NCBI GenBank assembly: GCA_902777645.1
Contig: CACYUZ010000014.1
Location: 1,296 to 65,295, forward strand
Reading direction: 5' to 3'
DNA: 64,000 bases
Source: an uncultured Prevotellaceae bacterium
GTDB lineage: Bacteria > Bacteroidota > Bacteroidia > Bacteroidales > Bacteroidaceae
This document shows positions 1 to 64,000 of the stretch, piece after piece. Position 1 is the stretch's first letter. Each line of letters starts with the position of its first letter. The notes beneath the pieces are model-generated. The model was not told the origin of the DNA and made no database searches. It saw nothing but the letters and a program-made list of their open reading frames with translations. A program made the position numbers and the translations under genes.

Positions 1-3000
1 CTCATCGAGACGGCAGACATCAGCTTCACGTTGGGGGAAACATCCCATATTGGTGTGGATGAAAAGACGGTTGCGGGCACGCGTCATACCCACATAAAAC
101 TGACGCAGCAAGCGGTCATCGACCGATGAGATGTTGGCAATGAGCATGTACACATCGTCAAATTCCCGTCCTTTGGCCTTATGGATGGTGGAGACAATCA
201 CCTCGCCCTCGTTGATCTCACAAAAATCATCAATCGACGACTCAAAGACAAACTCGCGGAAGTCAGTACGGTACAGATGCTGATTGGTCTTCTCAAACTG
301 CTCCACACAACGTTTCAGATAAGGCAGGCACCGGCTGCGCTCATATTTGGCATAAGTGGCCTGCTTGGCCTCCTGCCATACCTCTTGCGGAATAATCGAA
401 TCGGACGATACGTCGAGACGACGGAGAAAATAGCGAACCTCAGCCAACTTCCAGAAACTGAACCCATCGGTCGACTGGATGAGTTGGCTGTTGACACCCT
501 GTCTGCGCAGCACCGACAGAATCATGGTAGCCTCTTCATTGGTCTGCGTGAGCACACACTGGCTGCCATGTCCCCTGCCGCGGAGCAAGGAGGCCACCAA
601 CGGCTCATACATCTCCTTGGAGCGGTAGAAGGTGACTTCCACCCTACCCTCCTCCTCACGCCGCGATACAACAGGCGCTTTTTTGAGACGGTTGTGAATG
701 GAGGCGGCAAAGGCATTGGCAAACCGCACCACATGGCGGCTGCTGCGGAAGTTGTCGGTCATGTCCATCAGGCGGGATGAGGGCATCTCCGCCAAAAGGG
801 CCATATAGCGCGAGTCTGCCCCCCTAAATTCGAATATGTTCTGGTCATCATCACCCACGGCTATAACCCTCATCCCCTCATTGGCCTCCATAAGCGCTTT
901 TACAAGACCATATTCATCGGCACTCATGTCCTGGGCCTCGTCTATCACCAGCACCGTCTTGCTTATCTTGCTGCGTTCCACCAATCCGTCTTTTATCATC
1001 CGGGCGGCCTGTTCCACCACATTGTCCACCTCTTCAAGATTACCGATACGTCCCAGCAAGTCGAAGCTGTAGGAATGGAAGGTCTTGATATCGACATAAT
1101 GGGCGGCATTTCCCACCATGTCGAGCAGGCGCTCCTTAAACTCGGTGGCGGCTGCCCTGGAGAAGGTGAGCATAAGGAGCTGTTCGTGCTTCACATCCTC
1201 GAGCATGAGCAGCGAGGCCAATTTATGCACCAGCACCCGCGTCTTGCCGCTACCGGGTCCTGCCGCCACAACGATGCAGTGCGACTCGCTGTCGTTGATA
1301 ATTTCCTTCTGCCGCGGCGACAGTTGGCCGAACAGTTGCTCCCATTTGGCGGGTGTGATGCACCGCTGTATCTCCTTGACGCGGTCGCCCTTGAAATAGC
1401 GGTTGATGAACTGGCGGTAGTCCATCTGGAAATAGTCTTTCACATACTGCAGGGCCGCTTGGTAATCGCTCACCATCAGATTGGCATACTCTCCCACAAT
1501 GTGCACCTGCTGTATCTTCTGGCGGTAGAACTCGTCGAGCATCTTATAGTCGTCTTTCAGATACCGGCGGTTGTCTTTTAGACGACGTATGTCCATGGCA
1601 TTGTACAGCACCAGAAAACCTCCTTCGAGTTTCAAGGCCCCTATCTTGGAGAGATAGAGAAGTGCCTCTTCTATATCCGGCAGTTGAAGGTCGCCGGCAC
1701 GGACGAAGAGCGACTGTCTGTGCTGTTGGACATAGCGCAGGAGCTCTACCTCAGAAAACGGCACCTGCCGGTAGTGCTTGTCCTTCTTTTCGCCCATTTG
1801 CTCGGCTGTATCAGTCTGCCGGTAGAGCCACTCCACCACCATCCGGCTTATCTCGAGCCGGCGCTCCATGCGCTCGGTCAGCATCTCCAAGTCGGCCTGG
1901 AGTTTTATCTCCAGGTTATGGGCGGCATCTTCCTTCTTGCGGATATAGTCCTTCACGGTGAGGAAATAGAGCAGAGTGCGAAGGTCTTTCTCTGTGGATT
2001 TTTCCACCCCAGCGTGCAGGGCGCTGTCGTTGAGCTGGCGACAGGAGGCGCGCAGTTCGCCTGTGCGCATTTCCTTCAGTAAGAACCGCTCCATTTGGGC
2101 AAAACGGCTGAGCAGGGCCTGCGCCTTCTTCTCATTGTCGTCATGCTCCATGAGGTAGGCGGTGATATCACGGCTGTCGGCCAGGATTCCTTCCTGCCGC
2201 ATGCGTTCTACTGCCGATACCACCTCACTCTTGGTGAGCGCCAGGATGTCGGCCAGATAGTCGATACGCGACTCAGCCTCCGCTCCTTGGGCTTTATAAA
2301 TGTGTTTCTTTGAAATCAGCGAGCGGATGATGCGCACGGCTTTCTCCACCTCATCGGCATGGAAAAGGGCCGACTGCATGAGACGTGCCCGTGCCTCGTC
2401 TACGTCGCGCACGGTAATGCCGGTGGCATAGACGTGGGGCACATTGTTGCCGCGCTCCAAATAGCCGCCTTGTTCAAGAGCGGCCAATGCCGTGCGCACA
2501 CGAGTCTCCAAATCGGTGACCGACTCGTCCCATCCTGCCTGCCGGGCTATCTCCAAGGCCGAACAGCACACCCGGCTGCGCTGGCGGGTGAGTGTCTTGA
2601 CAGCCTGCCACACCTGCTGTATCTGACTGATGCTCAGTTTGGTCTGGTTGAGCAGGATAAAATGCTTGTCGAGGTCGCTCTCACTGTAGAGCACATAGCA
2701 GCGGGCATTGAGATGGGGGTCACGGCCGGCACGGCCGGCCTCCTGCACATAGTTCTCCAACGACTCCGAGATATCGTAGTGAACCACCAGACCCACATCG
2801 GGCTTGTCCACCCCCATGCCGAAGGCGGAGGTAGCAACTATCACCCCCACCTGGTCGGACATAAAGGCTTCCTGGTTGGCCACTTTCTCATCGCTGTCCA
2901 TTTTGCCGTTGAAGGGGAGTGCCTTGTAGCCGTCGCGCGTCAGGCGCTCGGCCAGCTCACGGGTGCGGCGGGTGCGCGACACATAGACAATGGTGGGACA

Positions 3001-3585
3001 GGCAGCCTCGGCCACCAACGAGCGCAACTTGAGGTATTTGTCATCGGGAGTGTCGGCATGAATCACCGAATAGCGCAGATTGGTGCGCGTGGCCGAGGAG
3101 GCAAAGAGTTCCAGATGCAGTCCAAGGGTGGTACGGAAATAGTCGCGTATGTCTTGTATTACCTTTTGCTTGGCGGTGGCCGTAAAACATGATACGGGAA
3201 TGGGATGCGGGCATCTCTTCTTCTGCTGGTAGGAGCGGATAAACCGCCCTATATAGAGATAGTCTACCCGGAAGTCCTGCCCCCATGAAGAAAAGCAGTG
3301 GGCCTCGTCGATGACAAAACGCACCACATGGCGCGACAGGAGTATGCGCTCTATCGTATTGGAGCGGAGCATCTCGGGAGCAATGTATAGAAGCGAGGCC
3401 TCGCCCTCCTGCACACGCTGTATGGCATTGGCACGGCTGATGGGATCGAGCAGGCCGTTGATGGTGACGGCATCGGCTATGCCGCGCTCAGCCAGATTGT
3501 CGACCTGGTCTTTCATCAGCGACTGGAGGGGCGAGATGACCACGGTCAGTCCATGCACCGTGCGGCCTTCCATCAGGGCGGGCAA
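1..3585 (-). CDS. RecQ-family SF2 helicase core fused to a UvrD/PcrA-type SF1 helicase. This is the distal part of a disrupted exonuclease-RecQ-UvrD gene; its 3' end lies outside the window.
   Basis: The reverse-strand frame is open for all 1195 codons from 3585 to 1. It is absent from the ORF track because it has no stop inside the window. My translation shows RecQ motifs LPALMEG, DEAHCFSSWGQDFR (approx 3290-3330), FTATA, ATSAFGMGVDKPDV and QEAGRAGRD. UvrD motifs follow: AAGPGSGKTRVLV (approx 1238-1268), VLVIDEAQDMS, VGDDDQNIFEFRGA, NFRSSRHV, STIHKAKGREFD and YVGMTRARNRLF. Confidence 0.85.
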   Translation of the reverse strand, partial: MPALMEGRTVHGLTVVISPLQSLMKDQVDNLAERGIADAVTINGLLDPISRANAIQRVQEGEASLLYIAPEMLRSNTIERILLSRHVVRFVIDEAHCFSSWGQDFRVDYLYIGRFIRSYQQKKRCPHPIPVSCFTATAKQKVIQDIRDYFRTTLGLHLELFASSATRTNLRYSVIHADTPDDKYLKLRSLVAEAACPTIVYVSRTRRTRELAERLTRDGYKALPFNGKMDSDEKVANQEAFMSDQVGVIVATSAFGMGVDKPDVGLVVHYDISESLENYVQEAGRAGRDPHLNARCYVLYSESDLDKHFILLNQTKLSISQIQQVWQAVKTLTRQRSRVCCSALEIARQAGWDESVTDLETRVRTALAALEQGGYLERGNNVPHVYATGITVRDVDEARARLMQSALFHADEVEKAVRIIRSLISKKHIYKAQGAEAESRIDYLADILALTKSEVVSAVERMRQEGILADSRDITAYLMEHDDNEKKAQALLSRFAQMERFLLKEMRTGELRASCRQLNDSALHAGVEKSTEKDLRTLLYFLTVKDYIRKKEDAAHNLEIKLQADLEMLTERMERRLEISRMVVEWLYRQTDTAEQMGEKKDKHYRQVPFSEVELLRYVQQHRQSLFVRAGDLQLPDIEEALLYLSKIGALKLEGGFLVLYNAMDIRRLKDNRRYLKDDYKMLDEFYRQKIQQVHIVGEYANLMVSDYQAALQYVKDYFQMDYRQFINRYFKGDRVKEIQRCITPAKWEQLFGQLSPRQKEIINDSESHCIVVAAGPGSGKTRVLVHKLASLLMLEDVKHEQLLMLTFSRAAATEFKERLLDMVGNAAHYVDIKTFHSYSFDLLGRIGNLEEVDNVVEQAARMIKDGLVERSKISKTVLVIDEAQDMSADEYGLVKALMEANEGMRVIAVGDDDQNIFEFRGADSRYMALLAEMPSSRLMDMTDNFRSSRHVVRFANAFAASIHNRLKKAPVVSRREEEGRVEVTFYRSKEMYEPLVASLLRGRGHGSQCVLTQTNEEATMILSVLRRQGVNSQLIQSTDGFSFWKLAEVRYFLRRLDVSSDSIIPQEVWQEAKQATYAKYERSRCLPYLKRCVEQFEKTNQHLYRTDFREFVFESSIDDFCEINEGEVIVSTIHKAKGREFDDVYMLIANISSVDDRLLRQFYVGMTRARNRLFIHTNMGCFPQREADVCRLDE

Positions 3586-4515
3586 CTAGAAAGTGAGCGA
3601 CTTGCCGCCGCCAGTGGGGAAGATGGCCAGCAGCGATTTTCCGTCGACGGCAGCGCGGGCCGCCTTCTCCTGCAGCGGCTCGCCCTCGTAGGTGCGAAAC
3701 CGGTCGTAGCCGAAAAGCTCCTTCAGATTGTGGTGCAGGTCGAGCCGTCGGTTGCAATAGGGGCACCCTTGGGAACAAGGCTTATGACGCAACAAGCGCA
3801 CCACATGCTCCACCCCGGGATAGGTGTGAAGCACCCATCCCGGGGTGACTGAACGGTAGTCGGAGGTGTCGGCAAGTGCCAGGGCATAGGCCAGCTCCAC
3901 AGCATGCTCACCGATGAGCATCGACAAGTCGGCATGCTGGCATATCTTGCCTTCATAGGTGCTTACGATAAGCGCGGACAACTCCTCTGAACCATTCTCA
4001 GCGCCAACCATACTCAAGAAACCTTCAAATTCGGTTTGTCCCCGTAGCAGCGATGCATAGATTTGCTGTTTGGCAGCGGGCAACCGGTGCCAGGCAGCTA
4101 TCTCGTCCTGCAACAGGTCGCGTGCCTTTTCACAGTCGTTCACCGGGTTGTTCACTTGTTCCGTCAGCAGTTTGTCGTCTTTCAGCAGCCGGTGATAGGG
4201 CCGCTCCGGAAAGAGCAAGGGCGAGAGATAGAGTGTGTCGACCAATTGAAAGGGGATGGGTCTGTCGCCAAAGAGGTAAAGGGCGTCGTGGTGCACGATG
4301 TTGTGCCCGCAAAGATAATCGGAGCCCTGCAGAAAATGCAGCAACCGATTCCGCGACGCTTCATGAAAGACAACACCGTCGGGACGCAGGGCACCGATGT
4401 CGTGAATGCGCTGGTCGGCTCCCACCTCTACATCCACCACGGCATAGCGCAACTCCCCAGGCTGCATAGAGCCGGGAACCACTCCTCCTGTACCAGTGTT
4501 GTCGCCCAATAACAT
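3586..4515 (-). CDS. DEDD (DnaQ/WRN-like) 3'-5' exonuclease domain plus the RecQ Walker A motif. This N-terminal fragment ends at a premature TAG.
   Basis: ORF track 3586..4539; the 4539 start is TTG and the first ATG is at 4515 (MLLGDNTG...). Exo motifs YAVVDVEVG (DxE) and GHNIVHHD are present. The C-terminus reads AIFPTGGGKSLTF followed by TAG (3586-3588), then continues in frame as LPALMEG. A -7 box at 4537-4544 favours the 4515 start. Confidence 0.8.
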   Translation of the reverse strand: MLLGDNTGTGGVVPGSMQPGELRYAVVDVEVGADQRIHDIGALRPDGVVFHEASRNRLLHFLQGSDYLCGHNIVHHDALYLFGDRPIPFQLVDTLYLSPLLFPERPYHRLLKDDKLLTEQVNNPVNDCEKARDLLQDEIAAWHRLPAAKQQIYASLLRGQTEFEGFLSMVGAENGSEELSALIVSTYEGKICQHADLSMLIGEHAVELAYALALADTSDYRSVTPGWVLHTYPGVEHVVRLLRHKPCSQGCPYCNRRLDLHHNLKELFGYDRFRTYEGEPLQEKAARAAVDGKSLLAIFPTGGGKSLTF

Positions 4516-4536
4516 AAAATGAAAGTGAACAGTATG

Positions 4537-4544
4537 CAAAAATA
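4537..4544 (-). promoter_or_regulatory. Bacteroidota-type -7 promoter box (TATTTTTG on the minus strand) for the exonuclease-RecQ-UvrD gene
   Basis: Plus-strand CAAAAATA is the reverse complement of TATTTTTG and matches TAnnTTTG. It lies about 21 nt upstream of the ATG at 4515. Confidence 0.4.
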
Positions 4545-4746
4545 AGGATTATTTGCGAACTGTACAACCTACCCCGTGAAAAAATAGAGCCCCACAAGAT
4601 GAAGAACCACACCAACACGCCCGATATCTGCCTTTATGAAGAAGGAAGGGGTCTTAAATAGACAAAAAACAGTCTCCTTTTCCTCCTAAACAAAGCAAAA
4701 AAGGAAGATTTGAACAAAAACGATTCACAAATAGAAGATTATTGTC

Positions 4747-4754
4747 TATCTTTG
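4747..4754 (+). promoter_or_regulatory. Bacteroidota-type -7 promoter box (TATCTTTG) for the nuclease-helicase gene
   Basis: Matches TAnnTTTG, about 85 nt upstream of the ATG at 4840. Confidence 0.35.
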
Positions 4755-4839
4755 TTGCCAAAACTCACACTATTTCTCAGAGAATTAAGGAGGGAAGCCC
4801 TAACCAGACCTTCTACCCTATACGACGAAAAACAGCACC

Positions 4840-7800
4840 ATGGCAGAACAAAGATATTACGAACAGGAAGTGGCCATCAGTCTCTTCGGCGAACTGCAAG
4901 ACAGTCTGCGGCGGTTGCCCCACTACGCGATGGCCTACCGCACCCTGAACCGTGTGTTCCTCATCACCCTCGACCAAAAGACCCGGATGGCCGGCGTACG
5001 GTTCAACGGCCCCTTTGCCAAGACCGACTACCTGCTCAAAGAGCACCATGCACCGAGAGCGCTGCGGGCCACCGTGAACGAGGCGCGTGTGCACCTGCGC
5101 AGACTGCAGGAAACCGACGAGGAGACAATGGCCGCCAATTTCCTACACGACTGGAAAGCCGTGTGCCAGTTTGTGGCCCTGGTGTTCCAGACGCCCGTTC
5201 CCAGTCTGCTCGAGATACACTTTCCGCCACCGCGCAAAAGAGAGCGGGGTGCTCTGAAGGCCGAATACCTGCGGGTCATCGTGAACCGCTGGGACGCCAC
5301 CTATCTCTACGCCGACGCCGACACGGAAGACGCCGAGGAGGTGAAGGTGTTCTACGGGGGCGCCAGCGAGCACGCCGTATACAGCGAGTGGGACTGGAGC
5401 TACCTGCACAGTCTGCTACACGAAGACTGCCAGCTCAACCTGGTGCGGCCCAAGGAAAAAGACGGGGTACTCTATCCCGAACTGATAGTTTATGAACCCG
5501 ACTATCTGGTCGACATCTCGGCTGTGGCGGGATGTTTTGAATCCTATGCCCACTCGCACCTGGTGCACCTTATCAACAAGATAAAACCGGCCGCCAGCAG
5601 CTCGGCCATCATGCTTGGCAACATGGCCAGCCAACTGCTCGACGAGGCACTGCAGACACAGAAGCCTTCCTACAGGGAGAGTATGGATAAATTCTTCGCC
5701 TCCAATGCTGTGGGACTGCTCACCACCACCCTCGACGCCGACTTCCACGCCCAGGCACAGACCCAGCAGCGCAACATACAGCGGTTGCTCTCCACCACCC
5801 TGCCCCAACTGCTGAACGCCGACCACATCCGCTTCAATGCCACCGACATTATGGTGGAGCCTTCCTTCTTCTCAGAGATGTTGGGGCTGCAGGGACGCAT
5901 GGACTTCCTCCAACTGGACCAGAAAGTGGTGATAGAGCAGAAGTCGGGCAAGAGCGGATGGCCGCAAAGAGACCCCGACACCCCTGTGCATAAAGAGCAG
6001 CACTATGTGCAGCTGTTGCTCTACATGTTGCTGTTGAGATACAACTACCGCGAGCAGTATGAGAAGAACCAACGCAATCTGCACGCTTTCCTGCTCTATT
6101 CGAAATATCTGAACGGTCTGCTACCCCTGGGCTTTGCCCCTCAGCTCATCTTCGAGGCCATGAAACTGCGCAATGAGACGGTAGCCGCCGAGTTCAGCTA
6201 CACCCACGGCGCCATGAACGTGCTCGACACGCTGACACCCGACAATCTGAACATCCGGAAAGCCAAGGGGCGCCTTTGGGAGGAATGGACCCGCAAAGAC
6301 CTGACCCTACTGCTGCAACCCCTGCACCGGGCCTCTGCACTGGAGCGGGCCTACTACCACCGCTTCATGACCTTCCTGGCCACGGAACATCTCATGGCCA
6401 AGGTGGGCAACCAGACCAAGGAGAGCTCCGGATTCGCCGACAAATGGAACAGTCCGCTGGACACCAAACTGCTCAACGGCAACATCTACTGCGACCTGGA
6501 ACTGGTGAGCCCCACGGCCGACAGCCAAGACAGGGTGGAAAGTGTGACCCTGCGGTTCGCCCAACGACCCGACAGCGACATATCCAACTTCAGAACCGGC
6601 GACATCGTGATACTGTATCCCTACGACGATGGCACAGAGCCCGACGCACGGCGCACCATGGTGTTTCGTGCCACCCTGCAGGAGATAGGACAAGAGCAAA
6701 TCACCCTGAGCCTGCGCGCCATGCAGGTGAACAGCCATGTGTTCTGGCACAACGGGAAAAAGAAATGGGCCATCGAGCACGACTTCTTCGAGTCATCGTA
6801 TGGGGCACTCTACCGCGGCATGCACGCCTTCCTCTCTGCTCCTCAGGAGCGCAGAGACCTGCTCCTACTGCAACGGCCGCCCCTGACCGACCCATCGCTC
6901 ACCCTGCGGGGCGACTACGGCCCTTTCAACACCCTGGCCCTGAAAGTGCGGCAGGCACAGGACCTCTTCCTCATCATCGGACCGCCGGGCACCGGCAAGA
7001 CCTCCTACGGACTGGTGAACACACTAAAGGAAGAACTGCGGAGCGAGGAGGCCAGTGTGCTGCTGCTCTCCTACACCAACCGCGCCGTCGACGAAATTTG
7101 CAGCAAACTGGTGGAGGAGGGACTCGACTTCATACGCATCGGGAGCCGCTTCTCGTGTGAGGAGCGCTACCGCCCATATCTGCTCGACGCCAAGGTACGG
7201 GAGTGCGGTTCTGTGACGGCGCTCAAGGAGAGGGTGGCCCGCACGCGCATCTTCGTGGGCACCACCTCCACCTTCAACGCCAACGCCAACTTCTTCAAGG
7301 TGAAACAGTTCAGCCTGGCCATCATCGACGAGGCTTCGCAGATTCTGGAGCCTCACCTCATGGGGGTGCTCAGCGCTACAGACGAGGACGGAAGAAGCGC
7401 CATACGCAAAATAGTGCTCATAGGCGACCACAAGCAGTTGCCCGCTGTGGTGCAGCAGAAGGAAGAGGAATCGGAGGTGCACGACAGACTGCTCAACGAC
7501 ATCTGCCTGACCAACTGCCGCCTCTCGCTTTTCGAGCGCCTGCTCAAGCGCTACCGCGGCAATCCCGACGTGGTGTACATGCTCACCAAACAGGGACGCA
7601 TGCACCAGGACATCGCCATCTTTCCCAACGATGCCTTTTACAACGGTCAATTGCAGGTGGTGCCGCTGCCCCATCAGGACAAGATGCTGCCCGCACTGGG
7701 ACAGGGGCACAACGGCATAGACAACCTGCTCGCCACACGCCGCATCGCCTTCATAGCCGTGGCGCCGCCACACGACAGCGTGTCGGAAAAGGTGAACACC

Positions 7801-8292
7801 CACGAGGCGCAGGCCATAGCCGCCACGGTGCTGCGGATATACGAAATGGAGAAAGACCATTTCTCGGCCACCGACACTGTGGGCGTAATCGTGCCCTACC
7901 GCAACCAGATAGCCGAAGTGAGAAAATACATCGAGAGGAGCGGCATCGAAGCCCTGCGCGACATCACCATCGACACAGTGGAGCGGTTCCAAGGCAGTCA
8001 GCGCGACTATATCCTCTACGGATTCACCATACAGCACTTCTACCAACTCGATTTCCTCACCAGCAATGTCTTCGAGGAAGACGACTGCATCATAGACCGC
8101 AAACTCAACGTGGCCATGACGCGCGCCCGAGAGCACCTGCTGCTCTTCGGCAACCCGGAACTGCTGGCCAACGACATCACTTTCTCCCGCCTCATGGACT
8201 TTGTGCGCAGCCGCCAGGGATTCTTCGAACCCGACCTCGACCGGTATGTGACGGGACAGTTCAACGTACCGGAAATGAAACGTGAAACATAA
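4840..8292 (+). CDS. PD-(D/E)XK nuclease fused to an SF1B (Dna2/Upf1/Nhi-like) helicase
   Basis: 1150-aa ORF with an ATG start. A RecB/Cas4-type nuclease signature GRMDFLQLD..VIEQKSG..QHYVQLLLY lies at approx 5893-6020. Helicase motifs are IIGPPGTGKTS (approx 6973-7005), AIIDEASQ, GDHKQLPAVV, TVERFQGSQRD and LNVAMTRAREHLLLFGN. Confidence 0.85.
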   Translation: MAEQRYYEQEVAISLFGELQDSLRRLPHYAMAYRTLNRVFLITLDQKTRMAGVRFNGPFAKTDYLLKEHHAPRALRATVNEARVHLRRLQETDEETMAANFLHDWKAVCQFVALVFQTPVPSLLEIHFPPPRKRERGALKAEYLRVIVNRWDATYLYADADTEDAEEVKVFYGGASEHAVYSEWDWSYLHSLLHEDCQLNLVRPKEKDGVLYPELIVYEPDYLVDISAVAGCFESYAHSHLVHLINKIKPAASSSAIMLGNMASQLLDEALQTQKPSYRESMDKFFASNAVGLLTTTLDADFHAQAQTQQRNIQRLLSTTLPQLLNADHIRFNATDIMVEPSFFSEMLGLQGRMDFLQLDQKVVIEQKSGKSGWPQRDPDTPVHKEQHYVQLLLYMLLLRYNYREQYEKNQRNLHAFLLYSKYLNGLLPLGFAPQLIFEAMKLRNETVAAEFSYTHGAMNVLDTLTPDNLNIRKAKGRLWEEWTRKDLTLLLQPLHRASALERAYYHRFMTFLATEHLMAKVGNQTKESSGFADKWNSPLDTKLLNGNIYCDLELVSPTADSQDRVESVTLRFAQRPDSDISNFRTGDIVILYPYDDGTEPDARRTMVFRATLQEIGQEQITLSLRAMQVNSHVFWHNGKKKWAIEHDFFESSYGALYRGMHAFLSAPQERRDLLLLQRPPLTDPSLTLRGDYGPFNTLALKVRQAQDLFLIIGPPGTGKTSYGLVNTLKEELRSEEASVLLLSYTNRAVDEICSKLVEEGLDFIRIGSRFSCEERYRPYLLDAKVRECGSVTALKERVARTRIFVGTTSTFNANANFFKVKQFSLAIIDEASQILEPHLMGVLSATDEDGRSAIRKIVLIGDHKQLPAVVQQKEEESEVHDRLLNDICLTNCRLSLFERLLKRYRGNPDVVYMLTKQGRMHQDIAIFPNDAFYNGQLQVVPLPHQDKMLPALGQGHNGIDNLLATRRIAFIAVAPPHDSVSEKVNTHEAQAIAATVLRIYEMEKDHFSATDTVGVIVPYRNQIAEVRKYIERSGIEALRDITIDTVERFQGSQRDYILYGFTIQHFYQLDFLTSNVFEEDDCIIDRKLNVAMTRAREHLLLFGNPELLANDITFSRLMDFVRSRQGFFEPDLDRYVTGQFNVPEMKRET

Positions 8293-8309
8293 CAAAAAAC
8301 AGATACCCT

Positions 8310-9944
8310 ATGAAAAAGACTCTCCTCCTTTCTGCAGCACTGTGCCTGCTCATGCCCGCCCAAAGCCTTGCGCAGGACAACGAAGAACCGCAGTGGGGCA
8401 CCCGCTACCCCATGTCGTGCACCAGCATCATGGTGGGCAAGAAAGCCTCGGCCGACGGCTCCGTCATGACCTCACACACCTGCGACTCCTGGTACCGCAC
8501 CTGGATGCAGGTGGTGCCCGCACGCGACTATGAGCGCGACACCGTGACAGCCATCTACGACGGACGCATGCACACACAGAGCGCTCAAGACAGCACCAAG
8601 ATGTACCGCAAGGGCGTGATACCGCAGGTGCGCCACACCTACCGCTACCTCGACACGGCCTATCCCTGCCTCAACGAGAAACAGCTGGCCATCGGCGAGA
8701 CCACCATCTCCGGCCGCGACACCCTGCAGAACAAAAAGGGCATGTTCATGATAGAGGAACTGGAGCGCATAGCCCTGGAACGCTGCTCCACCGCCCGCGA
8801 GGCCATACGGCTGATGGGCGACCTGGTGAAGCGGTACGGCTACGGCGACAGCGGCGAGTGCCTCACCATAGCCGACAAAAACGAGGTGTGGATATTTGAG
8901 GTGTTCGGCGAGGGTCCGAAGAAGACAGGCGGCGTGTGGGCGGCCGTACGCATTCCAGACGACGAGATAGCCGTGTCGGCCAACATCAGCCGCATCTCCC
9001 GGCTCGACCTTGCCGACACCGACCGCTACATGGCCTCCGACAACGTGTTCGACGTGGCCAAGAAACTGAAACTGTGGGACGGGAAGGAGGAATTCTCCTT
9101 CTGGAAAGTGTACAGCGGCGGCAACTACTTCGGCGAGAAGAAAAACTACAGCGTGCGCGAATGGTACATCATGGACCAGCTGGCTCCCTCGCTACATCTC
9201 TGCGACACCGTGGCCGAACTGCCCCTCAGTGTGCGGCCCGACCAGAAAGTGAGCGCCGAACAGGTGATGCGCCTCCTGGGCAGCTACTATGAGGGCACAC
9301 CGAAAAACCTGAGTGGCCGCCACAAACTGCCCAACCCCAAACGGAAAGACAAAGAGGGGAAAATAGTTGAGACGGAACCCGACAGCATCGTGTCGCCCTT
9401 CTCCAACCCCTGGATGCGGCCCGACGAAATCAACATGTACTACGCCATGGGCGACTCGGTGATGAAAAACATACGAACCGTGAGCGTGCCCTGGTGCGCC
9501 TACAGCACCGTGATACAACTGCGGTCGTGGCTGCCCGACGAGGTGGGCGGCGTGGCATGGGTGGCACTCGACAATCCCGGCGAGAGTCCGCGCTTCCCCA
9601 TCTTCTGCGGCACGACCCAACTGCCCCGGCTGCTGCAGACCTGCGGACAGCACACCGACCGCGACGACGCCGCCCTCTGGCACTACCGCAAGGCCAACCG
9701 GCTGGCCACCGTGCGCTGGGGCACCTACCGCAAGACCCTGGAGCCGCTGCGCGACTACTTCATCGAGAAGGGGCAGCGCGAACTGCCGTTCGTGAGCGAC
9801 ACCTGGCAGCAGCTGCAGCAGCAAGACCCCAAGAAGGCGGAGCAGATGCTCAACGGCTACACCGCCGACTTCTTCGGCGCCACCATCCTCAGGTGGGACG
9901 AGATAGCCCGCCAGCTGTGGAGGCAGACGTGGACCGGATTCTGA
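8310..9944 (+). CDS. Peptidase family C69 dipeptidase (secreted)
   Basis: 544 aa. Signal peptide MKKTLLLSAALCLLMPAQSLA. The N-terminal nucleophile context SCTSIMVGKKAS is typical of C69 Ntn-hydrolase dipeptidases. Confidence 0.8.
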   Translation: MKKTLLLSAALCLLMPAQSLAQDNEEPQWGTRYPMSCTSIMVGKKASADGSVMTSHTCDSWYRTWMQVVPARDYERDTVTAIYDGRMHTQSAQDSTKMYRKGVIPQVRHTYRYLDTAYPCLNEKQLAIGETTISGRDTLQNKKGMFMIEELERIALERCSTAREAIRLMGDLVKRYGYGDSGECLTIADKNEVWIFEVFGEGPKKTGGVWAAVRIPDDEIAVSANISRISRLDLADTDRYMASDNVFDVAKKLKLWDGKEEFSFWKVYSGGNYFGEKKNYSVREWYIMDQLAPSLHLCDTVAELPLSVRPDQKVSAEQVMRLLGSYYEGTPKNLSGRHKLPNPKRKDKEGKIVETEPDSIVSPFSNPWMRPDEINMYYAMGDSVMKNIRTVSVPWCAYSTVIQLRSWLPDEVGGVAWVALDNPGESPRFPIFCGTTQLPRLLQTCGQHTDRDDAALWHYRKANRLATVRWGTYRKTLEPLRDYFIEKGQRELPFVSDTWQQLQQQDPKKAEQMLNGYTADFFGATILRWDEIARQLWRQTWTGF

Positions 9945-10017
9945 CCCCGCCCCTACTGCTTTGCGCAAAAAAAATGCAAAAAAACAGGCACAAATGCACG
10001 TTTTCGCAATTATTGCT

Positions 10018-10025
10018 TAAATTTG
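10018..10025 (+). promoter_or_regulatory. -7 promoter box (TAAATTTG) upstream of nadB
   Basis: Matches TAnnTTTG, 35 nt upstream of the ATG at 10060. Confidence 0.5.
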
Positions 10026-10059
10026 CACTTTCCAAGAACGACACATACATCATCGTACT

Positions 10060-11649
10060 ATGATATACAAATATGACTTCCTTATTATCGGCGCTGGAGT
10101 GGCCGGCATGAGCTATGCGCTGAAAATAGCACGCGCCCACAAGGGCAAAGTGTGTATGATTTGCAAAACATCGCTCGACGAGGCCAACACTTCGTTCGCA
10201 CAGGGCGGTGTGGCATCAGTGACCAACCTGGCCGTGGACAACTTCGACAAACACATCGAAGACACCATGATAGCCGGCGACTACATCAGCGACCGCGCTG
10301 CCGTGGAGCAGGTGGTGCGCAACGCACCCAGCCAGATAAAGGAACTGGTGCAGTGGGGCGTCAACTTCGACAAGAAAGAAGACGGATCCTTCGACCTGCA
10401 CCGCGAGGGCGGACACTCAGAGTTCCGCATCCTGCACCATGCCGACGACACCGGCGCGGAGATACAGCGCGGACTGATGGCCGCCGTGCGTGCCAATCCC
10501 GACATTACGGTCAAGGAAAACCACTTCGCCGTGGAAATCATCACACAGCACCACCTGGGCATCGAGGTGACACGACGCACCCCCGACATTGAGTGCTACG
10601 GCGCCTATGTGCTCAACCCCGACACGCAGAAAGTGGACACATACCTGAGCAAGGTGACGCTCATGTGCACCGGCGGCTGCGGCGCCGTGTACCAGACCAC
10701 CACCAACCCCGTGATAGCCACCGGCGACGGCGAGGCCATGGTGTACCGCGCCAAGGGCACCGTGCAGGACATGGAGTTCGTGCAGTTCCACCCCACCGCC
10801 CTCTACAACCCCGGCGAGAGCCACCCCGCCTACCTCATCACCGAGGCCATGCGCGGCTACGGCGGCATCCTGCGACTGCCCAACGGAGAGTCGTTCATGG
10901 AGAAATACGACGAGCGCCTCTCGCTCGCCCCGCGCGACATCGTGGCGCGTGCCATCGACAAGGAGATGAAGATACACGGCATAGACCATGTGTGTCTGGA
11001 CGTGACCCACAAGAATGCCGCCGAGACCCGCCACCACTTCCCCAACATCTACCAGAAATGCCTCTCCATCGGCATCGACATCACCACCGACTACATACCG
11101 GTGCGCCCCGCTGCCCACTATATGTGCGGCGGCATCAAGGTAGACCTGAACGGATTGTCGAGCATCAACCGCCTCTACGCCATCGGCGAGTGCTCCTGCA
11201 CAGGACTGCACGGCGGCAACCGACTGGCCTCCAACTCGCTCATCGAGGCCGTGGTCTATGCCGACGCTGCCGCACGCCACTCGCTGCAGCACATCGATGA
11301 ATACAGCTTCAACGACAAGATACCGGAGTGGAACGACGAGGGCACCATGACCAACGAGGAGCATGTGCTCATCACGCAGAGCGTGAAGGAAGTGGGCGAG
11401 GTAATGAGCAACTATGTGGGCATCGTGCGTAGCGACCTTCGACTGAAACGCGCCTGGACCCGCTTGGACATGCTCTATGAGGAGACCGAGGCCCTCTTCA
11501 AGCGCGTCAAGGCCAGCAAGGACATCTGCGAGCTCCGCAACATGATCAATGTGGGATACCTCATCACACGATGGGCCATAGAACGCAAGGAGTGCCGCGG
11601 ACTGCACTACACCGTCGACTATCCTGTGCACGCCTACGACAATAAATAA
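10060..11649 (+). CDS. nadB: L-aspartate oxidase
   Basis: 529 aa. N-terminal FAD fold DFLIIGAGVAGMSYA, GGNRLASNSLIE, and C-terminal ECRGLHY. The layout is full-length fumarate-reductase/aspartate-oxidase-like. Confidence 0.93.
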   Translation: MIYKYDFLIIGAGVAGMSYALKIARAHKGKVCMICKTSLDEANTSFAQGGVASVTNLAVDNFDKHIEDTMIAGDYISDRAAVEQVVRNAPSQIKELVQWGVNFDKKEDGSFDLHREGGHSEFRILHHADDTGAEIQRGLMAAVRANPDITVKENHFAVEIITQHHLGIEVTRRTPDIECYGAYVLNPDTQKVDTYLSKVTLMCTGGCGAVYQTTTNPVIATGDGEAMVYRAKGTVQDMEFVQFHPTALYNPGESHPAYLITEAMRGYGGILRLPNGESFMEKYDERLSLAPRDIVARAIDKEMKIHGIDHVCLDVTHKNAAETRHHFPNIYQKCLSIGIDITTDYIPVRPAAHYMCGGIKVDLNGLSSINRLYAIGECSCTGLHGGNRLASNSLIEAVVYADAAARHSLQHIDEYSFNDKIPEWNDEGTMTNEEHVLITQSVKEVGEVMSNYVGIVRSDLRLKRAWTRLDMLYEETEALFKRVKASKDICELRNMINVGYLITRWAIERKECRGLHYTVDYPVHAYDNK

Positions 11650-11681
11650 GAGACGGAAAGTTTTTAGGAGGGTTAGACTTC

Positions 11682-13310
11682 ATGAAACTGCTGCATATAT
11701 TGCTGCTGTGGCTGACAGCCATGAAACTGGCAGCCGCAGGTACTGACACGCTGACCTTCGCCACCACCCCCGACGGAGAGCAACTGACGGCTGCGGCCAT
11801 CAGTCTGCCTACGGCAGCGGCCAACATCTATGTATCGCCCGACAACCGCTATATGGCGCTGCTCATGCCACGCAAAGAAGACGAGGACAAAGGGACACTG
11901 ATGCTTTATGACCAAAACACCGACAAGGTGAAATGGAGCATACCCCTGAACACCACGCTCTATGGCTACGGAAAGCTGACCGACCAGCAGCGCCGCAGGG
12001 CCATCAGCCGGCTCTTCGACATCAGTCTGACACGCCACGGCGTGCTCTTCGCCAAAACCGGCGACAGCCACCTGTGCCTACTCGACTACGAAAACGGGAA
12101 GAAACGGTGGGACATCAAGCTGCAGGCCCTGCTCGTGAGCGATTCGCTCGACATCGTGCTGGGCTATAAAACCGCCACAGGCTCAAAGGTGCAGGCCTAC
12201 CGCATCTCAACCGGCCAACTGCTTTGGGAAGGCAAGGTGAAACATACAACCAACTGGGGGTGGGACGACATGACCACCGTGAACGATACCACCCTGCTCG
12301 TGGTGGCCGACGACCTGCAGTTTATCGATGTCAAATCGGGCCGAATGCTCAAGTACAGTCTGAAAACCGGTGTGACCAGCGGCAGTGCCGTTCTCGCACA
12401 AATCGGCATGGGACTGCTGCAGGGTGTGGCCATGGGCGCTATGGGTGCCATGGCCGGGATGCATTATTATACACCCTACTATGTGCCCTATGTTCAGAGC
12501 ACCACACTCTCGCGCACCTGCTCCAATGTGGTGCACCATGAGGGACGCTACTACGTGGCCGACCGTGACAGTCTGCTTTGTCTCGACGCCAATGCCAATA
12601 AAATATGGGGATACGAATTTCCACCCCGGACAGCGTCTTTCTCCAGGCTCTTCCAAGACAAGCAGCACATCTACATGCTCAACTACGGATTCGCCCTGCT
12701 GGGCGGTCAGACGGTAAAGAAATCGGGAAGGCCCTTCCTCGCTTCCTTCGACGCAGAAACCGGAGAGCAACTGTCGTTCTGCCAACTCTCCATGAAAAAA
12801 GACAACATTGAGCGCGCCTGCATCACACCGCAGGGAGCCTTCCTGATGTTCGACGACGGACTGGCCTACCAATTGCTCAACGACTCGGTGGTAAACATCA
12901 AGCCTTGGGACAGCAAGGCCTACGGCCAACTGACCTCCATGCCCGCCGACACGCTCTACGCCTTCCGCAAGAACGATGAGGTGCTCACCCCCCTGCATTA
13001 CGACCAGGACCACTGCATCGTGACCACCGACAAGGGGAAGATGCTGGTGGTGGGGCGCGATTTGGAAATAAAAGACGACTACCAGGCTGAAAACGTATAT
13101 TGGCCCATGGCGCGGTGGAACAACAATGTGCTCACGGGATTCTTCCCCGATGAGGACGGACAACAGCCCGACTACTGGATAGTGCATGAGAGCGGCTTGC
13201 CCAAGGCACACCTCACTATCGACCCGGAGCGGATAAGGCTGCAAGGTAGCATGCTCTACATGACCTACGACACGAAAGTGCTGCGGTGGGACACCCGCCA
13301 CATGGAATGA
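11682..13310 (+). CDS. Secreted PQQ-like (BamB-like) beta-propeller repeat protein
   Basis: 542 aa with a signal peptide. Repeated G..(K/L)W motifs (KVKWSIPL, GKKRWDIKL, GQLLWEGKV, NKIWGYEF) are typical of PQQ-like propeller blades. A Gly/Met/Ala-rich segment lies mid-protein. Confidence 0.6.
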   Translation: MKLLHILLLWLTAMKLAAAGTDTLTFATTPDGEQLTAAAISLPTAAANIYVSPDNRYMALLMPRKEDEDKGTLMLYDQNTDKVKWSIPLNTTLYGYGKLTDQQRRRAISRLFDISLTRHGVLFAKTGDSHLCLLDYENGKKRWDIKLQALLVSDSLDIVLGYKTATGSKVQAYRISTGQLLWEGKVKHTTNWGWDDMTTVNDTTLLVVADDLQFIDVKSGRMLKYSLKTGVTSGSAVLAQIGMGLLQGVAMGAMGAMAGMHYYTPYYVPYVQSTTLSRTCSNVVHHEGRYYVADRDSLLCLDANANKIWGYEFPPRTASFSRLFQDKQHIYMLNYGFALLGGQTVKKSGRPFLASFDAETGEQLSFCQLSMKKDNIERACITPQGAFLMFDDGLAYQLLNDSVVNIKPWDSKAYGQLTSMPADTLYAFRKNDEVLTPLHYDQDHCIVTTDKGKMLVVGRDLEIKDDYQAENVYWPMARWNNNVLTGFFPDEDGQQPDYWIVHESGLPKAHLTIDPERIRLQGSMLYMTYDTKVLRWDTRHME

Positions 13311-13362
13311 CCACAATCACAACCATACAGAAACAAATTAGCAAGGACAAGAGAAACAAGAC

Positions 13363-13788
13363 ATGAATGTAGATAAAATAAGAGACATGGTGGAGCGGCA
13401 GCCCAACCTCTCCACCGCCCTGGGAATGGAATTCATCTCCACACCCGAGCCTGACATCTGCGTGGCACGCATGAAGGTGGACGAACGCAACCGACAGCCC
13501 TTCGGCTTTCTGAGCGGAGGAGCCTCACTCGCACTGGCCGAGAATGTGGCCGGTGTGGGGTCATCGGCACTCTGCGAGGGACGCATCTGCGTGGGCATCA
13601 GCGTGAGCGGAAGTCATGTGAAGGCCGTCTCCGAGGGCGACACCGTGACCGCCACCGCCCGTCTGGTGCAGAAAGGACGCCAGCTGCATGTGTGGTGCGT
13701 CGACATCACCAACACCGCCGGCGAGCTCATCAGCACCGTCCAGGTGACCAACTATATCATCACTCCCAAGAAAACATCTGAGGAATAA
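13363..13788 (+). CDS. PaaI-family hotdog-fold thioesterase, likely 1,4-dihydroxy-2-naphthoyl-CoA hydrolase
   Basis: 141 aa. The motif FGFLSGGASLALAEN is typical of PaaI/4HBT-type thioesterases. It sits 5 nt upstream of menF. Confidence 0.75.
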   Translation: MNVDKIRDMVERQPNLSTALGMEFISTPEPDICVARMKVDERNRQPFGFLSGGASLALAENVAGVGSSALCEGRICVGISVSGSHVKAVSEGDTVTATARLVQKGRQLHVWCVDITNTAGELISTVQVTNYIITPKKTSEE

Positions 13789-13792
13789 TACT

Positions 13793-14911
13793 ATGCCAGC
13801 CTACGCTCTCTACCGGCTGCCTTACAGCCAAGAGGCCACTTTCATGGCCCAGACCACAGGCGAGCCCGACGAACTGCCCTCCTGCTCCTCGCTCAACGGA
13901 CGCGAGGGATTCGTGATGGCACCTTTCAGCGCCGACAAGCAGCACCCCTTCCTGCTGCTGCAGCCCGACACGACGGTGACGCTGCCCGTCCTCCAACTGA
14001 CCGGGGGGAGCAGCGTGGCCGCCTTCATCAGTGCCCATACCCATGGACGGCCCGCCACCGAACGGCCGCTGCAGGGCGACCTGCGCCACTACTCCATCGA
14101 TTTCGCCAACTTCCACTCGCACATCCTGCAGGGCGAGTTCTCAAAAATCGTGCTGGCACGACAGGCACGCGAGCCGCTCAAGGCCGGTCTCTCCCCCCTG
14201 CAACTGTTCCTAAAAGCCTGTCAGGCCTATCCGCGACTCTTTATCGCACTGATATCGACCCGCCGCGGCGGCACCTGGCTCATGTCCACGCCCGAGATAC
14301 TGCTCAGTGGCAAGGAGAAGGAGTGGAGCACCATGTCGCTGGCCGGCACCATGCGGCTCACCGGACAACAGCTCAACTTCGACGTGCCGCCCTCGATTGA
14401 GGGATACAGCACACCCGCCCACGGCAATCCCGACATACGGTGGGGCATCAAGGACATCCAGGAACAGCGGTTCGTGTCGACCTATATCACCGAGTGTCTG
14501 GAACGGTATGCCACCTCGCTCCACGAGCACGGCCCCTACACCATGCGGGCCGGCGACTTGGTGCACCTACGCAGCGACTTCGCCTTCACACTGCCCGACT
14601 GCAGCCACCTGGGCGACCTGCTGCAGACACTCTACCCCACCCCTGCGGTGTGCGGTGTGCCCAAAGATGCGGCACGCGACTTCATCCTGCGCAATGAGTA
14701 TGCCTCTCGCAGCTACTACAGCGGTTTTGCCGGTCCGCTCTACCCTGAGGCCGGCACCCATCTCTATGTGAGCCTGCGCTGCATGCGCATCGACAGCGAC
14801 GGCTACAGCCTCTTCGCCGGCGGCGGTCTGCTGGCCGACAGCGTGATGAAGCAGGAATGGGAAGAAACCGAAGCCAAACTGCACACCATGAGGGCTCTTC
14901 TGGAAGAATAA
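13793..14911 (+). CDS. menF: Isochorismate synthase
   Basis: 372 aa. Chorismate-binding C-terminal signatures TPAVCGVPK, YSGFAGP, VSLRCM and AGGGLLADS..EWEETEAK. Followed by menD. Confidence 0.85.
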   Translation: MPAYALYRLPYSQEATFMAQTTGEPDELPSCSSLNGREGFVMAPFSADKQHPFLLLQPDTTVTLPVLQLTGGSSVAAFISAHTHGRPATERPLQGDLRHYSIDFANFHSHILQGEFSKIVLARQAREPLKAGLSPLQLFLKACQAYPRLFIALISTRRGGTWLMSTPEILLSGKEKEWSTMSLAGTMRLTGQQLNFDVPPSIEGYSTPAHGNPDIRWGIKDIQEQRFVSTYITECLERYATSLHEHGPYTMRAGDLVHLRSDFAFTLPDCSHLGDLLQTLYPTPAVCGVPKDAARDFILRNEYASRSYYSGFAGPLYPEAGTHLYVSLRCMRIDSDGYSLFAGGGLLADSVMKQEWEETEAKLHTMRALLEE

Positions 14912-14936
14912 GAAAGAATTCGTATCAATCCCGACC

Positions 14937-16586
14937 ATGTATTCCGACCATCCCAGCGTAAACATCCTGACCGCCCTGCTCGTGAACCACGGAGTGAGCC
15001 ATGTGGTGGTGTGTCCGGGCAGCCGCAACGCTCCTATCGTGCACAACCTGGAGCAGTGTCCGCACATCCACTGCTACGGGGTGACCGACGAGCGCAGTGC
15101 CGGCTTCTATGCCCTCGGACTGGCACAGGCCACCGGCAAGGCGGCGGCCGTGTGCGTGACATCGGGCTCCGCACTGCTGGGCGTGCTGCCAGCCGTGGTG
15201 GAGGCCGCCTTCCAGCATGTGCCGGTGGTGGTGATATCGGCCGACCGGCCGGGTGCATGGATAGGACAGCTCGACGGGCAGACCCTGCCACAGCCCGATG
15301 CGCTGCGCGGATGGGTGCGTTGCGCTGTCACACTGCCCGAACGCAACGATGAAGAAGGGCGCTGGCATACCAACCGCCTCATCAACGATGCGCTCACCGC
15401 CCTGTGGCGCGGCGGCTGCGGCCCCGTGCATATCAATGTGCCGCTGAGCGAACCGCTCTTTGGCTTCAACACACCACAACTGCCCCAAGAGCGCATCGTC
15501 GACTGCCTCTCCGCCCGACAAGCCGCTCCCGACCTCACCCCGCTGGCCGAACGCTGGCGGCAGACGCGCCGCCGGATGGTGGTAGTGGGACAAATGCCGC
15601 CCGATGAGTTGGAGCCCGGCGTGATGCGCCGCATAGGCCAGGAGGCAATAATTGTGCACGAGGCGCTGAGCGGTGTGGAGGGCGGTGTGGCCCATCCCGA
15701 CGAGGTGGTGGCCCGACTCAGCACAGTGCCCGAGGCCCGACCCGACCTGATTGTCTATCTGGGCGGCACACTGGTGAGCAAGCCCCTGAAACGCTATCTG
15801 AGAACACTGAACGACAGCGAGCAGTGGCGTGTGGAGACCGACGGCAGCATGCCCGACACCTTCGGCCATCTCACAGCACTCATAGAGGGCGCACCGGCCG
15901 CCGTGCTGCGCCGTATGGCCGAAGAAATGTGTGCCCATGAGGCCGGCTCCGAAGAGCAGCCCCACTTCTCACACCTGTGGCTGACCACCGAGAATCAGGT
16001 GGCGGCACAGCTGGACCGTCAGACATTACCCTACTCGCAAGCCGCCGTGGTGCAGTATCTGGAGCAGCAATTAGGCTCCGGCACCGGCTGGCAGACCCAC
16101 TACGCCAACAGCTCGGCCGTCAGGCTGGGCATCCGCTATGCCCGCCACCACATCTGGTGCAACCGCGGCGTGAACGGCATAGAGGGAAGCATTTCCACGG
16201 CCGCCGGTTTTTCCTTGGCCAGCCCCGACAAGGTGCTCTGTGTGACCGGCGATCTCAGTTTCTTCTACGACCAGAATGCGCTTTGGCCCGAATTATTGGA
16301 CGGCCGACTCCGCCTCCTACTGCTCAACAACGGCTGTGGAGGCATTTTCAGCCGGCTGCCGGGTCTGGAGGCCAGTCCTTCCGCCAGCACCGTGATTTCA
16401 GGTGCCCACCATGCCACGGCACAGGGCATCTGCGCACAGTGGGGCATCGGCTATCAGCAGGCCCACGACATGACAAGCGCCAAGCAGGGCATCGACGCCC
16501 TGCTCTCCGACGGACAGGAGCGGCCCATGCTGCTGGAAGTCTTCACTACCACCCAGCAAGACAATGCCGCTCTCCAACTGGGATAA
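14937..16586 (+). CDS. menD: 2-succinyl-5-enolpyruvyl-6-hydroxy-3-cyclohexene-1-carboxylate (SEPHCHC) synthase
   Basis: 549 aa. N-terminal VVVCPGSRNAP and the ThDP-binding motif GDLSFFYDQNAL...LLLNNGCGGIF. Confidence 0.9.
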   Translation: MYSDHPSVNILTALLVNHGVSHVVVCPGSRNAPIVHNLEQCPHIHCYGVTDERSAGFYALGLAQATGKAAAVCVTSGSALLGVLPAVVEAAFQHVPVVVISADRPGAWIGQLDGQTLPQPDALRGWVRCAVTLPERNDEEGRWHTNRLINDALTALWRGGCGPVHINVPLSEPLFGFNTPQLPQERIVDCLSARQAAPDLTPLAERWRQTRRRMVVVGQMPPDELEPGVMRRIGQEAIIVHEALSGVEGGVAHPDEVVARLSTVPEARPDLIVYLGGTLVSKPLKRYLRTLNDSEQWRVETDGSMPDTFGHLTALIEGAPAAVLRRMAEEMCAHEAGSEEQPHFSHLWLTTENQVAAQLDRQTLPYSQAAVVQYLEQQLGSGTGWQTHYANSSAVRLGIRYARHHIWCNRGVNGIEGSISTAAGFSLASPDKVLCVTGDLSFFYDQNALWPELLDGRLRLLLLNNGCGGIFSRLPGLEASPSASTVISGAHHATAQGICAQWGIGYQQAHDMTSAKQGIDALLSDGQERPMLLEVFTTTQQDNAALQLG

Positions 16587-16625
16587 ACCTCTATTCTCTT
16601 TTTTCAGTCCTAAACCTCCTTCACC

Positions 16626-18512
16626 ATGACACAAGAAGAAAACAGGTTGCTCAACAAGAGTGCCATCGTGAGCCGGGAAATCACACGCCTCGCCGGTGAA
16701 TACAATAAGACCATCGGCCATATCGCACCCGTCATGGCCCAACTCACCAAGGCAGAAAACCGTTCCAGAGAGTATGAGAACGGTTCGTTCATCGTGCTCG
16801 TGGTGGGGCCGGTGAAGTCGGGCAAGAGCACATTGGTCAACTTGATAGCCAATGCCTACGTCAGTCCTACCCATTTTCTGGAATGCACGGTGCGCCCCTC
16901 CATCATCTCGCAGCGCCGAGCCGGCGAGGAGTGCCGAATAACCGTGTTCACCAGCGAGGAACCCACCAACCGGGTGGAACAAATCGACGCCATCATCGAC
17001 ACCCTGCGCGGCATGGAGAAGGAGGCCTCGCTCCACAGCATCAAGAAGAGCCAGTTCGACCTTACACCTGAAAACATCAAGGAAAAGGTGGAACTCGGAC
17101 TGAAAGAGAGTCTCTCATCGGAAACGCTGCTCACCTCCATCACCACCCCGGGCGGCAAACTGATGAAGCAGGATGTGTTCATCATCGACATGCCGGGCTT
17201 CGACGGCGAGTATGCCAACATCGACAATCCTGTATACGACACCATCGCACAGCGCGCCGACCTGATTATCTTCGTGCAAAGCTCCAATTCGGCCATCTCG
17301 AAGGTGTCGGGACAGTTTCTCAAAAAACTGGCCGACAACAACAAGGATGTGCCGGTGTGCCTAATTCACAATGTGTTCGACTCGTCGTGGTGGCGGCCGG
17401 AAGCGGAACGGGCCGCCACAGCACAGGACCAGAAGGAGTTTGCCATCAACGAAATACGCAAACAGGGTTTCAACATCGACGAGCGCCAATGCTTCAGCAT
17501 CAACTTAGGGATGGTGCACGACGGACGCAAGCCGGCCTATGCCGCCACCCCGGCACTGGCCCGTGAAACAGCCGAATACGAGCGGATAGAGGGGGTGCTC
17601 TACGACCGCGTGATAAACCGGCGCGACGCCATGCGGCTGTATGTGTGCCTGAGCCGCACCCGACAGCAGATAGAGAAAACCCTGGCCGCCATAGACCAGG
17701 AAACCGCCCGCCGCTCACTGCTCGCAGAGCGCTACAAGCATGCTGAGAGCGAGTTTGCCAAGACCGCGGGTGCGCCCGACCTTCTTTCCTGTCTGCCACC
17801 GGTGACGGTAGACTATGCAGTGCTCAACGCCATTGTGCGCGATGAGGCACGGCGGCGCATTGCCCTCGTCGATACCAGCAACAACCATACGGGAAACGCC
17901 GCCGCAAGGGGCATCGTGGAAGATTTCATCGCCGAATGCGAGAACAGCATCGCCGCCTCGCTGGGCAGGGTGCTGTCGCTCGACCAAAAAGAAGAGGCGC
18001 TCTACCTGGCCTGCAAAAGCCGCATCGGCGATATCAAGGAGGCGGTGGTAGCTTGCGGCGCGCAACCAGCGAAAATCGATATCGAGCGCATCGCTCTTGA
18101 TACGATTCCGTCGGTTTCGCTCTCTGAGGGTATCGACCTGAGGCTTCTCATCCCCTACAAGACCATGATACCCATGATTGTGGCCCGTTTCGGCGGACAC
18201 TCGGCCGAGGATGTGGTAAGCTACATCAACAAGACGGCCGAAAGCCTGGCCGGATCGGCAGCGGGCGACTCCGGCCATACAGAAGGATATATCGCCAAGG
18301 AAGGCGGTGCCGTGAAACCCCTGCTCGACCAGGTGAACCTGTGTCTGGAGAGTGCGGCCGCCGATTATGGCGAGACCTGCCTCCGCTACTGGCAGCAGAG
18401 CCGCGACACCGTACTCAACGACATCATCGCCGACAAAGAAGCCTTCGACGAGGAGACTCTGGAGTTGGAGAAACTGAAAGAAGCATTGCAAAAAACAATC
18501 CTGCAGATATGA
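16626..18512 (+). CDS. Dynamin-family (bacterial dynamin-like) GTPase
   Basis: 628 aa. G1 is VVGPVKSGKSTLVN and G3 is IIDMPGFDG. A long helical C-terminal stalk follows. The stop overlaps the next start (ATGA at 18509-18512). Confidence 0.75.
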   Translation: MTQEENRLLNKSAIVSREITRLAGEYNKTIGHIAPVMAQLTKAENRSREYENGSFIVLVVGPVKSGKSTLVNLIANAYVSPTHFLECTVRPSIISQRRAGEECRITVFTSEEPTNRVEQIDAIIDTLRGMEKEASLHSIKKSQFDLTPENIKEKVELGLKESLSSETLLTSITTPGGKLMKQDVFIIDMPGFDGEYANIDNPVYDTIAQRADLIIFVQSSNSAISKVSGQFLKKLADNNKDVPVCLIHNVFDSSWWRPEAERAATAQDQKEFAINEIRKQGFNIDERQCFSINLGMVHDGRKPAYAATPALARETAEYERIEGVLYDRVINRRDAMRLYVCLSRTRQQIEKTLAAIDQETARRSLLAERYKHAESEFAKTAGAPDLLSCLPPVTVDYAVLNAIVRDEARRRIALVDTSNNHTGNAAARGIVEDFIAECENSIAASLGRVLSLDQKEEALYLACKSRIGDIKEAVVACGAQPAKIDIERIALDTIPSVSLSEGIDLRLLIPYKTMIPMIVARFGGHSAEDVVSYINKTAESLAGSAAGDSGHTEGYIAKEGGAVKPLLDQVNLCLESAAADYGETCLRYWQQSRDTVLNDIIADKEAFDEETLELEKLKEALQKTILQI

Positions 18513-19651
18513 AACGCAATCTTATCATCATCGTTTGCCTCTTCCTGGGGCTGCTGGCCCTGATGGTCACGGGCAACATCATCATCGTGGGAGAGAAAAT
18601 AGCCGCCGTCAGCCATCTGTGGTGGATGGAATGGGTGTTCTACGGACTTATCGGCGGAGTGCTGGCCTACTTCGTGCTACTGCCCCTGTGGCGCATACAC
18701 CACACACCGGCCTTCCCGGCACTGGCTGTCGACGAAGAGGCCACCGAGGAACAGTTGAAAGACTACGGCAAACGACTGGCCGGCCACTGCGGATTCATAG
18801 AAGACGCACAGTTGCGCAAGGAGCATAGGCAAACGCTCGAAAACAATCTGCTCCATGCCTCGGGCAGTCGGGCCCAACTGCTGCAGGTGGTGCGGCAGGA
18901 GGTGGCCTTGCGCTACGACGGCGACAAGGACCACGGCATCCTGGGCATCAACGGACAAATCAGGGAGTGGGCCAAGACGGTATTCATGATAACGGCCGTG
19001 TCGCAGAACAGCCGTTTCGACACGCTCAGCGTGATGTGGCTCAACTACAAGATGATAGAGAGTCTGGTTCTGGCCTCCGGATTCCGGCCCAACAACCGAC
19101 AGCTCTTCAAGATATACCGCGACATCCTGACCACGGCGCTGATAACCTATGCCATGTCGGAGGCGCTGATGAAAACGGCAGCCGTGACCCCGTTCGACTT
19201 CGGCGACCTGCACAGCGACAGCGCCGATGCCGTGGGCGATGCGGTGGCCAGCGACGCCGCCGATGCCGACGCGGTGAACGTAGACCCCGACGACATCGGG
19301 TTCGATGCGCAGATGACCGACACCGAGGGGCTCTCCATCTACTCCATCCTGCGGCGCATCAAGATACCCGGCGTGGTGGTGGGCTCCGCACTCGACGGCA
19401 CCGTCAACGCCCTGATGACCCTGCGCATCGGCTACATCACCCGCACCTACCTGCAGCAGGGCGAGCAGGCGCTCACCGGCATACGCAACAAGCGGACGGT
19501 GAAATGGGAGGCCATGAAGGAGTCGCTCGCCACGGTGCCCGCCATCGTGGCAGCAGGCAGCAGTGTGGTGGGTAAGAAAACCTCCAACCTCATCATCCGG
19601 CTCATCAACAGCAAGGCACAGAAAGAGGCGGCTGCCACCCTTGAGCATTAA
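18509..19651 (+). CDS. DUF697/YcjF-like (UPF0283) integral membrane protein
   Basis: The internal ATG of track ORF 18341..19651 gives MKRNLIIIVCLFLGLLALMV. There are two N-terminal TM helices. The core AVSQNSRFDTLSVMWLNYKMIESLVLASGFRP resembles the YcjF/DUF697 signature. An acidic low-complexity insert (DSADAVGDAVASDAADADAV) is present. Confidence 0.65.
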   Translation: MKRNLIIIVCLFLGLLALMVTGNIIIVGEKIAAVSHLWWMEWVFYGLIGGVLAYFVLLPLWRIHHTPAFPALAVDEEATEEQLKDYGKRLAGHCGFIEDAQLRKEHRQTLENNLLHASGSRAQLLQVVRQEVALRYDGDKDHGILGINGQIREWAKTVFMITAVSQNSRFDTLSVMWLNYKMIESLVLASGFRPNNRQLFKIYRDILTTALITYAMSEALMKTAAVTPFDFGDLHSDSADAVGDAVASDAADADAVNVDPDDIGFDAQMTDTEGLSIYSILRRIKIPGVVVGSALDGTVNALMTLRIGYITRTYLQQGEQALTGIRNKRTVKWEAMKESLATVPAIVAAGSSVVGKKTSNLIIRLINSKAQKEAAATLEH

Positions 19652-19754
19652 GGCGGCCGCACGGGCTTCCCCATTACAGGCCTCAACACCAGGCAATGTT
19701 TCTTTTCATGAAGTATGTGAAACAATGCGCAACACTGTTTCCAACAGATGTGCC

Positions 19755-19762
19755 TACCTTTG
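19755..19762 (+). promoter_or_regulatory. -7 promoter box (TACCTTTG) upstream of the GH5 gene
   Basis: Matches TAnnTTTG, 20 nt upstream of the ATG at 19782. Confidence 0.5.
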
Positions 19763-19781
19763 CAGCGCAAAAACTATAAAA

Positions 19782-21548
19782 ATGAAAAGATTCTTCCTGA
19801 CTGCCGCACTGGCTTTGACCATCGGCATACACATTCTGGCACAGCAGGCACTCATACCCGAACTGCACATCGAAGGCACTCACTTCGTCACCTCCGAGGG
19901 GAAACGTGTCATTCTGCACGGCTTCGCGCAAACTTTCAGTCCGTGGTTCAATGAGCAGGGCTCCAAATGGACCAACTACGACGTGGAGGGCTGCCTCAAC
20001 TACAACAAAGGCATCATCGACGGCATCATCGACACCGGATGGGAAATGACCTTCGTCAGACAGCACATGGACCCCTATTGGTCGAACAATCCCGGAGCAA
20101 GCGTCACCGGCGAGAACGATATCTCGGCTTTCAACTTCGAACGGTTCAAGACCTACCTCGACAAAGTGTTCGTGCCGATGGCGGAATATGCTATCTCAAG
20201 GGGACTCTACGTGGTGATGAGGCCGCCGGGCGTCTGCCCAGAACGCATCAGCGTGGGAGATGACTATCAGCAATATCTCCTCAAGGTGTGGGGCTATGTG
20301 GCCCGACACCCTACCCTCAAGAACAACAACCGCATTCTCTACGAGCTGGCCAATGAGCCCGTGGGCATCTACCACAGCGACGGCTCGCGCGCCGGCGACA
20401 AGGAGATGCAGCAGTATTTCCAGCCCATCGCCGACACCATCCGCCACCAGGCCACCAACATCATCCTGGTGCCCGGACTGGGATGGCAGTCGCAATATGC
20501 CGGTTTCGCCAAGTATCCCATCGAGGGAACCGACATTGGCTATGCCGTGCACTGCTACCCGGGCTGGTACAACGGCGGCCACGGCGATGACGATGTGGTG
20601 GTGAACTACCGCGACTTCAAGCGGGGATGGGATGCGCAGATAGGACCGGTGGCAGCAATGGCACCCATCGTGGTGACCGAGATGGACTGGGCGCCCTCGC
20701 GCTACCATGCCTCCTGGGGAAAGTCGACCACCGGCGAGGCCGGCAAGGAGGGCTTCGGTGCCAATTTCAAGCGGATAGCCGATGAGACGTGCAATGTGAG
20801 TTGGCTCCTCTTCACCGGTGGAGAGCTGCTGGCTCGGTATGATGACGATGCTCCCGACGGCAACACTTTCCTCACCGACCCCGAGGCCTGTCCGAGACCC
20901 TGCTACCGCTGGTTCAAGGAATACAACACGCAAGAGTTCTCCGACCTCATCAACAGCGACGACTACGGACCTGTAATCCGCGAGGAGCCCCTCTTCTCAC
21001 TGACGGAAGAATGGTTCAACCCCAGCATATGGGAGCAGGGCTCTTTCGATGAGGAGACTGGATGTCTCATCACCGGACAGTATGGCTTCGGAGGATGGCA
21101 GTATGCCACCGGCGCAGACCTGTCGCCATTCAAATACCTGGTGGTGGAACTGAAGCAGAGACAATCGTGCGGAGCCTCCTTCCGGTTGTTCGACGAGAAC
21201 AACTACTGGACCACCCCCTATATGAGAGACTTCAACAGCGACACCCGCATCACTATCGACTTGCACAATATGGTGAACGGTGACGGGAAACGGCTCGACC
21301 CCGCCCATATCTACATAGCAGGATTCTGGTCGTACGGCGGATCGCCCATCTACATCAAGGACATCTTCGTGAGCGATGACGGACAGACACCCGCGGGCAT
21401 CGAAAAGACAGCCCTGCAACTGCAGGAAAGCAGTCGTTTCTTCACTCCCGACGGCCGGCCCTGCCCCCCGCAGACAAAAGGACTGCAGATAGTGAGAGAG
21501 GTGCGTGCAGACGGCAGCGTAAAAGTTTTCAAGCGTTTTGTGCCATAA
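19782..21548 (+). CDS. Glycoside hydrolase family 5 enzyme with a C-terminal beta-sandwich (CBM-like) region and a T9SS C-terminal sorting domain
   Basis: The internal ATG of track ORF 19563.. gives signal peptide MKRFFLTAALALTIGIHILA. The GH5 acid/base motif is YELANEP and the nucleophile region is IVVTEMDW. The C-terminus FTPDGRPCPPQTKGLQIVREVRADGSVKVFKRFVP resembles a T9SS CTD. Confidence 0.8.
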   Translation: MKRFFLTAALALTIGIHILAQQALIPELHIEGTHFVTSEGKRVILHGFAQTFSPWFNEQGSKWTNYDVEGCLNYNKGIIDGIIDTGWEMTFVRQHMDPYWSNNPGASVTGENDISAFNFERFKTYLDKVFVPMAEYAISRGLYVVMRPPGVCPERISVGDDYQQYLLKVWGYVARHPTLKNNNRILYELANEPVGIYHSDGSRAGDKEMQQYFQPIADTIRHQATNIILVPGLGWQSQYAGFAKYPIEGTDIGYAVHCYPGWYNGGHGDDDVVVNYRDFKRGWDAQIGPVAAMAPIVVTEMDWAPSRYHASWGKSTTGEAGKEGFGANFKRIADETCNVSWLLFTGGELLARYDDDAPDGNTFLTDPEACPRPCYRWFKEYNTQEFSDLINSDDYGPVIREEPLFSLTEEWFNPSIWEQGSFDEETGCLITGQYGFGGWQYATGADLSPFKYLVVELKQRQSCGASFRLFDENNYWTTPYMRDFNSDTRITIDLHNMVNGDGKRLDPAHIYIAGFWSYGGSPIYIKDIFVSDDGQTPAGIEKTALQLQESSRFFTPDGRPCPPQTKGLQIVREVRADGSVKVFKRFVP

Positions 21549-21570
21549 CGAGCGATGACGGGCCAGTTGT

Positions 21571-22551
21571 CTACCAATCGTGCAGCAAAGCATCAACACA
21601 CGCCACGGCATTTGCCAATCGACATTCGTTTTTACCACGAATCACGGTATAGCTCAATCCTCGTGCCACGAGTTGGTCTTCACACTTCCGAAAGAAAGAT
21701 TCCCTTTCTTTCGGCCGATAGCGGTGGATGTCATCCACCCAGGGCAGATCGACATCAAGCAGCAGATAATGGTTGAAATGCTGCCTGGCGATGTATTCCT
21801 CAATAAGGGGTGACTCTTTACCGAACAGTTCTTGTGACCATAGTTTGGAGATGATGGCGTCTGTATCCACAAATACCAACGGGGAGGGTTCTTTCAAGGC
21901 TGTCTCAACTGCATTGAAATGCCCTCTCACGATTCGTTCCATGTCGTCATAACAAATATCCCCGTTCTTTGCATCGATTACCTGCTTGGCGTACTCTTCC
22001 ACATAGGGCACATGATAGTGTTCGGCAAGCTGTTTGGTCAGTGTTGATTTTCCCGTCGATTCCGGACCATAGACGCAGATTGTTTTACGGAGATCGTTCT
22101 GCGCTGCCGGTGCCAGGTATTTCCACCGGCCTATGAGGTCTTGACGGATTTGTGTAGCTGAGACCGGAACGGTGGACCTGTCAGAATCCACCATCACGAA
22201 ATCTGCCGACAGTTCTTTTGCCAACCGCGCCCCGTATTGCTCTGAGGCAAAGACCGCATCAACAGGACGCGGGAGCAGGCGCAACAATTCCTCGCGCCAG
22301 ATATCCCAAAAGCGAGGGGTCTCCGAGGGGTCCTGCGGAAGGGGGTGGCTTTGTGTCAGCACTATGGCTGACGGATATTGTTGCTTCACCCATTTTATGC
22401 GCCGCTCAACGGGTATTACATCATCCATGATGTTGTCGACGACAACATAAACGATGTCGCTGGCATCGAGAGCGCGCTGGATGAGCAGCATGTGTCCTCT
22501 GTGCAACGGGCAAAACTTTCCCAATACGAAACCCGTATTATAATGCTTCAT
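21571..22551 (-). CDS. NadR-like bifunctional protein: HxGH nucleotidyltransferase (NMN adenylyltransferase fold) plus a P-loop ribosylnicotinamide-kinase-like domain
   Basis: Start chosen at MKHYNTGFVLGKFCPLHRGHMLLI, which carries the (H/T)xGH motif. The P-loop is VYGPESTGKSTL. It overlaps the NRPS-like stop by 14 nt. AT-rich like the four upstream genes. The track start at 22617 is also ATG, so the start is uncertain. Confidence 0.7.
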   Translation of the reverse strand: MKHYNTGFVLGKFCPLHRGHMLLIQRALDASDIVYVVVDNIMDDVIPVERRIKWVKQQYPSAIVLTQSHPLPQDPSETPRFWDIWREELLRLLPRPVDAVFASEQYGARLAKELSADFVMVDSDRSTVPVSATQIRQDLIGRWKYLAPAAQNDLRKTICVYGPESTGKSTLTKQLAEHYHVPYVEEYAKQVIDAKNGDICYDDMERIVRGHFNAVETALKEPSPLVFVDTDAIISKLWSQELFGKESPLIEEYIARQHFNHYLLLDVDLPWVDDIHRYRPKERESFFRKCEDQLVARGLSYTVIRGKNECRLANAVACVDALLHDW

Positions 22552-25402
22552 AAGATTGGCTGATATATAGTTTGATAAGTTCTTTATCCGGCTGGCACCG
22601 TATTGAAGTGCAGGCATGGGTATTGGTCATATCGAACCGGATGCCTGTAGTTTGAAACAGGTCCATATACCTCATTTGTTTGAAAAGCGCTGGGTCCATC
22701 CGGCAAATTGCCATGCGCAGAGCCTGCACATCGGGATGGCCGGCAAAATGGCTGGCCTTCTTCTGCCATTCTTCATAGGCTATAGTGCCGCTGATGACGC
22801 CTTTTTCCTTCATGACCATGCAAAGGTCGTTATATTTCAACGGCATTTCCGACGCGATATGATAAACACCCGGTCGGTTGCGGCTTATGATGTCTGCCAC
22901 GGCATGTACCGCTTTATCGATAGGCGTGATGTCCACTGCCATGGAATCCGACGCATCATAGGGAAGCACGCCCACTGTCCCCGCTCCCCGCAAGAACATG
23001 CCGAGAAAATCTTTAGGAGCTGACTTGCCCTGAATGGTGTCGCCGCACAGCAGGCCATAACGATAGATGAACACATCACACCCATCGGGACGAATGGACT
23101 GAACCATCTTCTCGGCAACGTATTTAGACTGTCCATATCCCCCATAAATGTTGGTTGCAATACTCAAATCGTCGTTCTCATACACCGTACCACGATTCCT
23201 GTCGGTAGATACGAAGACAGAAAGCGTGGAAGCATAGTGCAGGACTTTTCTGGCACCCGTCAGGCAAAAATCGATGATGTTTCTTGTGCCGGTGACATTG
23301 GCTTCCTTCAGCATGTCATAATTTGCCAGCATATTGACAACGGCTGCGCAGTGGAGCACAGTGGTCACTTCTTCAGAAAGCCGCCTGTAGACATCTGTTG
23401 AAAGACCAAGGCAAGGTTGGGTGATATCGCCACAAACTATCTCTACGTTCATCAGTGAACGGGGGGCGAGACCATATCTGAGAAAGGTTTCTCTGATTCT
23501 TTCTTTTCCGTTTTCGGGCGACGTGCATCTTACCAGGCATCTTATCTTTTCGCCCTGCTCCCTGGCCAATAATTCACCAAGCAAGTGTGAACCCAGAAAG
23601 CCGGTTGCCCCCGTCACAAGCATTGTGCTTGCCGCAGTGTCAGCAGGCTTAGCCATGCCAGGGGGGCAGGAGTACTGCCACTCACCCTCAAGATGGGAGG
23701 AGTGTGTGCACATAGAGGTGCTTTCAATGCCCATCCGGGCCAACTGTCGCGGGGTAGGACACTGATGAATTTCGTCGGCCGTAACGGCTATGCCCAACTG
23801 CTGTAACTTTGCTATCAACAGGATGGTGTCGAGCGAATCACCGCCGCACTGGAAAAAATCTTCGTCTGGGCCAAAGGATGGAAGTTTGAGGATGTCTGAC
23901 ATCACATGCGCGATGGTTTCTTCCTCTTTTGAGGCATATTGATAGGCTGACTGTGCTGACTGAGAGCACTTGAGCGGGATTGTGAGAAGAGCCTGCAGGT
24001 CTGTTTTCCCTGATGGGGTGAGCGGCATGGAACTGACCAACTCAATGAAAGTAGGAACCATCCATTGGGGAAGATGGTGCTTGCAACAAAGCCGAAGCTG
24101 TTGTTCCATATCGCCCAAGGCTACCCGGTTGTCCACGGGCTGTATAAAGGCTACAAGAGCGTTTTTTGTGTTCGACGGGCCAACGGGTCTCTTGACGACA
24201 GCCACCTTACCGACATTCCTGACACAGCGGAGCACATGCTCAATCTCTTCCAGTTCTACAAGTTGTCCACGTATCTTCACCTGACGGTCCAGCCTTCCGA
24301 CAAACTCCAACTTGCCGTTGCGGTTGATGCGCACATGGTCTGATGTCCTGTAATAACGTTTGCCATCGACGACAGGAAACTTTCTCCGCGTCAGTTCTTC
24401 GTCCTTGTAGTATCCTATGGCTAAGCCGACACCTGAAATCCACAACTCGCCATTCTCTGCATCCAACCGCCCGTTTGAATACACGTAATAATGCGTTCCA
24501 TCGATGACGTCGCCCAAAAGGGGGGAGTCCCATTGAGTGTCACACTGGCACAGGCTGGTACAGACGGTTGCCTCTGTTGGGCCGTAGACATTTATCAGTC
24601 TGAGTCGGCGGCTCCAACGTCTCACGGTTTCTATGTCGGCCGGTTCACCGCCAATGACAATGGTCTGCAGACAGTCAGGGCATTTCTCCGGACTCAGCAT
24701 CCGCAATAGTGAAGGAGGAATGTCGGTATGTGTCACGCCATGCTTTCTCACCACCTCAAACAACATGGCCGACAGTTTTTCCCCTTGCACTGGTTCTATG
24801 ACAAGGGTGGCGCCAGATGTCAAGGTAACGAGGATATCGGAGATGGAAGCATCGAAGTTGACAGACAGGAAGAACAGGTAACGCGAATCATGATTCACAC
24901 AAAAGGCCTGGCGTTGGCACCGGGCCAGGTTGCAGAGTCCGGAATGCCCCACAAGAATGCCTTTGGGCTTACCCGTTGTTCCAGAACTGTAGATGATGTA
25001 AGCTGGATTGTCGGGCCGGCACGGGGCTATGGTTGCTGCCATGGGGCACGACATGGTGTCGCGAAAGGTGTCCTCGTCTATACAAAGCGTGATATCGGCA
25101 TGGCCGGAAATGAATTTCCGGCGGGATGGAGGCAAATCAGTGCCTATAGGGGCAAATGCTTTCCCCGACATCCAGCAGCCTATCATGCTGATGATATAGG
25201 CTGTGGATTTGGGCAGGTTGATTCCTACGAAGCAATTGCACCCACTGTGCCGGTTGATGTATTCTGCCACCTGCAGGGCTTGCCGCCAAAGTTGCTGATA
25301 GGTGAGCACGCTGTTGTCTCCTTCCGCCACTGCGGCATGATGGGGATAAGCCTCGCAGATTCCGTGCAGCACGGCAAGTATGTCATCGCTGTTTATGTCC
25401 AT
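22538..25402 (-). CDS. Stand-alone NRPS-like enzyme: adenylation, thiolation and thioester reductase domains (A-T-R)
   Basis: 954 aa. A-domain core motifs are LTYQQL, AYIIYSSGTTGKPKG, FDASISD, NVYGPTEAT, GELWISGVGLAIGYY, YRTSDH, GRLDRQVKIRG, LPQWMVP and PLTPSGKTD. The carrier motif is FFQCGGDSL. The reductase shows VTGATGFLGSHL and YGQSKYVAEK. No condensation domain is present. Confidence 0.9.
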   Translation of the reverse strand: MDINSDDILAVLHGICEAYPHHAAVAEGDNSVLTYQQLWRQALQVAEYINRHSGCNCFVGINLPKSTAYIISMIGCWMSGKAFAPIGTDLPPSRRKFISGHADITLCIDEDTFRDTMSCPMAATIAPCRPDNPAYIIYSSGTTGKPKGILVGHSGLCNLARCQRQAFCVNHDSRYLFFLSVNFDASISDILVTLTSGATLVIEPVQGEKLSAMLFEVVRKHGVTHTDIPPSLLRMLSPEKCPDCLQTIVIGGEPADIETVRRWSRRLRLINVYGPTEATVCTSLCQCDTQWDSPLLGDVIDGTHYYVYSNGRLDAENGELWISGVGLAIGYYKDEELTRRKFPVVDGKRYYRTSDHVRINRNGKLEFVGRLDRQVKIRGQLVELEEIEHVLRCVRNVGKVAVVKRPVGPSNTKNALVAFIQPVDNRVALGDMEQQLRLCCKHHLPQWMVPTFIELVSSMPLTPSGKTDLQALLTIPLKCSQSAQSAYQYASKEEETIAHVMSDILKLPSFGPDEDFFQCGGDSLDTILLIAKLQQLGIAVTADEIHQCPTPRQLARMGIESTSMCTHSSHLEGEWQYSCPPGMAKPADTAASTMLVTGATGFLGSHLLGELLAREQGEKIRCLVRCTSPENGKERIRETFLRYGLAPRSLMNVEIVCGDITQPCLGLSTDVYRRLSEEVTTVLHCAAVVNMLANYDMLKEANVTGTRNIIDFCLTGARKVLHYASTLSVFVSTDRNRGTVYENDDLSIATNIYGGYGQSKYVAEKMVQSIRPDGCDVFIYRYGLLCGDTIQGKSAPKDFLGMFLRGAGTVGVLPYDASDSMAVDITPIDKAVHAVADIISRNRPGVYHIASEMPLKYNDLCMVMKEKGVISGTIAYEEWQKKASHFAGHPDVQALRMAICRMDPALFKQMRYMDLFQTTGIRFDMTNTHACTSIRCQPDKELIKLYISQSYEAL

Positions 25403-26132
25403 ATAATATCATGCTTGGATGGTCTTCATCGTAGTCTGAAAGAGCGATGTCACCATAAACCTGTTCTACCATCAGTCCATAACGCAGAAACATGGCCCGG
25501 AATTGTTCTACGCTGTAGAGTTTTGTCTGTCCGAAAGCCGTTTCACGGTGACCATCTGGATAGACTATAAGCCAATCTGATTTCATCATGCCGTCCTCTA
25601 TCCAGCTCTCTCGTATTGTAATGATGGTACTGTCGCCCGAAGGCACCTGTTTGACAATGAACCGCTGGAAATGTTTGTTGATGAACAGTGGATTCATGGT
25701 GGAGAAGAAGAACTGCCCGCCAGGCTTCAGGTTGTTGCTAAACGCGAGCAGCATCTTTTCATTAAGGTCATCATCCTCGTGATAGCCGAAACTGGTGTTC
25801 CAATTGATGCAGATGTCGTATTGCTCTGGACGGAGGAATGTCTCCGCATCACCCAACACAAATTCGGCGTGGGCAGAAGCAAGATGTTTTTCTGCATATT
25901 CTATATAAGGCGTGGAGATGTCGATGCCCGTGACCTCAAGTCCCGCCTTATCCAGTTCATGCGACAGGTAGCCCTTGCCGCAGCACTGGTCAAAAACTTT
26001 CATCCCCGGAAGCAACTGTCCTATCTGTTGCATGAAGTGCACTGTCTCTGCTGCCTGCTGGTTGAGCACCACCTCTGTAAAGTCGTTCTGAAAGAAGTCT
26101 ATCCACCATTTGTCGTTCTTGCCCGTTTTCAT
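25383..26132 (-). CDS. Class I SAM-dependent methyltransferase
   Basis: 249 aa. Motif I is VFDQCCGKGYLSHEL. It overlaps the NRPS-like start by 20 nt. Confidence 0.8.
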   Translation of the reverse strand: MKTGKNDKWWIDFFQNDFTEVVLNQQAAETVHFMQQIGQLLPGMKVFDQCCGKGYLSHELDKAGLEVTGIDISTPYIEYAEKHLASAHAEFVLGDAETFLRPEQYDICINWNTSFGYHEDDDLNEKMLLAFSNNLKPGGQFFFSTMNPLFINKHFQRFIVKQVPSGDSTIITIRESWIEDGMMKSDWLIVYPDGHRETAFGQTKLYSVEQFRAMFLRYGLMVEQVYGDIALSDYDEDHPSMILYGHKQR

Positions 26133-26136
26133 CGTT

Positions 26137-28062
26137 TCAGTTCATTAGTTTTTGATTCATATAATAAATAGTCAGCATAAGCATCAACACAGGCTCGTAG
26201 GCGGTCTGCTCCAACACACTCATGGAGGGAAGAGATACAAGCAGGTCCGTAACAGCAGTTCTGTTAAAGATGCCTGTTCCCATCAGACTGTCGGATGTCA
26301 GCTCATCGTAAATCCTTTCATACTCAGACTTGCTGAAATATCGGGTCAACGGAGGTGCTTGGAACGGATGTTTCTGTCTTCGATAGATACGGTCTGTAAT
26401 GTATGGGCGAGCTGCTTCCTTGAGCACATACTTCTCATTGATATAGTTCTTGATCTTCATCTGCATGGGCAGTTGGGCCGCATACTCAAAAAGTTTGTGG
26501 TCGAGGAAAGGCAGTCGTCCCTCAACCGAGGCCGACATCTCACAGCCATCGCCAAGAGTACCGAGTATATAGTTGCTGAGCGCATGTTTATTCCACAGAT
26601 AGAGTGACTTGTTTACGGGATGTACATCCCGAAGTTTGGTCTCTATCCGGTGATGTGTGGCCATTTCGTCCATGAAATCGTAGTTGTCACAACTGCGGAG
26701 CATGTCAGGATGGAGCAACCGGTACATTTTGTGTCCTATGCTGGCCTTGGCTGCCAGAAACGACGGGACAAAGCCCAGCCGTTCGGCCATCTTGTCACAA
26801 CTGAGCGTATCGCCTACTGCGATTTCCGTTCCCGTTATGGCAAGATTCGTTTGGTAGAGTTGGCTGGTAAGTGCTTCTTTTTCTTCTGCCGGCAACATGG
26901 AGAAAAGATCTTTTCGCAGGTGGGGATAGCCGGCCAGGCATTCGTCGGCACCTTCGCCAGTCTGCGCCACTTTGAACCCAGCCTCGTGGATGGCCTTGTT
27001 AAGGAGGTATTTGCATGACAGATGACCGTTTACAGCCAGTCCCTCACTGTGAAAGACTGCTTCCGGAAGATAGTGGAGAATGTCGTGCTGGCTTACTTCT
27101 ATTCTGTGCAAGACAGCCCCGCAGTGGCTGGTGGTCTCTGTGGCGAAGAGATTCTCGTCGTATTCGTCGCCCGTCTGAGGGAAAACGATAGAGAAACAAT
27201 GAACCGGCTCGCTGGTCATGGCAGACAGGATACCTGCAACGGAACTGGAGTCGAGCCCGCCACTGAGATGACAGCATACCGGCACATCGCCCTGAAGCCG
27301 CAGCTGAATAGCCTGCTGCAGGCAGGCGCGATATTCATCCACATACTGTTGCTCCCTTCTTGGTGTGAGCTGCTCCTCATCGCAGCCGGAAGGATAGTTC
27401 ATGTCCCAATAAGTGATGTCCTTCCTCCCGCAACCGACTTGCCATACAAGCAGATGGCCAGGCTCCAACTGCCGTACGCCCTTGAAAAAGGTGCGGTCTG
27501 TTGGTTGGTACTGTATCGACAGTGCCTGCATCAGACTGTATTCATCCCATTCGGACTTTACACCACAGGCGTGGATGGCTTTTGCTTTCGATGCTATAAT
27601 CACTCGTCTGCCATCATCCCACCAACACAAGGGTTTGATGCCGAAGCGGTCACGTCCTGCTACCAGCAAGCGCTCCCTTTTGTCATACAGGATGAAGGCA
27701 AACTCGCCTCTCAGGTGTTCCATCATACCCTCGAGGCCATACTTCAGATAGAGGGGTATCAGCAGCTCGCTGTCGGAATCGGTCTGGAAGGCATAGTCGG
27801 AAGAAAGCGTCTGTCTCAGTCTTTTATAGTCGTAAAACTCTCCATTGACCACAATGATCACCCTTCCATCAGGAGAACTGATGGGTTGGTGTCCGTGCCG
27901 CACACCGACAATGGACAATCGCCTGTGGCCCAAGGCTACGTTTTGGTATTGCCACATGCCGCAGTCATCAGGACCGCGTAGTTTCAGCGTGTCGAGCGCT
28001 GCCGACAGACTGCCTGCATCCGGCATGGCCTCGCGGTCGAGAATTCCTACTATTCCGCACAT
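26137..28062 (-). CDS. Asparagine synthetase B-type glutamine amidotransferase
   Basis: 641 aa. The N-terminal nucleophile is in MCGIVGILD and the PP-loop is CCHLSGGLDSSSV. It overlaps the upstream dehydrogenase stop by 13 nt. Confidence 0.85.
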   Translation of the reverse strand: MCGIVGILDREAMPDAGSLSAALDTLKLRGPDDCGMWQYQNVALGHRRLSIVGVRHGHQPISSPDGRVIIVVNGEFYDYKRLRQTLSSDYAFQTDSDSELLIPLYLKYGLEGMMEHLRGEFAFILYDKRERLLVAGRDRFGIKPLCWWDDGRRVIIASKAKAIHACGVKSEWDEYSLMQALSIQYQPTDRTFFKGVRQLEPGHLLVWQVGCGRKDITYWDMNYPSGCDEEQLTPRREQQYVDEYRACLQQAIQLRLQGDVPVCCHLSGGLDSSSVAGILSAMTSEPVHCFSIVFPQTGDEYDENLFATETTSHCGAVLHRIEVSQHDILHYLPEAVFHSEGLAVNGHLSCKYLLNKAIHEAGFKVAQTGEGADECLAGYPHLRKDLFSMLPAEEKEALTSQLYQTNLAITGTEIAVGDTLSCDKMAERLGFVPSFLAAKASIGHKMYRLLHPDMLRSCDNYDFMDEMATHHRIETKLRDVHPVNKSLYLWNKHALSNYILGTLGDGCEMSASVEGRLPFLDHKLFEYAAQLPMQMKIKNYINEKYVLKEAARPYITDRIYRRQKHPFQAPPLTRYFSKSEYERIYDELTSDSLMGTGIFNRTAVTDLLVSLPSMSVLEQTAYEPVLMLMLTIYYMNQKLMN

Positions 28063-28955
28063 GTTTTGAAGAAAATCTTTTTACTTCCTATACGCTCTGC
28101 TTCTGCAAAGGCCGTTTCAAATTGGGAAAGGTCATAGGTATTCCCAAACAGTTTGTCCGTATCGAGGGTGTCAGTCACATGGTTGGCAGCTGCCGTCAGA
28201 ATATGGCTGGCCACATTGAAGTCTCCATATCGTGCCCCTTGTATGCATATCTCCTTCATGGCAATGGCATTTGCCGTAAAAGAACTGGGAGAATAGGACC
28301 GGGATTTCACCACCAGCACTCCATTGGGTTTAAGTGCATCGACATAGGCATCGATATCAAAGGGTTCCGTTTCTATAATGCAGTCATAATGGTCTTTCTG
28401 CAAGTCGGCTGTTCGGGTTATTCTTTCAATGTCGCGATTACCCATCACCCTGGCCACCTGGCAGGTCAGTTCCGCTATTCTGTTCCCGCCGTATATGCAA
28501 GTCAGCCCATTTACATATTTCAGGGGGGCAAGTGCTGCCGCGACAGGTTCCAGGAAGGCACCGTAAGGTGAGAGCAGACTGGGTGGCAGGCATACCAACG
28601 CTCCGCTTGGAACGGCAATATACTCCGCAAATGCGCCGTCGCAGTCTTTGCCGCACATTTTGTCGCCCTTACTGCCAAATGACATAGGGTTGGCACTGAC
28701 CACATCGCCTATTCGCCAATGGCCCATCTCTTCTTTTCCATTCAAGAAGCCGACTATTTTCCCGCAAAACTCATGTCCAAGTATGACATCTTCTTTGGCA
28801 GGAACGGCACCTTTTCTTATGGCGATGTCGGTTCTGCAAATTCCTGCATAATAGACCTTTACAAGTACATTGTAAAGACTTGTCAGTTTGGGAATATCCC
28901 TGTCAACTTTATAGACAGCTGACCCTTGGTTGAGTATGATAGCTCTCATTTTCAT
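28050..28955 (-). CDS. Short MDR-family zinc-type alcohol dehydrogenase/oxidoreductase
   Basis: 301 aa. Catalytic-zinc ligand contexts are AGICRTD and GHEFCG. The nucleotide-binding glycine motif is degenerate (IYGGNRIA) and the structural-zinc lobe is shortened. Confidence 0.7.
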   Translation of the reverse strand: MKMRAIILNQGSAVYKVDRDIPKLTSLYNVLVKVYYAGICRTDIAIRKGAVPAKEDVILGHEFCGKIVGFLNGKEEMGHWRIGDVVSANPMSFGSKGDKMCGKDCDGAFAEYIAVPSGALVCLPPSLLSPYGAFLEPVAAALAPLKYVNGLTCIYGGNRIAELTCQVARVMGNRDIERITRTADLQKDHYDCIIETEPFDIDAYVDALKPNGVLVVKSRSYSPSSFTANAIAMKEICIQGARYGDFNVASHILTAAANHVTDTLDTDKLFGNTYDLSQFETAFAEAERIGSKKIFFKTCAE

Positions 28956-28991
28956 CGTATATTCTAAGGTCCATCATTCATCCATTCATTC

Positions 28992-29462
28992 TCAAAAGGG
29001 AAGGAGATGCGCCGTTTTCAAGCGCTTGAGTGCCTGGAGAAGAATCTTCTCATGGTCGAAGGCCAGTTGCGGGATGCTGCTGATGGGAAACCACTGCGCA
29101 CACCTCGCATCGTCGCTGCCTTTGACAGCCGCTTTCTGCACCAGAGCGTAAAAGGCGATGGAGATGACTCGTCCGCGCGGGTCGCGGTCCACGTCGGAGA
29201 AACAGCCCAACTGTTCCAGGGCACCTTTGTCCACGTCAAGCCCCGTCTCCTCTTTCAGTTCGCGGGCGGCACCGTCGTCTGCCTTCTCGTCCATATTCAA
29301 GAATCCGCCGGGAAACGCCCAGCGCCCCTTATAGGGGTCGGCGCCGCGTTCAATCAGCAACACCGAAAGTCCTCCTTTTAAATCATAACCAAATACCACA
29401 CAGTCGGTCGTCACTGCGGGACGGGGATACTCATAGGTGTATAATTTGTTTTTATCTTCCAT
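28992..29462 (-). CDS. NUDIX hydrolase (ADP-ribose pyrophosphatase/NrtR-N-terminal-like)
   Basis: NUDIX box [24 protein letters not shown]. The N-terminus [15 protein letters not shown] is typical of ADPR-pyrophosphatase-type NUDIX proteins. Start chosen at MEDKNKLY (29462); the track start is 29549. GC is host-like, unlike the operon 36 nt downstream. Confidence 0.8.
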
Positions 29463-29669
29463 TATTTGCCAGTTTAATGGGTTGGATTTCATCCGACCTT
29501 TTCTTGCCACGGCAATGTTCAAACAGGTTTGACATTGCTCATCCGGCATATCGGAAACGATTTCTTTTCATTGCCTTCATCTTATGATGACGATATTACC
29601 GAGATGGTTGTCTACTTCTTCTCATAGTTAAAATGCTGTGTTGTATTGTTATGTTGTGTATTTTTTACG

Positions 29670-29677
29670 CAAAGGTA
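29670..29677 (-). promoter_or_regulatory. -7 promoter box (TACCTTTG on the minus strand), candidate promoter for the NUDIX gene and the downstream operon
   Basis: Plus-strand CAAAGGTA is the reverse complement of TACCTTTG. A second candidate, CAAAAATA, lies at 29751-29758. Both sit in the AT-rich divergent spacer. Confidence 0.35.
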
Positions 29678-29836
29678 GAGTTTTATTTTGTAATCCGCAA
29701 ATCTTTCTGCGTATTTTTTACACAATAAATGATTTTTTCTTTTTGTTTTACAAAAATAGTGCATTCCCACCAATTCTCCACACTTTTTCAGCAACATTTT
29801 TTATATAAAATATTTGCAGTTTTTATGCAGAAAAAC

Positions 29837-29844
29837 TAACTTTG
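29837..29844 (+). promoter_or_regulatory. -7 promoter box (TAACTTTG) upstream of the hut operon
   Basis: Matches TAnnTTTG, about 100 nt upstream of the ftcD ATG at 29945. Confidence 0.4.
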
Positions 29845-29944
29845 CAGCATAAAGCCTTTTGAGGCTATTTTTCAGGTGGTTCACCTGAATGAGCAGAACA
29901 CACCACTACTTGACATATAACCTAAATAATACGATAAAAACACA

Positions 29945-31654
29945 ATGAAAAAGCAAATTATCGAATGCGTGCCCAACTTCAGCGAGGGCCGCGACCCTGC
30001 AGTCATCAAACAGATTACCGATGAGATAGAGCGCGTGAAAGGCGTGAGCCTGCTCGATGTGGATCCCGGCGAGGCCACCCACCGCACCGTGGTGACTTTC
30101 GTGGGTGAACCCGAACCTGTGATGGAGGCCGCCTTCAGGGCAGTGCGCAAGGCCGGACAAGTCATCGACATGCGGCAGCACCATGGTGCCCATCCCCGCA
30201 TGGGAGCTACCGATGTACTGCCCCTGATACCCGTGAGCGGCATCACCCTGGAAGAGTGCGCCCAACTGGCACGCACCCTGGCACGCCGCATAGCCGACGA
30301 GCTGCGCATACCCACCTACTGCTACGAGGCGGCCGCACAGATTCCCGAGCGGAAGAACCTGGCCGTATGCCGCGAGGGCGAGTATGAGGCGCTGGCCGAA
30401 AAGCTGACCACACCCGGCAAGGAGCCCGACTTCGGCGCTCGCCCCATGGACGACGACATAGCCCGCACAGGCGCCACCGCAGTGGGTGCGCGCGACTTCC
30501 TGATAGCCGTCAACTTCAACCTGAACACCACGTCCACCCGCCGCGCCAACGCCATCGCCTTCGACGTGCGCGAGAAAGGACGGCCCAAGCGCGAGGGCGG
30601 TCTGCTCACCGGCAAACCGCTGAAAGACGCCGACGGCAACCCCATCATGCTGCCCGGCACCCTGAAAGGCACGAAGGCCATTGGATGGTTTATCGACGAA
30701 TACGGCATCGCCCAGGTGTCGATGAACATCACCGACATCAGACAGACACCGCTGCATGTGGCCTTCGACGAGGTGTGCCGCTGCGCACAGAACCGCGGCA
30801 TACGTGTCACCGGAACCGAGATTGTGGGCCTCATCCCCAAGAGCACCCTCATCGATGCGGGACGCTACTTCCTGGAGAAACAGCAGCGCTCCACCGGCAT
30901 ACCCGAGAAAGACATCATCGACATCGCCATCCACTCGCTCGGGCTCTCCGACCTGCGGCCTTTCCGCCCGGAGGAGAAAGTGATAGAGATGCTGCTGGAA
31001 AAAGACCACCAGAACGGCAGCAATCTGGCCGACCTGACCGTAAAGGACTTCGCCTATGAGACCTCGCGCGAGAGTCCCGCCCCCGGCGGAGGCACCATCG
31101 CCGCCTATATGGGCGCACTGGGCGCCGCACTGGGCACCATGGTGGCCAACCTGTCAAGTCACAAGCGCGGATGGGACGACCGCTGGGAGGAGTTCGCCCG
31201 CCACGCCGACAACGGACAGGCCCTCATGAGCCAGCTCATAGCACTGGTGGATGAAGACACCCAGGCCTTCAACCGCATCATGGAGGCCTTCGGCATGCCC
31301 AAACAGACCGAGGCCGACAAGGCCGCACGCTCCGCCGCCATACAGGCCGCCACCCTCTATGCCGCCGAAGTGCCCCTGCGCACCATGCAGGCCGCCAGCC
31401 AGGTGTTCGCCTTGTGCCGCGCCATGGCCGAGACCGGCAACCCCAACAGTGTGAGCGACGCCGGTGTGGGTGCCCTGGCTGCCCGTGCCGCCGTGCTGGG
31501 CGCCGGACTGAACGTGAAAATCAACGCCGCCTCGCTGAAAGACCGCGACAAGGCTGCCCAGCTGATTGGTGAAGCCGAACAGCTGATGTGCCGGGCCGAC
31601 GAGGAGGAACGCCAGATAATGGCCATTGTAGAAAAAGTAATCAACGCACAATAA
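29945..31654 (+). CDS. ftcD: Bifunctional glutamate formimidoyltransferase / formimidoyltetrahydrofolate cyclodeaminase
   Basis: 569 aa. The N-terminus ECVPNFSEGRD is typical of formiminotransferases. The helical C-terminal roughly 200 aa are cyclodeaminase-like. First gene of the hut cluster. Confidence 0.88.
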   Translation: MKKQIIECVPNFSEGRDPAVIKQITDEIERVKGVSLLDVDPGEATHRTVVTFVGEPEPVMEAAFRAVRKAGQVIDMRQHHGAHPRMGATDVLPLIPVSGITLEECAQLARTLARRIADELRIPTYCYEAAAQIPERKNLAVCREGEYEALAEKLTTPGKEPDFGARPMDDDIARTGATAVGARDFLIAVNFNLNTTSTRRANAIAFDVREKGRPKREGGLLTGKPLKDADGNPIMLPGTLKGTKAIGWFIDEYGIAQVSMNITDIRQTPLHVAFDEVCRCAQNRGIRVTGTEIVGLIPKSTLIDAGRYFLEKQQRSTGIPEKDIIDIAIHSLGLSDLRPFRPEEKVIEMLLEKDHQNGSNLADLTVKDFAYETSRESPAPGGGTIAAYMGALGAALGTMVANLSSHKRGWDDRWEEFARHADNGQALMSQLIALVDEDTQAFNRIMEAFGMPKQTEADKAARSAAIQAATLYAAEVPLRTMQAASQVFALCRAMAETGNPNSVSDAGVGALAARAAVLGAGLNVKINAASLKDRDKAAQLIGEAEQLMCRADEEERQIMAIVEKVINAQ

Positions 31655-31668
31655 AACCCCATCCTGCC

Positions 31669-33684
<2,016 letters not shown>

Positions 33685-33717
33685 CCACTATCCACAAACA
33701 CACACATCAGCCATACT

Positions 33718-35211
33718 ATGACCAAAACACATTATATCAGTGCGGGACACCTGACACAGGACAAGATAGACCGCATCATCAACGAAGGCTACCGGCTGGA
33801 ACTGGGCGAGGAGGCCAAGAAGAGCATCCTGAGCTGCCGCGAATACCTGGACCACAAGATAGCCGAGAGCGAGGCGCCCATCTACGGCGTGACCACCGGA
33901 TTCGGCTCGCTCTGCAACATCAGCATCGGCAACGACCAACTGGCCGAGCTGCAGAAAAACCTCGTCATGTCGCATGCCTGTGGCGTGGGCACACCCGTGC
34001 CCCGTGAGGTGGTGCGCATCATGCTGCTGCTCAAGGTGCAGTCGCTGAGCTACGGCCACTCCGGCTGCCAGCTGGTCACCGTGCAGCGGCTCATCGACTT
34101 CTTCAACTACAACATCTGCCCCATCGTCTATGAACAGGGCTCAGTAGGCGCCAGCGGCGACCTCGTTCCCCTGGCCCACCTGTGCCTGCCGCTGCTGGGA
34201 CTGGGCGAGGTGGAATATCAGGGACAGCGCATGACGGGTGCCGAGATACTGGCCAAGATGGGATGGGAACCCATTCAGTTGGCCTCGAAAGAGGGACTGG
34301 CCCTGCTCAACGGCACCCAGAACATGAGCGCCTTCGCCGTGTGGTCGCTCATACAGGCCAAGCGTATCACCCAGTGGGCCGACGTGATAGCCGCCCTCTC
34401 GCTCGAGGCCTACGACGGCCGGCCGGAGCCGTTCAACCTGGCCGTGCATCTGGTGCGGCCCCACAAGGGACAGATTGCCACCGCCGTGCGCATCAACGAA
34501 CTGCTGCGCGGCAGCGAACTGATAACACGCCCGAAGACCCATGTGCAGGACCCCTACTCCTTCCGCTGCATACCCCAGGTGCACGGGGCCGTGAAAGACA
34601 CGCTATCCTATGTGAAGTCGGTGGTGGACATCGAAATCAATGCGGCCACCGACAATCCCACCATCTGTCCCGAAGAAGACCTCATCATCTCGGCCGGCAA
34701 CTTCCACGGTGAGCCGATAGCGCTGCCCATGGACTTCCTGTGCATCGCCATGAACGAGCTGGGCAGCATCTCCGAGCGCCGCACCTACAAACTGGTGTCG
34801 GGCACCCGCGGCCTGCCCAGTTTTCTGGTGGCCACACCGGGTGTGAACAGCGGTTTCATGATCACCCAATACACCTCGGCCGCCATCGTGAGCCAGAGCA
34901 AGACGCTCTGCATGCCTTCCTCGGCCGACAGCATACCCACCTCGCAGGGACAGGAAGACCATGTGAGCATGGGCGCCAACGCCGGCACCAAACTGCTGCG
35001 CGTGATGGAAAATACGGAGCGCGTGCTGGCCATCGAACTCTTCAACGCCGCCCAGGCGCTCGACTTCCGCCGTCCGCTGCACACCTCGCCTCTGTTGGAG
35101 GAAATCCATGCCGCCTACCGCAAGGAGGTGCCGTTTATCGACCACGATGTGGTGATGTATCCGCACATCGCCAAGTCGGTGGAGTTTCTCCGTAAATACC
35201 CACTCGAATGA
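33718..35211 (+). CDS. hutH: Histidine ammonia-lyase
   Basis: 497 aa. The MIO-forming Ala-Ser-Gly motif is present in GSVGASGDLVPLAH. Confidence 0.95.
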   Translation: MTKTHYISAGHLTQDKIDRIINEGYRLELGEEAKKSILSCREYLDHKIAESEAPIYGVTTGFGSLCNISIGNDQLAELQKNLVMSHACGVGTPVPREVVRIMLLLKVQSLSYGHSGCQLVTVQRLIDFFNYNICPIVYEQGSVGASGDLVPLAHLCLPLLGLGEVEYQGQRMTGAEILAKMGWEPIQLASKEGLALLNGTQNMSAFAVWSLIQAKRITQWADVIAALSLEAYDGRPEPFNLAVHLVRPHKGQIATAVRINELLRGSELITRPKTHVQDPYSFRCIPQVHGAVKDTLSYVKSVVDIEINAATDNPTICPEEDLIISAGNFHGEPIALPMDFLCIAMNELGSISERRTYKLVSGTRGLPSFLVATPGVNSGFMITQYTSAAIVSQSKTLCMPSSADSIPTSQGQEDHVSMGANAGTKLLRVMENTERVLAIELFNAAQALDFRRPLHTSPLLEEIHAAYRKEVPFIDHDVVMYPHIAKSVEFLRKYPLE

Positions 35212-36443
35212 AAACCCTTATCACCAACATTCGTTTCCTGGCCGGCGTGCAGCCCAAGGAGTGGCGCTGCGCCGCCGGACAGGACATGCGCCGCCTGGGA
35301 GTAGTGGAAAACGCCTGGCTGCTGATGGAAGACGACCGCATAGCCGGTTTCGGCCAAATGGGCGCTGAGCTCCCGGAGGCCGAGCTGCACTTCGACGCCC
35401 ACCAGGGCACGGTGCTGCCCGCCTGGTGCGACTCGCACACCCATCTGGTGTATGCCGGACCGCGCGAGGGGGAGTTTGTCGACAAAATATGCGGACTCTC
35501 CTATGCCGAGATAGCCCGCCGCGGAGGCGGCATCCTGAACAGTGCCGACCGTCTGCATGAGATGAGCGAGGACGAGCTTTACACACAGGCCATGCAGCGG
35601 CTAAACGAGGCGGTGGCCTGCGGCACCGGCTGCATGGAGATAAAGAGCGGCTACGGACTCAACACAGCCGACGAGCTGAAAATGCTGCGGGTGATTCGCC
35701 GCATGAAGCAGACTTCACGGGTGAAGATTGTAAGCACCTTCCTCGGTGCACACGCGGTGGGACGCGCCTATACAGGACGGCAGGCCGACTATGTAGACAT
35801 GCTGGTGAGCGAGATGATACCCGCTGTGGGCGAAGAGCGGCTGGCCGACTTTATCGACGTGTTCTGTGACGAGGGGTTCTTCACCCCCGAAGAGACGCGG
35901 CGCATCTTGGAGGCCGGAGCCCGCTATGGCATGCGGCCCAAGATACATGCCTGCGAACTCGCCTCGAGCGGCGGGGTGGAAGTGGGCGTGGCCTGCGGCG
36001 CCCTCTCGGTAGACCATCTGGAGAGTGCCAGCGACGGCGACCTGCGCCTGCTCAAGGGAAGCGTCACCATGCCCACCCTGTTGCCCGGCACCTCATTCTT
36101 CCTGCGCATGCCCTACGGCCAGGGCCGCAAGATGATAGACAGCGGACTGCCCATCGCACTGGCCAGCGACTGCAACCCCGGCAGCACCCCGTCGCTCGAC
36201 ATGAAGTTTGTGGTATCGCTGGCGTGCATACAGATGCGACTGCTGCCCGAAGAGGCCCTGCTCGCCGCCACACTGAACGGTGCCGCCGCCATGGATCTTA
36301 GCGCCGACTACGGCTCCATCGCCGTGGGCAAGAAAGCCAACCTGCAGCTCACCAAACCCATCCCCTCGATTGCCTACATCCCCTATGCCTACACCCGTCC
36401 ACTGGTTGAGCAAGTATGGCTGGAAGGGGAATTGAATAGGTAA
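35208..36443 (+). CDS. hutI: Imidazolonepropionase
   Basis: 411 aa. Amidohydrolase metal-ligand motif CDSHTHLVYAG. The start overlaps the hutH stop (ATGA). Confidence 0.92.
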   Translation: MKTLITNIRFLAGVQPKEWRCAAGQDMRRLGVVENAWLLMEDDRIAGFGQMGAELPEAELHFDAHQGTVLPAWCDSHTHLVYAGPREGEFVDKICGLSYAEIARRGGGILNSADRLHEMSEDELYTQAMQRLNEAVACGTGCMEIKSGYGLNTADELKMLRVIRRMKQTSRVKIVSTFLGAHAVGRAYTGRQADYVDMLVSEMIPAVGEERLADFIDVFCDEGFFTPEETRRILEAGARYGMRPKIHACELASSGGVEVGVACGALSVDHLESASDGDLRLLKGSVTMPTLLPGTSFFLRMPYGQGRKMIDSGLPIALASDCNPGSTPSLDMKFVVSLACIQMRLLPEEALLAATLNGAAAMDLSADYGSIAVGKKANLQLTKPIPSIAYIPYAYTRPLVEQVWLEGELNR

Positions 36444-36466
36444 AATTAAAGATTAAAGAAAAAAAC

Positions 36467-36510
36467 AAGAAGCCTCATACCGTATCTCCAAAAGCGGTAT
36501 GAGGCTTCTT
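36467..36510. terminator. Bidirectional intrinsic terminator between hutI and sprA
   Basis: Perfect 16-bp stem AAGAAGCCTCATACCG / CGGTATGAGGCTTCTT with a 12-nt loop. An A-run lies on one side and T-rich sequence on the other. Confidence 0.8.
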
Positions 36511-36539
36511 AATTATTTAATATTTCATCTCTTTCCTTC

Positions 36540-39500
36540 TTATCTTGTCAGCGAGAATTTCAGGCTCAGGCCGAAGTCGCGGGTGGTGGTGGGATAGCTG
36601 TTGGCCGAGAGGAGCGGCGTATTGGTCTGCTGGTCGTAATAGAAAGTCATGGTCATGAGTTTCGACAGCGTATAGTCGGCCGAGAAGGAGAACTTCAGCG
36701 CTGTATTGCCACTGGAGGCAGAGCTGGTCATAGAGGCGATGTCGCGGGTGATGTTGGCCTGCTGCCGGTAGGAGAAGTCAAAGCGCAGGTTCAGGTCATG
36801 GTTGAAGGAGCCCTTGCCGTTGCGGTTGTTATTGGTATTCTGGTTCTTCGACGCATTCTCGTCATTGTCGCCCGCATTCTTCTTTCCGCCCTTCACCTTG
36901 CGGTGCGACGTGCCGCCACCGCCGAAGAGTTTGAAGTCGTTTATCTTATAGCCCATACCGATGACCCAGTCCTTGCTGGTGGTCTCGTTGAGCTGCACAC
37001 TCGTCATACTGAGGCTGAGCTGGCGGGTGGTCTTGTACTCCAACTTGCAGGTGAGGTTGTTGTTCAGGGTCACATCCACACCGAGCAGCGGGGCGAAGTT
37101 CTCCGTAAGGCTCACCGTCGATACATTGAACATGCTGTTGGGCACCGGATTGCCGGTCGTGGCGTCGGTGATGAATCCCAGGCCGCCGGTCGACTCCATC
37201 CAGGTGCTGTAGCTGGCGTAGGAGCCCACCGCATAGAGACACTTGTACGAATGGTTCAGATTCACGCTCTTGAAGAGCGAGCTGAACCAGGGCAGGCGGC
37301 CCAGTCCGCTGTAGCGTACGGTCCAGTTGGGCAGCAAGCGGCTCAGTGTGGGGAAGATGTCAAGACTGCCGCCGCCCATGCTGGTATAGCTGGACAGGAA
37401 GGCAGGCACGAGCACATCGGCGCTGTAGGCCCCCACCCCACCGTTTTCGGGATTGAAGGTCTTTCCGGCCAATGCCGTTCCCTGCGGGTAGACCGTATTG
37501 GCGTACCGCGCCTCTACCCGCTCGCGGAAGGCGGGCAGTGACTGGCAGAACTTCTCGAAGGTCTTCGAGGAGTAGCCGTTGTTGGCGTCGCCGCTGCTGG
37601 CAAAGGCCGTCTTGATGGCGATGGTGGTCATATTGAAGGAGCCGCTCTGTGTGGTGGGGTTGCCGGCATACATATACTGCACGCTCTTGGACTTGGTGAC
37701 ATTGCGCGAGGCATTGAGGTCAATCTTGAAGTCGCGCACCGGCTCAAGGGTCATTTTGAGCTGCAGGTCTTCGGTGAGGCTCGTGGTGGCAGGGGTGGCC
37801 ACACTTTCGTTGGAGAGGAGCCATCCTCTCTCGCGGGCCTTTTCGATATAGTCGTCGTCGATGAGTCCGAATCCGAAGTCGAGGCCCGGCGCCATGATGT
37901 CGCCCCGCCGCTGTCCGAAGGCATTGCCGATGGTGGGCATGAATCCGGGCAGACCCATGGAATACTGGTTGCGGTACGACAGGCTCACATTGCGCACCAT
38001 CATGAGCACGCGTGCCACGCTCTGTGCGGTGCGGTACCATCCCTTCTCGTCGAGCGGTTCCTTGGGGGTGACGGTGATTTTGAACTTCAGTGTCGAGTCG
38101 GTGGGGTTGTACACCTGAATCTTGTTGTCGTCCAATTTCTTGTACCGGATGTGTATGGGCTTGCCGTCGAGTGTCTTAGCGGAGAACTCAAAGCGCTTGG
38201 TCTTCTTGCCGTGGGTGATGACCATCGAGGTGTCGGCCTTGATGGTAATCTCTTTCTCGAAGCTCTTCTTGTTCTTGGGCAGATTGGCCTTGGGGTCCTT
38301 GCCCTTGTTCTTGGCGTCGCCTTTTCCCTTGGCATCGTCCTTTCCGTCACCCTCTTTGGCACCTGCCTTGGTCTCCGGGGTCTTCTTGGGATTCTGTACC
38401 TTGTTGTTTACGGCCTTCTTGGGCTTGCTCTTGCTGAAGCGGTCGTTGGTGGCCTTGAGGAAGGGCACGTGGTCGTAGAGTTTCTGCAGGTTGAAGGAAC
38501 CGTTCAGATTGTAGTTGCGCTTGGTGGAGATGGAGTTGCCCAGCGAGGTACCGTCCTCAAGGTCGGTGCCGCGCACCCATCCATAGGTGCCGTTGTAGGA
38601 GGCATCCACATTCACCCAGTCGAAGATGGGTATCAGGTTGAGCGGCAACTTGTAGGAAGCCGATACAGTCTGGCTGTAGTCGAGGGGGGCGCCCCAGTTG
38701 CGTATGGAGGTCCACACAGAGTCTTTCCAAGCATCATACTGGTCGGGATAGAGGTCTTTGTTGATGGGGGTATAGGGCTCCTCTATCTCGGCATGGGTGG
38801 CGCTTTGGAAGTTGAAGTGCAGGTTCTTGGTGAGGTCCCAACGGAAAGAGAACTCCCTGTTCCAGAGGAACTGCTCGCTGAAGGTGAGCGGCAGCTGCGA
38901 ATCTTCGAGGCTCTCCATATCGCGCTCCTGCAGCTCGTAGTAGTTGCGCATGATGTCGGTATTGAACGTGACGTTCTGCGGCAGCCAGTTGAGTCCGAAG
39001 CGTTTCAGTATGTCGTAGTATTTCGACTTGCTCTTGATGAGTTTCTTGAAGGGTTCCCATGCCTTGAACACCGGTGTCCAGGTATAGGCCAGTGAGCCGC
39101 GCCACTGGTCCTCGTTCTCATACACGGTGGTCTCGCCGCTGGTGTTGCGGTGCGAGTGGCTGTAGGAGAAGGAGAAGTTGGCCGGGTCGTAGGGCATGGG
39201 GTGTCCTTTGGTCTGTATGCCCACCCTCACGCCGGTGAGCGAGAAGTTGGTGTCGGTGGTCTTGCTCACGGCTATCGACTCGATGGAGTCACGCTCATGG
39301 CGGCTGGCTCCCTCGAGCGCATCGTCGAGGAGCATGTCGGTGTCGAGCGGGTTGTACTTGGGGCTCTTGCGCTCCTTGGTGACCGAATAATAAAGGGGTG
39401 CCGACACCTTGGCCTTTTCGGGGAAGAATTTGCCCAGTTCCAAAGTGGTGGTAAGGCTGGCGTTGAGTTTGTTGTCGGTGCTGCGCTGGCTCACGCCTTC

Positions 39501-42500
39501 CTCGAGGCCGCCGAAGCCGTCCGACTCATACTTGCCGGTGACATTGACGGAGCCGAAGTCGGACAGCTGCACATTGAGGTTGCCCTGTGCGGCCCAGCCG
39601 CCCTCGTTGTCGTACTCCTTGAGTCGGAGCTCGTTGACCCACACCTCGCCCGACTTGGGGTCGGCCGAGAGGTTGCGCACACCGATAATCATGGTCTTCA
39701 CCTCACCGAGCGAGGGGTTACCCATCACGCTGATGCGGTTGGCCGGATTGTCCTCGTCGTAGGAGGTGAAGAGCTGGTTGTAGGAGGCGTTGCCCTCGGC
39801 CTTGGCCTTGTTGCGCTCCTTCTTCACGGCGGTGAACATGGAGAGGGGTATGTCGAGCATGTTCTCCTCCGGCCACACGATGCGCTTGTCGTTGGCGGAG
39901 TATTTGTCGTAGTGGCCCGCCGGAGTGAGCTTGAGGGGCACCTCATACTCATAGTAATTGCTCTTGTAGTCGCTGCCCAGTCGCACGAACACCGCCAGCT
40001 GGTTGTCGGTCAGGTTGGTGGCATTGTCAATCGTGTGGTTGGCATGCACGAACATCTGCAGGCGGCGGTACTGGCGCAGGTCGAGGTTGGTGTTCTTGAA
40101 CACGGCCTTCGACTCGCCGGTGCCCAAGTTGCTCACCACCATGTTGAGGGCCTGCTCGTTGCTCTCCACCAATTGCGGCTGCGTGGGGTCCTGCACACGC
40201 GAGATGCCCGGCGGCAGGATGTAGTTGACGGGTTCCTTGTCGTTGTTCTCCTCGATGTTGACGGTGCTCACCGACATATAGCCCGAGTTGGAGGCGCTGT
40301 TGGTGAGGTTCTGGGTATAGACGCGCCACTCGCCGCGCACCAGGTCTAAGCTGCCGAAACGGAGCACGATGGGTTTCTCGAATCCGGTAAGGAACATGCG
40401 CATGAAGCGTATGGAGGTGAAGTCGTTGATAGCGCCCACCCGCTGCTCAAACTGGTCGATGGGGATGCGGAACTGATACCAGGTCACGTCGTAGTGGTCG
40501 CCGTTGCGCAGGGTACCGGAGCCCACGCGGCTGTCTACGATGAAGTTCTGTCCCACCACGAGGTCTTCCGGGCGGATAGAAACGTGATACTGGTAGTATT
40601 TCTCATACTCATTGAGCGTGAAGTCCTGGTTGATGTCCTCCACATCGGGAGTGGTCTTGTACGAGGTGTCGTAACTCTCGGTGCGCGTATCAGAGTCGGG
40701 GCTGTTGCCCTGCGGGTTGTTGATGCGCTTGTAGCGGTGCTGGATAGAGGCCTGTATCTGGTCGAAATCGGAACCGCGGAAGTAGTGGTAGTCGTCGTTG
40801 GCGGGGTCGTTCATGATACTGTCGAACACCTCGGGGGCCACCTTTCCCTGAATGGCGGTAAGGAATTCCTGGTACGACTCGAAGGTGCGTTCCTCCTCGT
40901 CGGTGAGGCCGTTGAAGCCCACATCCTGCCTCTCGCGCGAGCCGGAGGTGGTGGCGAAGGCATAGGCCGTGTTGGCCGCCTTGACAGGTATTTTTCCCCA
41001 CTGTGTGTAAGTGAAGCTGCTGGAGCCGTCTACCGGCATACCGTCCTCGTAGAATTTCTTGCCGTCGTGGAGTACATCCTCGCTCACCTCGCCCAAGTTG
41101 ATGTAGAAGTCGCCGCCATACTGCTGGGCGTCGGGTTTGTCCTTGGTGTAGATGAAGGGGTCGAGCATCCAGAACTCGATATACTCGATGTTGGCCATCT
41201 CGAAGTCGGGATTGTCGAGTTTGCGCATCATGCCGCCCCACTTGGCAGCGGGGTTGTTAAGGGTACCGTCGGCATTGAGGTCGGGGTTGAAGTTGTAGGG
41301 GCCGCGCTCGGAGGGATAGTAGGCGAGGTTGAGCACCGGCAGTGTGGAGGTGGCGCCGCTGTAGCTGCTCTGGTCGCGGTTGGGATAGAGCTCGCGCACG
41401 AAGACCTCGCGCACATAGTGGTTGGAGAGCTGGTTCAGGTCGCTCTTGATGTGTCCGGGTGTGAGCGACGAGCTGCGGCGGGTGAAGAGCGGGTCGATGG
41501 TATACCACGACAGGAGGCTTCGGTTGTAGCCGCTGGCCAGGGTGGTCTTGTCCTTGTATTCGCTGAACATGGTGGGCACGCTGGAGATAATCCATGAGGT
41601 GGGGGCCGACATGTCGTAGGCGTTCTTGCTGTTTTCGAAGTCGTCGAGATAGGAGGCGTTGTCCTGGGTGCCGTGGCTCTGTCCGGCCAGCAGTTGGGCG
41701 AACTCGGCCTTGAGCGAGATGTTGGAGGGCTGCGTCACGTGCAGGAAGGGCACGTAGTTGAGCATATTGGTGAGCCACTGGCTCTCTTTCTTCCAGTTGA
41801 GGTTCACACCCCAGAGGGTGTTGTTGAGAGGTTCGGAACCCATGGCCACCTTGGTGGTGAGCGCCTGCTCCGACAGGTGCTGGAAGGTACCGCTCATCTG
41901 GAAGTCCTTGGTGAAGTCGTACTCCCAGTTAACGCCCACCATCGTCTTTCGGGCCTGTCCATAGTCGGTGTTGCTCTCATACGAGGCGCTCACCGGCGTG
42001 TTGGCATCCAGGATGCTCTGGTTGATGACGGTCACCTCGCCGGCCGAATAGTCGACGGTATAGTCGGTGCCCTCAGTCAGGGTGACACCGCCCGCGGTGA
42101 CCACCACGGAGCCCTGCGGCACATTGTAGGCACCGAGCGAGATGACATTTGACGCATTGCCGCGATACTGTCCCATGAGCATGTACTTGTCTTTCTCGGC
42201 TATCTGCTTGGCCACGGTCTTGGTGGAGTCGTAGAGCTCAGTAAAAGCATATTTCTGCGCCGTGGCCAGGTCTACGCCCTTTGACACGAGAAACTTGAGC
42301 ATGAAGTCGCCGAAGGGTTCCGCCTTGGGCAGGAACACACGTCCTCTTGACACGGTGTAGCCTTCCACATAATCGAAATAGCCGTTGGAGTGCACCTTCA
42401 TGTTGTTGTCCAGACGGTCGGCATCGATGTCTTTGATGATGGTCTGGTTCTTCACCTGGGGCTCGGGTATATAAGTAATGTATACGCCGGCCGTATCGCT

Positions 42501-44144
42501 CTGGAACTTGATGTCGAGACGGAACTTGTCTTTCTCCACCGACGACGACAGGTAGTACACGTTCTTCATCATGAGGTCCCAGTTGGTCTGCTGGGGGTTG
42601 TTGCTGGTGTTCTTGAGCGACTTCACGAAGAGGCACTTGCTCACATCGGTCACATCGCTGGCAAACTCGCCCACCTGGTAGGTCACGCCGCCGTAGGTAT
42701 ACTCATAGGCCACGGCCAGCACCTGGTCGGTCTGCAGGGTCTGGTTAAGGGAGACATAGCCAAGGGCGGAGTTGACGGTGTATTCCGACGACTGGAGGAG
42801 GCGTGCGCTCTGCAGTTTCTCATAGTCCGCACCTCCCACGAAGGCGGCATCGAGCACGGTCGATGTTTCCTCAATGTTGCGGGCCTCGTTGTAGGTGGTG
42901 GTGAGCTGCTGGTAGAGACCGTTGGCATTGTTGGCGGGAGGCATGGGACCATTGCCCTCGCCCAAGTCGGGCAGTGCCACGATGTTACGGGTGTTGTTGG
43001 CGGCTCCGCTCTTGTTGGTCACCCATATCTCTATACGGTTTATCTTGATGCCGGTGGTCAGGTTGGGCAGCGTCTTCATGGCATCGTCGTATTTGGAGCG
43101 GAAGTAATGAGAGAGGAAGAAGTGTCGGTTCTCCTCATAATTGGCGGCATCTATCTCGAAGGGGGTGAGCTGCACGCCGCCCTTCGAGGAGACACTCTTC
43201 GACGACGACTTCTTCTGCGAGAACACCGTCTGCAACTTCAGTTTGCCGAACTGCAGGTCGGTGCGCAGACCGAAGAGCGAGCTGGCACCGCGTATGAGCG
43301 AGGAGTTGGCGGGAAAGGACACGTTGCCGCCCTCCACGAGTTTGATAATCTCGTCTTCCTTGCCCTCATATTTCAGTTTGAGGCTCTGTGCATCGAAATC
43401 AAAGGTGGCGTCGGTGTTGTAGTTGAGGTTCATATTCACCTTGTCGCCCACTTTTCCGTTCACGCTCAGGTTGATCTTCTCGTCGAAGTCCATCGTGGTG
43501 GTCTTGCGGTTGCGGATGGGCAGCGAGGGGTTGTCGATGTTCTTGAAGGTGGCGCCGAACTTAAGCTCGGCGGTACCCTGTGTCTTGATGCGCACACCGC
43601 CGGGACCGAATATCTTCTCGGCCGGACCGAGGTCGAAGTGCATGTCGGTGAAGTCGAATTTCTCCTTACCCTTGCTCTCTGCCAATTGCTGGTTCTTGCT
43701 GCGGAAGAATTCGCGCATGGCCTGCTGCTCGCTCCATTTGAAGTATTCGTCGTAAGTCATCATAATGGGCGAGTAGACATAGGTGCCGGCTATCTTGTTG
43801 CCGAACACGTAGCGGTCGAGGGTGTCGTTGTAGACCACCTGCTGACTCATGTTCTCAGGGCGCTGCAGGTCGGCGGAGCCTTGCTGCAAGTCGTCCTCGG
43901 TGATGGGCACGGTGCGCTGCACTGCCCACCGCGGATGGAGCAGCGAGTCGGGTATCTCCTCCTCTTCCTCGAGAATGGGTTGCTCCTTCACCTCGGTCTT
44001 ATTCTTGTTTTTGTCTTTGTCGTCGTTTTGCTGGCGGTTGCGCCGGGTCTTGTCGTCTTGGGGCACGGACAGGGCGTTGCCCGCCATCACACCGATGGCG
44101 CACAAGAAGAGAAGGATGCCTATAATCCGTGCGGAGAATTTCAT
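36540..44144 (-). CDS. sprA: T9SS outer-membrane translocon SprA (Sov)
   Basis: Single 2534-aa ORF with a signal peptide. It is beta-rich and Asn/Thr/Ser/Tyr-rich, with the size and organisation of Bacteroidota SprA. It lies 15 nt downstream of ruvA, and T9SS cargo genes are in the same window. Confidence 0.8.
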   Translation of the reverse strand: MKFSARIIGILLFLCAIGVMAGNALSVPQDDKTRRNRQQNDDKDKNKNKTEVKEQPILEEEEEIPDSLLHPRWAVQRTVPITEDDLQQGSADLQRPENMSQQVVYNDTLDRYVFGNKIAGTYVYSPIMMTYDEYFKWSEQQAMREFFRSKNQQLAESKGKEKFDFTDMHFDLGPAEKIFGPGGVRIKTQGTAELKFGATFKNIDNPSLPIRNRKTTTMDFDEKINLSVNGKVGDKVNMNLNYNTDATFDFDAQSLKLKYEGKEDEIIKLVEGGNVSFPANSSLIRGASSLFGLRTDLQFGKLKLQTVFSQKKSSSKSVSSKGGVQLTPFEIDAANYEENRHFFLSHYFRSKYDDAMKTLPNLTTGIKINRIEIWVTNKSGAANNTRNIVALPDLGEGNGPMPPANNANGLYQQLTTTYNEARNIEETSTVLDAAFVGGADYEKLQSARLLQSSEYTVNSALGYVSLNQTLQTDQVLAVAYEYTYGGVTYQVGEFASDVTDVSKCLFVKSLKNTSNNPQQTNWDLMMKNVYYLSSSVEKDKFRLDIKFQSDTAGVYITYIPEPQVKNQTIIKDIDADRLDNNMKVHSNGYFDYVEGYTVSRGRVFLPKAEPFGDFMLKFLVSKGVDLATAQKYAFTELYDSTKTVAKQIAEKDKYMLMGQYRGNASNVISLGAYNVPQGSVVVTAGGVTLTEGTDYTVDYSAGEVTVINQSILDANTPVSASYESNTDYGQARKTMVGVNWEYDFTKDFQMSGTFQHLSEQALTTKVAMGSEPLNNTLWGVNLNWKKESQWLTNMLNYVPFLHVTQPSNISLKAEFAQLLAGQSHGTQDNASYLDDFENSKNAYDMSAPTSWIISSVPTMFSEYKDKTTLASGYNRSLLSWYTIDPLFTRRSSSLTPGHIKSDLNQLSNHYVREVFVRELYPNRDQSSYSGATSTLPVLNLAYYPSERGPYNFNPDLNADGTLNNPAAKWGGMMRKLDNPDFEMANIEYIEFWMLDPFIYTKDKPDAQQYGGDFYINLGEVSEDVLHDGKKFYEDGMPVDGSSSFTYTQWGKIPVKAANTAYAFATTSGSRERQDVGFNGLTDEEERTFESYQEFLTAIQGKVAPEVFDSIMNDPANDDYHYFRGSDFDQIQASIQHRYKRINNPQGNSPDSDTRTESYDTSYKTTPDVEDINQDFTLNEYEKYYQYHVSIRPEDLVVGQNFIVDSRVGSGTLRNGDHYDVTWYQFRIPIDQFEQRVGAINDFTSIRFMRMFLTGFEKPIVLRFGSLDLVRGEWRVYTQNLTNSASNSGYMSVSTVNIEENNDKEPVNYILPPGISRVQDPTQPQLVESNEQALNMVVSNLGTGESKAVFKNTNLDLRQYRRLQMFVHANHTIDNATNLTDNQLAVFVRLGSDYKSNYYEYEVPLKLTPAGHYDKYSANDKRIVWPEENMLDIPLSMFTAVKKERNKAKAEGNASYNQLFTSYDEDNPANRISVMGNPSLGEVKTMIIGVRNLSADPKSGEVWVNELRLKEYDNEGGWAAQGNLNVQLSDFGSVNVTGKYESDGFGGLEEGVSQRSTDNKLNASLTTTLELGKFFPEKAKVSAPLYYSVTKERKSPKYNPLDTDMLLDDALEGASRHERDSIESIAVSKTTDTNFSLTGVRVGIQTKGHPMPYDPANFSFSYSHSHRNTSGETTVYENEDQWRGSLAYTWTPVFKAWEPFKKLIKSKSKYYDILKRFGLNWLPQNVTFNTDIMRNYYELQERDMESLEDSQLPLTFSEQFLWNREFSFRWDLTKNLHFNFQSATHAEIEEPYTPINKDLYPDQYDAWKDSVWTSIRNWGAPLDYSQTVSASYKLPLNLIPIFDWVNVDASYNGTYGWVRGTDLEDGTSLGNSISTKRNYNLNGSFNLQKLYDHVPFLKATNDRFSKSKPKKAVNNKVQNPKKTPETKAGAKEGDGKDDAKGKGDAKNKGKDPKANLPKNKKSFEKEITIKADTSMVITHGKKTKRFEFSAKTLDGKPIHIRYKKLDDNKIQVYNPTDSTLKFKITVTPKEPLDEKGWYRTAQSVARVLMMVRNVSLSYRNQYSMGLPGFMPTIGNAFGQRRGDIMAPGLDFGFGLIDDDYIEKARERGWLLSNESVATPATTSLTEDLQLKMTLEPVRDFKIDLNASRNVTKSKSVQYMYAGNPTTQSGSFNMTTIAIKTAFASSGDANNGYSSKTFEKFCQSLPAFRERVEARYANTVYPQGTALAGKTFNPENGGVGAYSADVLVPAFLSSYTSMGGGSLDIFPTLSRLLPNWTVRYSGLGRLPWFSSLFKSVNLNHSYKCLYAVGSYASYSTWMESTGGLGFITDATTGNPVPNSMFNVSTVSLTENFAPLLGVDVTLNNNLTCKLEYKTTRQLSLSMTSVQLNETTSKDWVIGMGYKINDFKLFGGGGTSHRKVKGGKKNAGDNDENASKNQNTNNNRNGKGSFNHDLNLRFDFSYRQQANITRDIASMTSSASSGNTALKFSFSADYTLSKLMTMTFYYDQQTNTPLLSANSYPTTTRDFGLSLKFSLTR

Positions 44145-44159
44145 TTTTGTGTCGATGTC

Positions 44160-44777
44160 TTACTTTATTTGTTTCAGGGCCTGTTTTACCACCTGCTCCA
44201 CGGGCAGGTCGGGCTGCTGCTTGAGTATCTCGGTCACCACCTTGGCCGACGGTGCGGGCGAGAAGCCCAGCATGGTGAGTGCGCCGACGGCTTCGTCGCG
44301 CACCTCCTTGTTGATTTGTGCGGCAGGGGTGAGCGGCAGTCCGGGCTGCTCGGGCACGAGGTCGAGCGACGCCACCTTGTCGCGCAGGTCAACAATGATG
44401 CGCTGTGCGGTGCGCAGTCCGATGCCCTTCACGCCTTTGAGCAGGCGTTCATTGCCGGTTGTGATGGCTTCGCTGAGCTCGGCGGGGGTGAGCGACGAGA
44501 GAATCATGCGTGCCGTGTTGGCACCCACGCCCGAGACGGAGATGAGCAGCCCGTAGAGGGTGCGTTCCTCGCGTGTGGCGAATCCGTAGAGGGTATAGGA
44601 GTCGTCGCGTCCGCCTGTCACCAAAGCCTCGGCCACGAAGAGTTTCACCTCTTTCTTGTTTTGTATGGCCGTAAAAGTATTGAGCGAAATATTGAGCGCA
44701 TAACCCACTCCCGCTGCTTCGACAACAGCGACAGCCGGGGTGAGATCGGTCAATTCGCCCCTGATATATTCTATCAT
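44160..44777 (-). CDS. ruvA: Holliday junction branch migration complex subunit RuvA
   Basis: 205 aa. N-terminus MIEYIRGEL, and helix-hairpin-helix motifs SVSGVGANTARMIL and GVKGIGLRTAQRII. Confidence 0.93.
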   Translation of the reverse strand: MIEYIRGELTDLTPAVAVVEAAGVGYALNISLNTFTAIQNKKEVKLFVAEALVTGGRDDSYTLYGFATREERTLYGLLISVSGVGANTARMILSSLTPAELSEAITTGNERLLKGVKGIGLRTAQRIIVDLRDKVASLDLVPEQPGLPLTPAAQINKEVRDEAVGALTMLGFSPAPSAKVVTEILKQQPDLPVEQVVKQALKQIK

Positions 44778-45124
44778 TCCAGTTGTTTTTTGTATATATA
44801 CGATTAATTAACGACCCTCCGGCCGGTTTATTGCATTTTTTTCCGAAAAATGGTGGAGAATGGGGTTGGGGCTGTCCCACCGACGGACTGGGAAGAGGCA
44901 AACAAAGAGATGTGCCTTTTATTGACACATCTCTCCGCTCTTCAGAATTATGAACAAATGTTATATTCGGTCATGGTGCGCTTCTCAACGGAGAAGCCCA
45001 TGCCCACCTTTACGATGTGGCGGCCGTCGGTGGCATATCCTTTGAGGGAGATTTCCCTGCAAGAATAGGAAAAATCCTACCAACGAATAGACATTCCGCT
45101 ATTGCAGAAATGGAAAATATGCTT

Positions 45125-45132
45125 TATCTTTG
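45125..45132 (+). promoter_or_regulatory. -7 promoter box (TATCTTTG)
   Basis: Matches TAnnTTTG, 50 nt upstream of the ATG at 45183. Confidence 0.45.
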
Positions 45133-45182
45133 CGAACAGAAAACAAGACATATTATTTATTCACCTCTAAAAATATACGACT

Positions 45183-45905
45183 ATGAAGAGAACAATGATA
45201 CTGGCAGTCCTGATGACGATAGTCACCGCTGTCTCGGCCATGAGCTACACACAGGCCCGCAACGAGGCACTCTTCCTGACCGACAAGATGGCCTACGAGC
45301 TCGACCTGAGCTATGCACAGTATGAAGCCGTGTACGAAATCAACCTCGACTACTATCTCTGCGTGACGGGCAACACCCTCTTCGGCACCTACTGGAGCCG
45401 CCGCAACGCCGACCTCCGCTATGTGCTCACCAACTGGCAGTATGCCCGCTACCTGGAGCTGAGCTACTTCTACCGCCCCGTGCAGTACACACGCAACACG
45501 TGGTTCTTCAGCATCTACAGCCACTACGGCAAGACGCAGTACTACCGCGACCGCCCCACCGGCTACAACAACTACCGCGGCGGACGGAACCGCATCTCGG
45601 GCAGCTACTACAAAGGCCGCGACTACGACAAGCCCATCAACAACCACTACAAGCCGCGCAGCACTGACATGCCGCCCCACAACGGCAGTTCGATGACCGG
45701 CAGCGGACCCGGCAACCGGCTCACCGGCAACGGAGGCTCCACCACCAGCAGCAGCCGTCCGCAGCGCAACGTGGGCAACGGCAACACGGGCAGGAGCAAC
45801 GGCGGCTCGAACCGCAACTCGGGCGTCACCCCGCGCCGCTCCTCCAGTCAGGGCAGCAGCTCTACCAGCACCCAGAAGGGCACCTTCGGCGGCAAGCGGC
45901 AATAA
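45183..45905 (+). CDS. Secreted hypothetical protein with a disordered basic Gly/Ser/Asn/Arg-rich tail
   Basis: 240 aa. Signal peptide MKRTMILAVLMTIVTAVSA. The N-terminal domain is Tyr-rich and helical. The C-terminal roughly 90 aa are low complexity (GNGGSTTSSSRPQRNVGNGNTGRSNGGSNRNSG). Confidence 0.6.
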   Translation: MKRTMILAVLMTIVTAVSAMSYTQARNEALFLTDKMAYELDLSYAQYEAVYEINLDYYLCVTGNTLFGTYWSRRNADLRYVLTNWQYARYLELSYFYRPVQYTRNTWFFSIYSHYGKTQYYRDRPTGYNNYRGGRNRISGSYYKGRDYDKPINNHYKPRSTDMPPHNGSSMTGSGPGNRLTGNGGSTTSSSRPQRNVGNGNTGRSNGGSNRNSGVTPRRSSSQGSSSTSTQKGTFGGKRQ

Positions 45906-45926
45906 CAGCGCATCTGTAAACGATTG

Positions 45927-45959
45927 GTTGAGGCGGAACGTTTTCCGCCTCAACTTTTT
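45927..45959 (+). terminator. Intrinsic terminator
   Basis: Stem GTTGAGGCGGAA, loop cgtt, stem TTCCGCCTCAAC (12-bp stem), followed by TTTTT. Confidence 0.85.
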
Positions 45960-46014
45960 GTATGGAAATTAAAAAAATCGGTGTCAAAATGACAGTTTTT
46001 TAACGGGAATACAG

Positions 46015-46022
46015 TATTTTTG
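46015..46022 (+). promoter_or_regulatory. -7 promoter box (TATTTTTG) upstream of ddh
   Basis: Matches TAnnTTTG, 39 nt upstream of the ATG at 46061. Confidence 0.5.
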
Positions 46023-46060
46023 CACACAGAATCAATTGTAACCCTATAAAAGAAGAAAAA

Positions 46061-46960
46061 ATGAAGAAAATCAGAGCCGCCGTTGTAGGCTACGGCAACA
46101 TCGGCAAATTTACGGTTCAGGCCTTAGAGGCCGCCAACGACTTTGAGATAGCCGGCATCGTGCGCCGCAAGGGCGCTGAGAATTGTCCGGCCGAGTTGGC
46201 ACAATACAAGGTTGTGAAGGATATCACCGAACTGGACAACGTCGACGTAGCCATCCTGGCCACCCCCACCCGCAGCTGCGAGGAGTATGCCAAGAAAATC
46301 CTGCCCCTTGGCATCAACACCGTCGACAGCTTCGACATCCACACCAGCATCCTCGACTACCGCGCCACGCTCATGCCGCTCTGCAAGCAGACGGGCACCG
46401 TGTCGGTGATAGCCGCCGGATGGGACCCGGGGTCCGACAGCATCGTGCGCACCCTGATGCAGAGCCTTGCACCGAAGGGCCTCTCCTACACCAACTTCGG
46501 CCCGGGTATGTCGATGGGCCACTCGGTGTGCGTGCGCTCCAAGGCCGGTGTGAAGAACGCGCTCTCCATGACCATTCCCAAGGGCGAGGGTCTGCACCGC
46601 CGCATGGTGTATGTGGAGCTCGAAGAGGGCGCCAAACTCGAAGAGGTGACCGCCGCCATCAAGGCCGACCCCTATTTCGCCAACGACGAGACCCACGTGT
46701 TTGAGGTGGAGTCGGTCGACGACGTGCGCGACATGGGCCACGGCGTGAACCTGGTGCGCAAGGGTGTGAGCGGACAGACGCAGAACCAACGCCTGGAGTT
46801 CAACATGAGCATCAACAACCCCGCCCTGACCGGACAGGTACTGGTGAATGTGGCCCGTGCCTCCATGCGCCAGCAGCCCGGCTGCTACACCATGATTGAG
46901 ATACCGGTCATCGACATGCTGCCCGGCGACCGCGAGTCGCTCATCAGCCACTTGGTATAG
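46061..46960 (+). CDS. ddh: meso-diaminopimelate D-dehydrogenase
   Basis: 299 aa. The N-terminal Rossmann motif is AAVVGYGNIGK. The full-length pattern (AAGWDPGSDS, NFGPGMSMGHS, GKTQNQ-like GQTQNQ, QQPGCYTM) is typical of Bacteroidales Ddh. Confidence 0.85.
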   Translation: MKKIRAAVVGYGNIGKFTVQALEAANDFEIAGIVRRKGAENCPAELAQYKVVKDITELDNVDVAILATPTRSCEEYAKKILPLGINTVDSFDIHTSILDYRATLMPLCKQTGTVSVIAAGWDPGSDSIVRTLMQSLAPKGLSYTNFGPGMSMGHSVCVRSKAGVKNALSMTIPKGEGLHRRMVYVELEEGAKLEEVTAAIKADPYFANDETHVFEVESVDDVRDMGHGVNLVRKGVSGQTQNQRLEFNMSINNPALTGQVLVNVARASMRQQPGCYTMIEIPVIDMLPGDRESLISHLV

Positions 46961-46987
46961 CCGCACAGCGCACCGCATAAAAAACAC

Positions 46988-47036
46988 CGGCCCTGCAGCC
47001 TCTTCACCCGGAAGAGCCCTGCAGGGCCGTTTTTTT
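46988..47036. terminator. Bidirectional intrinsic terminator between ddh and the convergent lipoprotein gene
   Basis: Stem GGCCCTGCAG (46988-46997) pairs with CTGCAGGGCC (47018-47027), with an inner CTCTTC/GAAGAG pairing. A T-run follows on the plus strand and an A-run precedes it. Confidence 0.8.
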
Positions 47037-47056
47037 GGACAGGAGCATGTCCCCTC

Positions 47057-48112
47057 TCACCGATAGTCGACCTTGGGCTGCCCGCTTTGTTCCAGCACTT
47101 TCTTGCCTTCCTGCTCCACGATGAGTTTGTAGCCCGAATACTGTCCATCATGCACCTTGTAGACAAACCCGTCGTTTTCGAAAGTGTAGGTATGGGCGTT
47201 CTTAAAGCCGCTCAACAGCAGATGGGGCTTGTCGGCGAGCGTGGCCGGACGCTTCCACGAGGCATAGCGGTAGTCGCCATCGCTCATCGAGTCGATTTTC
47301 ACGATGTAGTCCTTGGTGTAGAACAACGCCTTCTCCACTACGGCACCCGACAGCGAAACGTGGCAGGGGTGATACAGCAGCGAGTCGGTGAAGTCGAACC
47401 GCCGCCCGTCGAAGCTGCATATTATCTCTTTCTCGCCGAAGGGCGGGGCGGGGTCGGTCACCATCGCGCGGAAACTCATATTGCCGGCATTGAAGGTCAG
47501 CGAGGGCTCTGCCATGACCACCCGGTCGGTTACCAAGCCCTCGCCCTTGTCGAACAGGGGCACACCGGCCAGCCCTTTCTCCTTGATGCGAAAGGCTCTC
47601 ATCCGCGAGAAAGTGGTAGCATACAGCATGGGATCCATTTCTTCATTCTCTCCTATCACATAAACGGGCTCATTGTGCCGCGTCATTTCCATAAGAAGGA
47701 CCGAGCCTTCCTCCCTGCAGGGGCCTCTCTCCACATGCACCTCTCCGTCATCGTCGGCATACTGCAAGGCATAAGCAAAGAGATACAGGTTGTCAATCGT
47801 GTACAGCCGTAGCCGCCCGTCTTTCGACTCCTGTACGAAAGGTGTCTTGCTGTCCCTATCCGGGAAGTTGGCCTCCAACGTGCCGGGATGGGCCGAAAGC
47901 AACTCCACCATCCGGTCATAGTCGGCCTTGCCCAGAGAGTCTCTCTTCATGAGCCCAACAATCTCCTGCACGGCCTTCACTGTGGCCAGCGAGTCGTCCG
48001 ATTCCGCCGACCCTGCCGACTCTCTCCCACCCCCACACGAAGCAGCAAGAAGCAGGACGGCCAGCAGCAGGCTTGCCGAAAGGAATTTATAATTGAGGTT
48101 GCTTGTCATCAT
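47057..48112 (-). CDS. Hypothetical lipoprotein
   Basis: The internal ATG of track ORF 47057..48286 gives MMTSNLNYKFLSASLLLAVLLLAASCGGG, which contains a lipobox. I recognise no catalytic motif. Confidence 0.6.
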   Translation of the reverse strand: MMTSNLNYKFLSASLLLAVLLLAASCGGGRESAGSAESDDSLATVKAVQEIVGLMKRDSLGKADYDRMVELLSAHPGTLEANFPDRDSKTPFVQESKDGRLRLYTIDNLYLFAYALQYADDDGEVHVERGPCREEGSVLLMEMTRHNEPVYVIGENEEMDPMLYATTFSRMRAFRIKEKGLAGVPLFDKGEGLVTDRVVMAEPSLTFNAGNMSFRAMVTDPAPPFGEKEIICSFDGRRFDFTDSLLYHPCHVSLSGAVVEKALFYTKDYIVKIDSMSDGDYRYASWKRPATLADKPHLLLSGFKNAHTYTFENDGFVYKVHDGQYSGYKLIVEQEGKKVLEQSGQPKVDYR

Positions 48113-48175
48113 TTCAACTATTTGATTACAGTGCGCAAATATAGGAAAAAAATTGCTGATATAAGAGTTTTTTAC

Positions 48176-48183
48176 TACTTTTG
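48176..48183 (+). promoter_or_regulatory. -7 promoter box (TACTTTTG) upstream of SusC
   Basis: Matches TAnnTTTG, about 37 nt upstream of the ATG at 48220. Confidence 0.5.
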
Positions 48184-48219
48184 CATTATCTATTACCGAT
48201 GAAACATCACTTTCTACCC

Positions 48220-50940
48220 ATGAAAAGAAATATCCGCAAGCTTGCCTTCCTGTCGCTCTGCACCACAGCGCTGCCCCTACAGGCACAAGACATCAGCAAC
48301 CGCATAGTAGCCTCCGATACCATACTCACCACCACCGGCATCAACCTGGGAAGTGCCGACAAAGTGACCGAGGAGCGTATGAACAAAGGACTGGTGACCA
48401 ACTCGCTGAGCGCCCTCAGCGGACAGGCCGCCGGTGTCAACGTGTCGAGCGGCGAGAACCGCATGGCCATGCTCAGCAGCGTGCGCGTGCGAGGCACCAC
48501 CTCGCTCACCGGCGGTAACGACCCGCTCGTCATCATCGACGGCGTGTCGGCCGACCTGGCCACGCTCTCTTCTATCTATCCCGCCGACATCGAGAGCTTC
48601 ACCATTCTCAAAAATGCCGCCGAGACGGCCCAGTATGGTTCGCGCGGCGCTTCGGGTGTGATAGAGGTGACCACCAAAAAGGGAAAGAGCGGACAGTTTC
48701 ACATCTCCTACGATGGCAGCCTGGGCGCCGAGGATGTATACAAGAACATGAAGATGCTGCGTCGCGACGGCTATCTCAACACAGCCGCCCAACTGGGGCT
48801 CTACAGCATCGACGGCGGCTACGACACCGACTTCACCAATGCCATCACCCGCACGGGCTTCGTGCAGAACCACCACATGGCGTTCAGCGGTGGCTCTGAC
48901 GAGTCGAACTACCGCGCCTCGATAGGTGTGATGGACCACAACACGGTGATACGGATGAACTCATACAAAAACTTCGTGGCCAAGCTCGACCTCACGCAGA
49001 AAGCCTTCGACAACAAGCTGGTCGTCGACATGGGTGTCTTCGGCTCATCACAGACCAACAAAGACATCTTCGACGAGCAGAAACTCTTCTACTCGGCTGC
49101 CGCACAAAACCCCACCTACCCCTCCGGCATGAATGAAAGCGGAGGATGGGACTGCAACTCCACCGCCTCGCAGATAAACAACCCGCTGGCCCTGCTCCAT
49201 GAGCAAGACCATGAGCGCAACCTCAACTTCAACACCCACCTGAAGCTCACCCACAACATCTGGCCCAACCTGCAGTTCATCCTCTTCGGCAGCTACTCGT
49301 TCACCAGCAACGAGAATGCGCAGTTTCTGCCCACCTGGGTATGGGGACAGGGACAGGCCTTCCGCGGTGAGAGGAAGTCGGAAGACTGGCTCGGCAACGC
49401 CGTCATCAACTACTGGTGGGACTTCAACAGCGACCACCGCATAGAGGTGGTGGGACTGGCCGAATACCAGCGAAGCACACGCCGCGGTTTCTACACCACC
49501 GTGAAAGGCTTCAACACCAACGAATTCGGTTATGACAACCTGCAGGCAGGGTCGCTGCGGCCCTACGGCGGCACCGGTTCCAACTACGACCGCCCCTCGC
49601 TCGCCTCGTTCATGGGCAGCGCCAAATATATGTTCTACGGCAAGTATGAGGTGACCGTCAACGCACGCGCCGACGGCAGCTCTATGGTGGGCAAGCACCA
49701 CCGATGGGGATTCTTCCCCTCCATCTCGGCCGAATGGGACGTGAAAGCTGAGAAATTCATGAAAGATGTCCAAGAGATAAGCCTGCTCAAGGTGCGCACC
49801 GGCTACGGCATCTCCGGCAACCTGGGCGGCATCGACTCCTACAACTCGCTCCAGCGCTTCATGCCCGTGGGCATCGTGCCCAACAACGGCATGCCCACCG
49901 TGACACTGGGATATGTGGCCAATGTGAACCCCAACCTGAAATGGGAGACCCGCAGCAGCAACAACATCGGCGTGGACTTGGGCCTGTTCAACAACCGACT
50001 CGTCATGACCGCCGAATACTACTATTCGAAAACACGCAACATGCTCTATCTCTACGATGTGAGCGTGCCGCCCTTCGCCTACAGCAAGATGCTCGCCAAC
50101 CTGGGCTCCATGCTCAACAAGGGTCTGGAGCTGGGATTCGGCATCACCCCCATCGAGACCCGCGACATGCAGCTCAACGTGAACATGAACCTCGCCTATC
50201 AACGCAACAAACTCCTCTCGCTCTCGGGCTATTACAAGGGGCAGTACATGAGCGCCGACGAAACCACCAGCATCGGCTCGCTCAACGGCGCCGGCTTCCA
50301 TGGCGGCAACAACGACATCGTGTACCAGATAGTGGGACAGCCGCTCGGCGTGTTCTACCTGCCCCACTGCACCGGACTCTCACAAGACCAGAACGGCCGC
50401 TATCACTACGACATAGCCGACCTGGACGGTGACGGGGAAATCAATCCCGCCGACAATGCCGACCGATACATAGCCGGACAGGCCACCCCGAAATGGACCC
50501 TGGGCTCCAACATCAGCTTCAGATACAAAGACTTCGACATCTCCCTGCAGATGAACGGCGCCTTCGGACACAAGATATACAACGGCACCGCACTCACCTA
50601 CATGAACATGGCCTCCTTCCCCGACTACAACGTGATGCGCGGAGCCCCGGAGCGCAACATCTACGACCAGACCGCCACCGACTACTGGCTGGAGAGCGGC
50701 GACTACCTCAACTTCGACTACCTGACCGTGGCATGGAACGTGCCCATACGCCGCTACGCCCGCCACATCCACTCGCTGCGCGTGGCCCTGAGTATAAACA
50801 ACCTGGCCACCATCACCTCCTACAGCGGACTCACCCCCATGATCAACAGCTATGTGGTGAGCAGCACGCTGGGCATCGACGACAAGCGCAGCTATCCGCC
50901 CTACCGCTCCTACAGTATCGCCATGAGCATCTCGTTCTAA
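48220..50940 (+). CDS. SusC/RagA-family TonB-dependent outer-membrane transporter
   Basis: Start chosen at MKRNIRKLAFLSLCTTALPLQA. The plug region contains SALSGQAAGVNV, VRVRGTTSLTGGNDPLVIIDGV and FTILKNAAETAQYGSRGASGVIEVTTKKG. The barrel ends in a C-terminal Phe. Followed by SusD. Confidence 0.88.
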   Translation: MKRNIRKLAFLSLCTTALPLQAQDISNRIVASDTILTTTGINLGSADKVTEERMNKGLVTNSLSALSGQAAGVNVSSGENRMAMLSSVRVRGTTSLTGGNDPLVIIDGVSADLATLSSIYPADIESFTILKNAAETAQYGSRGASGVIEVTTKKGKSGQFHISYDGSLGAEDVYKNMKMLRRDGYLNTAAQLGLYSIDGGYDTDFTNAITRTGFVQNHHMAFSGGSDESNYRASIGVMDHNTVIRMNSYKNFVAKLDLTQKAFDNKLVVDMGVFGSSQTNKDIFDEQKLFYSAAAQNPTYPSGMNESGGWDCNSTASQINNPLALLHEQDHERNLNFNTHLKLTHNIWPNLQFILFGSYSFTSNENAQFLPTWVWGQGQAFRGERKSEDWLGNAVINYWWDFNSDHRIEVVGLAEYQRSTRRGFYTTVKGFNTNEFGYDNLQAGSLRPYGGTGSNYDRPSLASFMGSAKYMFYGKYEVTVNARADGSSMVGKHHRWGFFPSISAEWDVKAEKFMKDVQEISLLKVRTGYGISGNLGGIDSYNSLQRFMPVGIVPNNGMPTVTLGYVANVNPNLKWETRSSNNIGVDLGLFNNRLVMTAEYYYSKTRNMLYLYDVSVPPFAYSKMLANLGSMLNKGLELGFGITPIETRDMQLNVNMNLAYQRNKLLSLSGYYKGQYMSADETTSIGSLNGAGFHGGNNDIVYQIVGQPLGVFYLPHCTGLSQDQNGRYHYDIADLDGDGEINPADNADRYIAGQATPKWTLGSNISFRYKDFDISLQMNGAFGHKIYNGTALTYMNMASFPDYNVMRGAPERNIYDQTATDYWLESGDYLNFDYLTVAWNVPIRRYARHIHSLRVALSINNLATITSYSGLTPMINSYVVSSTLGIDDKRSYPPYRSYSIAMSISF

Positions 50941-50962
50941 ATTCATCAACCCCCGAAAAACC

Positions 50963-52591
50963 ATGAGAAAATATCTTTTTATCATAGCTGCGCTCACACT
51001 GCTCTCCTCGTGCCTCGACGAAAACCCGCGCGACAGAATAGAAGAAGAGGAAGCCATCAACTCGGCCAACGCACTCTACCTGAACGCCGTGGCCAACCTC
51101 TACAACTACATAGGCGGCCACAACGACTGCGAGGGACTGCAAGGCACCACCCGCGGGGTGTACGACCTGCAGACCTTCACCTCCGACGAGGCCCTGCTGC
51201 CCACCCGCGGCGGCGACTGGTACGACGGCGGCCTGTGGCAAAGCCTCTTCACCCACTCCTGGACACCGACCGAAACCATCCTCGAGGGTACCTGGAACTA
51301 TCTCTACAAGGTCATCGTGCTGTGCAACTACTCGCTCTACCTGCTCGACAGCCACCGCGATCTGGTCAGTCCGCTTGACTTGTCGGCCTATATGGCCGAG
51401 GTGAAAGCGCTCAGGGCCATCTACTACTGCTATCTGCTCGACCTCTTCGGCAGCGTGCCCTACGTGACCGACACCGAAATCGACATGTACAGTGTCCGAC
51501 AGCTCTCGCGCAGCCAGATTTTCAACAACGCATGGAACGACCTGATAGAGAGCAGACGCTTTCTCTCCTCCGAACGCAGCAACCAGGAGGGGGTCTACTA
51601 CGGACGCATCACCCGGCCGGTGGTCGACTTTGTGCTGGCCAAAATGGCTCTGAACGCTGAGATATGGTATGATGACGTATGGACCGACGATGAGCGCGAA
51701 GCAGGCAGCGACATCCTGCTCCCCTGCGGTGAACTGGGCGAGATGACTGCCTGGGACGCCTGCATCTACTACTGCGACCAGGTGACCCAAGCCGGCTATC
51801 AGCTCGAGACCGACTACCGGGAGAATTTCTCCATATACAATGAGGAGTCGATAGAGAACATCTTCACCATACCGATGGACAAGGGCCTCTATGCCAACGA
51901 GTTCAGCAACCTGTTCCGCTCGCGCCACTACAACCATGGCAGCGCGCTCGGACTGGGAGCCGAAAACGGCATCTCGGCCACGGTGAGCACCGTGCTCACC
52001 TATGGCTATGGCACCGGCGAGGTGGACAGGCGCTTCGCCTACAACTTCTACGCCGACACCGTGCTTGTGGACGGCAGAACCGTATACCTGGACAATGGCG
52101 AACCGCTGGTGTACCAACCCCTGGCGGTGAAGATAGACCTTACGGGCAGCCCCTATGAGAAGACCGCCGGCGCCCGCATGGCAAAATATGAGGTGGACCG
52201 CACCGCCTACAACGACGGCAAACTGCAAAACAACGACATCGTGCTCTTCCGCTATGCCGACGTGCTGCTCATGAAGTCGGAGGCCAAAGTGCGCAGCGGA
52301 CGCAACGGCGACGAGGAACTGAACCAGGTGCGCAAGCGGGTGGGCATGCCCTACCGCAAGGCCACCCTCGACAACCTGCTCGACGAGCGGCTCATGGAAC
52401 TGGCATGGGAGGGATGGCGCCGCCAGGACCTCATCCGCTTCGACCGCTACCACCTGCCCTACTCCTCACGGCCCGCCAATCCCAAGGAGGAGACCACGCG
52501 CTACACCATCGTGTTCCCCATCCCGCAGCGCGCCATGAACCTCAACGACCAGATGGCACAGAACCCCGGCTATATTGTCAACCTACAATAA
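50963..52591 (+). CDS. SusD/RagB-family nutrient-binding outer-membrane lipoprotein
   Basis: 542 aa. Lipoprotein signal LTLLSSC. Typical SusD segments are present (RALRAIYYCYLLDLFG, FRYADVLLMKSEA, ERLMELAWEGWRRQDLIRF). Confidence 0.88.
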   Translation: MRKYLFIIAALTLLSSCLDENPRDRIEEEEAINSANALYLNAVANLYNYIGGHNDCEGLQGTTRGVYDLQTFTSDEALLPTRGGDWYDGGLWQSLFTHSWTPTETILEGTWNYLYKVIVLCNYSLYLLDSHRDLVSPLDLSAYMAEVKALRAIYYCYLLDLFGSVPYVTDTEIDMYSVRQLSRSQIFNNAWNDLIESRRFLSSERSNQEGVYYGRITRPVVDFVLAKMALNAEIWYDDVWTDDEREAGSDILLPCGELGEMTAWDACIYYCDQVTQAGYQLETDYRENFSIYNEESIENIFTIPMDKGLYANEFSNLFRSRHYNHGSALGLGAENGISATVSTVLTYGYGTGEVDRRFAYNFYADTVLVDGRTVYLDNGEPLVYQPLAVKIDLTGSPYEKTAGARMAKYEVDRTAYNDGKLQNNDIVLFRYADVLLMKSEAKVRSGRNGDEELNQVRKRVGMPYRKATLDNLLDERLMELAWEGWRRQDLIRFDRYHLPYSSRPANPKEETTRYTIVFPIPQRAMNLNDQMAQNPGYIVNLQ

Positions 52592-52636
52592 AAAAGGTGT
52601 GTTCCTATAGGGCCAGCCTAAATGCAGACCTACAAC

Positions 52637-52673
52637 AAAAAAATCCGCAGACCATCAAGTCTACGGATTTTTT
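52637..52673. terminator. Bidirectional intrinsic terminator between SusD and pepC
   Basis: A-run plus ATCCGCAGAC, loop catcaa, GTCTACGGAT plus T-run. Nine of ten stem pairs form, extended by A/T pairing. Confidence 0.65.
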
Positions 52674-52699
52674 GTGCTTGCGGATGAACCGGGCTGGAC

Positions 52700-54103
52700 T
52701 TAAAAATCTTCCTGGAAGAGCGGGTCCTCCGGCATCACCATCACCGGCTTCTGCTTCTCCATCTCCAGAATGTTGGCCGGCACATACTTCTTGTCCACCA
52801 CAAGGCGGAACATATACTCGCGCATCCAGCGGTCGGTCATGATGAGGCAGCCCTTCTGTCCGCTGGCCGGCCCCCAGCTGTTCTCCACTTTCCATTTCAC
52901 CGGTTTGCCGTCGGCATCCAGGTCTACGGCGCTCAGCGTCATGGCGTGGGTGGAGCCGCTGTCGAAGGTCATGATGCGCTCGGCCTTGTTCATGGGGAAG
53001 GTGGTGCCGAAGAGCGATCCGTAGTCGTAGTTCTCGGTGTCGAGATAGCCGCGTTTGCGGTCGAACTGCTTGCCCACATCGTAGGAGGTGTAGAGTTTGT
53101 GGCCGTCCTTGATGGCGGCGATGGCCATCTGCTCTATGTCGTCCATCGGCAGGTTGATGTACTTCCAGTTGTGGCCGTCGTAGGTGTGGCGGTCGTACTC
53201 CACCTCATAGGTCTTGTAGTAAGGCCGGCGGGGGTCGTTCATCACCATGATGAACGAGCCGTTCAGGTTGTGGCCCACGGTCAGCTCGTAAAACTCCTTC
53301 GGGGTATAGGTCTTCGGCTCACCGATGGCCTTGCCGTTCTTGTCCTTGAAGGCATAGGTGAACTGCTTTACAGGCTCGCCCAGGGTGATGCACAGCATGC
53401 GGTAAATGGTGCCGAGCATCTCGGTCTTGCGGGCCTTGATGGCGGCGGGTTTCTTCTTGTCGGCCACCATCTTGCGCAACTCCAAACCGAACTCACGCAG
53501 TTTCGACCCCACGAGGCGCGCCATGCGGCTGGTGTTATTGGCCGAATAGGTCTCAGGCTGCACGCCCATGGGCACAAGACCATATTTCTCGGCCAGGTCG
53601 GCCACACCGCAGAAGGTGCCGCCGTCGTTGATGGGACTCTTGAAGAAGAACTGCACCCTGATGTCGTCGATGGGCTTGTCGGCACAGTCTATCACGCCCT
53701 GCAGCATCAGGTTGGCCTTTTCCAGCTGGTCGTAGAAGAAGAGATAGTCGTGCGAGAACTCCACGCTGAGCGAGTCGGTGCGCAGGGCGAAGTCGGAACG
53801 CAGCACATTGAGTCCGCTGAACATCCAGCAGCGGCCGCTGCTCTTCTGGTCGTGTATCGACTGCGCCTTGGTCTCATGGCTGAAGTAGGTGTTCACCTCG
53901 CCCTGATTGGCGAAGTTCTTGGCCAGGTCGTCGATGGAGTTGGAGGCGATGGCATTGAAGAGCGCTTTGCTCTGTGCCCCGCCGGCATACGACTTCTCAA
54001 TATCACTGAGCATCTGTGCGGAGATGCCTCCGTCGGCTTTCTGGGCGAGGCAGGCGGCCGTAGCCATCATACAGGCCGCCAGCACTATCATCTTTTTTCT
54101 CAT
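52700..54103 (-). CDS. pepC: Aminopeptidase C (C1B bleomycin-hydrolase-type cysteine peptidase)
   Basis: 467 aa with a signal peptide. The catalytic Cys context is QKSSGRCWMFSGLN. Confidence 0.85.
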   Translation of the reverse strand: MRKKMIVLAACMMATAACLAQKADGGISAQMLSDIEKSYAGGAQSKALFNAIASNSIDDLAKNFANQGEVNTYFSHETKAQSIHDQKSSGRCWMFSGLNVLRSDFALRTDSLSVEFSHDYLFFYDQLEKANLMLQGVIDCADKPIDDIRVQFFFKSPINDGGTFCGVADLAEKYGLVPMGVQPETYSANNTSRMARLVGSKLREFGLELRKMVADKKKPAAIKARKTEMLGTIYRMLCITLGEPVKQFTYAFKDKNGKAIGEPKTYTPKEFYELTVGHNLNGSFIMVMNDPRRPYYKTYEVEYDRHTYDGHNWKYINLPMDDIEQMAIAAIKDGHKLYTSYDVGKQFDRKRGYLDTENYDYGSLFGTTFPMNKAERIMTFDSGSTHAMTLSAVDLDADGKPVKWKVENSWGPASGQKGCLIMTDRWMREYMFRLVVDKKYVPANILEMEKQKPVMVMPEDPLFQEDF

Positions 54104-54131
54104 TAGTACAGTAGGATTTTGGTTTATGTTG

Positions 54132-54139
54132 CAAATTTA
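54132..54139 (-). promoter_or_regulatory. -7 promoter box (TAAATTTG on the minus strand) upstream of pepC
   Basis: Plus-strand CAAATTTA, 29 nt upstream of the ATG at 54103. Confidence 0.5.
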
Positions 54140-54301
54140 TGAATATTTTTGCTTTTTCCGTGAAAAAATACAAAAATATGCTCAAAACCAACCTTAATTA
54201 CGCAAAAATCATTACCTTTACCGAGTTTTTCAGTATTCCTTATAAAAAGGCTTTCTCTTCGACTATTTTTTCGATTTTTATATTTCGACACATATACAAC
54301 A

Positions 54302-55378
54302 ATGATGAAAATAAAAGGTTTACTATTGCTTGTTGCCCTGCTGGCATGGGTGCAAGGGGCATTCGCTGATGACGATGTTTTCGAATACGAGGATGACAAC
54401 AACACGGTGATTAGCGGGTTGGTATGGGGTGCCAATCCTGAATCGCTTACCATCCCGGCCTCTGTGACAAGAGTGAAGACCGGGGCCTTTTTGTATGCCA
54501 CCAATCTGGATGAGCTCATTATCGACGGTGGCAATCCTGTATTTGAATCCGGTGTCTTTGGAGAGGATGTTCCACTGCAACTGTTGAACTTGGGAAGCGG
54601 CATGTCGACCACCAACATCCTTAGACTGATAAAGACAATAGGAAAAGACAATCAACTTTTACAAATAGATATAGACGGCTTTACAGGAGAGTTCGATTCG
54701 GATGATTGGGATGAAACCGCAATGGGCGATTACCTTTCCTCCGATGTTGAAGTCCGCCTGCCGGCCGAACTTGTTGGCGATCAGGTTTTCGGCGACGCTA
54801 AGGTATATGGTCATTTCTCGCTTGAACATGACTTGGTGACATTCTGCGGCAAGCAGAATTTCGAAGACGTAGACAATCCGAACATGCTCTTCTACGTGCC
54901 CACCCATCTGGAAAACGGTTCGGTATACATAAAGCGTGTGTTTAACATCTATGCAAACCAGGGAATCCTCATTCATCCGGCCGAAGGAATGTCGGCCGAA
55001 GCCTACCTTCTCCGCAACATAGACCTCGAGGGTAGTTATGAGAGCAACATGCTGGTGGGTGTGACAGAACCCACCACTATAGGCGAGACCGAGGGCGACA
55101 AGACCAACTTCGTGCTTTACGAAGGTAAATTCTACCCCACCTCAGGCGGCACATTAGGAGCCAACCGCGCTTACCTCCAGGTGCCCACCAGCGAGGTGGA
55201 GCATCTGTCGAACCTCACCATCATCTACGAAGAGGAGGAAGACGGCATCATCCAGCTCCGCCGCGAGGAAACCGCCGCTCAGCGTGCCGGATGGTACACC
55301 CTGGGCGGACAGCGCATCAGCCAACCGCAGCAGGCAGGCATCTATGTACACAACGGACGCCTGGAGACCGTAAAATAA
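54302..55378 (+). CDS. Surface protein with an N-terminal BspA-type leucine-rich-repeat-like region and a T9SS C-terminal sorting domain
   Basis: 358 aa. Signal peptide MMKIKGLLLLVALLAWVQGAFA. The segment LTIPASVTRVKTGAFLYATNLDELII is LRR_5-like. The C-terminus GWYTLGGQRISQPQQAGIYVHNGRLETVK resembles a T9SS CTD. Confidence 0.65.
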   Translation: MMKIKGLLLLVALLAWVQGAFADDDVFEYEDDNNTVISGLVWGANPESLTIPASVTRVKTGAFLYATNLDELIIDGGNPVFESGVFGEDVPLQLLNLGSGMSTTNILRLIKTIGKDNQLLQIDIDGFTGEFDSDDWDETAMGDYLSSDVEVRLPAELVGDQVFGDAKVYGHFSLEHDLVTFCGKQNFEDVDNPNMLFYVPTHLENGSVYIKRVFNIYANQGILIHPAEGMSAEAYLLRNIDLEGSYESNMLVGVTEPTTIGETEGDKTNFVLYEGKFYPTSGGTLGANRAYLQVPTSEVEHLSNLTIIYEEEEDGIIQLRREETAAQRAGWYTLGGQRISQPQQAGIYVHNGRLETVK

Positions 55379-55402
55379 CCCCCACGAAAAATCATTCGCA
55401 TC

Positions 55403-55612
55403 ATGAAAGAGAAAAAGACATACCTACAGCCCGCTACCGAGGTGTTATCAGTGGCCGCAATGCTCATGAACAGTTATGACGCTGACACAGAATCGGGCCT
55501 TATCGACATATCCACCAGCAAGAAGGTAGACGCCGGCATGGGACAGGCCAACGGCAGCGGCATCTTCGACAGTGGTGAGGGCGACGACCGGTCACCCATC
55601 TGGGACGAGTAA
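55403..55612 (+). CDS. Small acidic hypothetical protein (69 aa)
   Basis: ATG-started ORF 24 nt after the previous stop and followed by a strong terminator. The sequence is MKEKKTYLQPATEVLSVAAMLMNSY..., with an Asp/Gly/Ser-rich tail. Confidence 0.45.
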   Translation: MKEKKTYLQPATEVLSVAAMLMNSYDADTESGLIDISTSKKVDAGMGQANGSGIFDSGEGDDRSPIWDE

Positions 55613-55655
55613 CAAGCACGGCAGGCCGCACAGCGGCACCGCCATCATACCTACA

Positions 55656-55696
55656 AGAGGGGGAGGCCAGAAAGGGCGCTCCCCCTCTCTTATTTG
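55656..55696 (+). terminator. Intrinsic terminator
   Basis: Perfect 10-bp stem AGAGGGGGAG (55656-55665) / CTCCCCCTCT (55679-55688), followed by CTTATTTG. Confidence 0.75.
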
Positions 55697-55780
55697 CGTC
55701 AGCAGCACCAAAAAAGTCCATTTGCGCACCACCATTTGAAAAAAAGAAGCGGCAAGAAGGCCGAAGTCGGATTTTTTTCT

Positions 55781-55788
55781 TATTTTTG
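55781..55788 (+). promoter_or_regulatory. -7 promoter box (TATTTTTG) upstream of dxs
   Basis: Matches TAnnTTTG, 45 nt upstream of the ATG at 55833. Confidence 0.5.
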
Positions 55789-55832
55789 CAAGTTGGAGCA
55801 ATCAACACAATTGCAGAAAGAACCACTGATTA

Positions 55833-57731
55833 ATGGAAAACAACAAAAAGTCACTGCTCGAAAGCATCAACGTGCCCTCCGACCTGCGCCAGCTCAGCGT
55901 GGAGCAGCTGCCCCAACTGTGCGACGAACTCCGACAGATGATTGTGAACGAGCTCTCGGTCAATCCGGGACACCTCGCTTCCAGTCTCGGAGTGGTGGAG
56001 ATAACGGTGGCCCTGCACTACGTGCTCGACACCCCGCACGACCGCATCGTATGGGACGTGGGGCACCAGGCCTACGGGCACAAGATACTAACCGGCCGGC
56101 GCGACCGGTTCTGCACCAACCGAAAACTGCACGGACTCATGCCCTTCCCCTCGCCCCGGGAGAGCGAATACGACACCTTCACCTGCGGCCATGCCTCCAA
56201 CTCCATCTCGGCAGCCCTCGGCATGGCGGTGGCCGCCAAGCTGCGCAAAGACAAGACACAGCATGTGGTGGCCGTGATAGGCGACGGCGCCATGAGCGGC
56301 GGTCTGGCCTATGAGGGACTGAACAATGTGTCGTCGAGCGACAACGACATGCTCATCATCCTCAACGACAACGACATGAGCATCGACCACTCCGTGGGCG
56401 GCATGCAGCAGTATCTGCTCAATCTCAACACCAACAAGACCTACAACGACCTGCGCTACCAGCTCTCGCAGTGGCTCAACCGCCGCGGCATGCTCAGCGA
56501 CAACCGCCGCCACGGCCTGATACGCCTCAACAACGCCATCAAGTCGGCCATCAGCCATCAGCAGAATGTGTTCGAGGGCATGAACATACGCTATTTCGGA
56601 CCTTTCGACGGCCACGACGTGAAAGAGATAGTGCGCCTGCTGCGCCAGCTGAAGGATATGAAGGGCCCCAAACTGCTCCACCTGCACACCATCAAGGGCA
56701 AGGGCTACGAGCCCGCCGAGAAGGCCGCCACCGTGTGGCATGCCCCCGGCAAATTCAATGTGGAGACCGGCGAGCGCATACACAGCGAGGAGACGGGCAT
56801 TCCGCCCAAATACCAGGACGTGTTCGGCCACACCCTCCTTGAGCTGGCCCGCCAGAATAGCCGCATCGTAGGCGTCACCCCCGCCATGCCCACCGGCTGC
56901 TCCATGAACATCATGATGGAGGCCCTGCCCGCACGCACCTTCGATGTGGGCATCGCCGAGGGCCACGCCGTGACCTTCTCGGCCGGCATGGCCTCCGACG
57001 GTCTGCAGCCCTTCTGCAACATCTACAGCGCCTTCTCGCAGCGGGCCTACGACAACATCATACACGACGCCGCCCTGCTGCGCCTGCCCGTGGTAATCTG
57101 TCTGGACCGCGCCGGACTGGTGGGCGAGGACGGCCCCACCCACCACGGCGCCTTCGACATGGCCTTCCTGCGCCCCATCCCCCACCTCACCATCGCATCG
57201 CCCATGAACGAGCACGAGCTGCGCCGGCTCATGTATACGGCGCAGTTGCCCGACAAGGGCACCTTCGTGATACGCTACCCGCGCGGCCGCGGCGAACTGG
57301 TCGACTGGCAATGTCCACTCGAAGAGATTGAGGTGGGCACCGGCCGACGCCTCGCCGACGGCACCGATGTGGCCGTGCTCAGCATAGGACCTATCGGCAA
57401 CCATGTGACCCGCGTCATCAACCGCCTGCGCGAGGAAGGCAATCCCCTGAGCGTGGCCCACTACGACATGCGCTTCGTAAAACCCCTCGACGAGCGGCTG
57501 CTCGAAGAGGTGGCCGCCCGCTTCGGCCGCATCATCACCCTCGAGGACGGCTGCCGCGCCGGCGGTTTCGGCAGCGCCGTGACCGAGTGGATGGCCGACC
57601 ACGGCCACCATCCCACCATCGTGCGCCTTGGACTGCCCGACGAGTTTGTGGAGCACGGCTCCGTGGCCGAGCTGCAGGCCATCACCGGCATCGACCCCGA
57701 ATCTATCTACCAAGCCATCATACGGTCATGA
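55833..57731 (+). CDS. dxs: 1-deoxy-D-xylulose-5-phosphate synthase
   Basis: 632 aa. The motif [14 protein letters not shown] and the ThDP motif [16 protein letters not shown] are present, with transketolase-like C-terminal domains. Confidence 0.96.
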
Positions 57732-59071
57732 AAATCATCATTGTAGGCGCCTACGCCATCGGTACCCATCTGGCCAAGTTGCTGTCGCGCAACAACCACG
57801 ACACCGTGCTCATCGACTCCGACGAGGAACGGCTCTCGAGCATCAACAGCGACTATGACCTCATGACGATACAGGCCTCGGCGTCAAGGCTTCGCACCCT
57901 GAAAGACGCCGGCGTGAACGGCGCCGACCTCTTCATCGCCGTCACCCCCGACGAGAACCTGAATATGAACGCCTGCATGCTGGCCAAGGCCCTGGGCGCC
58001 AAGCGCACCGTGGCCAAGGTGGACAACTTCGAGTATACCGACCCCAAACTGCGCAGCGTGTTCAACAATGTGGGCATCACCTCGCTCATCAACCCCGAGA
58101 ACCTGGCTGCCTATGATATCGCCAACGGACTGAAGATGTCGTGGGTGCGGCAGCGCTGGGAAGTGCACGACGGGGCCCTCATCATGCTCGGCATCAAGCT
58201 GCGCGACACCTGCCAGGTGCTCAACCAGCCCCTCAAGGACCTGTGCAAGCCCGAGTCGCCCTATCACATCGTAGCTATCAAGCACGGCAACGAGACCATC
58301 ATACCGCGCGGCGACGATGTGCTCTCGCTCAACGACATCGCCTACTTCATGACCACACGCAACTACATACCCTTCATCCGCAAGATTGTGGGCAAGGAGC
58401 ACTATGTAGACGTGAAAAACGTGATGATCATGGGCGGAGGCGCCACTGCGGCACGCGCCACCACGCTGATGCCGGAATACATGAAAGTGAAGATATTCGA
58501 GGCCAACGAGGCCCGCTGCGAGCAGCTCAACGAGATTATCGACACCGACCGCGCCATGGTGATACACGGCGACGGCCGCGACATAGGACTGCTCCTGGAG
58601 GAGGGCATCAAGAACACCCAGGCCTTCGTGGCCCTGACGGGCAACGCCGAGACCAACATCCTGGCCTGCCTCACCGCCAAGCGCATGGGTGTGCGCAAGA
58701 CGGTGGCCATGGTGGAGAATTTCGACTACGCCAGCATGGCCGAGAGTCTCGATATCGGCACCATCATCAACAAGAAGGCGCTGGCCGCCAGCCACATCTA
58801 CCAGATGATGCTCGACGCCGACGTGAACAACATCCACTTCCTCATGTCGGCCAACGCCGATGTGGCCGAGTTCACCGCCATGCCCAACTCGAAGGTGACG
58901 CGCAAGCGGGTGTTTGAACTGGGGCTGCCCAAGGGCACCACGATAGGCGGTCTGGTGCGCAACGGCGAGGGCCAGCTGGTGAGCGGCGGCACGCAGATAC
59001 AGGCCGGCGACTCGGTGGTGGTGTTCTGCCACGACATCAACATGTCGAAAATAGAGAAATTCTTCAAATAA
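57728..59071 (+). CDS. trkA: Trk system potassium uptake protein TrkA (two RCK/NAD-binding domains)
   Basis: The internal ATG ([16 protein letters not shown]) overlaps the dxs stop (ATGA). A second Rossmann motif is [13 protein letters not shown]. Followed by trkH. Confidence 0.9.
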
Positions 59072-59086
59072 CGGCACCGGCAAGCG

Positions 59087-60544
59087 ATGATCAACTTCAA
59101 GATTATATACAAAATCATCGGCACGCTGCTCTTCATCGAGGCGGCCATGATGATGTGGTGTCTTGGCCTCTCCATCTACCTGCACGAGAAAGACATGCTG
59201 GCCTTTCTTATCTCCATCGCAGTGACCGTGCTGGGCGGCGTGGGATTCCGACGCCTGGGCCGCGGCGACGACAGAACACTGGGCCGCCGCGAGGCATATC
59301 TGCTGGTCACCCTCACTTGGATTATCTTCAGTCTGTTCGGCTCGCTGCCCTTCATGCTGAGCGGCACCATCACCAATTTCACCGATGCTTACTTCGAGAC
59401 CATCTCCGGCTTCACCACCACCGGCTGCAGCATCATCGACGATGTGGAGGTGCTGCCCCATGCCACGCTCTTCTGGCGCACCATGACCCAGTGGATAGGC
59501 GGATTGGGAATCGTGTTCTTCACCATCGCCATCATCCCCTCGCTCGTGGGCGGCAACGTGAAGGTGTTCTCGGCCGAGGCCACCGGTCCCATACGCGCCA
59601 AGATGCACCCCCGCCTGGGCACCACGGCCAAGTGGATATGGAGCATCTACTTCCTGCTCACCATTGGCTGCGCCGTCTGTTACTACCTGGCCGGCATGGG
59701 ACTCTTCGACTGTCTCAACTATGCCATGACCACCACGGCCACGGGCGGCTTCTCCACCCACAATGCCAGCACCGGCTATTTCCACAACCCCTATATCGAC
59801 TACACGGCCATCGTGTTCATGTTTCTCTCGGGCACCAGTTTCACCTTGCTCTACACCACGCTCTTCAAAGGCCGCATACGTCAGTTTGTAAAGAACACGG
59901 AGTTCCGTTTCTACCTCTTCGCGGTGTTGGGCGCGGCCCTGCTCATCACCATCGTGCTGTGCCACGAGAACGGCTATCATCCCATCGACGCCATCCGCGT
60001 GAGCCTCTTCCAAGTCACCTCGATGATTACCACCACCGGCATCTTCAACGACGATGCCGCCAAGTGGCACCACATCACCTGGGTCATCCTGAGCTTCTGC
60101 ATGTTCCTGGGGGGCTGCTCGGGCTCTACGAGCGGCGGTTTCAAGAGCATACGCATGGTGATGCTGCTCAACATCCTGCGCAACGAGATAAAGCGCATCC
60201 TGCACCCCAGGGCCGTGCTGCCCGTGAAGGTGAACGACAACACCATCTCCTACTCCTACCAGGTGTCGCTGCTGGCCTTCTTCACCGCCTATACGCTGCT
60301 GTGCCTCATCACTTACTTCTGCATGATCCTGACGGGGGTTGACAGCACCAACTCCATCACCATCGCCCTGAGCTGCGCCAGCAACGTGGGTCCCACCCTG
60401 AGTCTGGACATCGGTCCCTCTATGTCGTGGGCCGTGCTGCCCGCCACCGTGAAGTGGCTGCTCTCGCTGCTCATGCTCATGGGCCGTCTGGAAATCTTCA
60501 CCGTGGTGGTGCTCTTCACCACCTCATTCTGGAAAGAAAATTAG
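59087..60544 (+). CDS. trkH: TrkH-family potassium transporter membrane subunit
   Basis: 485-aa polytopic membrane protein with repeated pore-loop-like segments (TTTGCSIID, TATGGFSTHN, TTTGIFNDD, GCSGSTSGGFK). Ends in TAG. Confidence 0.9.
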   Translation: MINFKIIYKIIGTLLFIEAAMMMWCLGLSIYLHEKDMLAFLISIAVTVLGGVGFRRLGRGDDRTLGRREAYLLVTLTWIIFSLFGSLPFMLSGTITNFTDAYFETISGFTTTGCSIIDDVEVLPHATLFWRTMTQWIGGLGIVFFTIAIIPSLVGGNVKVFSAEATGPIRAKMHPRLGTTAKWIWSIYFLLTIGCAVCYYLAGMGLFDCLNYAMTTTATGGFSTHNASTGYFHNPYIDYTAIVFMFLSGTSFTLLYTTLFKGRIRQFVKNTEFRFYLFAVLGAALLITIVLCHENGYHPIDAIRVSLFQVTSMITTTGIFNDDAAKWHHITWVILSFCMFLGGCSGSTSGGFKSIRMVMLLNILRNEIKRILHPRAVLPVKVNDNTISYSYQVSLLAFFTAYTLLCLITYFCMILTGVDSTNSITIALSCASNVGPTLSLDIGPSMSWAVLPATVKWLLSLLMLMGRLEIFTVVVLFTTSFWKEN

Positions 60545-60587
60545 CCGGCATGCTACCGGAATATAAACTGTATACAAACCAAAAGAA

Positions 60588-61550
60588 ATGCAACCTTTAA
60601 CATTTGAACCGCTGCTCGTATCTACCATCTGGGGCGGCGACAAAATCATTCCTTTCAAACAGCTGCACACCGACCAGAAACAGGTGGGCGAGAGTTGGGA
60701 AATCTCCGGCGTGGAGGGCAGTGAGACCGTTGTGGCCGAAGGCCCCTACAAAGGCAGGCATCTGAACGAACTGGTGAAAGAGCTGAAAGGCCAGCTCGTG
60801 GGCCAGGACAACTACCGCCGCTTCGGCGACGAGTTTCCGCTGCTCATCAAGTTTATCGATGCCCAGCGCGACCTCTCCATCCAGGTGCATCCCAGCGACG
60901 AGATAGCCCGCCGCCAGGGCAAGCACCGCGGCAAGACGGAGATGTGGTACATCATGAAGTCGGACCCCAAGGCCCATCTGCACGCCGGACTGAAAAAAGC
61001 CATCACCCCCGAGCAGTACAAGCAGATGGTGGCCGACGACACCATCGTCGACGCCATAGCCGACTATGAGGTGCACGAGGGCGACTGCTTCTTCCTGCCC
61101 GCCGGCCGCATACACAGCATCGGCGCCGGCTGCTTCCTGGCCGAGATACAGCAGACGAGCGACGTGACCTACCGCATCTACGACTTCAAACGCAAGGATG
61201 CCAACGGCCACTACCGCGAGCTGCACACCGACCTGGCCGCCGAGTGCATCGACTACCGTGTGCAGTCCGACTACCGCACGGAGTATGTGCCGATGAAGAA
61301 CGAGGGAGTGTCGCTGGTACACTGCGACTATTTCCACACGGCCGTGTACGACCTCAACGAGCCCATGCTGCTCGACTACAGCGAGCTCGACAGCTTCGTG
61401 ATTCTCGTGACGCTCGAGGGCGAGGGAAAGGCGGTGGACAATGAGGGCAACGAGACGCTGCTCCGTGCCGGCAGCACCCTGCTGGTGCCGGCCAGCACGC
61501 AAAGCCTGCAGATTACGGGCACTGTAAAATTTCTGGAGACCTACGTTTAG
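60588..61550 (+). CDS. manA: Type I mannose-6-phosphate isomerase
   Basis: 320 aa. Cupin metal-site motifs LSIQVHPSD, KTEMWYIM and GRIHSIGAG. Ends in TAG. Confidence 0.85.
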   Translation: MQPLTFEPLLVSTIWGGDKIIPFKQLHTDQKQVGESWEISGVEGSETVVAEGPYKGRHLNELVKELKGQLVGQDNYRRFGDEFPLLIKFIDAQRDLSIQVHPSDEIARRQGKHRGKTEMWYIMKSDPKAHLHAGLKKAITPEQYKQMVADDTIVDAIADYEVHEGDCFFLPAGRIHSIGAGCFLAEIQQTSDVTYRIYDFKRKDANGHYRELHTDLAAECIDYRVQSDYRTEYVPMKNEGVSLVHCDYFHTAVYDLNEPMLLDYSELDSFVILVTLEGEGKAVDNEGNETLLRAGSTLLVPASTQSLQITGTVKFLETYV

Positions 61551-61572
61551 CCCAAACGGGCCAAACTACCGG

Positions 61573-62622
61573 TCATTGCTGAGGCTCCTGCTTCTGCTCC
61601 GTCACTGTGGCGGCAGAGGCGGGAGTCTTCATTTGGTCGAGATAATGCTGGATGTCGCGCTGCAGCTGCTTGTACTGCGGCGAGCGCTGGAAGCCGGTGT
61701 TCTTGCGCAGCATGGCGAGCGACGACTCGATGCTGTGCTGATAGCACGACAGCTCGTTCTGCATCTGTGTGGCGTGGATAGCCTTGCTGCGTATCTCCAC
61801 CTCGCGCTCACGGCGCAGGGTGTCGCACACCTTCTGCACGGCGGGCTGCACCACGGTCTCGAAGAGGTGGTGACCCTGTATGTAGAGATAGGTGTTCTCC
61901 GGTGTCACGCCCAGGCTCTTCACCTCCTCCTTCAGCGCCAGATAGGTCTCCTTGGCGTCGGGATTGTCCTGCTGCAGCTCCATCACCTTGCGGTTGGCCT
62001 TCCGTTTCACCTTGGCGATGAGCTCGGGCGCCGCCTTGATGGTGAAGTGGCCCGGCACCACGACCTTGTTGAACTCGGCTATGTTGAAACTGCCGTTGCC
62101 GGGATAGCGATGATACCAGATGCTCCACACGAAGAGCGAGAAGATGGCCTTGGAGTAGAGCAGCAGGTAGGTTTCGAAGTCGAAGATGGAGCGGTCGTTG
62201 AGAGTAGCCATCACGCAAACCTCGTGGAGCGAGGGCGCATAGCATTGGTAGTTCTCTATGGCATAGACATAGGTATGAAACACATAGGGGCTCTCCAGCA
62301 CCTTGCGCGAGAGCGCTGTGCTGCCCTGCAGCAGGTAGTCGTAGTCAGCGTCGACGCAGGCTATCATGTCCTCGCCCACGTGCTCGCCGATGAAGTTCAT
62401 GAGCACCTGTTTCTTGCCCTTCGAGAGATTCACCTTCGAGGGCAGCATCACCTCGAAGTAGCGCGTCTCGTCCTCGAAATCACCCAGCACGGTGCGCCAG
62501 AAGAACACATCGTCGTAGCTCTCCACATAGGCTACGATGCGTCTTCGGGCTTTCTTCGACCGGAGGCTGTTGGCCGCGCTGAACCAGTCGGACGAGAGGT
62601 TGTCCTTCAGTCTCTTGCTCAT
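61573..62622 (-). CDS. DUF4435 (TOPRIM/OLD-nuclease-like) protein, AriB-like
   Basis: 349 aa. The motifs IVAYVESYDDVFFW, ACVDADYDYLL (DxD) and VYAIENYQC fit the DUF4435/TOPRIM signature as I remember it. The start lies 3 nt after the ATPase stop. Confidence 0.7.
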   Translation of the reverse strand: MSKRLKDNLSSDWFSAANSLRSKKARRRIVAYVESYDDVFFWRTVLGDFEDETRYFEVMLPSKVNLSKGKKQVLMNFIGEHVGEDMIACVDADYDYLLQGSTALSRKVLESPYVFHTYVYAIENYQCYAPSLHEVCVMATLNDRSIFDFETYLLLYSKAIFSLFVWSIWYHRYPGNGSFNIAEFNKVVVPGHFTIKAAPELIAKVKRKANRKVMELQQDNPDAKETYLALKEEVKSLGVTPENTYLYIQGHHLFETVVQPAVQKVCDTLRREREVEIRSKAIHATQMQNELSCYQHSIESSLAMLRKNTGFQRSPQYKQLQRDIQHYLDQMKTPASAATVTEQKQEPQQ

Positions 62623-62625
62623 GTA

Positions 62626-63468
62626 TTAGAATCTGTCAGTGATGTCCGACACCTCCGTCACCCGGTCTATCCATCCGTTCATGATCATGGCCGGCGAGTG
62701 GGTGGTGAGTATCAGCTGCACGTTGGGGTTCAGCTCCAGCACCATGTCGATGAGTTTCTTCTGCCACTCTATGTGCAGGCTCACCTCCGGCTCGTCCATG
62801 AAGAGCACATAGTGCTCCTGGTCTTCCACGAGCACGGTGAGCAGGATGGCCAGTATCTGCTTCTCGCCGCTCGAGAGCTGATAGGGCACCAGCGTCTCGC
62901 CTATCTGCGTGAAGCGTATCTCATTCTCCGTGCGGATAATCTTCTTGCCCGTGTCCTCAAACAGCTCGTCCATCATGTCCTGGAAGCGCTGTTTGGGCTT
63001 GGAGAGCGCCTGCGCCTTCTGCGCGGCGTCGGGTCCGCCCTCCTGCAGCACCCCGATGATGCGGTTGCCGATGTTCACCTGGTAGTCGAGGTACTTGCGC
63101 TGCAACTGGAAGAGCTGCCAGTCGAGCTCCGTGGCCAGGCTGAGGTCCATGCGGCTCATGGCGTCGAGGTTGATGAGGGGCCGGTCGAACGACCTGATCA
63201 CGTCGTAGCGTATCCACTTGGCCTCGCTGGGCGACACCTTCAGGTGCACGCCCTTGAGCATGTGGCTGTGGTACTCGCCTCCTGCCGCGAGGCCCTTCAC
63301 CACCTTGTTGATGATGGTACTCTTGCCCTGTCCGTTGGTGCCGCTCAGGATGTTCACACGGCGGTCCAGGTTCCACACGATGTGGCGGCGTCCGCTCCAC
63401 AGCGAGTCAATCTCAATCTGTTCTATGTAGTCGGCGTATTTCTGCATGGTAGTAATCGTTAACTTCAC
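62626..63468 (-). CDS. Small ABC/SMC-type ATPase (AAA_21/AAA_15-like), AriA-like
   Basis: Walker A ILSGTNGQGKST, ABC signature LSSGEKQ, Walker B VLFMDEPEVSLH, and H-loop LTTHSP. The track start at 63468 is GTG and overlaps a -7 box. The ATG at 63447 (MQKYADY) is the more likely start. Confidence 0.8.
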   Translation of the reverse strand: MKLTITTMQKYADYIEQIEIDSLWSGRRHIVWNLDRRVNILSGTNGQGKSTIINKVVKGLAAGGEYHSHMLKGVHLKVSPSEAKWIRYDVIRSFDRPLINLDAMSRMDLSLATELDWQLFQLQRKYLDYQVNIGNRIIGVLQEGGPDAAQKAQALSKPKQRFQDMMDELFEDTGKKIIRTENEIRFTQIGETLVPYQLSSGEKQILAILLTVLVEDQEHYVLFMDEPEVSLHIEWQKKLIDMVLELNPNVQLILTTHSPAMIMNGWIDRVTEVSDITDRF

Positions 63469-63475
63469 AAAGGTA
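63468..63475 (-). promoter_or_regulatory. -7 promoter box (TACCTTTG on the minus strand) for the ATPase/DUF4435 operon
   Basis: Plus-strand CAAAGGTA, about 20 nt upstream of the ATG at 63447. Confidence 0.4.
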
Positions 63476-63548
63476 ATATTTTCTTTCTTTTTTTCAAATA
63501 ATATCCATATTTTTTAAGACTTGAGACCAAAAATAGGCAACAAAACAG

Positions 63549-63556
63549 TACTTTTG
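63549..63556 (+). promoter_or_regulatory. -7 promoter box (TACTTTTG) upstream of the EamA transporter gene
   Basis: Matches TAnnTTTG, 28 nt upstream of the ATG at 63584. Confidence 0.5.
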
Positions 63557-63583
63557 CAGCACAAAAGCAACAAGGTAGAAAGA

Positions 63584-64000
63584 ATGAAACAAAACCGCCC
63601 CCTTATAGCCCATCTGTGCATGTTTATGGCCTGCGCCTTCTGGGGACTGATGGCCCCGCTGGGCAAGGATGCCATGACCCACGGCATCGACGGCATCGAC
63701 ATGGTCACCTTCCGCGTGGTGGGCGGCTGTCTGCTCTTCTGGCTCACGGCACCCTTTGTGAAGCACGAGCGGGTGCCCTGGCAGGACCGCCTGCGCTTTG
63801 CCGGCGCCGGACTGCTCGGTCTGGTCACCAACCAGTGCTGCTACACCATCGGGCTGAGCCTCACCTCGCCCATCAACGCCAGCATCGTGACCACCTCCAT
63901 GCCCATCTTCGCCATGGTGCTGGCCGCTCTCATTCTGAAGGAGCCCATCACGGCCAAGAAGGCGCTCGGAGTGGCCATCGGCTGTTGCGGCGCCGTCACG
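63584..64000 (+). CDS. EamA/DMT-family transporter (5' part; continues beyond the window)
   Basis: My translation from the ATG at 63584 is open for 139 codons to the window end. It reads MKQNRPLIAHLCMFMACAFWGLMAPLGKDAM...MPIFAMVLAALILKEPITAKKALGVAIGCCGAV, a typical EamA repeat. It is not in the ORF track because it has no stop in the window. Confidence 0.75.
   Translation, partial: MKQNRPLIAHLCMFMACAFWGLMAPLGKDAMTHGIDGIDMVTFRVVGGCLLFWLTAPFVKHERVPWQDRLRFAGAGLLGLVTNQCCYTIGLSLTSPINASIVTTSMPIFAMVLAALILKEPITAKKALGVAIGCCGAVT

Follow-up and report, generated by a model that had tools for sequence, protein, structure and literature searches.

A recurrent gene cassette that pairs an amino-acid-type A-T-R reductase with a NadR-like protein and may yield an ADP-linked, NAD-like molecule

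The window, a stretch of 64,000 nucleotides from an uncultured Prevotellaceae bacterium, carries on its minus strand a compact gene set in which a single-module adenylation-thiolation-reductase (A-T-R) enzyme stands next to a relative of NadR, the enzyme that completes NAD synthesis. The set is an uncharacterised cassette that recurs in numerous unrelated bacteria and in at least one lineage of phage. Our preferred reading, which we hold tentatively, is that this locus belongs to a family of self-contained biosynthetic cassettes that move horizontally, with a NUDIX gene added in this copy, and that its product would be an ADP-linked, NAD-like molecule. The pairing of an amino-acid reductase with a NadR relative suggests that the product is probably a nucleotide-linked small molecule and not a classical antibiotic.

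Gene calls confirmed the five co-oriented, tightly packed minus-strand genes described in the initial annotation (Table 1). The junctions given there were exact in the open reading frames of the window, with overlaps of 13, 20 and 14 nt (ADH-like/AsnB, methyltransferase [MT]/A-T-R and A-T-R/NadR-like) and a 4-nt gap (AsnB/MT). The longest open reading frame of the NadR-like gene begins at 22617; the 14-nt overlap requires the ATG listed in Table 1, a start backed by the N-termini of homologues (MKRYKTGFVLGKF...). All five domain assignments made earlier hold in Pfam and NCBIfam, and the view that the five genes form a single co-oriented, translationally coupled unit is supported. The immediate neighbours of the operon are GH5, dynamin-like and hut genes.

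The five genes thus stand as annotated, but the operon here is most likely one of six genes, with a NUDIX gene first behind a Bacteroidetes promoter. The NUDIX gene lies 36 nt upstream of the ADH-like gene, and an internal ATG may be its true start; its best NCBIfam matches, all under cut-off, are NadM-Nudix and the NtrR Nudix domain. The same gene is found in cassettes L001 and L015 and as a remnant just upstream of the ADH-like gene in L003/L004, and most other cassettes are without it. The motif upstream of the NUDIX gene is the probable operon promoter, judging from its letters; a search with the pattern TTTG...TAnnTTTG gave 5 matches in the window against 0.38 expected, none of them within the cassette.

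A composition step reported for the block was real but smaller than stated. The G+C content is 0.508 in the block and 0.584 in the rest of the window; windows of 500 nt gave 0.456-0.544 inside, where 42-48% had been counted by hand, and 0.54-0.67 in the flanks, where 58-73% had been counted. Nor do the steps lie exactly at the operon boundaries: the right-hand one is at ~29900 and not at 28955, past the NUDIX gene and an intergenic region of 35% GC, and the left-hand one is gradual. The foreign-looking composition of the region is supported by third codon positions, the GC3 of the five genes being 0.49-0.59 compared with 0.77 +/- 0.09 for 28 other long ORFs.

Table 1 Features of the cassette and its upstream region (positions in the window)
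Feature	Position	Strand	Description
NadR-like bifunctional protein	21571-22551	minus	N-terminal HxGH nucleotidyltransferase and C-terminal P-loop (AAA_28) kinase; start at ATG 22551
A-T-R gene	22538-25402	minus	Gene call confirmed
Thioester reductase domain of A-T-R	22562-23623	minus	GATGFLG and YGQSK; TIGR01746 and Pfam NAD_binding_4
Thiolation (carrier) domain of A-T-R	23735-23917	minus	GGDSL; Pfam PP-binding 1.1e-12
Adenylation domain of A-T-R	24005-25357	minus	Pfam AMP-binding 1.4e-58 and AMP-binding_C
MT gene	25383-26132	minus	Gene call confirmed
AsnB gene	26137-28062	minus	Gene call confirmed
ADH-like gene	28050-28955	minus	Gene call confirmed
NUDIX hydrolase gene	28992-29549	minus	Intact Nudix box; Pfam NUDIX 1.1e-18
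Bacteroidetes-type promoter motif	29670-29701	minus	TTTG-N20-TACCTTTG, upstream of the NUDIX gene; read from sequence

The A-T-R enzyme consists of AMP-binding, AMP-binding_C, PP-binding and NAD_binding_4 domains in Pfam, with no match to a condensation domain in Pfam or NCBIfam. It scores over the cut-off of the thioester reductase model TIGR01746 (245.4 against 213.35 bits) and slightly under that of TIGR01733 (298 against 317 bits). The A-domain core motifs were read from the translation (LTYQQL, YSSGTTGKPKG, FDAS, NVYGPTE, GELWISGVGLAIGYY, GRLDRQVKIRG, LPQWMVP and PSGKTD), and the earlier count of all ten stood except that A7, YRTSDH, is slightly off consensus; FDASISD, GGDSL and the YxxxK of the reductase (YGQSK) were present as described. 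The specificity code, for which the initial annotation had asked, was extracted by alignment to GrsA and reads DASDVGVVCK. This code is invariant in 92/121 sequences, the remainder differing by V/I only, or by V/A in one. Because the closest PDB neighbours of the A domain are LgrA, TycA and GrsA, D235 and K517 are retained and the code is near-invariant, the substrate appears to be an amino acid, in agreement with the amino-acid-type A domain proposed earlier. The code is presumably nearest to those of the Gln/Glu type. A Gln-like substrate would count against our preferred reading, since the amidotransferase would then seem redundant.

The AsnB-type protein (GATase_6/7 and Asn_synthase in Pfam) keeps MCGI, with the Cys2 nucleophile, and an SGGLDSS PP-loop. 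It exceeds the cut-off of TIGR01536 (406.5 against 267.1 bits), and its closest solved structures are TsnB9 (7ylz), the best, and E. coli AsnB. NCBI's rule would name it plain asparagine synthase. The MT is a class I SAM-dependent enzyme (Methyltransf_25/31/11) with a weak NCBIfam match to daptide N-methyltransferase, and its closest solved relatives are 9ri2 and CypM (E 8e-10). It probably methylates nitrogen, as judged from CypM, the closest relative with a known function, which methylates the alpha-amine at the N terminus of cypemycin.

The ADH-like protein, of 301 aa, resembles a short MDR zinc dehydrogenase (Pfam ADH_N), and its catalytic zinc ligands C40, H61, E62 and E136 are invariant in alignments of the family. 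At E<=1e-30 this family numbers 65 clusters, and at E<=1e-10 it numbers 524. An AF2 model built on an alignment of database homologues has the two-domain MDR fold (pLDDT 94.9), and Foldseek placed it at TM 0.79-0.82 to 2d8a, 6ie0 and 4ej6, its structural neighbours at TM ~0.8 being threonine, butanediol and polyol dehydrogenases. On this predicted structure the dehydrogenase assignment holds. The dinucleotide-binding loop is atypical, with YGGNRIAE at the place of GxGxxG (family pattern G-x-[NS]-R-[IF]-[AGS]), and the cofactor is therefore uncertain. The four-Cys structural zinc lobe is absent from Bacteroidales members, and Pfam ADH_zinc_N gave 21 bits, under its cut-off of 31.8.

In the initial annotation the NadR-like gene was treated as a passenger, which needs correcting: fused to the A-T-R enzyme in several lineages and split into two genes in others, it is the most informative partner. 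The protein (CTP_transf_like and AAA_28 in Pfam) aligns along its whole length with solved NadRs (9x6f, 8x7f, 6gye, 1lw7) at 30-35% identity and contains GKFCPLHRGH, VSATQIR, GPESTGKST and VDTD; 110-112 of the 120 closest homologues retain the HxGH, SxTxIR and Walker A/B motifs. It falls under the cut-offs of both NadR equivalog models (TIGR01526, 249.2 against 341.15 bits; NF005988, 149 against 201 bits). In Bas30_86, the NadR-type enzyme of NARP3, one of the NAD+ reconstitution pathways of phages, the loop EDDIPEYPNGW contains Y86 together with E80, P84 and G89, which are the residues that were mutated (PMC13464706). This nicotinamide-recognition loop, E..YPxGW, was not found in the NadR-like protein of the window, which reads LPQDPSETPRFW there: P, S, T and F stand opposite E80, P84, Y86 and G89, respectively, and the Trp alone is kept. 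The pattern PQxPxE..F[WF] takes its place in 113/120 of the closest homologues, PQDPSETPRFW being the family-specific loop of the clade. Because the nicotinamide loop is replaced and the TIGR01526 score is below the equivalog cut-off, the enzyme likely has a specialised substrate. We also considered it as a PPAT/DPCK stand-in supplying the carrier domain and rejected this, as it would not replace a phosphopantetheinyl transferase.

The cluster had been called an orphan, and synteny comparison found it far from isolated: the same cassette, mostly in the same order, recurs in about 20 unrelated contexts. Its hosts include rumen Prevotella, Paludibacteraceae, Alphaproteobacteria and other MAGs, and it is present on one TAG-recoded phage contig with a T4-type portal and on one IMG/VR viral contig. 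The latter (L098) came from alignment-based scans of IMG/VR, in which single-protein scans found nothing. In tblastn searches, PLSDB plasmids gave generic NRPS matches only (<=30% identity), and GenBank phages, searched with AsnB and A-T-R, gave generic or contaminant matches only, from which we conclude that no isolated phage there carries the cassette. P0240 is borne on a 432-kb contig that is putatively a phage genome. Over 8 loci the identities of the five proteins to the copies in the window co-vary (Spearman 0.90-1.0), so the five genes are inherited as a unit and diverge in step. Together with the recurrence and the coupled junctions, this covariation leads us to regard the cassette as one functional unit.

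The variants bear on the place of the NadR-like protein. Three kinds of locus join the A-T-R enzyme to this protein or to part of it: fusion to the full protein in Prevotella (P0016 and P0021, 1314-1330 aa, and L008), fusion to the full protein in the L013/P0113/P0115 type (1290 aa), and, in L010 (1109 aa), a fusion that includes only the kinase half. In Alphaproteobacteria the kinase half is degenerate and a separate 170-aa kinase follows the A-T-R gene, so both activities appear to be kept. These fusions and split kinases, with the conserved HxGH, SxTxIR and Walker A motifs, argue that the NadR-like protein is integral to the cassette. Around this conserved core the chemistry is tailored: in L010, L014 and L021 a 2OG oxygenase takes the place of the MT or stands beside it, as a HAD hydrolase does in L097. 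The fetched L023 locus has the ADH, AsnB and A-T-R genes, and no NadR-like or MT gene was found in it, a variant that counts against our preferred reading.

From domain content and motifs we infer a route in its substrate, the order of its steps, the action of the NadR-like protein on the pathway product and its biological role. The A domain would activate an alpha-amino acid whose side chain is long and polar and load it on the carrier domain, and the R domain would release it reductively as an amino aldehyde, which the MDR dehydrogenase-like enzyme may convert to the alcohol or otherwise adjust in oxidation state. The AsnB-type enzyme would turn a carboxylate into a carboxamide and the MT would methylate the amine; the chemistry first proposed for the locus, from amino acid to amino aldehyde or alcohol followed by amidation and methylation, is plausible to this extent. 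The kinase half of the NadR-like protein would then phosphorylate the alcohol, as NadR does nicotinamide riboside, and its HxGH half would adenylylate the phosphate to give an ADP-linked, NAD-like small molecule. De novo formation of a nicotinamide ring from asparaginal, glutaminal or ornithinal was rejected by reasoning, since the substituent pattern is unfit and there is no ribosyl-transfer enzyme.

A more conservative possibility, which we consider rather unlikely, is that the NadR-like protein is a true NR kinase/NMN adenylyltransferase and that the cassette, here with a NUDIX of ADP-ribose type, rebuilds or protects the NAD+ pool, perhaps in phage facing NAD+-depleting defence, with the other four enzymes supplying or modifying a pyridine-type precursor. 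Such a role fits the more canonical nicotinamide-loop region of the phage versions L095 and L098 and of L024, the NadM/NtrR-type NUDIX gene that precedes the cassette here and in L015 (with the remnant in L003), and the NadE-like, NAPRTase-like and NUDIX-PRPP synthetase genes that adjoin L097. The similarity to solved NadRs, Bas30_86 among them, the match to phrog_3462 (2.9e-66) and the carriage by the TAG-recoded phage and viral contigs point the same way. Yet the loop has diverged in most bacterial copies, the NAD-gene neighbourhood is confined to one locus and the NUDIX gene to one lineage, and by our reasoning these enzymes offer no chemically sensible path from an alpha-amino aldehyde to the nicotinamide ring. 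The cassette also lacks a phosphoribosyl- or ribosyl-transferase. The gene pairs that define NARP1/2/3 (Adps and Namat; Nampt and NMNAT-Nudix; PnuC and NadR) were not found in the operon and its immediate neighbours, where NUDIX and the NadR-like gene are the only NARP-type components of the six-gene operon; the NARP1/2 preprint mentions NadR only together with PnuC.

The same enzyme logic as in our preferred reading, an alcohol followed by a kinase and an HxGH nucleotidyltransferase, would also serve a Kennedy-type pathway, in which a methylated amino alcohol is phosphorylated and nucleotide-activated (compare choline with LicA/LicC and cobinamide with CobU) as a donor for lipid, glycan or protein decoration. 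We judge this improbable. The MT is weakly similar to phosphoethanolamine N-methyltransferase (5wp4), and a conserved pair of proteins of ~640 and ~260 aa that accompanies the cassette in five loci could be the transferase; but in Bacteroidales, the window included, the cassette has no conserved transferase partner, it does not lie in capsule, LPS or lipid loci, and phage carriage is hard to account for. The ~640-aa protein had no match in Pfam, NCBIfam, PHROG or PDB, also when searched as a profile, and its motifs may resemble those of SelO-type kinase-fold proteins. No conserved transferase or exporter that would point to the destination of the product was found, which weighs against our preferred reading.

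A narrower form of the preferred reading, quite improbable as it stands, is that the cassette builds an acyclic NAD+ look-alike and that phages and bacteria use it, or some related nucleotide of NAD type, in NAD+ conflict. A small alcohol with a methylated, possibly cationic nitrogen and a carboxamide would share three features of nicotinamide riboside, and a retargeted NadR could turn it into an ADP-linked dinucleotide. This molecule might decoy or inhibit immune effectors that cleave NAD+, or replace NAD+ in a form that resists NADases. This would explain the presence of the cassette on the TAG-recoded phage and next to NAD-salvage genes and NUDIX.

Single-module A-T-R enzymes such as PvfC and HqlA/LnaA release amino aldehydes that dimerise, and MxcG and AusA are the best whole-protein NCBIfam matches of the A-T-R enzyme, far under their cut-offs; still, an ordinary secondary-metabolite cluster making a free amino aldehyde or a derived pyrazine/piperazine (compare also the gut dipeptide-aldehyde clusters), with the NadR-like gene a mere neighbour, is very unlikely, the least probable of these readings, given the A-T-R/NadR-like fusions, the split and fused kinase variants, the nearly universal retention of the NadR-like gene, in different phyla as well as in phage, and the congruent divergence of all five proteins.

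As first suspected, no characterised pathway matches the gene set in the literature, Rfam, PADLOC or curated protein families. A literature search on the gene set found no paper. At Rfam gathering thresholds the only matches in the window and in nine cassette loci were tRNAs and one SRP RNA; no riboswitch or leader turned up. In PADLOC-DB 2.0 the A-T-R, AsnB, ADH-like and NadR-like proteins had no match, and those of MT and NUDIX were generic. If our preferred reading is true, the cassette represents an undescribed use of NRPS-like chemistry, in which the amino aldehyde or alcohol that is released serves as an intermediate and is passed to a NadR-type kinase/adenylyltransferase, in some cases within a single polypeptide. 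A 7-kb biosynthetic cassette found in gut, rumen and marine bacteria and in a phage with a recoded stop codon would amount to an auxiliary pathway of a new type, and through its connections with NAD metabolism it is a candidate participant in NAD+-centred immunity. Whichever reading is right, the five-gene unit is directly testable, since it occurs naturally in fused, split and carrier-less forms and in forms with an oxygenase or HAD substitution.

The A-T-R enzyme shares with known single-module reductases (the MxcG terminal module, Lys2, CmlP, PvfC, HqlA and the fungal ATRR glycine-betaine reductase) its architecture without a condensation-domain match, the amino-acid-type A domain, GGDSL, an SDR-type thioester reductase with YxxxK and, as predicted from these domains, reductive release to an aldehyde or alcohol. 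It differs in its own, nearly invariant specificity code, in scores far below the curated equivalogs (MxcG, 403 against 2300 bits; Lys2-type TIGR03443, 244 against 1030) and in being linked, sometimes fused, to a NadR-type nucleotidyltransferase/kinase; we know of no described A-T-R system with such a partner. The AsnB-type protein resembles AsnB paralogues whose amidation substrate is not aspartate (TsnB9, OxyD, DdaH, LtsA/AsnB1) in its class II glutaminase with the Cys nucleophile and its PP-loop synthetase domain, whereas its identity is low and the match to TsnB9 spans residues 1-380 only. With NadR, Bas30_86 included, the NadR-like protein shares the two-domain architecture, the HxGH, SxTxIR, Walker A and DTD motifs and the full-length identity given above. 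It differs in having no HTH domain, a score below the TIGR01526 cut-off, another loop in place of the nicotinamide loop of Bas30_86 and no adjacent PnuC, and in its place within a reductase cassette, with which it is fused in some copies. LicA/LicC of the Kennedy pathway, CobU, RibF and COASY follow the same logic, a primary alcohol being phosphorylated and the phosphate then nucleotidylylated, sometimes by one bifunctional protein. The likeness is a functional analogy only: their kinase families differ from that of the NadR-like protein, and so do their transferases except where these belong to the HxGH superfamily.

The five genes at 21571-28955 form a cassette that is a widespread, mobile unit. 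All five were present as minus-strand ORFs, with exactly the junctions that the initial annotation had read (overlaps of 13, 20 and 14 nt and one 4-nt gap); the 14-nt overlap requires the NadR-like protein to start at the ATG at 22551, and the N-termini of its homologues agree with this start. The five domain assignments were upheld by Pfam and NCBIfam, and the catalytic motifs listed in that annotation were all found in the translated proteins. With the NCBIfam models, the AsnB protein scored above the cut-off of TIGR01536 and the reductase domain of the adenylation-thiolation-reductase (A-T-R) protein above that of TIGR01746 (thioester reductase). A condensation domain had no Pfam or NCBIfam match in the 954-aa A-T-R protein.

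Features of the cassette, its upstream region and the accessory genes of related loci (L-prefixed names are other contigs compared with the window)
Feature	Coordinates	Strand	Evidence
ADH-like, 301 aa	28050-28955	-	ORF; ADH_N (Pfam)
AsnB, 641 aa	26137-28062	-	ORF; GATase_6/7 + Asn_synthase (Pfam/NCBIfam)
Methyltransferase (MT), 249 aa	25383-26132	-	ORF; class I methyltransferase (Pfam/NCBIfam)
A-T-R, 954 aa	22538-25402	-	AMP-binding, AMP-binding_C, PP-binding, NAD_binding_4
NadR-like, 326 aa	21571-22551	-	CTP_transf_like + AAA_28 (Pfam/NCBIfam)
NUDIX gene	28992-29549	-	Intact Nudix box
Bacteroidetes promoter consensus TTTG-N20-TACCTTTG	29670-29701	-	In 35%-GC intergenic region upstream of NUDIX gene
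Accessory pair	L019:17331-20004; L014:2956-5689; L097:7161-9931; L139:7291-9932		Conserved with cassette
Larger accessory protein only (~640 aa)	L010:3784-5661		Conserved with cassette

The cluster had been called an orphan, a description that does not hold, as the cassette recurs in many unrelated contexts from Bacteroidota to Alphaproteobacteria. A-T-R homologues, 39-98% identical along their full length, were found in Prevotella, Paludibacteraceae, Bacteroidales, "Clostridium"-labelled and Alphaproteobacteria MAGs, and a metagenome scan and look-ups added further contexts (L016-L019, L021, L023-L025, L096, L097 and L139); all of these are MAGs or metagenome contigs, and their taxonomic assignment could be mistaken. 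On the homologue contigs the order ADH-like/AsnB/MT/A-T-R/NadR-like was kept amid unrelated housekeeping genes; in L023, only ADH, AsnB and A-T-R lay within the fetched locus. When eight loci were compared with the window, each of the five proteins ranked them by identity in almost the same order (Spearman 0.90-1.0), and the five genes are inherited as a block. Two features suggest mobility: tRNA genes abut the cassette in three independent contexts (L008:3884-4133, L006:8853-9025 and L012:5098-5179), which would fit integration at tRNA sites, and in L014 the neighbourhood encodes integrases, a Dam-like methylase, ParB and a HEPN/MNT toxin-antitoxin pair. In a set of 1.84 billion representatives of 50%-identity clusters, the distinctive short ADH-like protein had 65 relatives at E<=1e-30 and 524 at E<=1e-10, a sizeable but not huge family.

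The G+C step noted in the initial annotation is real but was overstated, the computed values being 50.8% for the block and 58.4% for the remainder of the window, with 500-nt windows within the block at 0.46-0.54. Third codon positions show the compositional difference most clearly (GC3 of 0.49-0.59 for the five cassette genes vs 0.77 +/- 0.09 for 28 other long ORFs). Across other hosts the G+C of the cassette ranges from 0.38 to 0.62 and in most loci is near that of at least one flank, the exceptions being L014 (0.62 vs 0.52 and 0.48) and the left flank of L005. Because of the compositional step here and the flank-like G+C in most other hosts, the window copy seems to have entered a high-GC Prevotellaceae genome fairly recently. 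The rumen MAG RUG446 also carries this locus, with proteins 97-98% identical and between the same flanks. Elsewhere in the window, a 359-aa ORF at 54302-55378 (+) is a second compositional outlier (51% G+C, GC3 0.60) and is preceded by a Bacteroidetes TTTG...TAnnTTTG motif at 54118-54151; its 2-kb bin, 54001-56000, has the second-lowest G+C of the window, and the lowest bin, 28001-30000, contains the AT-rich intergenic region upstream of the NUDIX gene. The largest ORF of the window encodes 2535 aa (36540-44144, -).

The transcription unit here most likely has six genes, the NUDIX gene included, because 36 nt separate the end of that gene from the start of the ADH-like gene, a promoter motif lies upstream of the NUDIX gene, and terminator-like matches in the block are at the level of shuffled sequence (13 vs 8.4 +/- 2.5, i.e. 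no enrichment). Chance alone would give 0.38 copies of the promoter motif in the window; five are present, none of them within the cassette. From gene spacing and this one motif, we infer co-transcription. In NCBIfam, the NUDIX gene product was most like the NadM-type and NtrR-type ADP-ribose Nudix domains. The gene also occurs in L015, a 75%-identical rumen locus, and most other cassettes are without it. In the Paludibacteraceae loci L003 and L004, a NUDIX remnant of 47 residues (6211-6348 in both), 53% identical to the window protein, directly precedes the ADH-like gene, and therefore the link between NUDIX and cassette predates the Prevotellaceae lineage. In the same intergenic region, an opposite-facing Bacteroidetes-type motif at 29813-29844 (+) lies where it could drive transcription of the genes for formiminotransferase-cyclodeaminase, urocanase and histidine ammonia-lyase (29945-35211).

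The A domain has the sequence of an ordinary amino-acid-activating domain, with LgrA, TycA and GrsA as its best solved relatives. Its specificity code, D-A-S-D-V-G-V-V-C-K, was read by alignment to the GrsA specificity segment, which reproduces the published GrsA code at the standard positions. Exactly this code was found in 92 of 121 family sequences, the others varying only V/I, or V/A in one, and thus the family should share one substrate from Bacteroidota to Alphaproteobacteria. The nearest published codes appear to be those for Gln (DAQDLGVVDK) and Glu (DAKDLGVVDK), that for Tyr (DASTVAAVCK) being more distant; as a lead, these codes point to a long and polar side chain. In sequence, the A-T-R protein qualifies as an NRPS-like thioester-reductase module; it reaches equivalog level for none of the curated families MxcG, AusA and Lys2. 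Among characterised proteins of solved structure, the MT is closest to CypM, the cypemycin alpha-N methyltransferase (E 8e-10), and NCBIfam gave a weak match to the daptide amine methyltransferase; N-methylation is our best guess for its reaction. The AsnB-like protein, in which the Cys2 nucleophile and PP-loop are intact, has TsnB9 and AsnB as best solved matches and is predicted to turn some carboxylate into a carboxamide. An AF2 model of the ADH-like protein (pLDDT 94.9) shows a complete MDR dehydrogenase fold, with Foldseek TM ~0.8 to threonine, butanediol and polyol dehydrogenases; its catalytic zinc ligands are invariant and its glycine-rich loop is atypical (G-x-[NS]-R-I-[AS]).

The NadR-like protein aligned over its whole length with NadRs of known structure (30-35% identity) and retains HxGH, SxTxIR, Walker A and DTD. 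It falls short of NadR on two defining points, the equivalog cut-off (249 bits vs 341 for TIGR01526 in NCBIfam) and the nicotinamide-recognition loop, and is therefore named NadR-like. In Bas30_86, a phage NadR of the NARP3 pathway, this loop contains Y86 together with E80, P84 and G89, residues found important by mutation (PMC13464706). The corresponding window loop, PQDPSETPRFW, is unlike that of Bas30_86, and 113 of the 120 closest homologues have a PQxPxE..F[WF] loop; the loops of phage and L024 NadR-like proteins look nearer canonical. That the protein is instead a genuine NR/NMN enzyme, with the cassette serving NAD+ homeostasis or counter-defence, we consider rather unlikely.

The nucleotidyltransferase and kinase are physically coupled to the reductase. 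Two lineages join A-T-R and a whole NadR-like protein in a single polypeptide, of 1314-1330 aa in Prevotella and of 1290 aa in the L013 type; in L010, A-T-R is fused to a kinase-only module. In Alphaproteobacteria, the NadR-like gene lies upstream on the opposite strand with its kinase half degenerate, and A-T-R is followed by a separate 170-aa kinase with a conserved DVPWVDD motif. By these different arrangements, both the nucleotidyltransferase and the kinase activity are thus kept. Other parts vary: the MT is swapped for a 2OG-Fe(II) oxygenase in L010 and for a HAD hydrolase in L097, and the oxygenase is present alongside the MT in L014 and L021. Two AT-rich lineages have A and R as separate ORFs (L096:13539-16188; L025:13447-15851), in which a carrier-domain motif was not detected, so that the A-T-R step there takes a carrier-less form. 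The accessory proteins (~640 and ~260 aa) had no Pfam, NCBIfam, PHROG, PADLOC or PDB match; the larger one has the motifs GSGRA...KGE.TP...HG.WS.GNIS...DFDT, which may resemble those of SelO-type kinase-fold AMPylases.

Phage and NAD links are suggestive, and not universal among cassettes. The 87-kb contig L095, which carries P0240, a distant ADH-like homologue, has the order NadR-like/MT/ADH/AsnB/A-T-R, with genes for a T4-type portal and a family B DNA polymerase (phrog_262, E 2e-149) in the surroundings. The in-frame interruptions of the portal gene (L095:796-2232, -) are all TAG and it ends in TAA, and therefore the element appears to be a TAG-recoded phage. Of its five cassette genes, four stop at TGA and one at TAG. 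The IMG/VR viral contig L098 has the same arrangement, and the phage assignment is based on these two contigs. Isolated phages in GenBank and PADLOC models yielded no cassette. In L097 the cassette adjoins genes for a glutamine-dependent NAD synthetase-like protein (1158 aa, CN_hydrolase + NAD_synthase), a NAPRTase/Nampt-like protein (658 aa) and a NUDIX-PRPP synthetase fusion. Many ORFs surrounding this NAD gene set are without family matches, so the contig itself may be a large mobile element or phage. The set (L097:1-6604) resembles an ADP-ribose-to-NAD recycling module.

The genes are one functional unit, comprising an amino-acid-type A-T-R reductase, a Gln-dependent amidotransferase, an MT, an MDR dehydrogenase, and a nucleotidyltransferase and kinase. 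Beyond domain identity, we infer a scheme in which reduction of an alpha-amino acid would give first an amino aldehyde and next an alcohol, an intermediate would be amidated and N-methylated, and the NadR-like protein would phosphorylate and adenylylate it just as NadR treats nicotinamide riboside, giving an ADP-linked product. We favour this whole scheme tentatively, at less than even confidence. Production of an activated head group of the Kennedy type, for use by a transferase whose gene lies elsewhere, is an unlikely alternative. The A-T-R/NadR-like fusions and the co-inheritance of the cassette genes speak against a classical cluster for an amino aldehyde or pyrazine, in which the NadR-like gene would be an irrelevant neighbour, and we consider this reading very improbable. 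As for the ADP-linked product of the favoured scheme, an acyclic NAD+ mimic (cationic/methylated nitrogen, carboxamide, ADP ester) acting in NAD+-centred phage-host conflict is a speculative, quite unlikely candidate.

No description of this gene combination was found in the searchable literature, Rfam, PADLOC or curated protein families. To our knowledge, an obligatory partner such as the NadR-like protein is without precedent for an NRPS-like reductase cluster, and this one is also carried by phages. The kinase-then-nucleotidyltransferase scheme of the cassette has parallels, by analogy only, in LicA/LicC, CobU and NadR itself.
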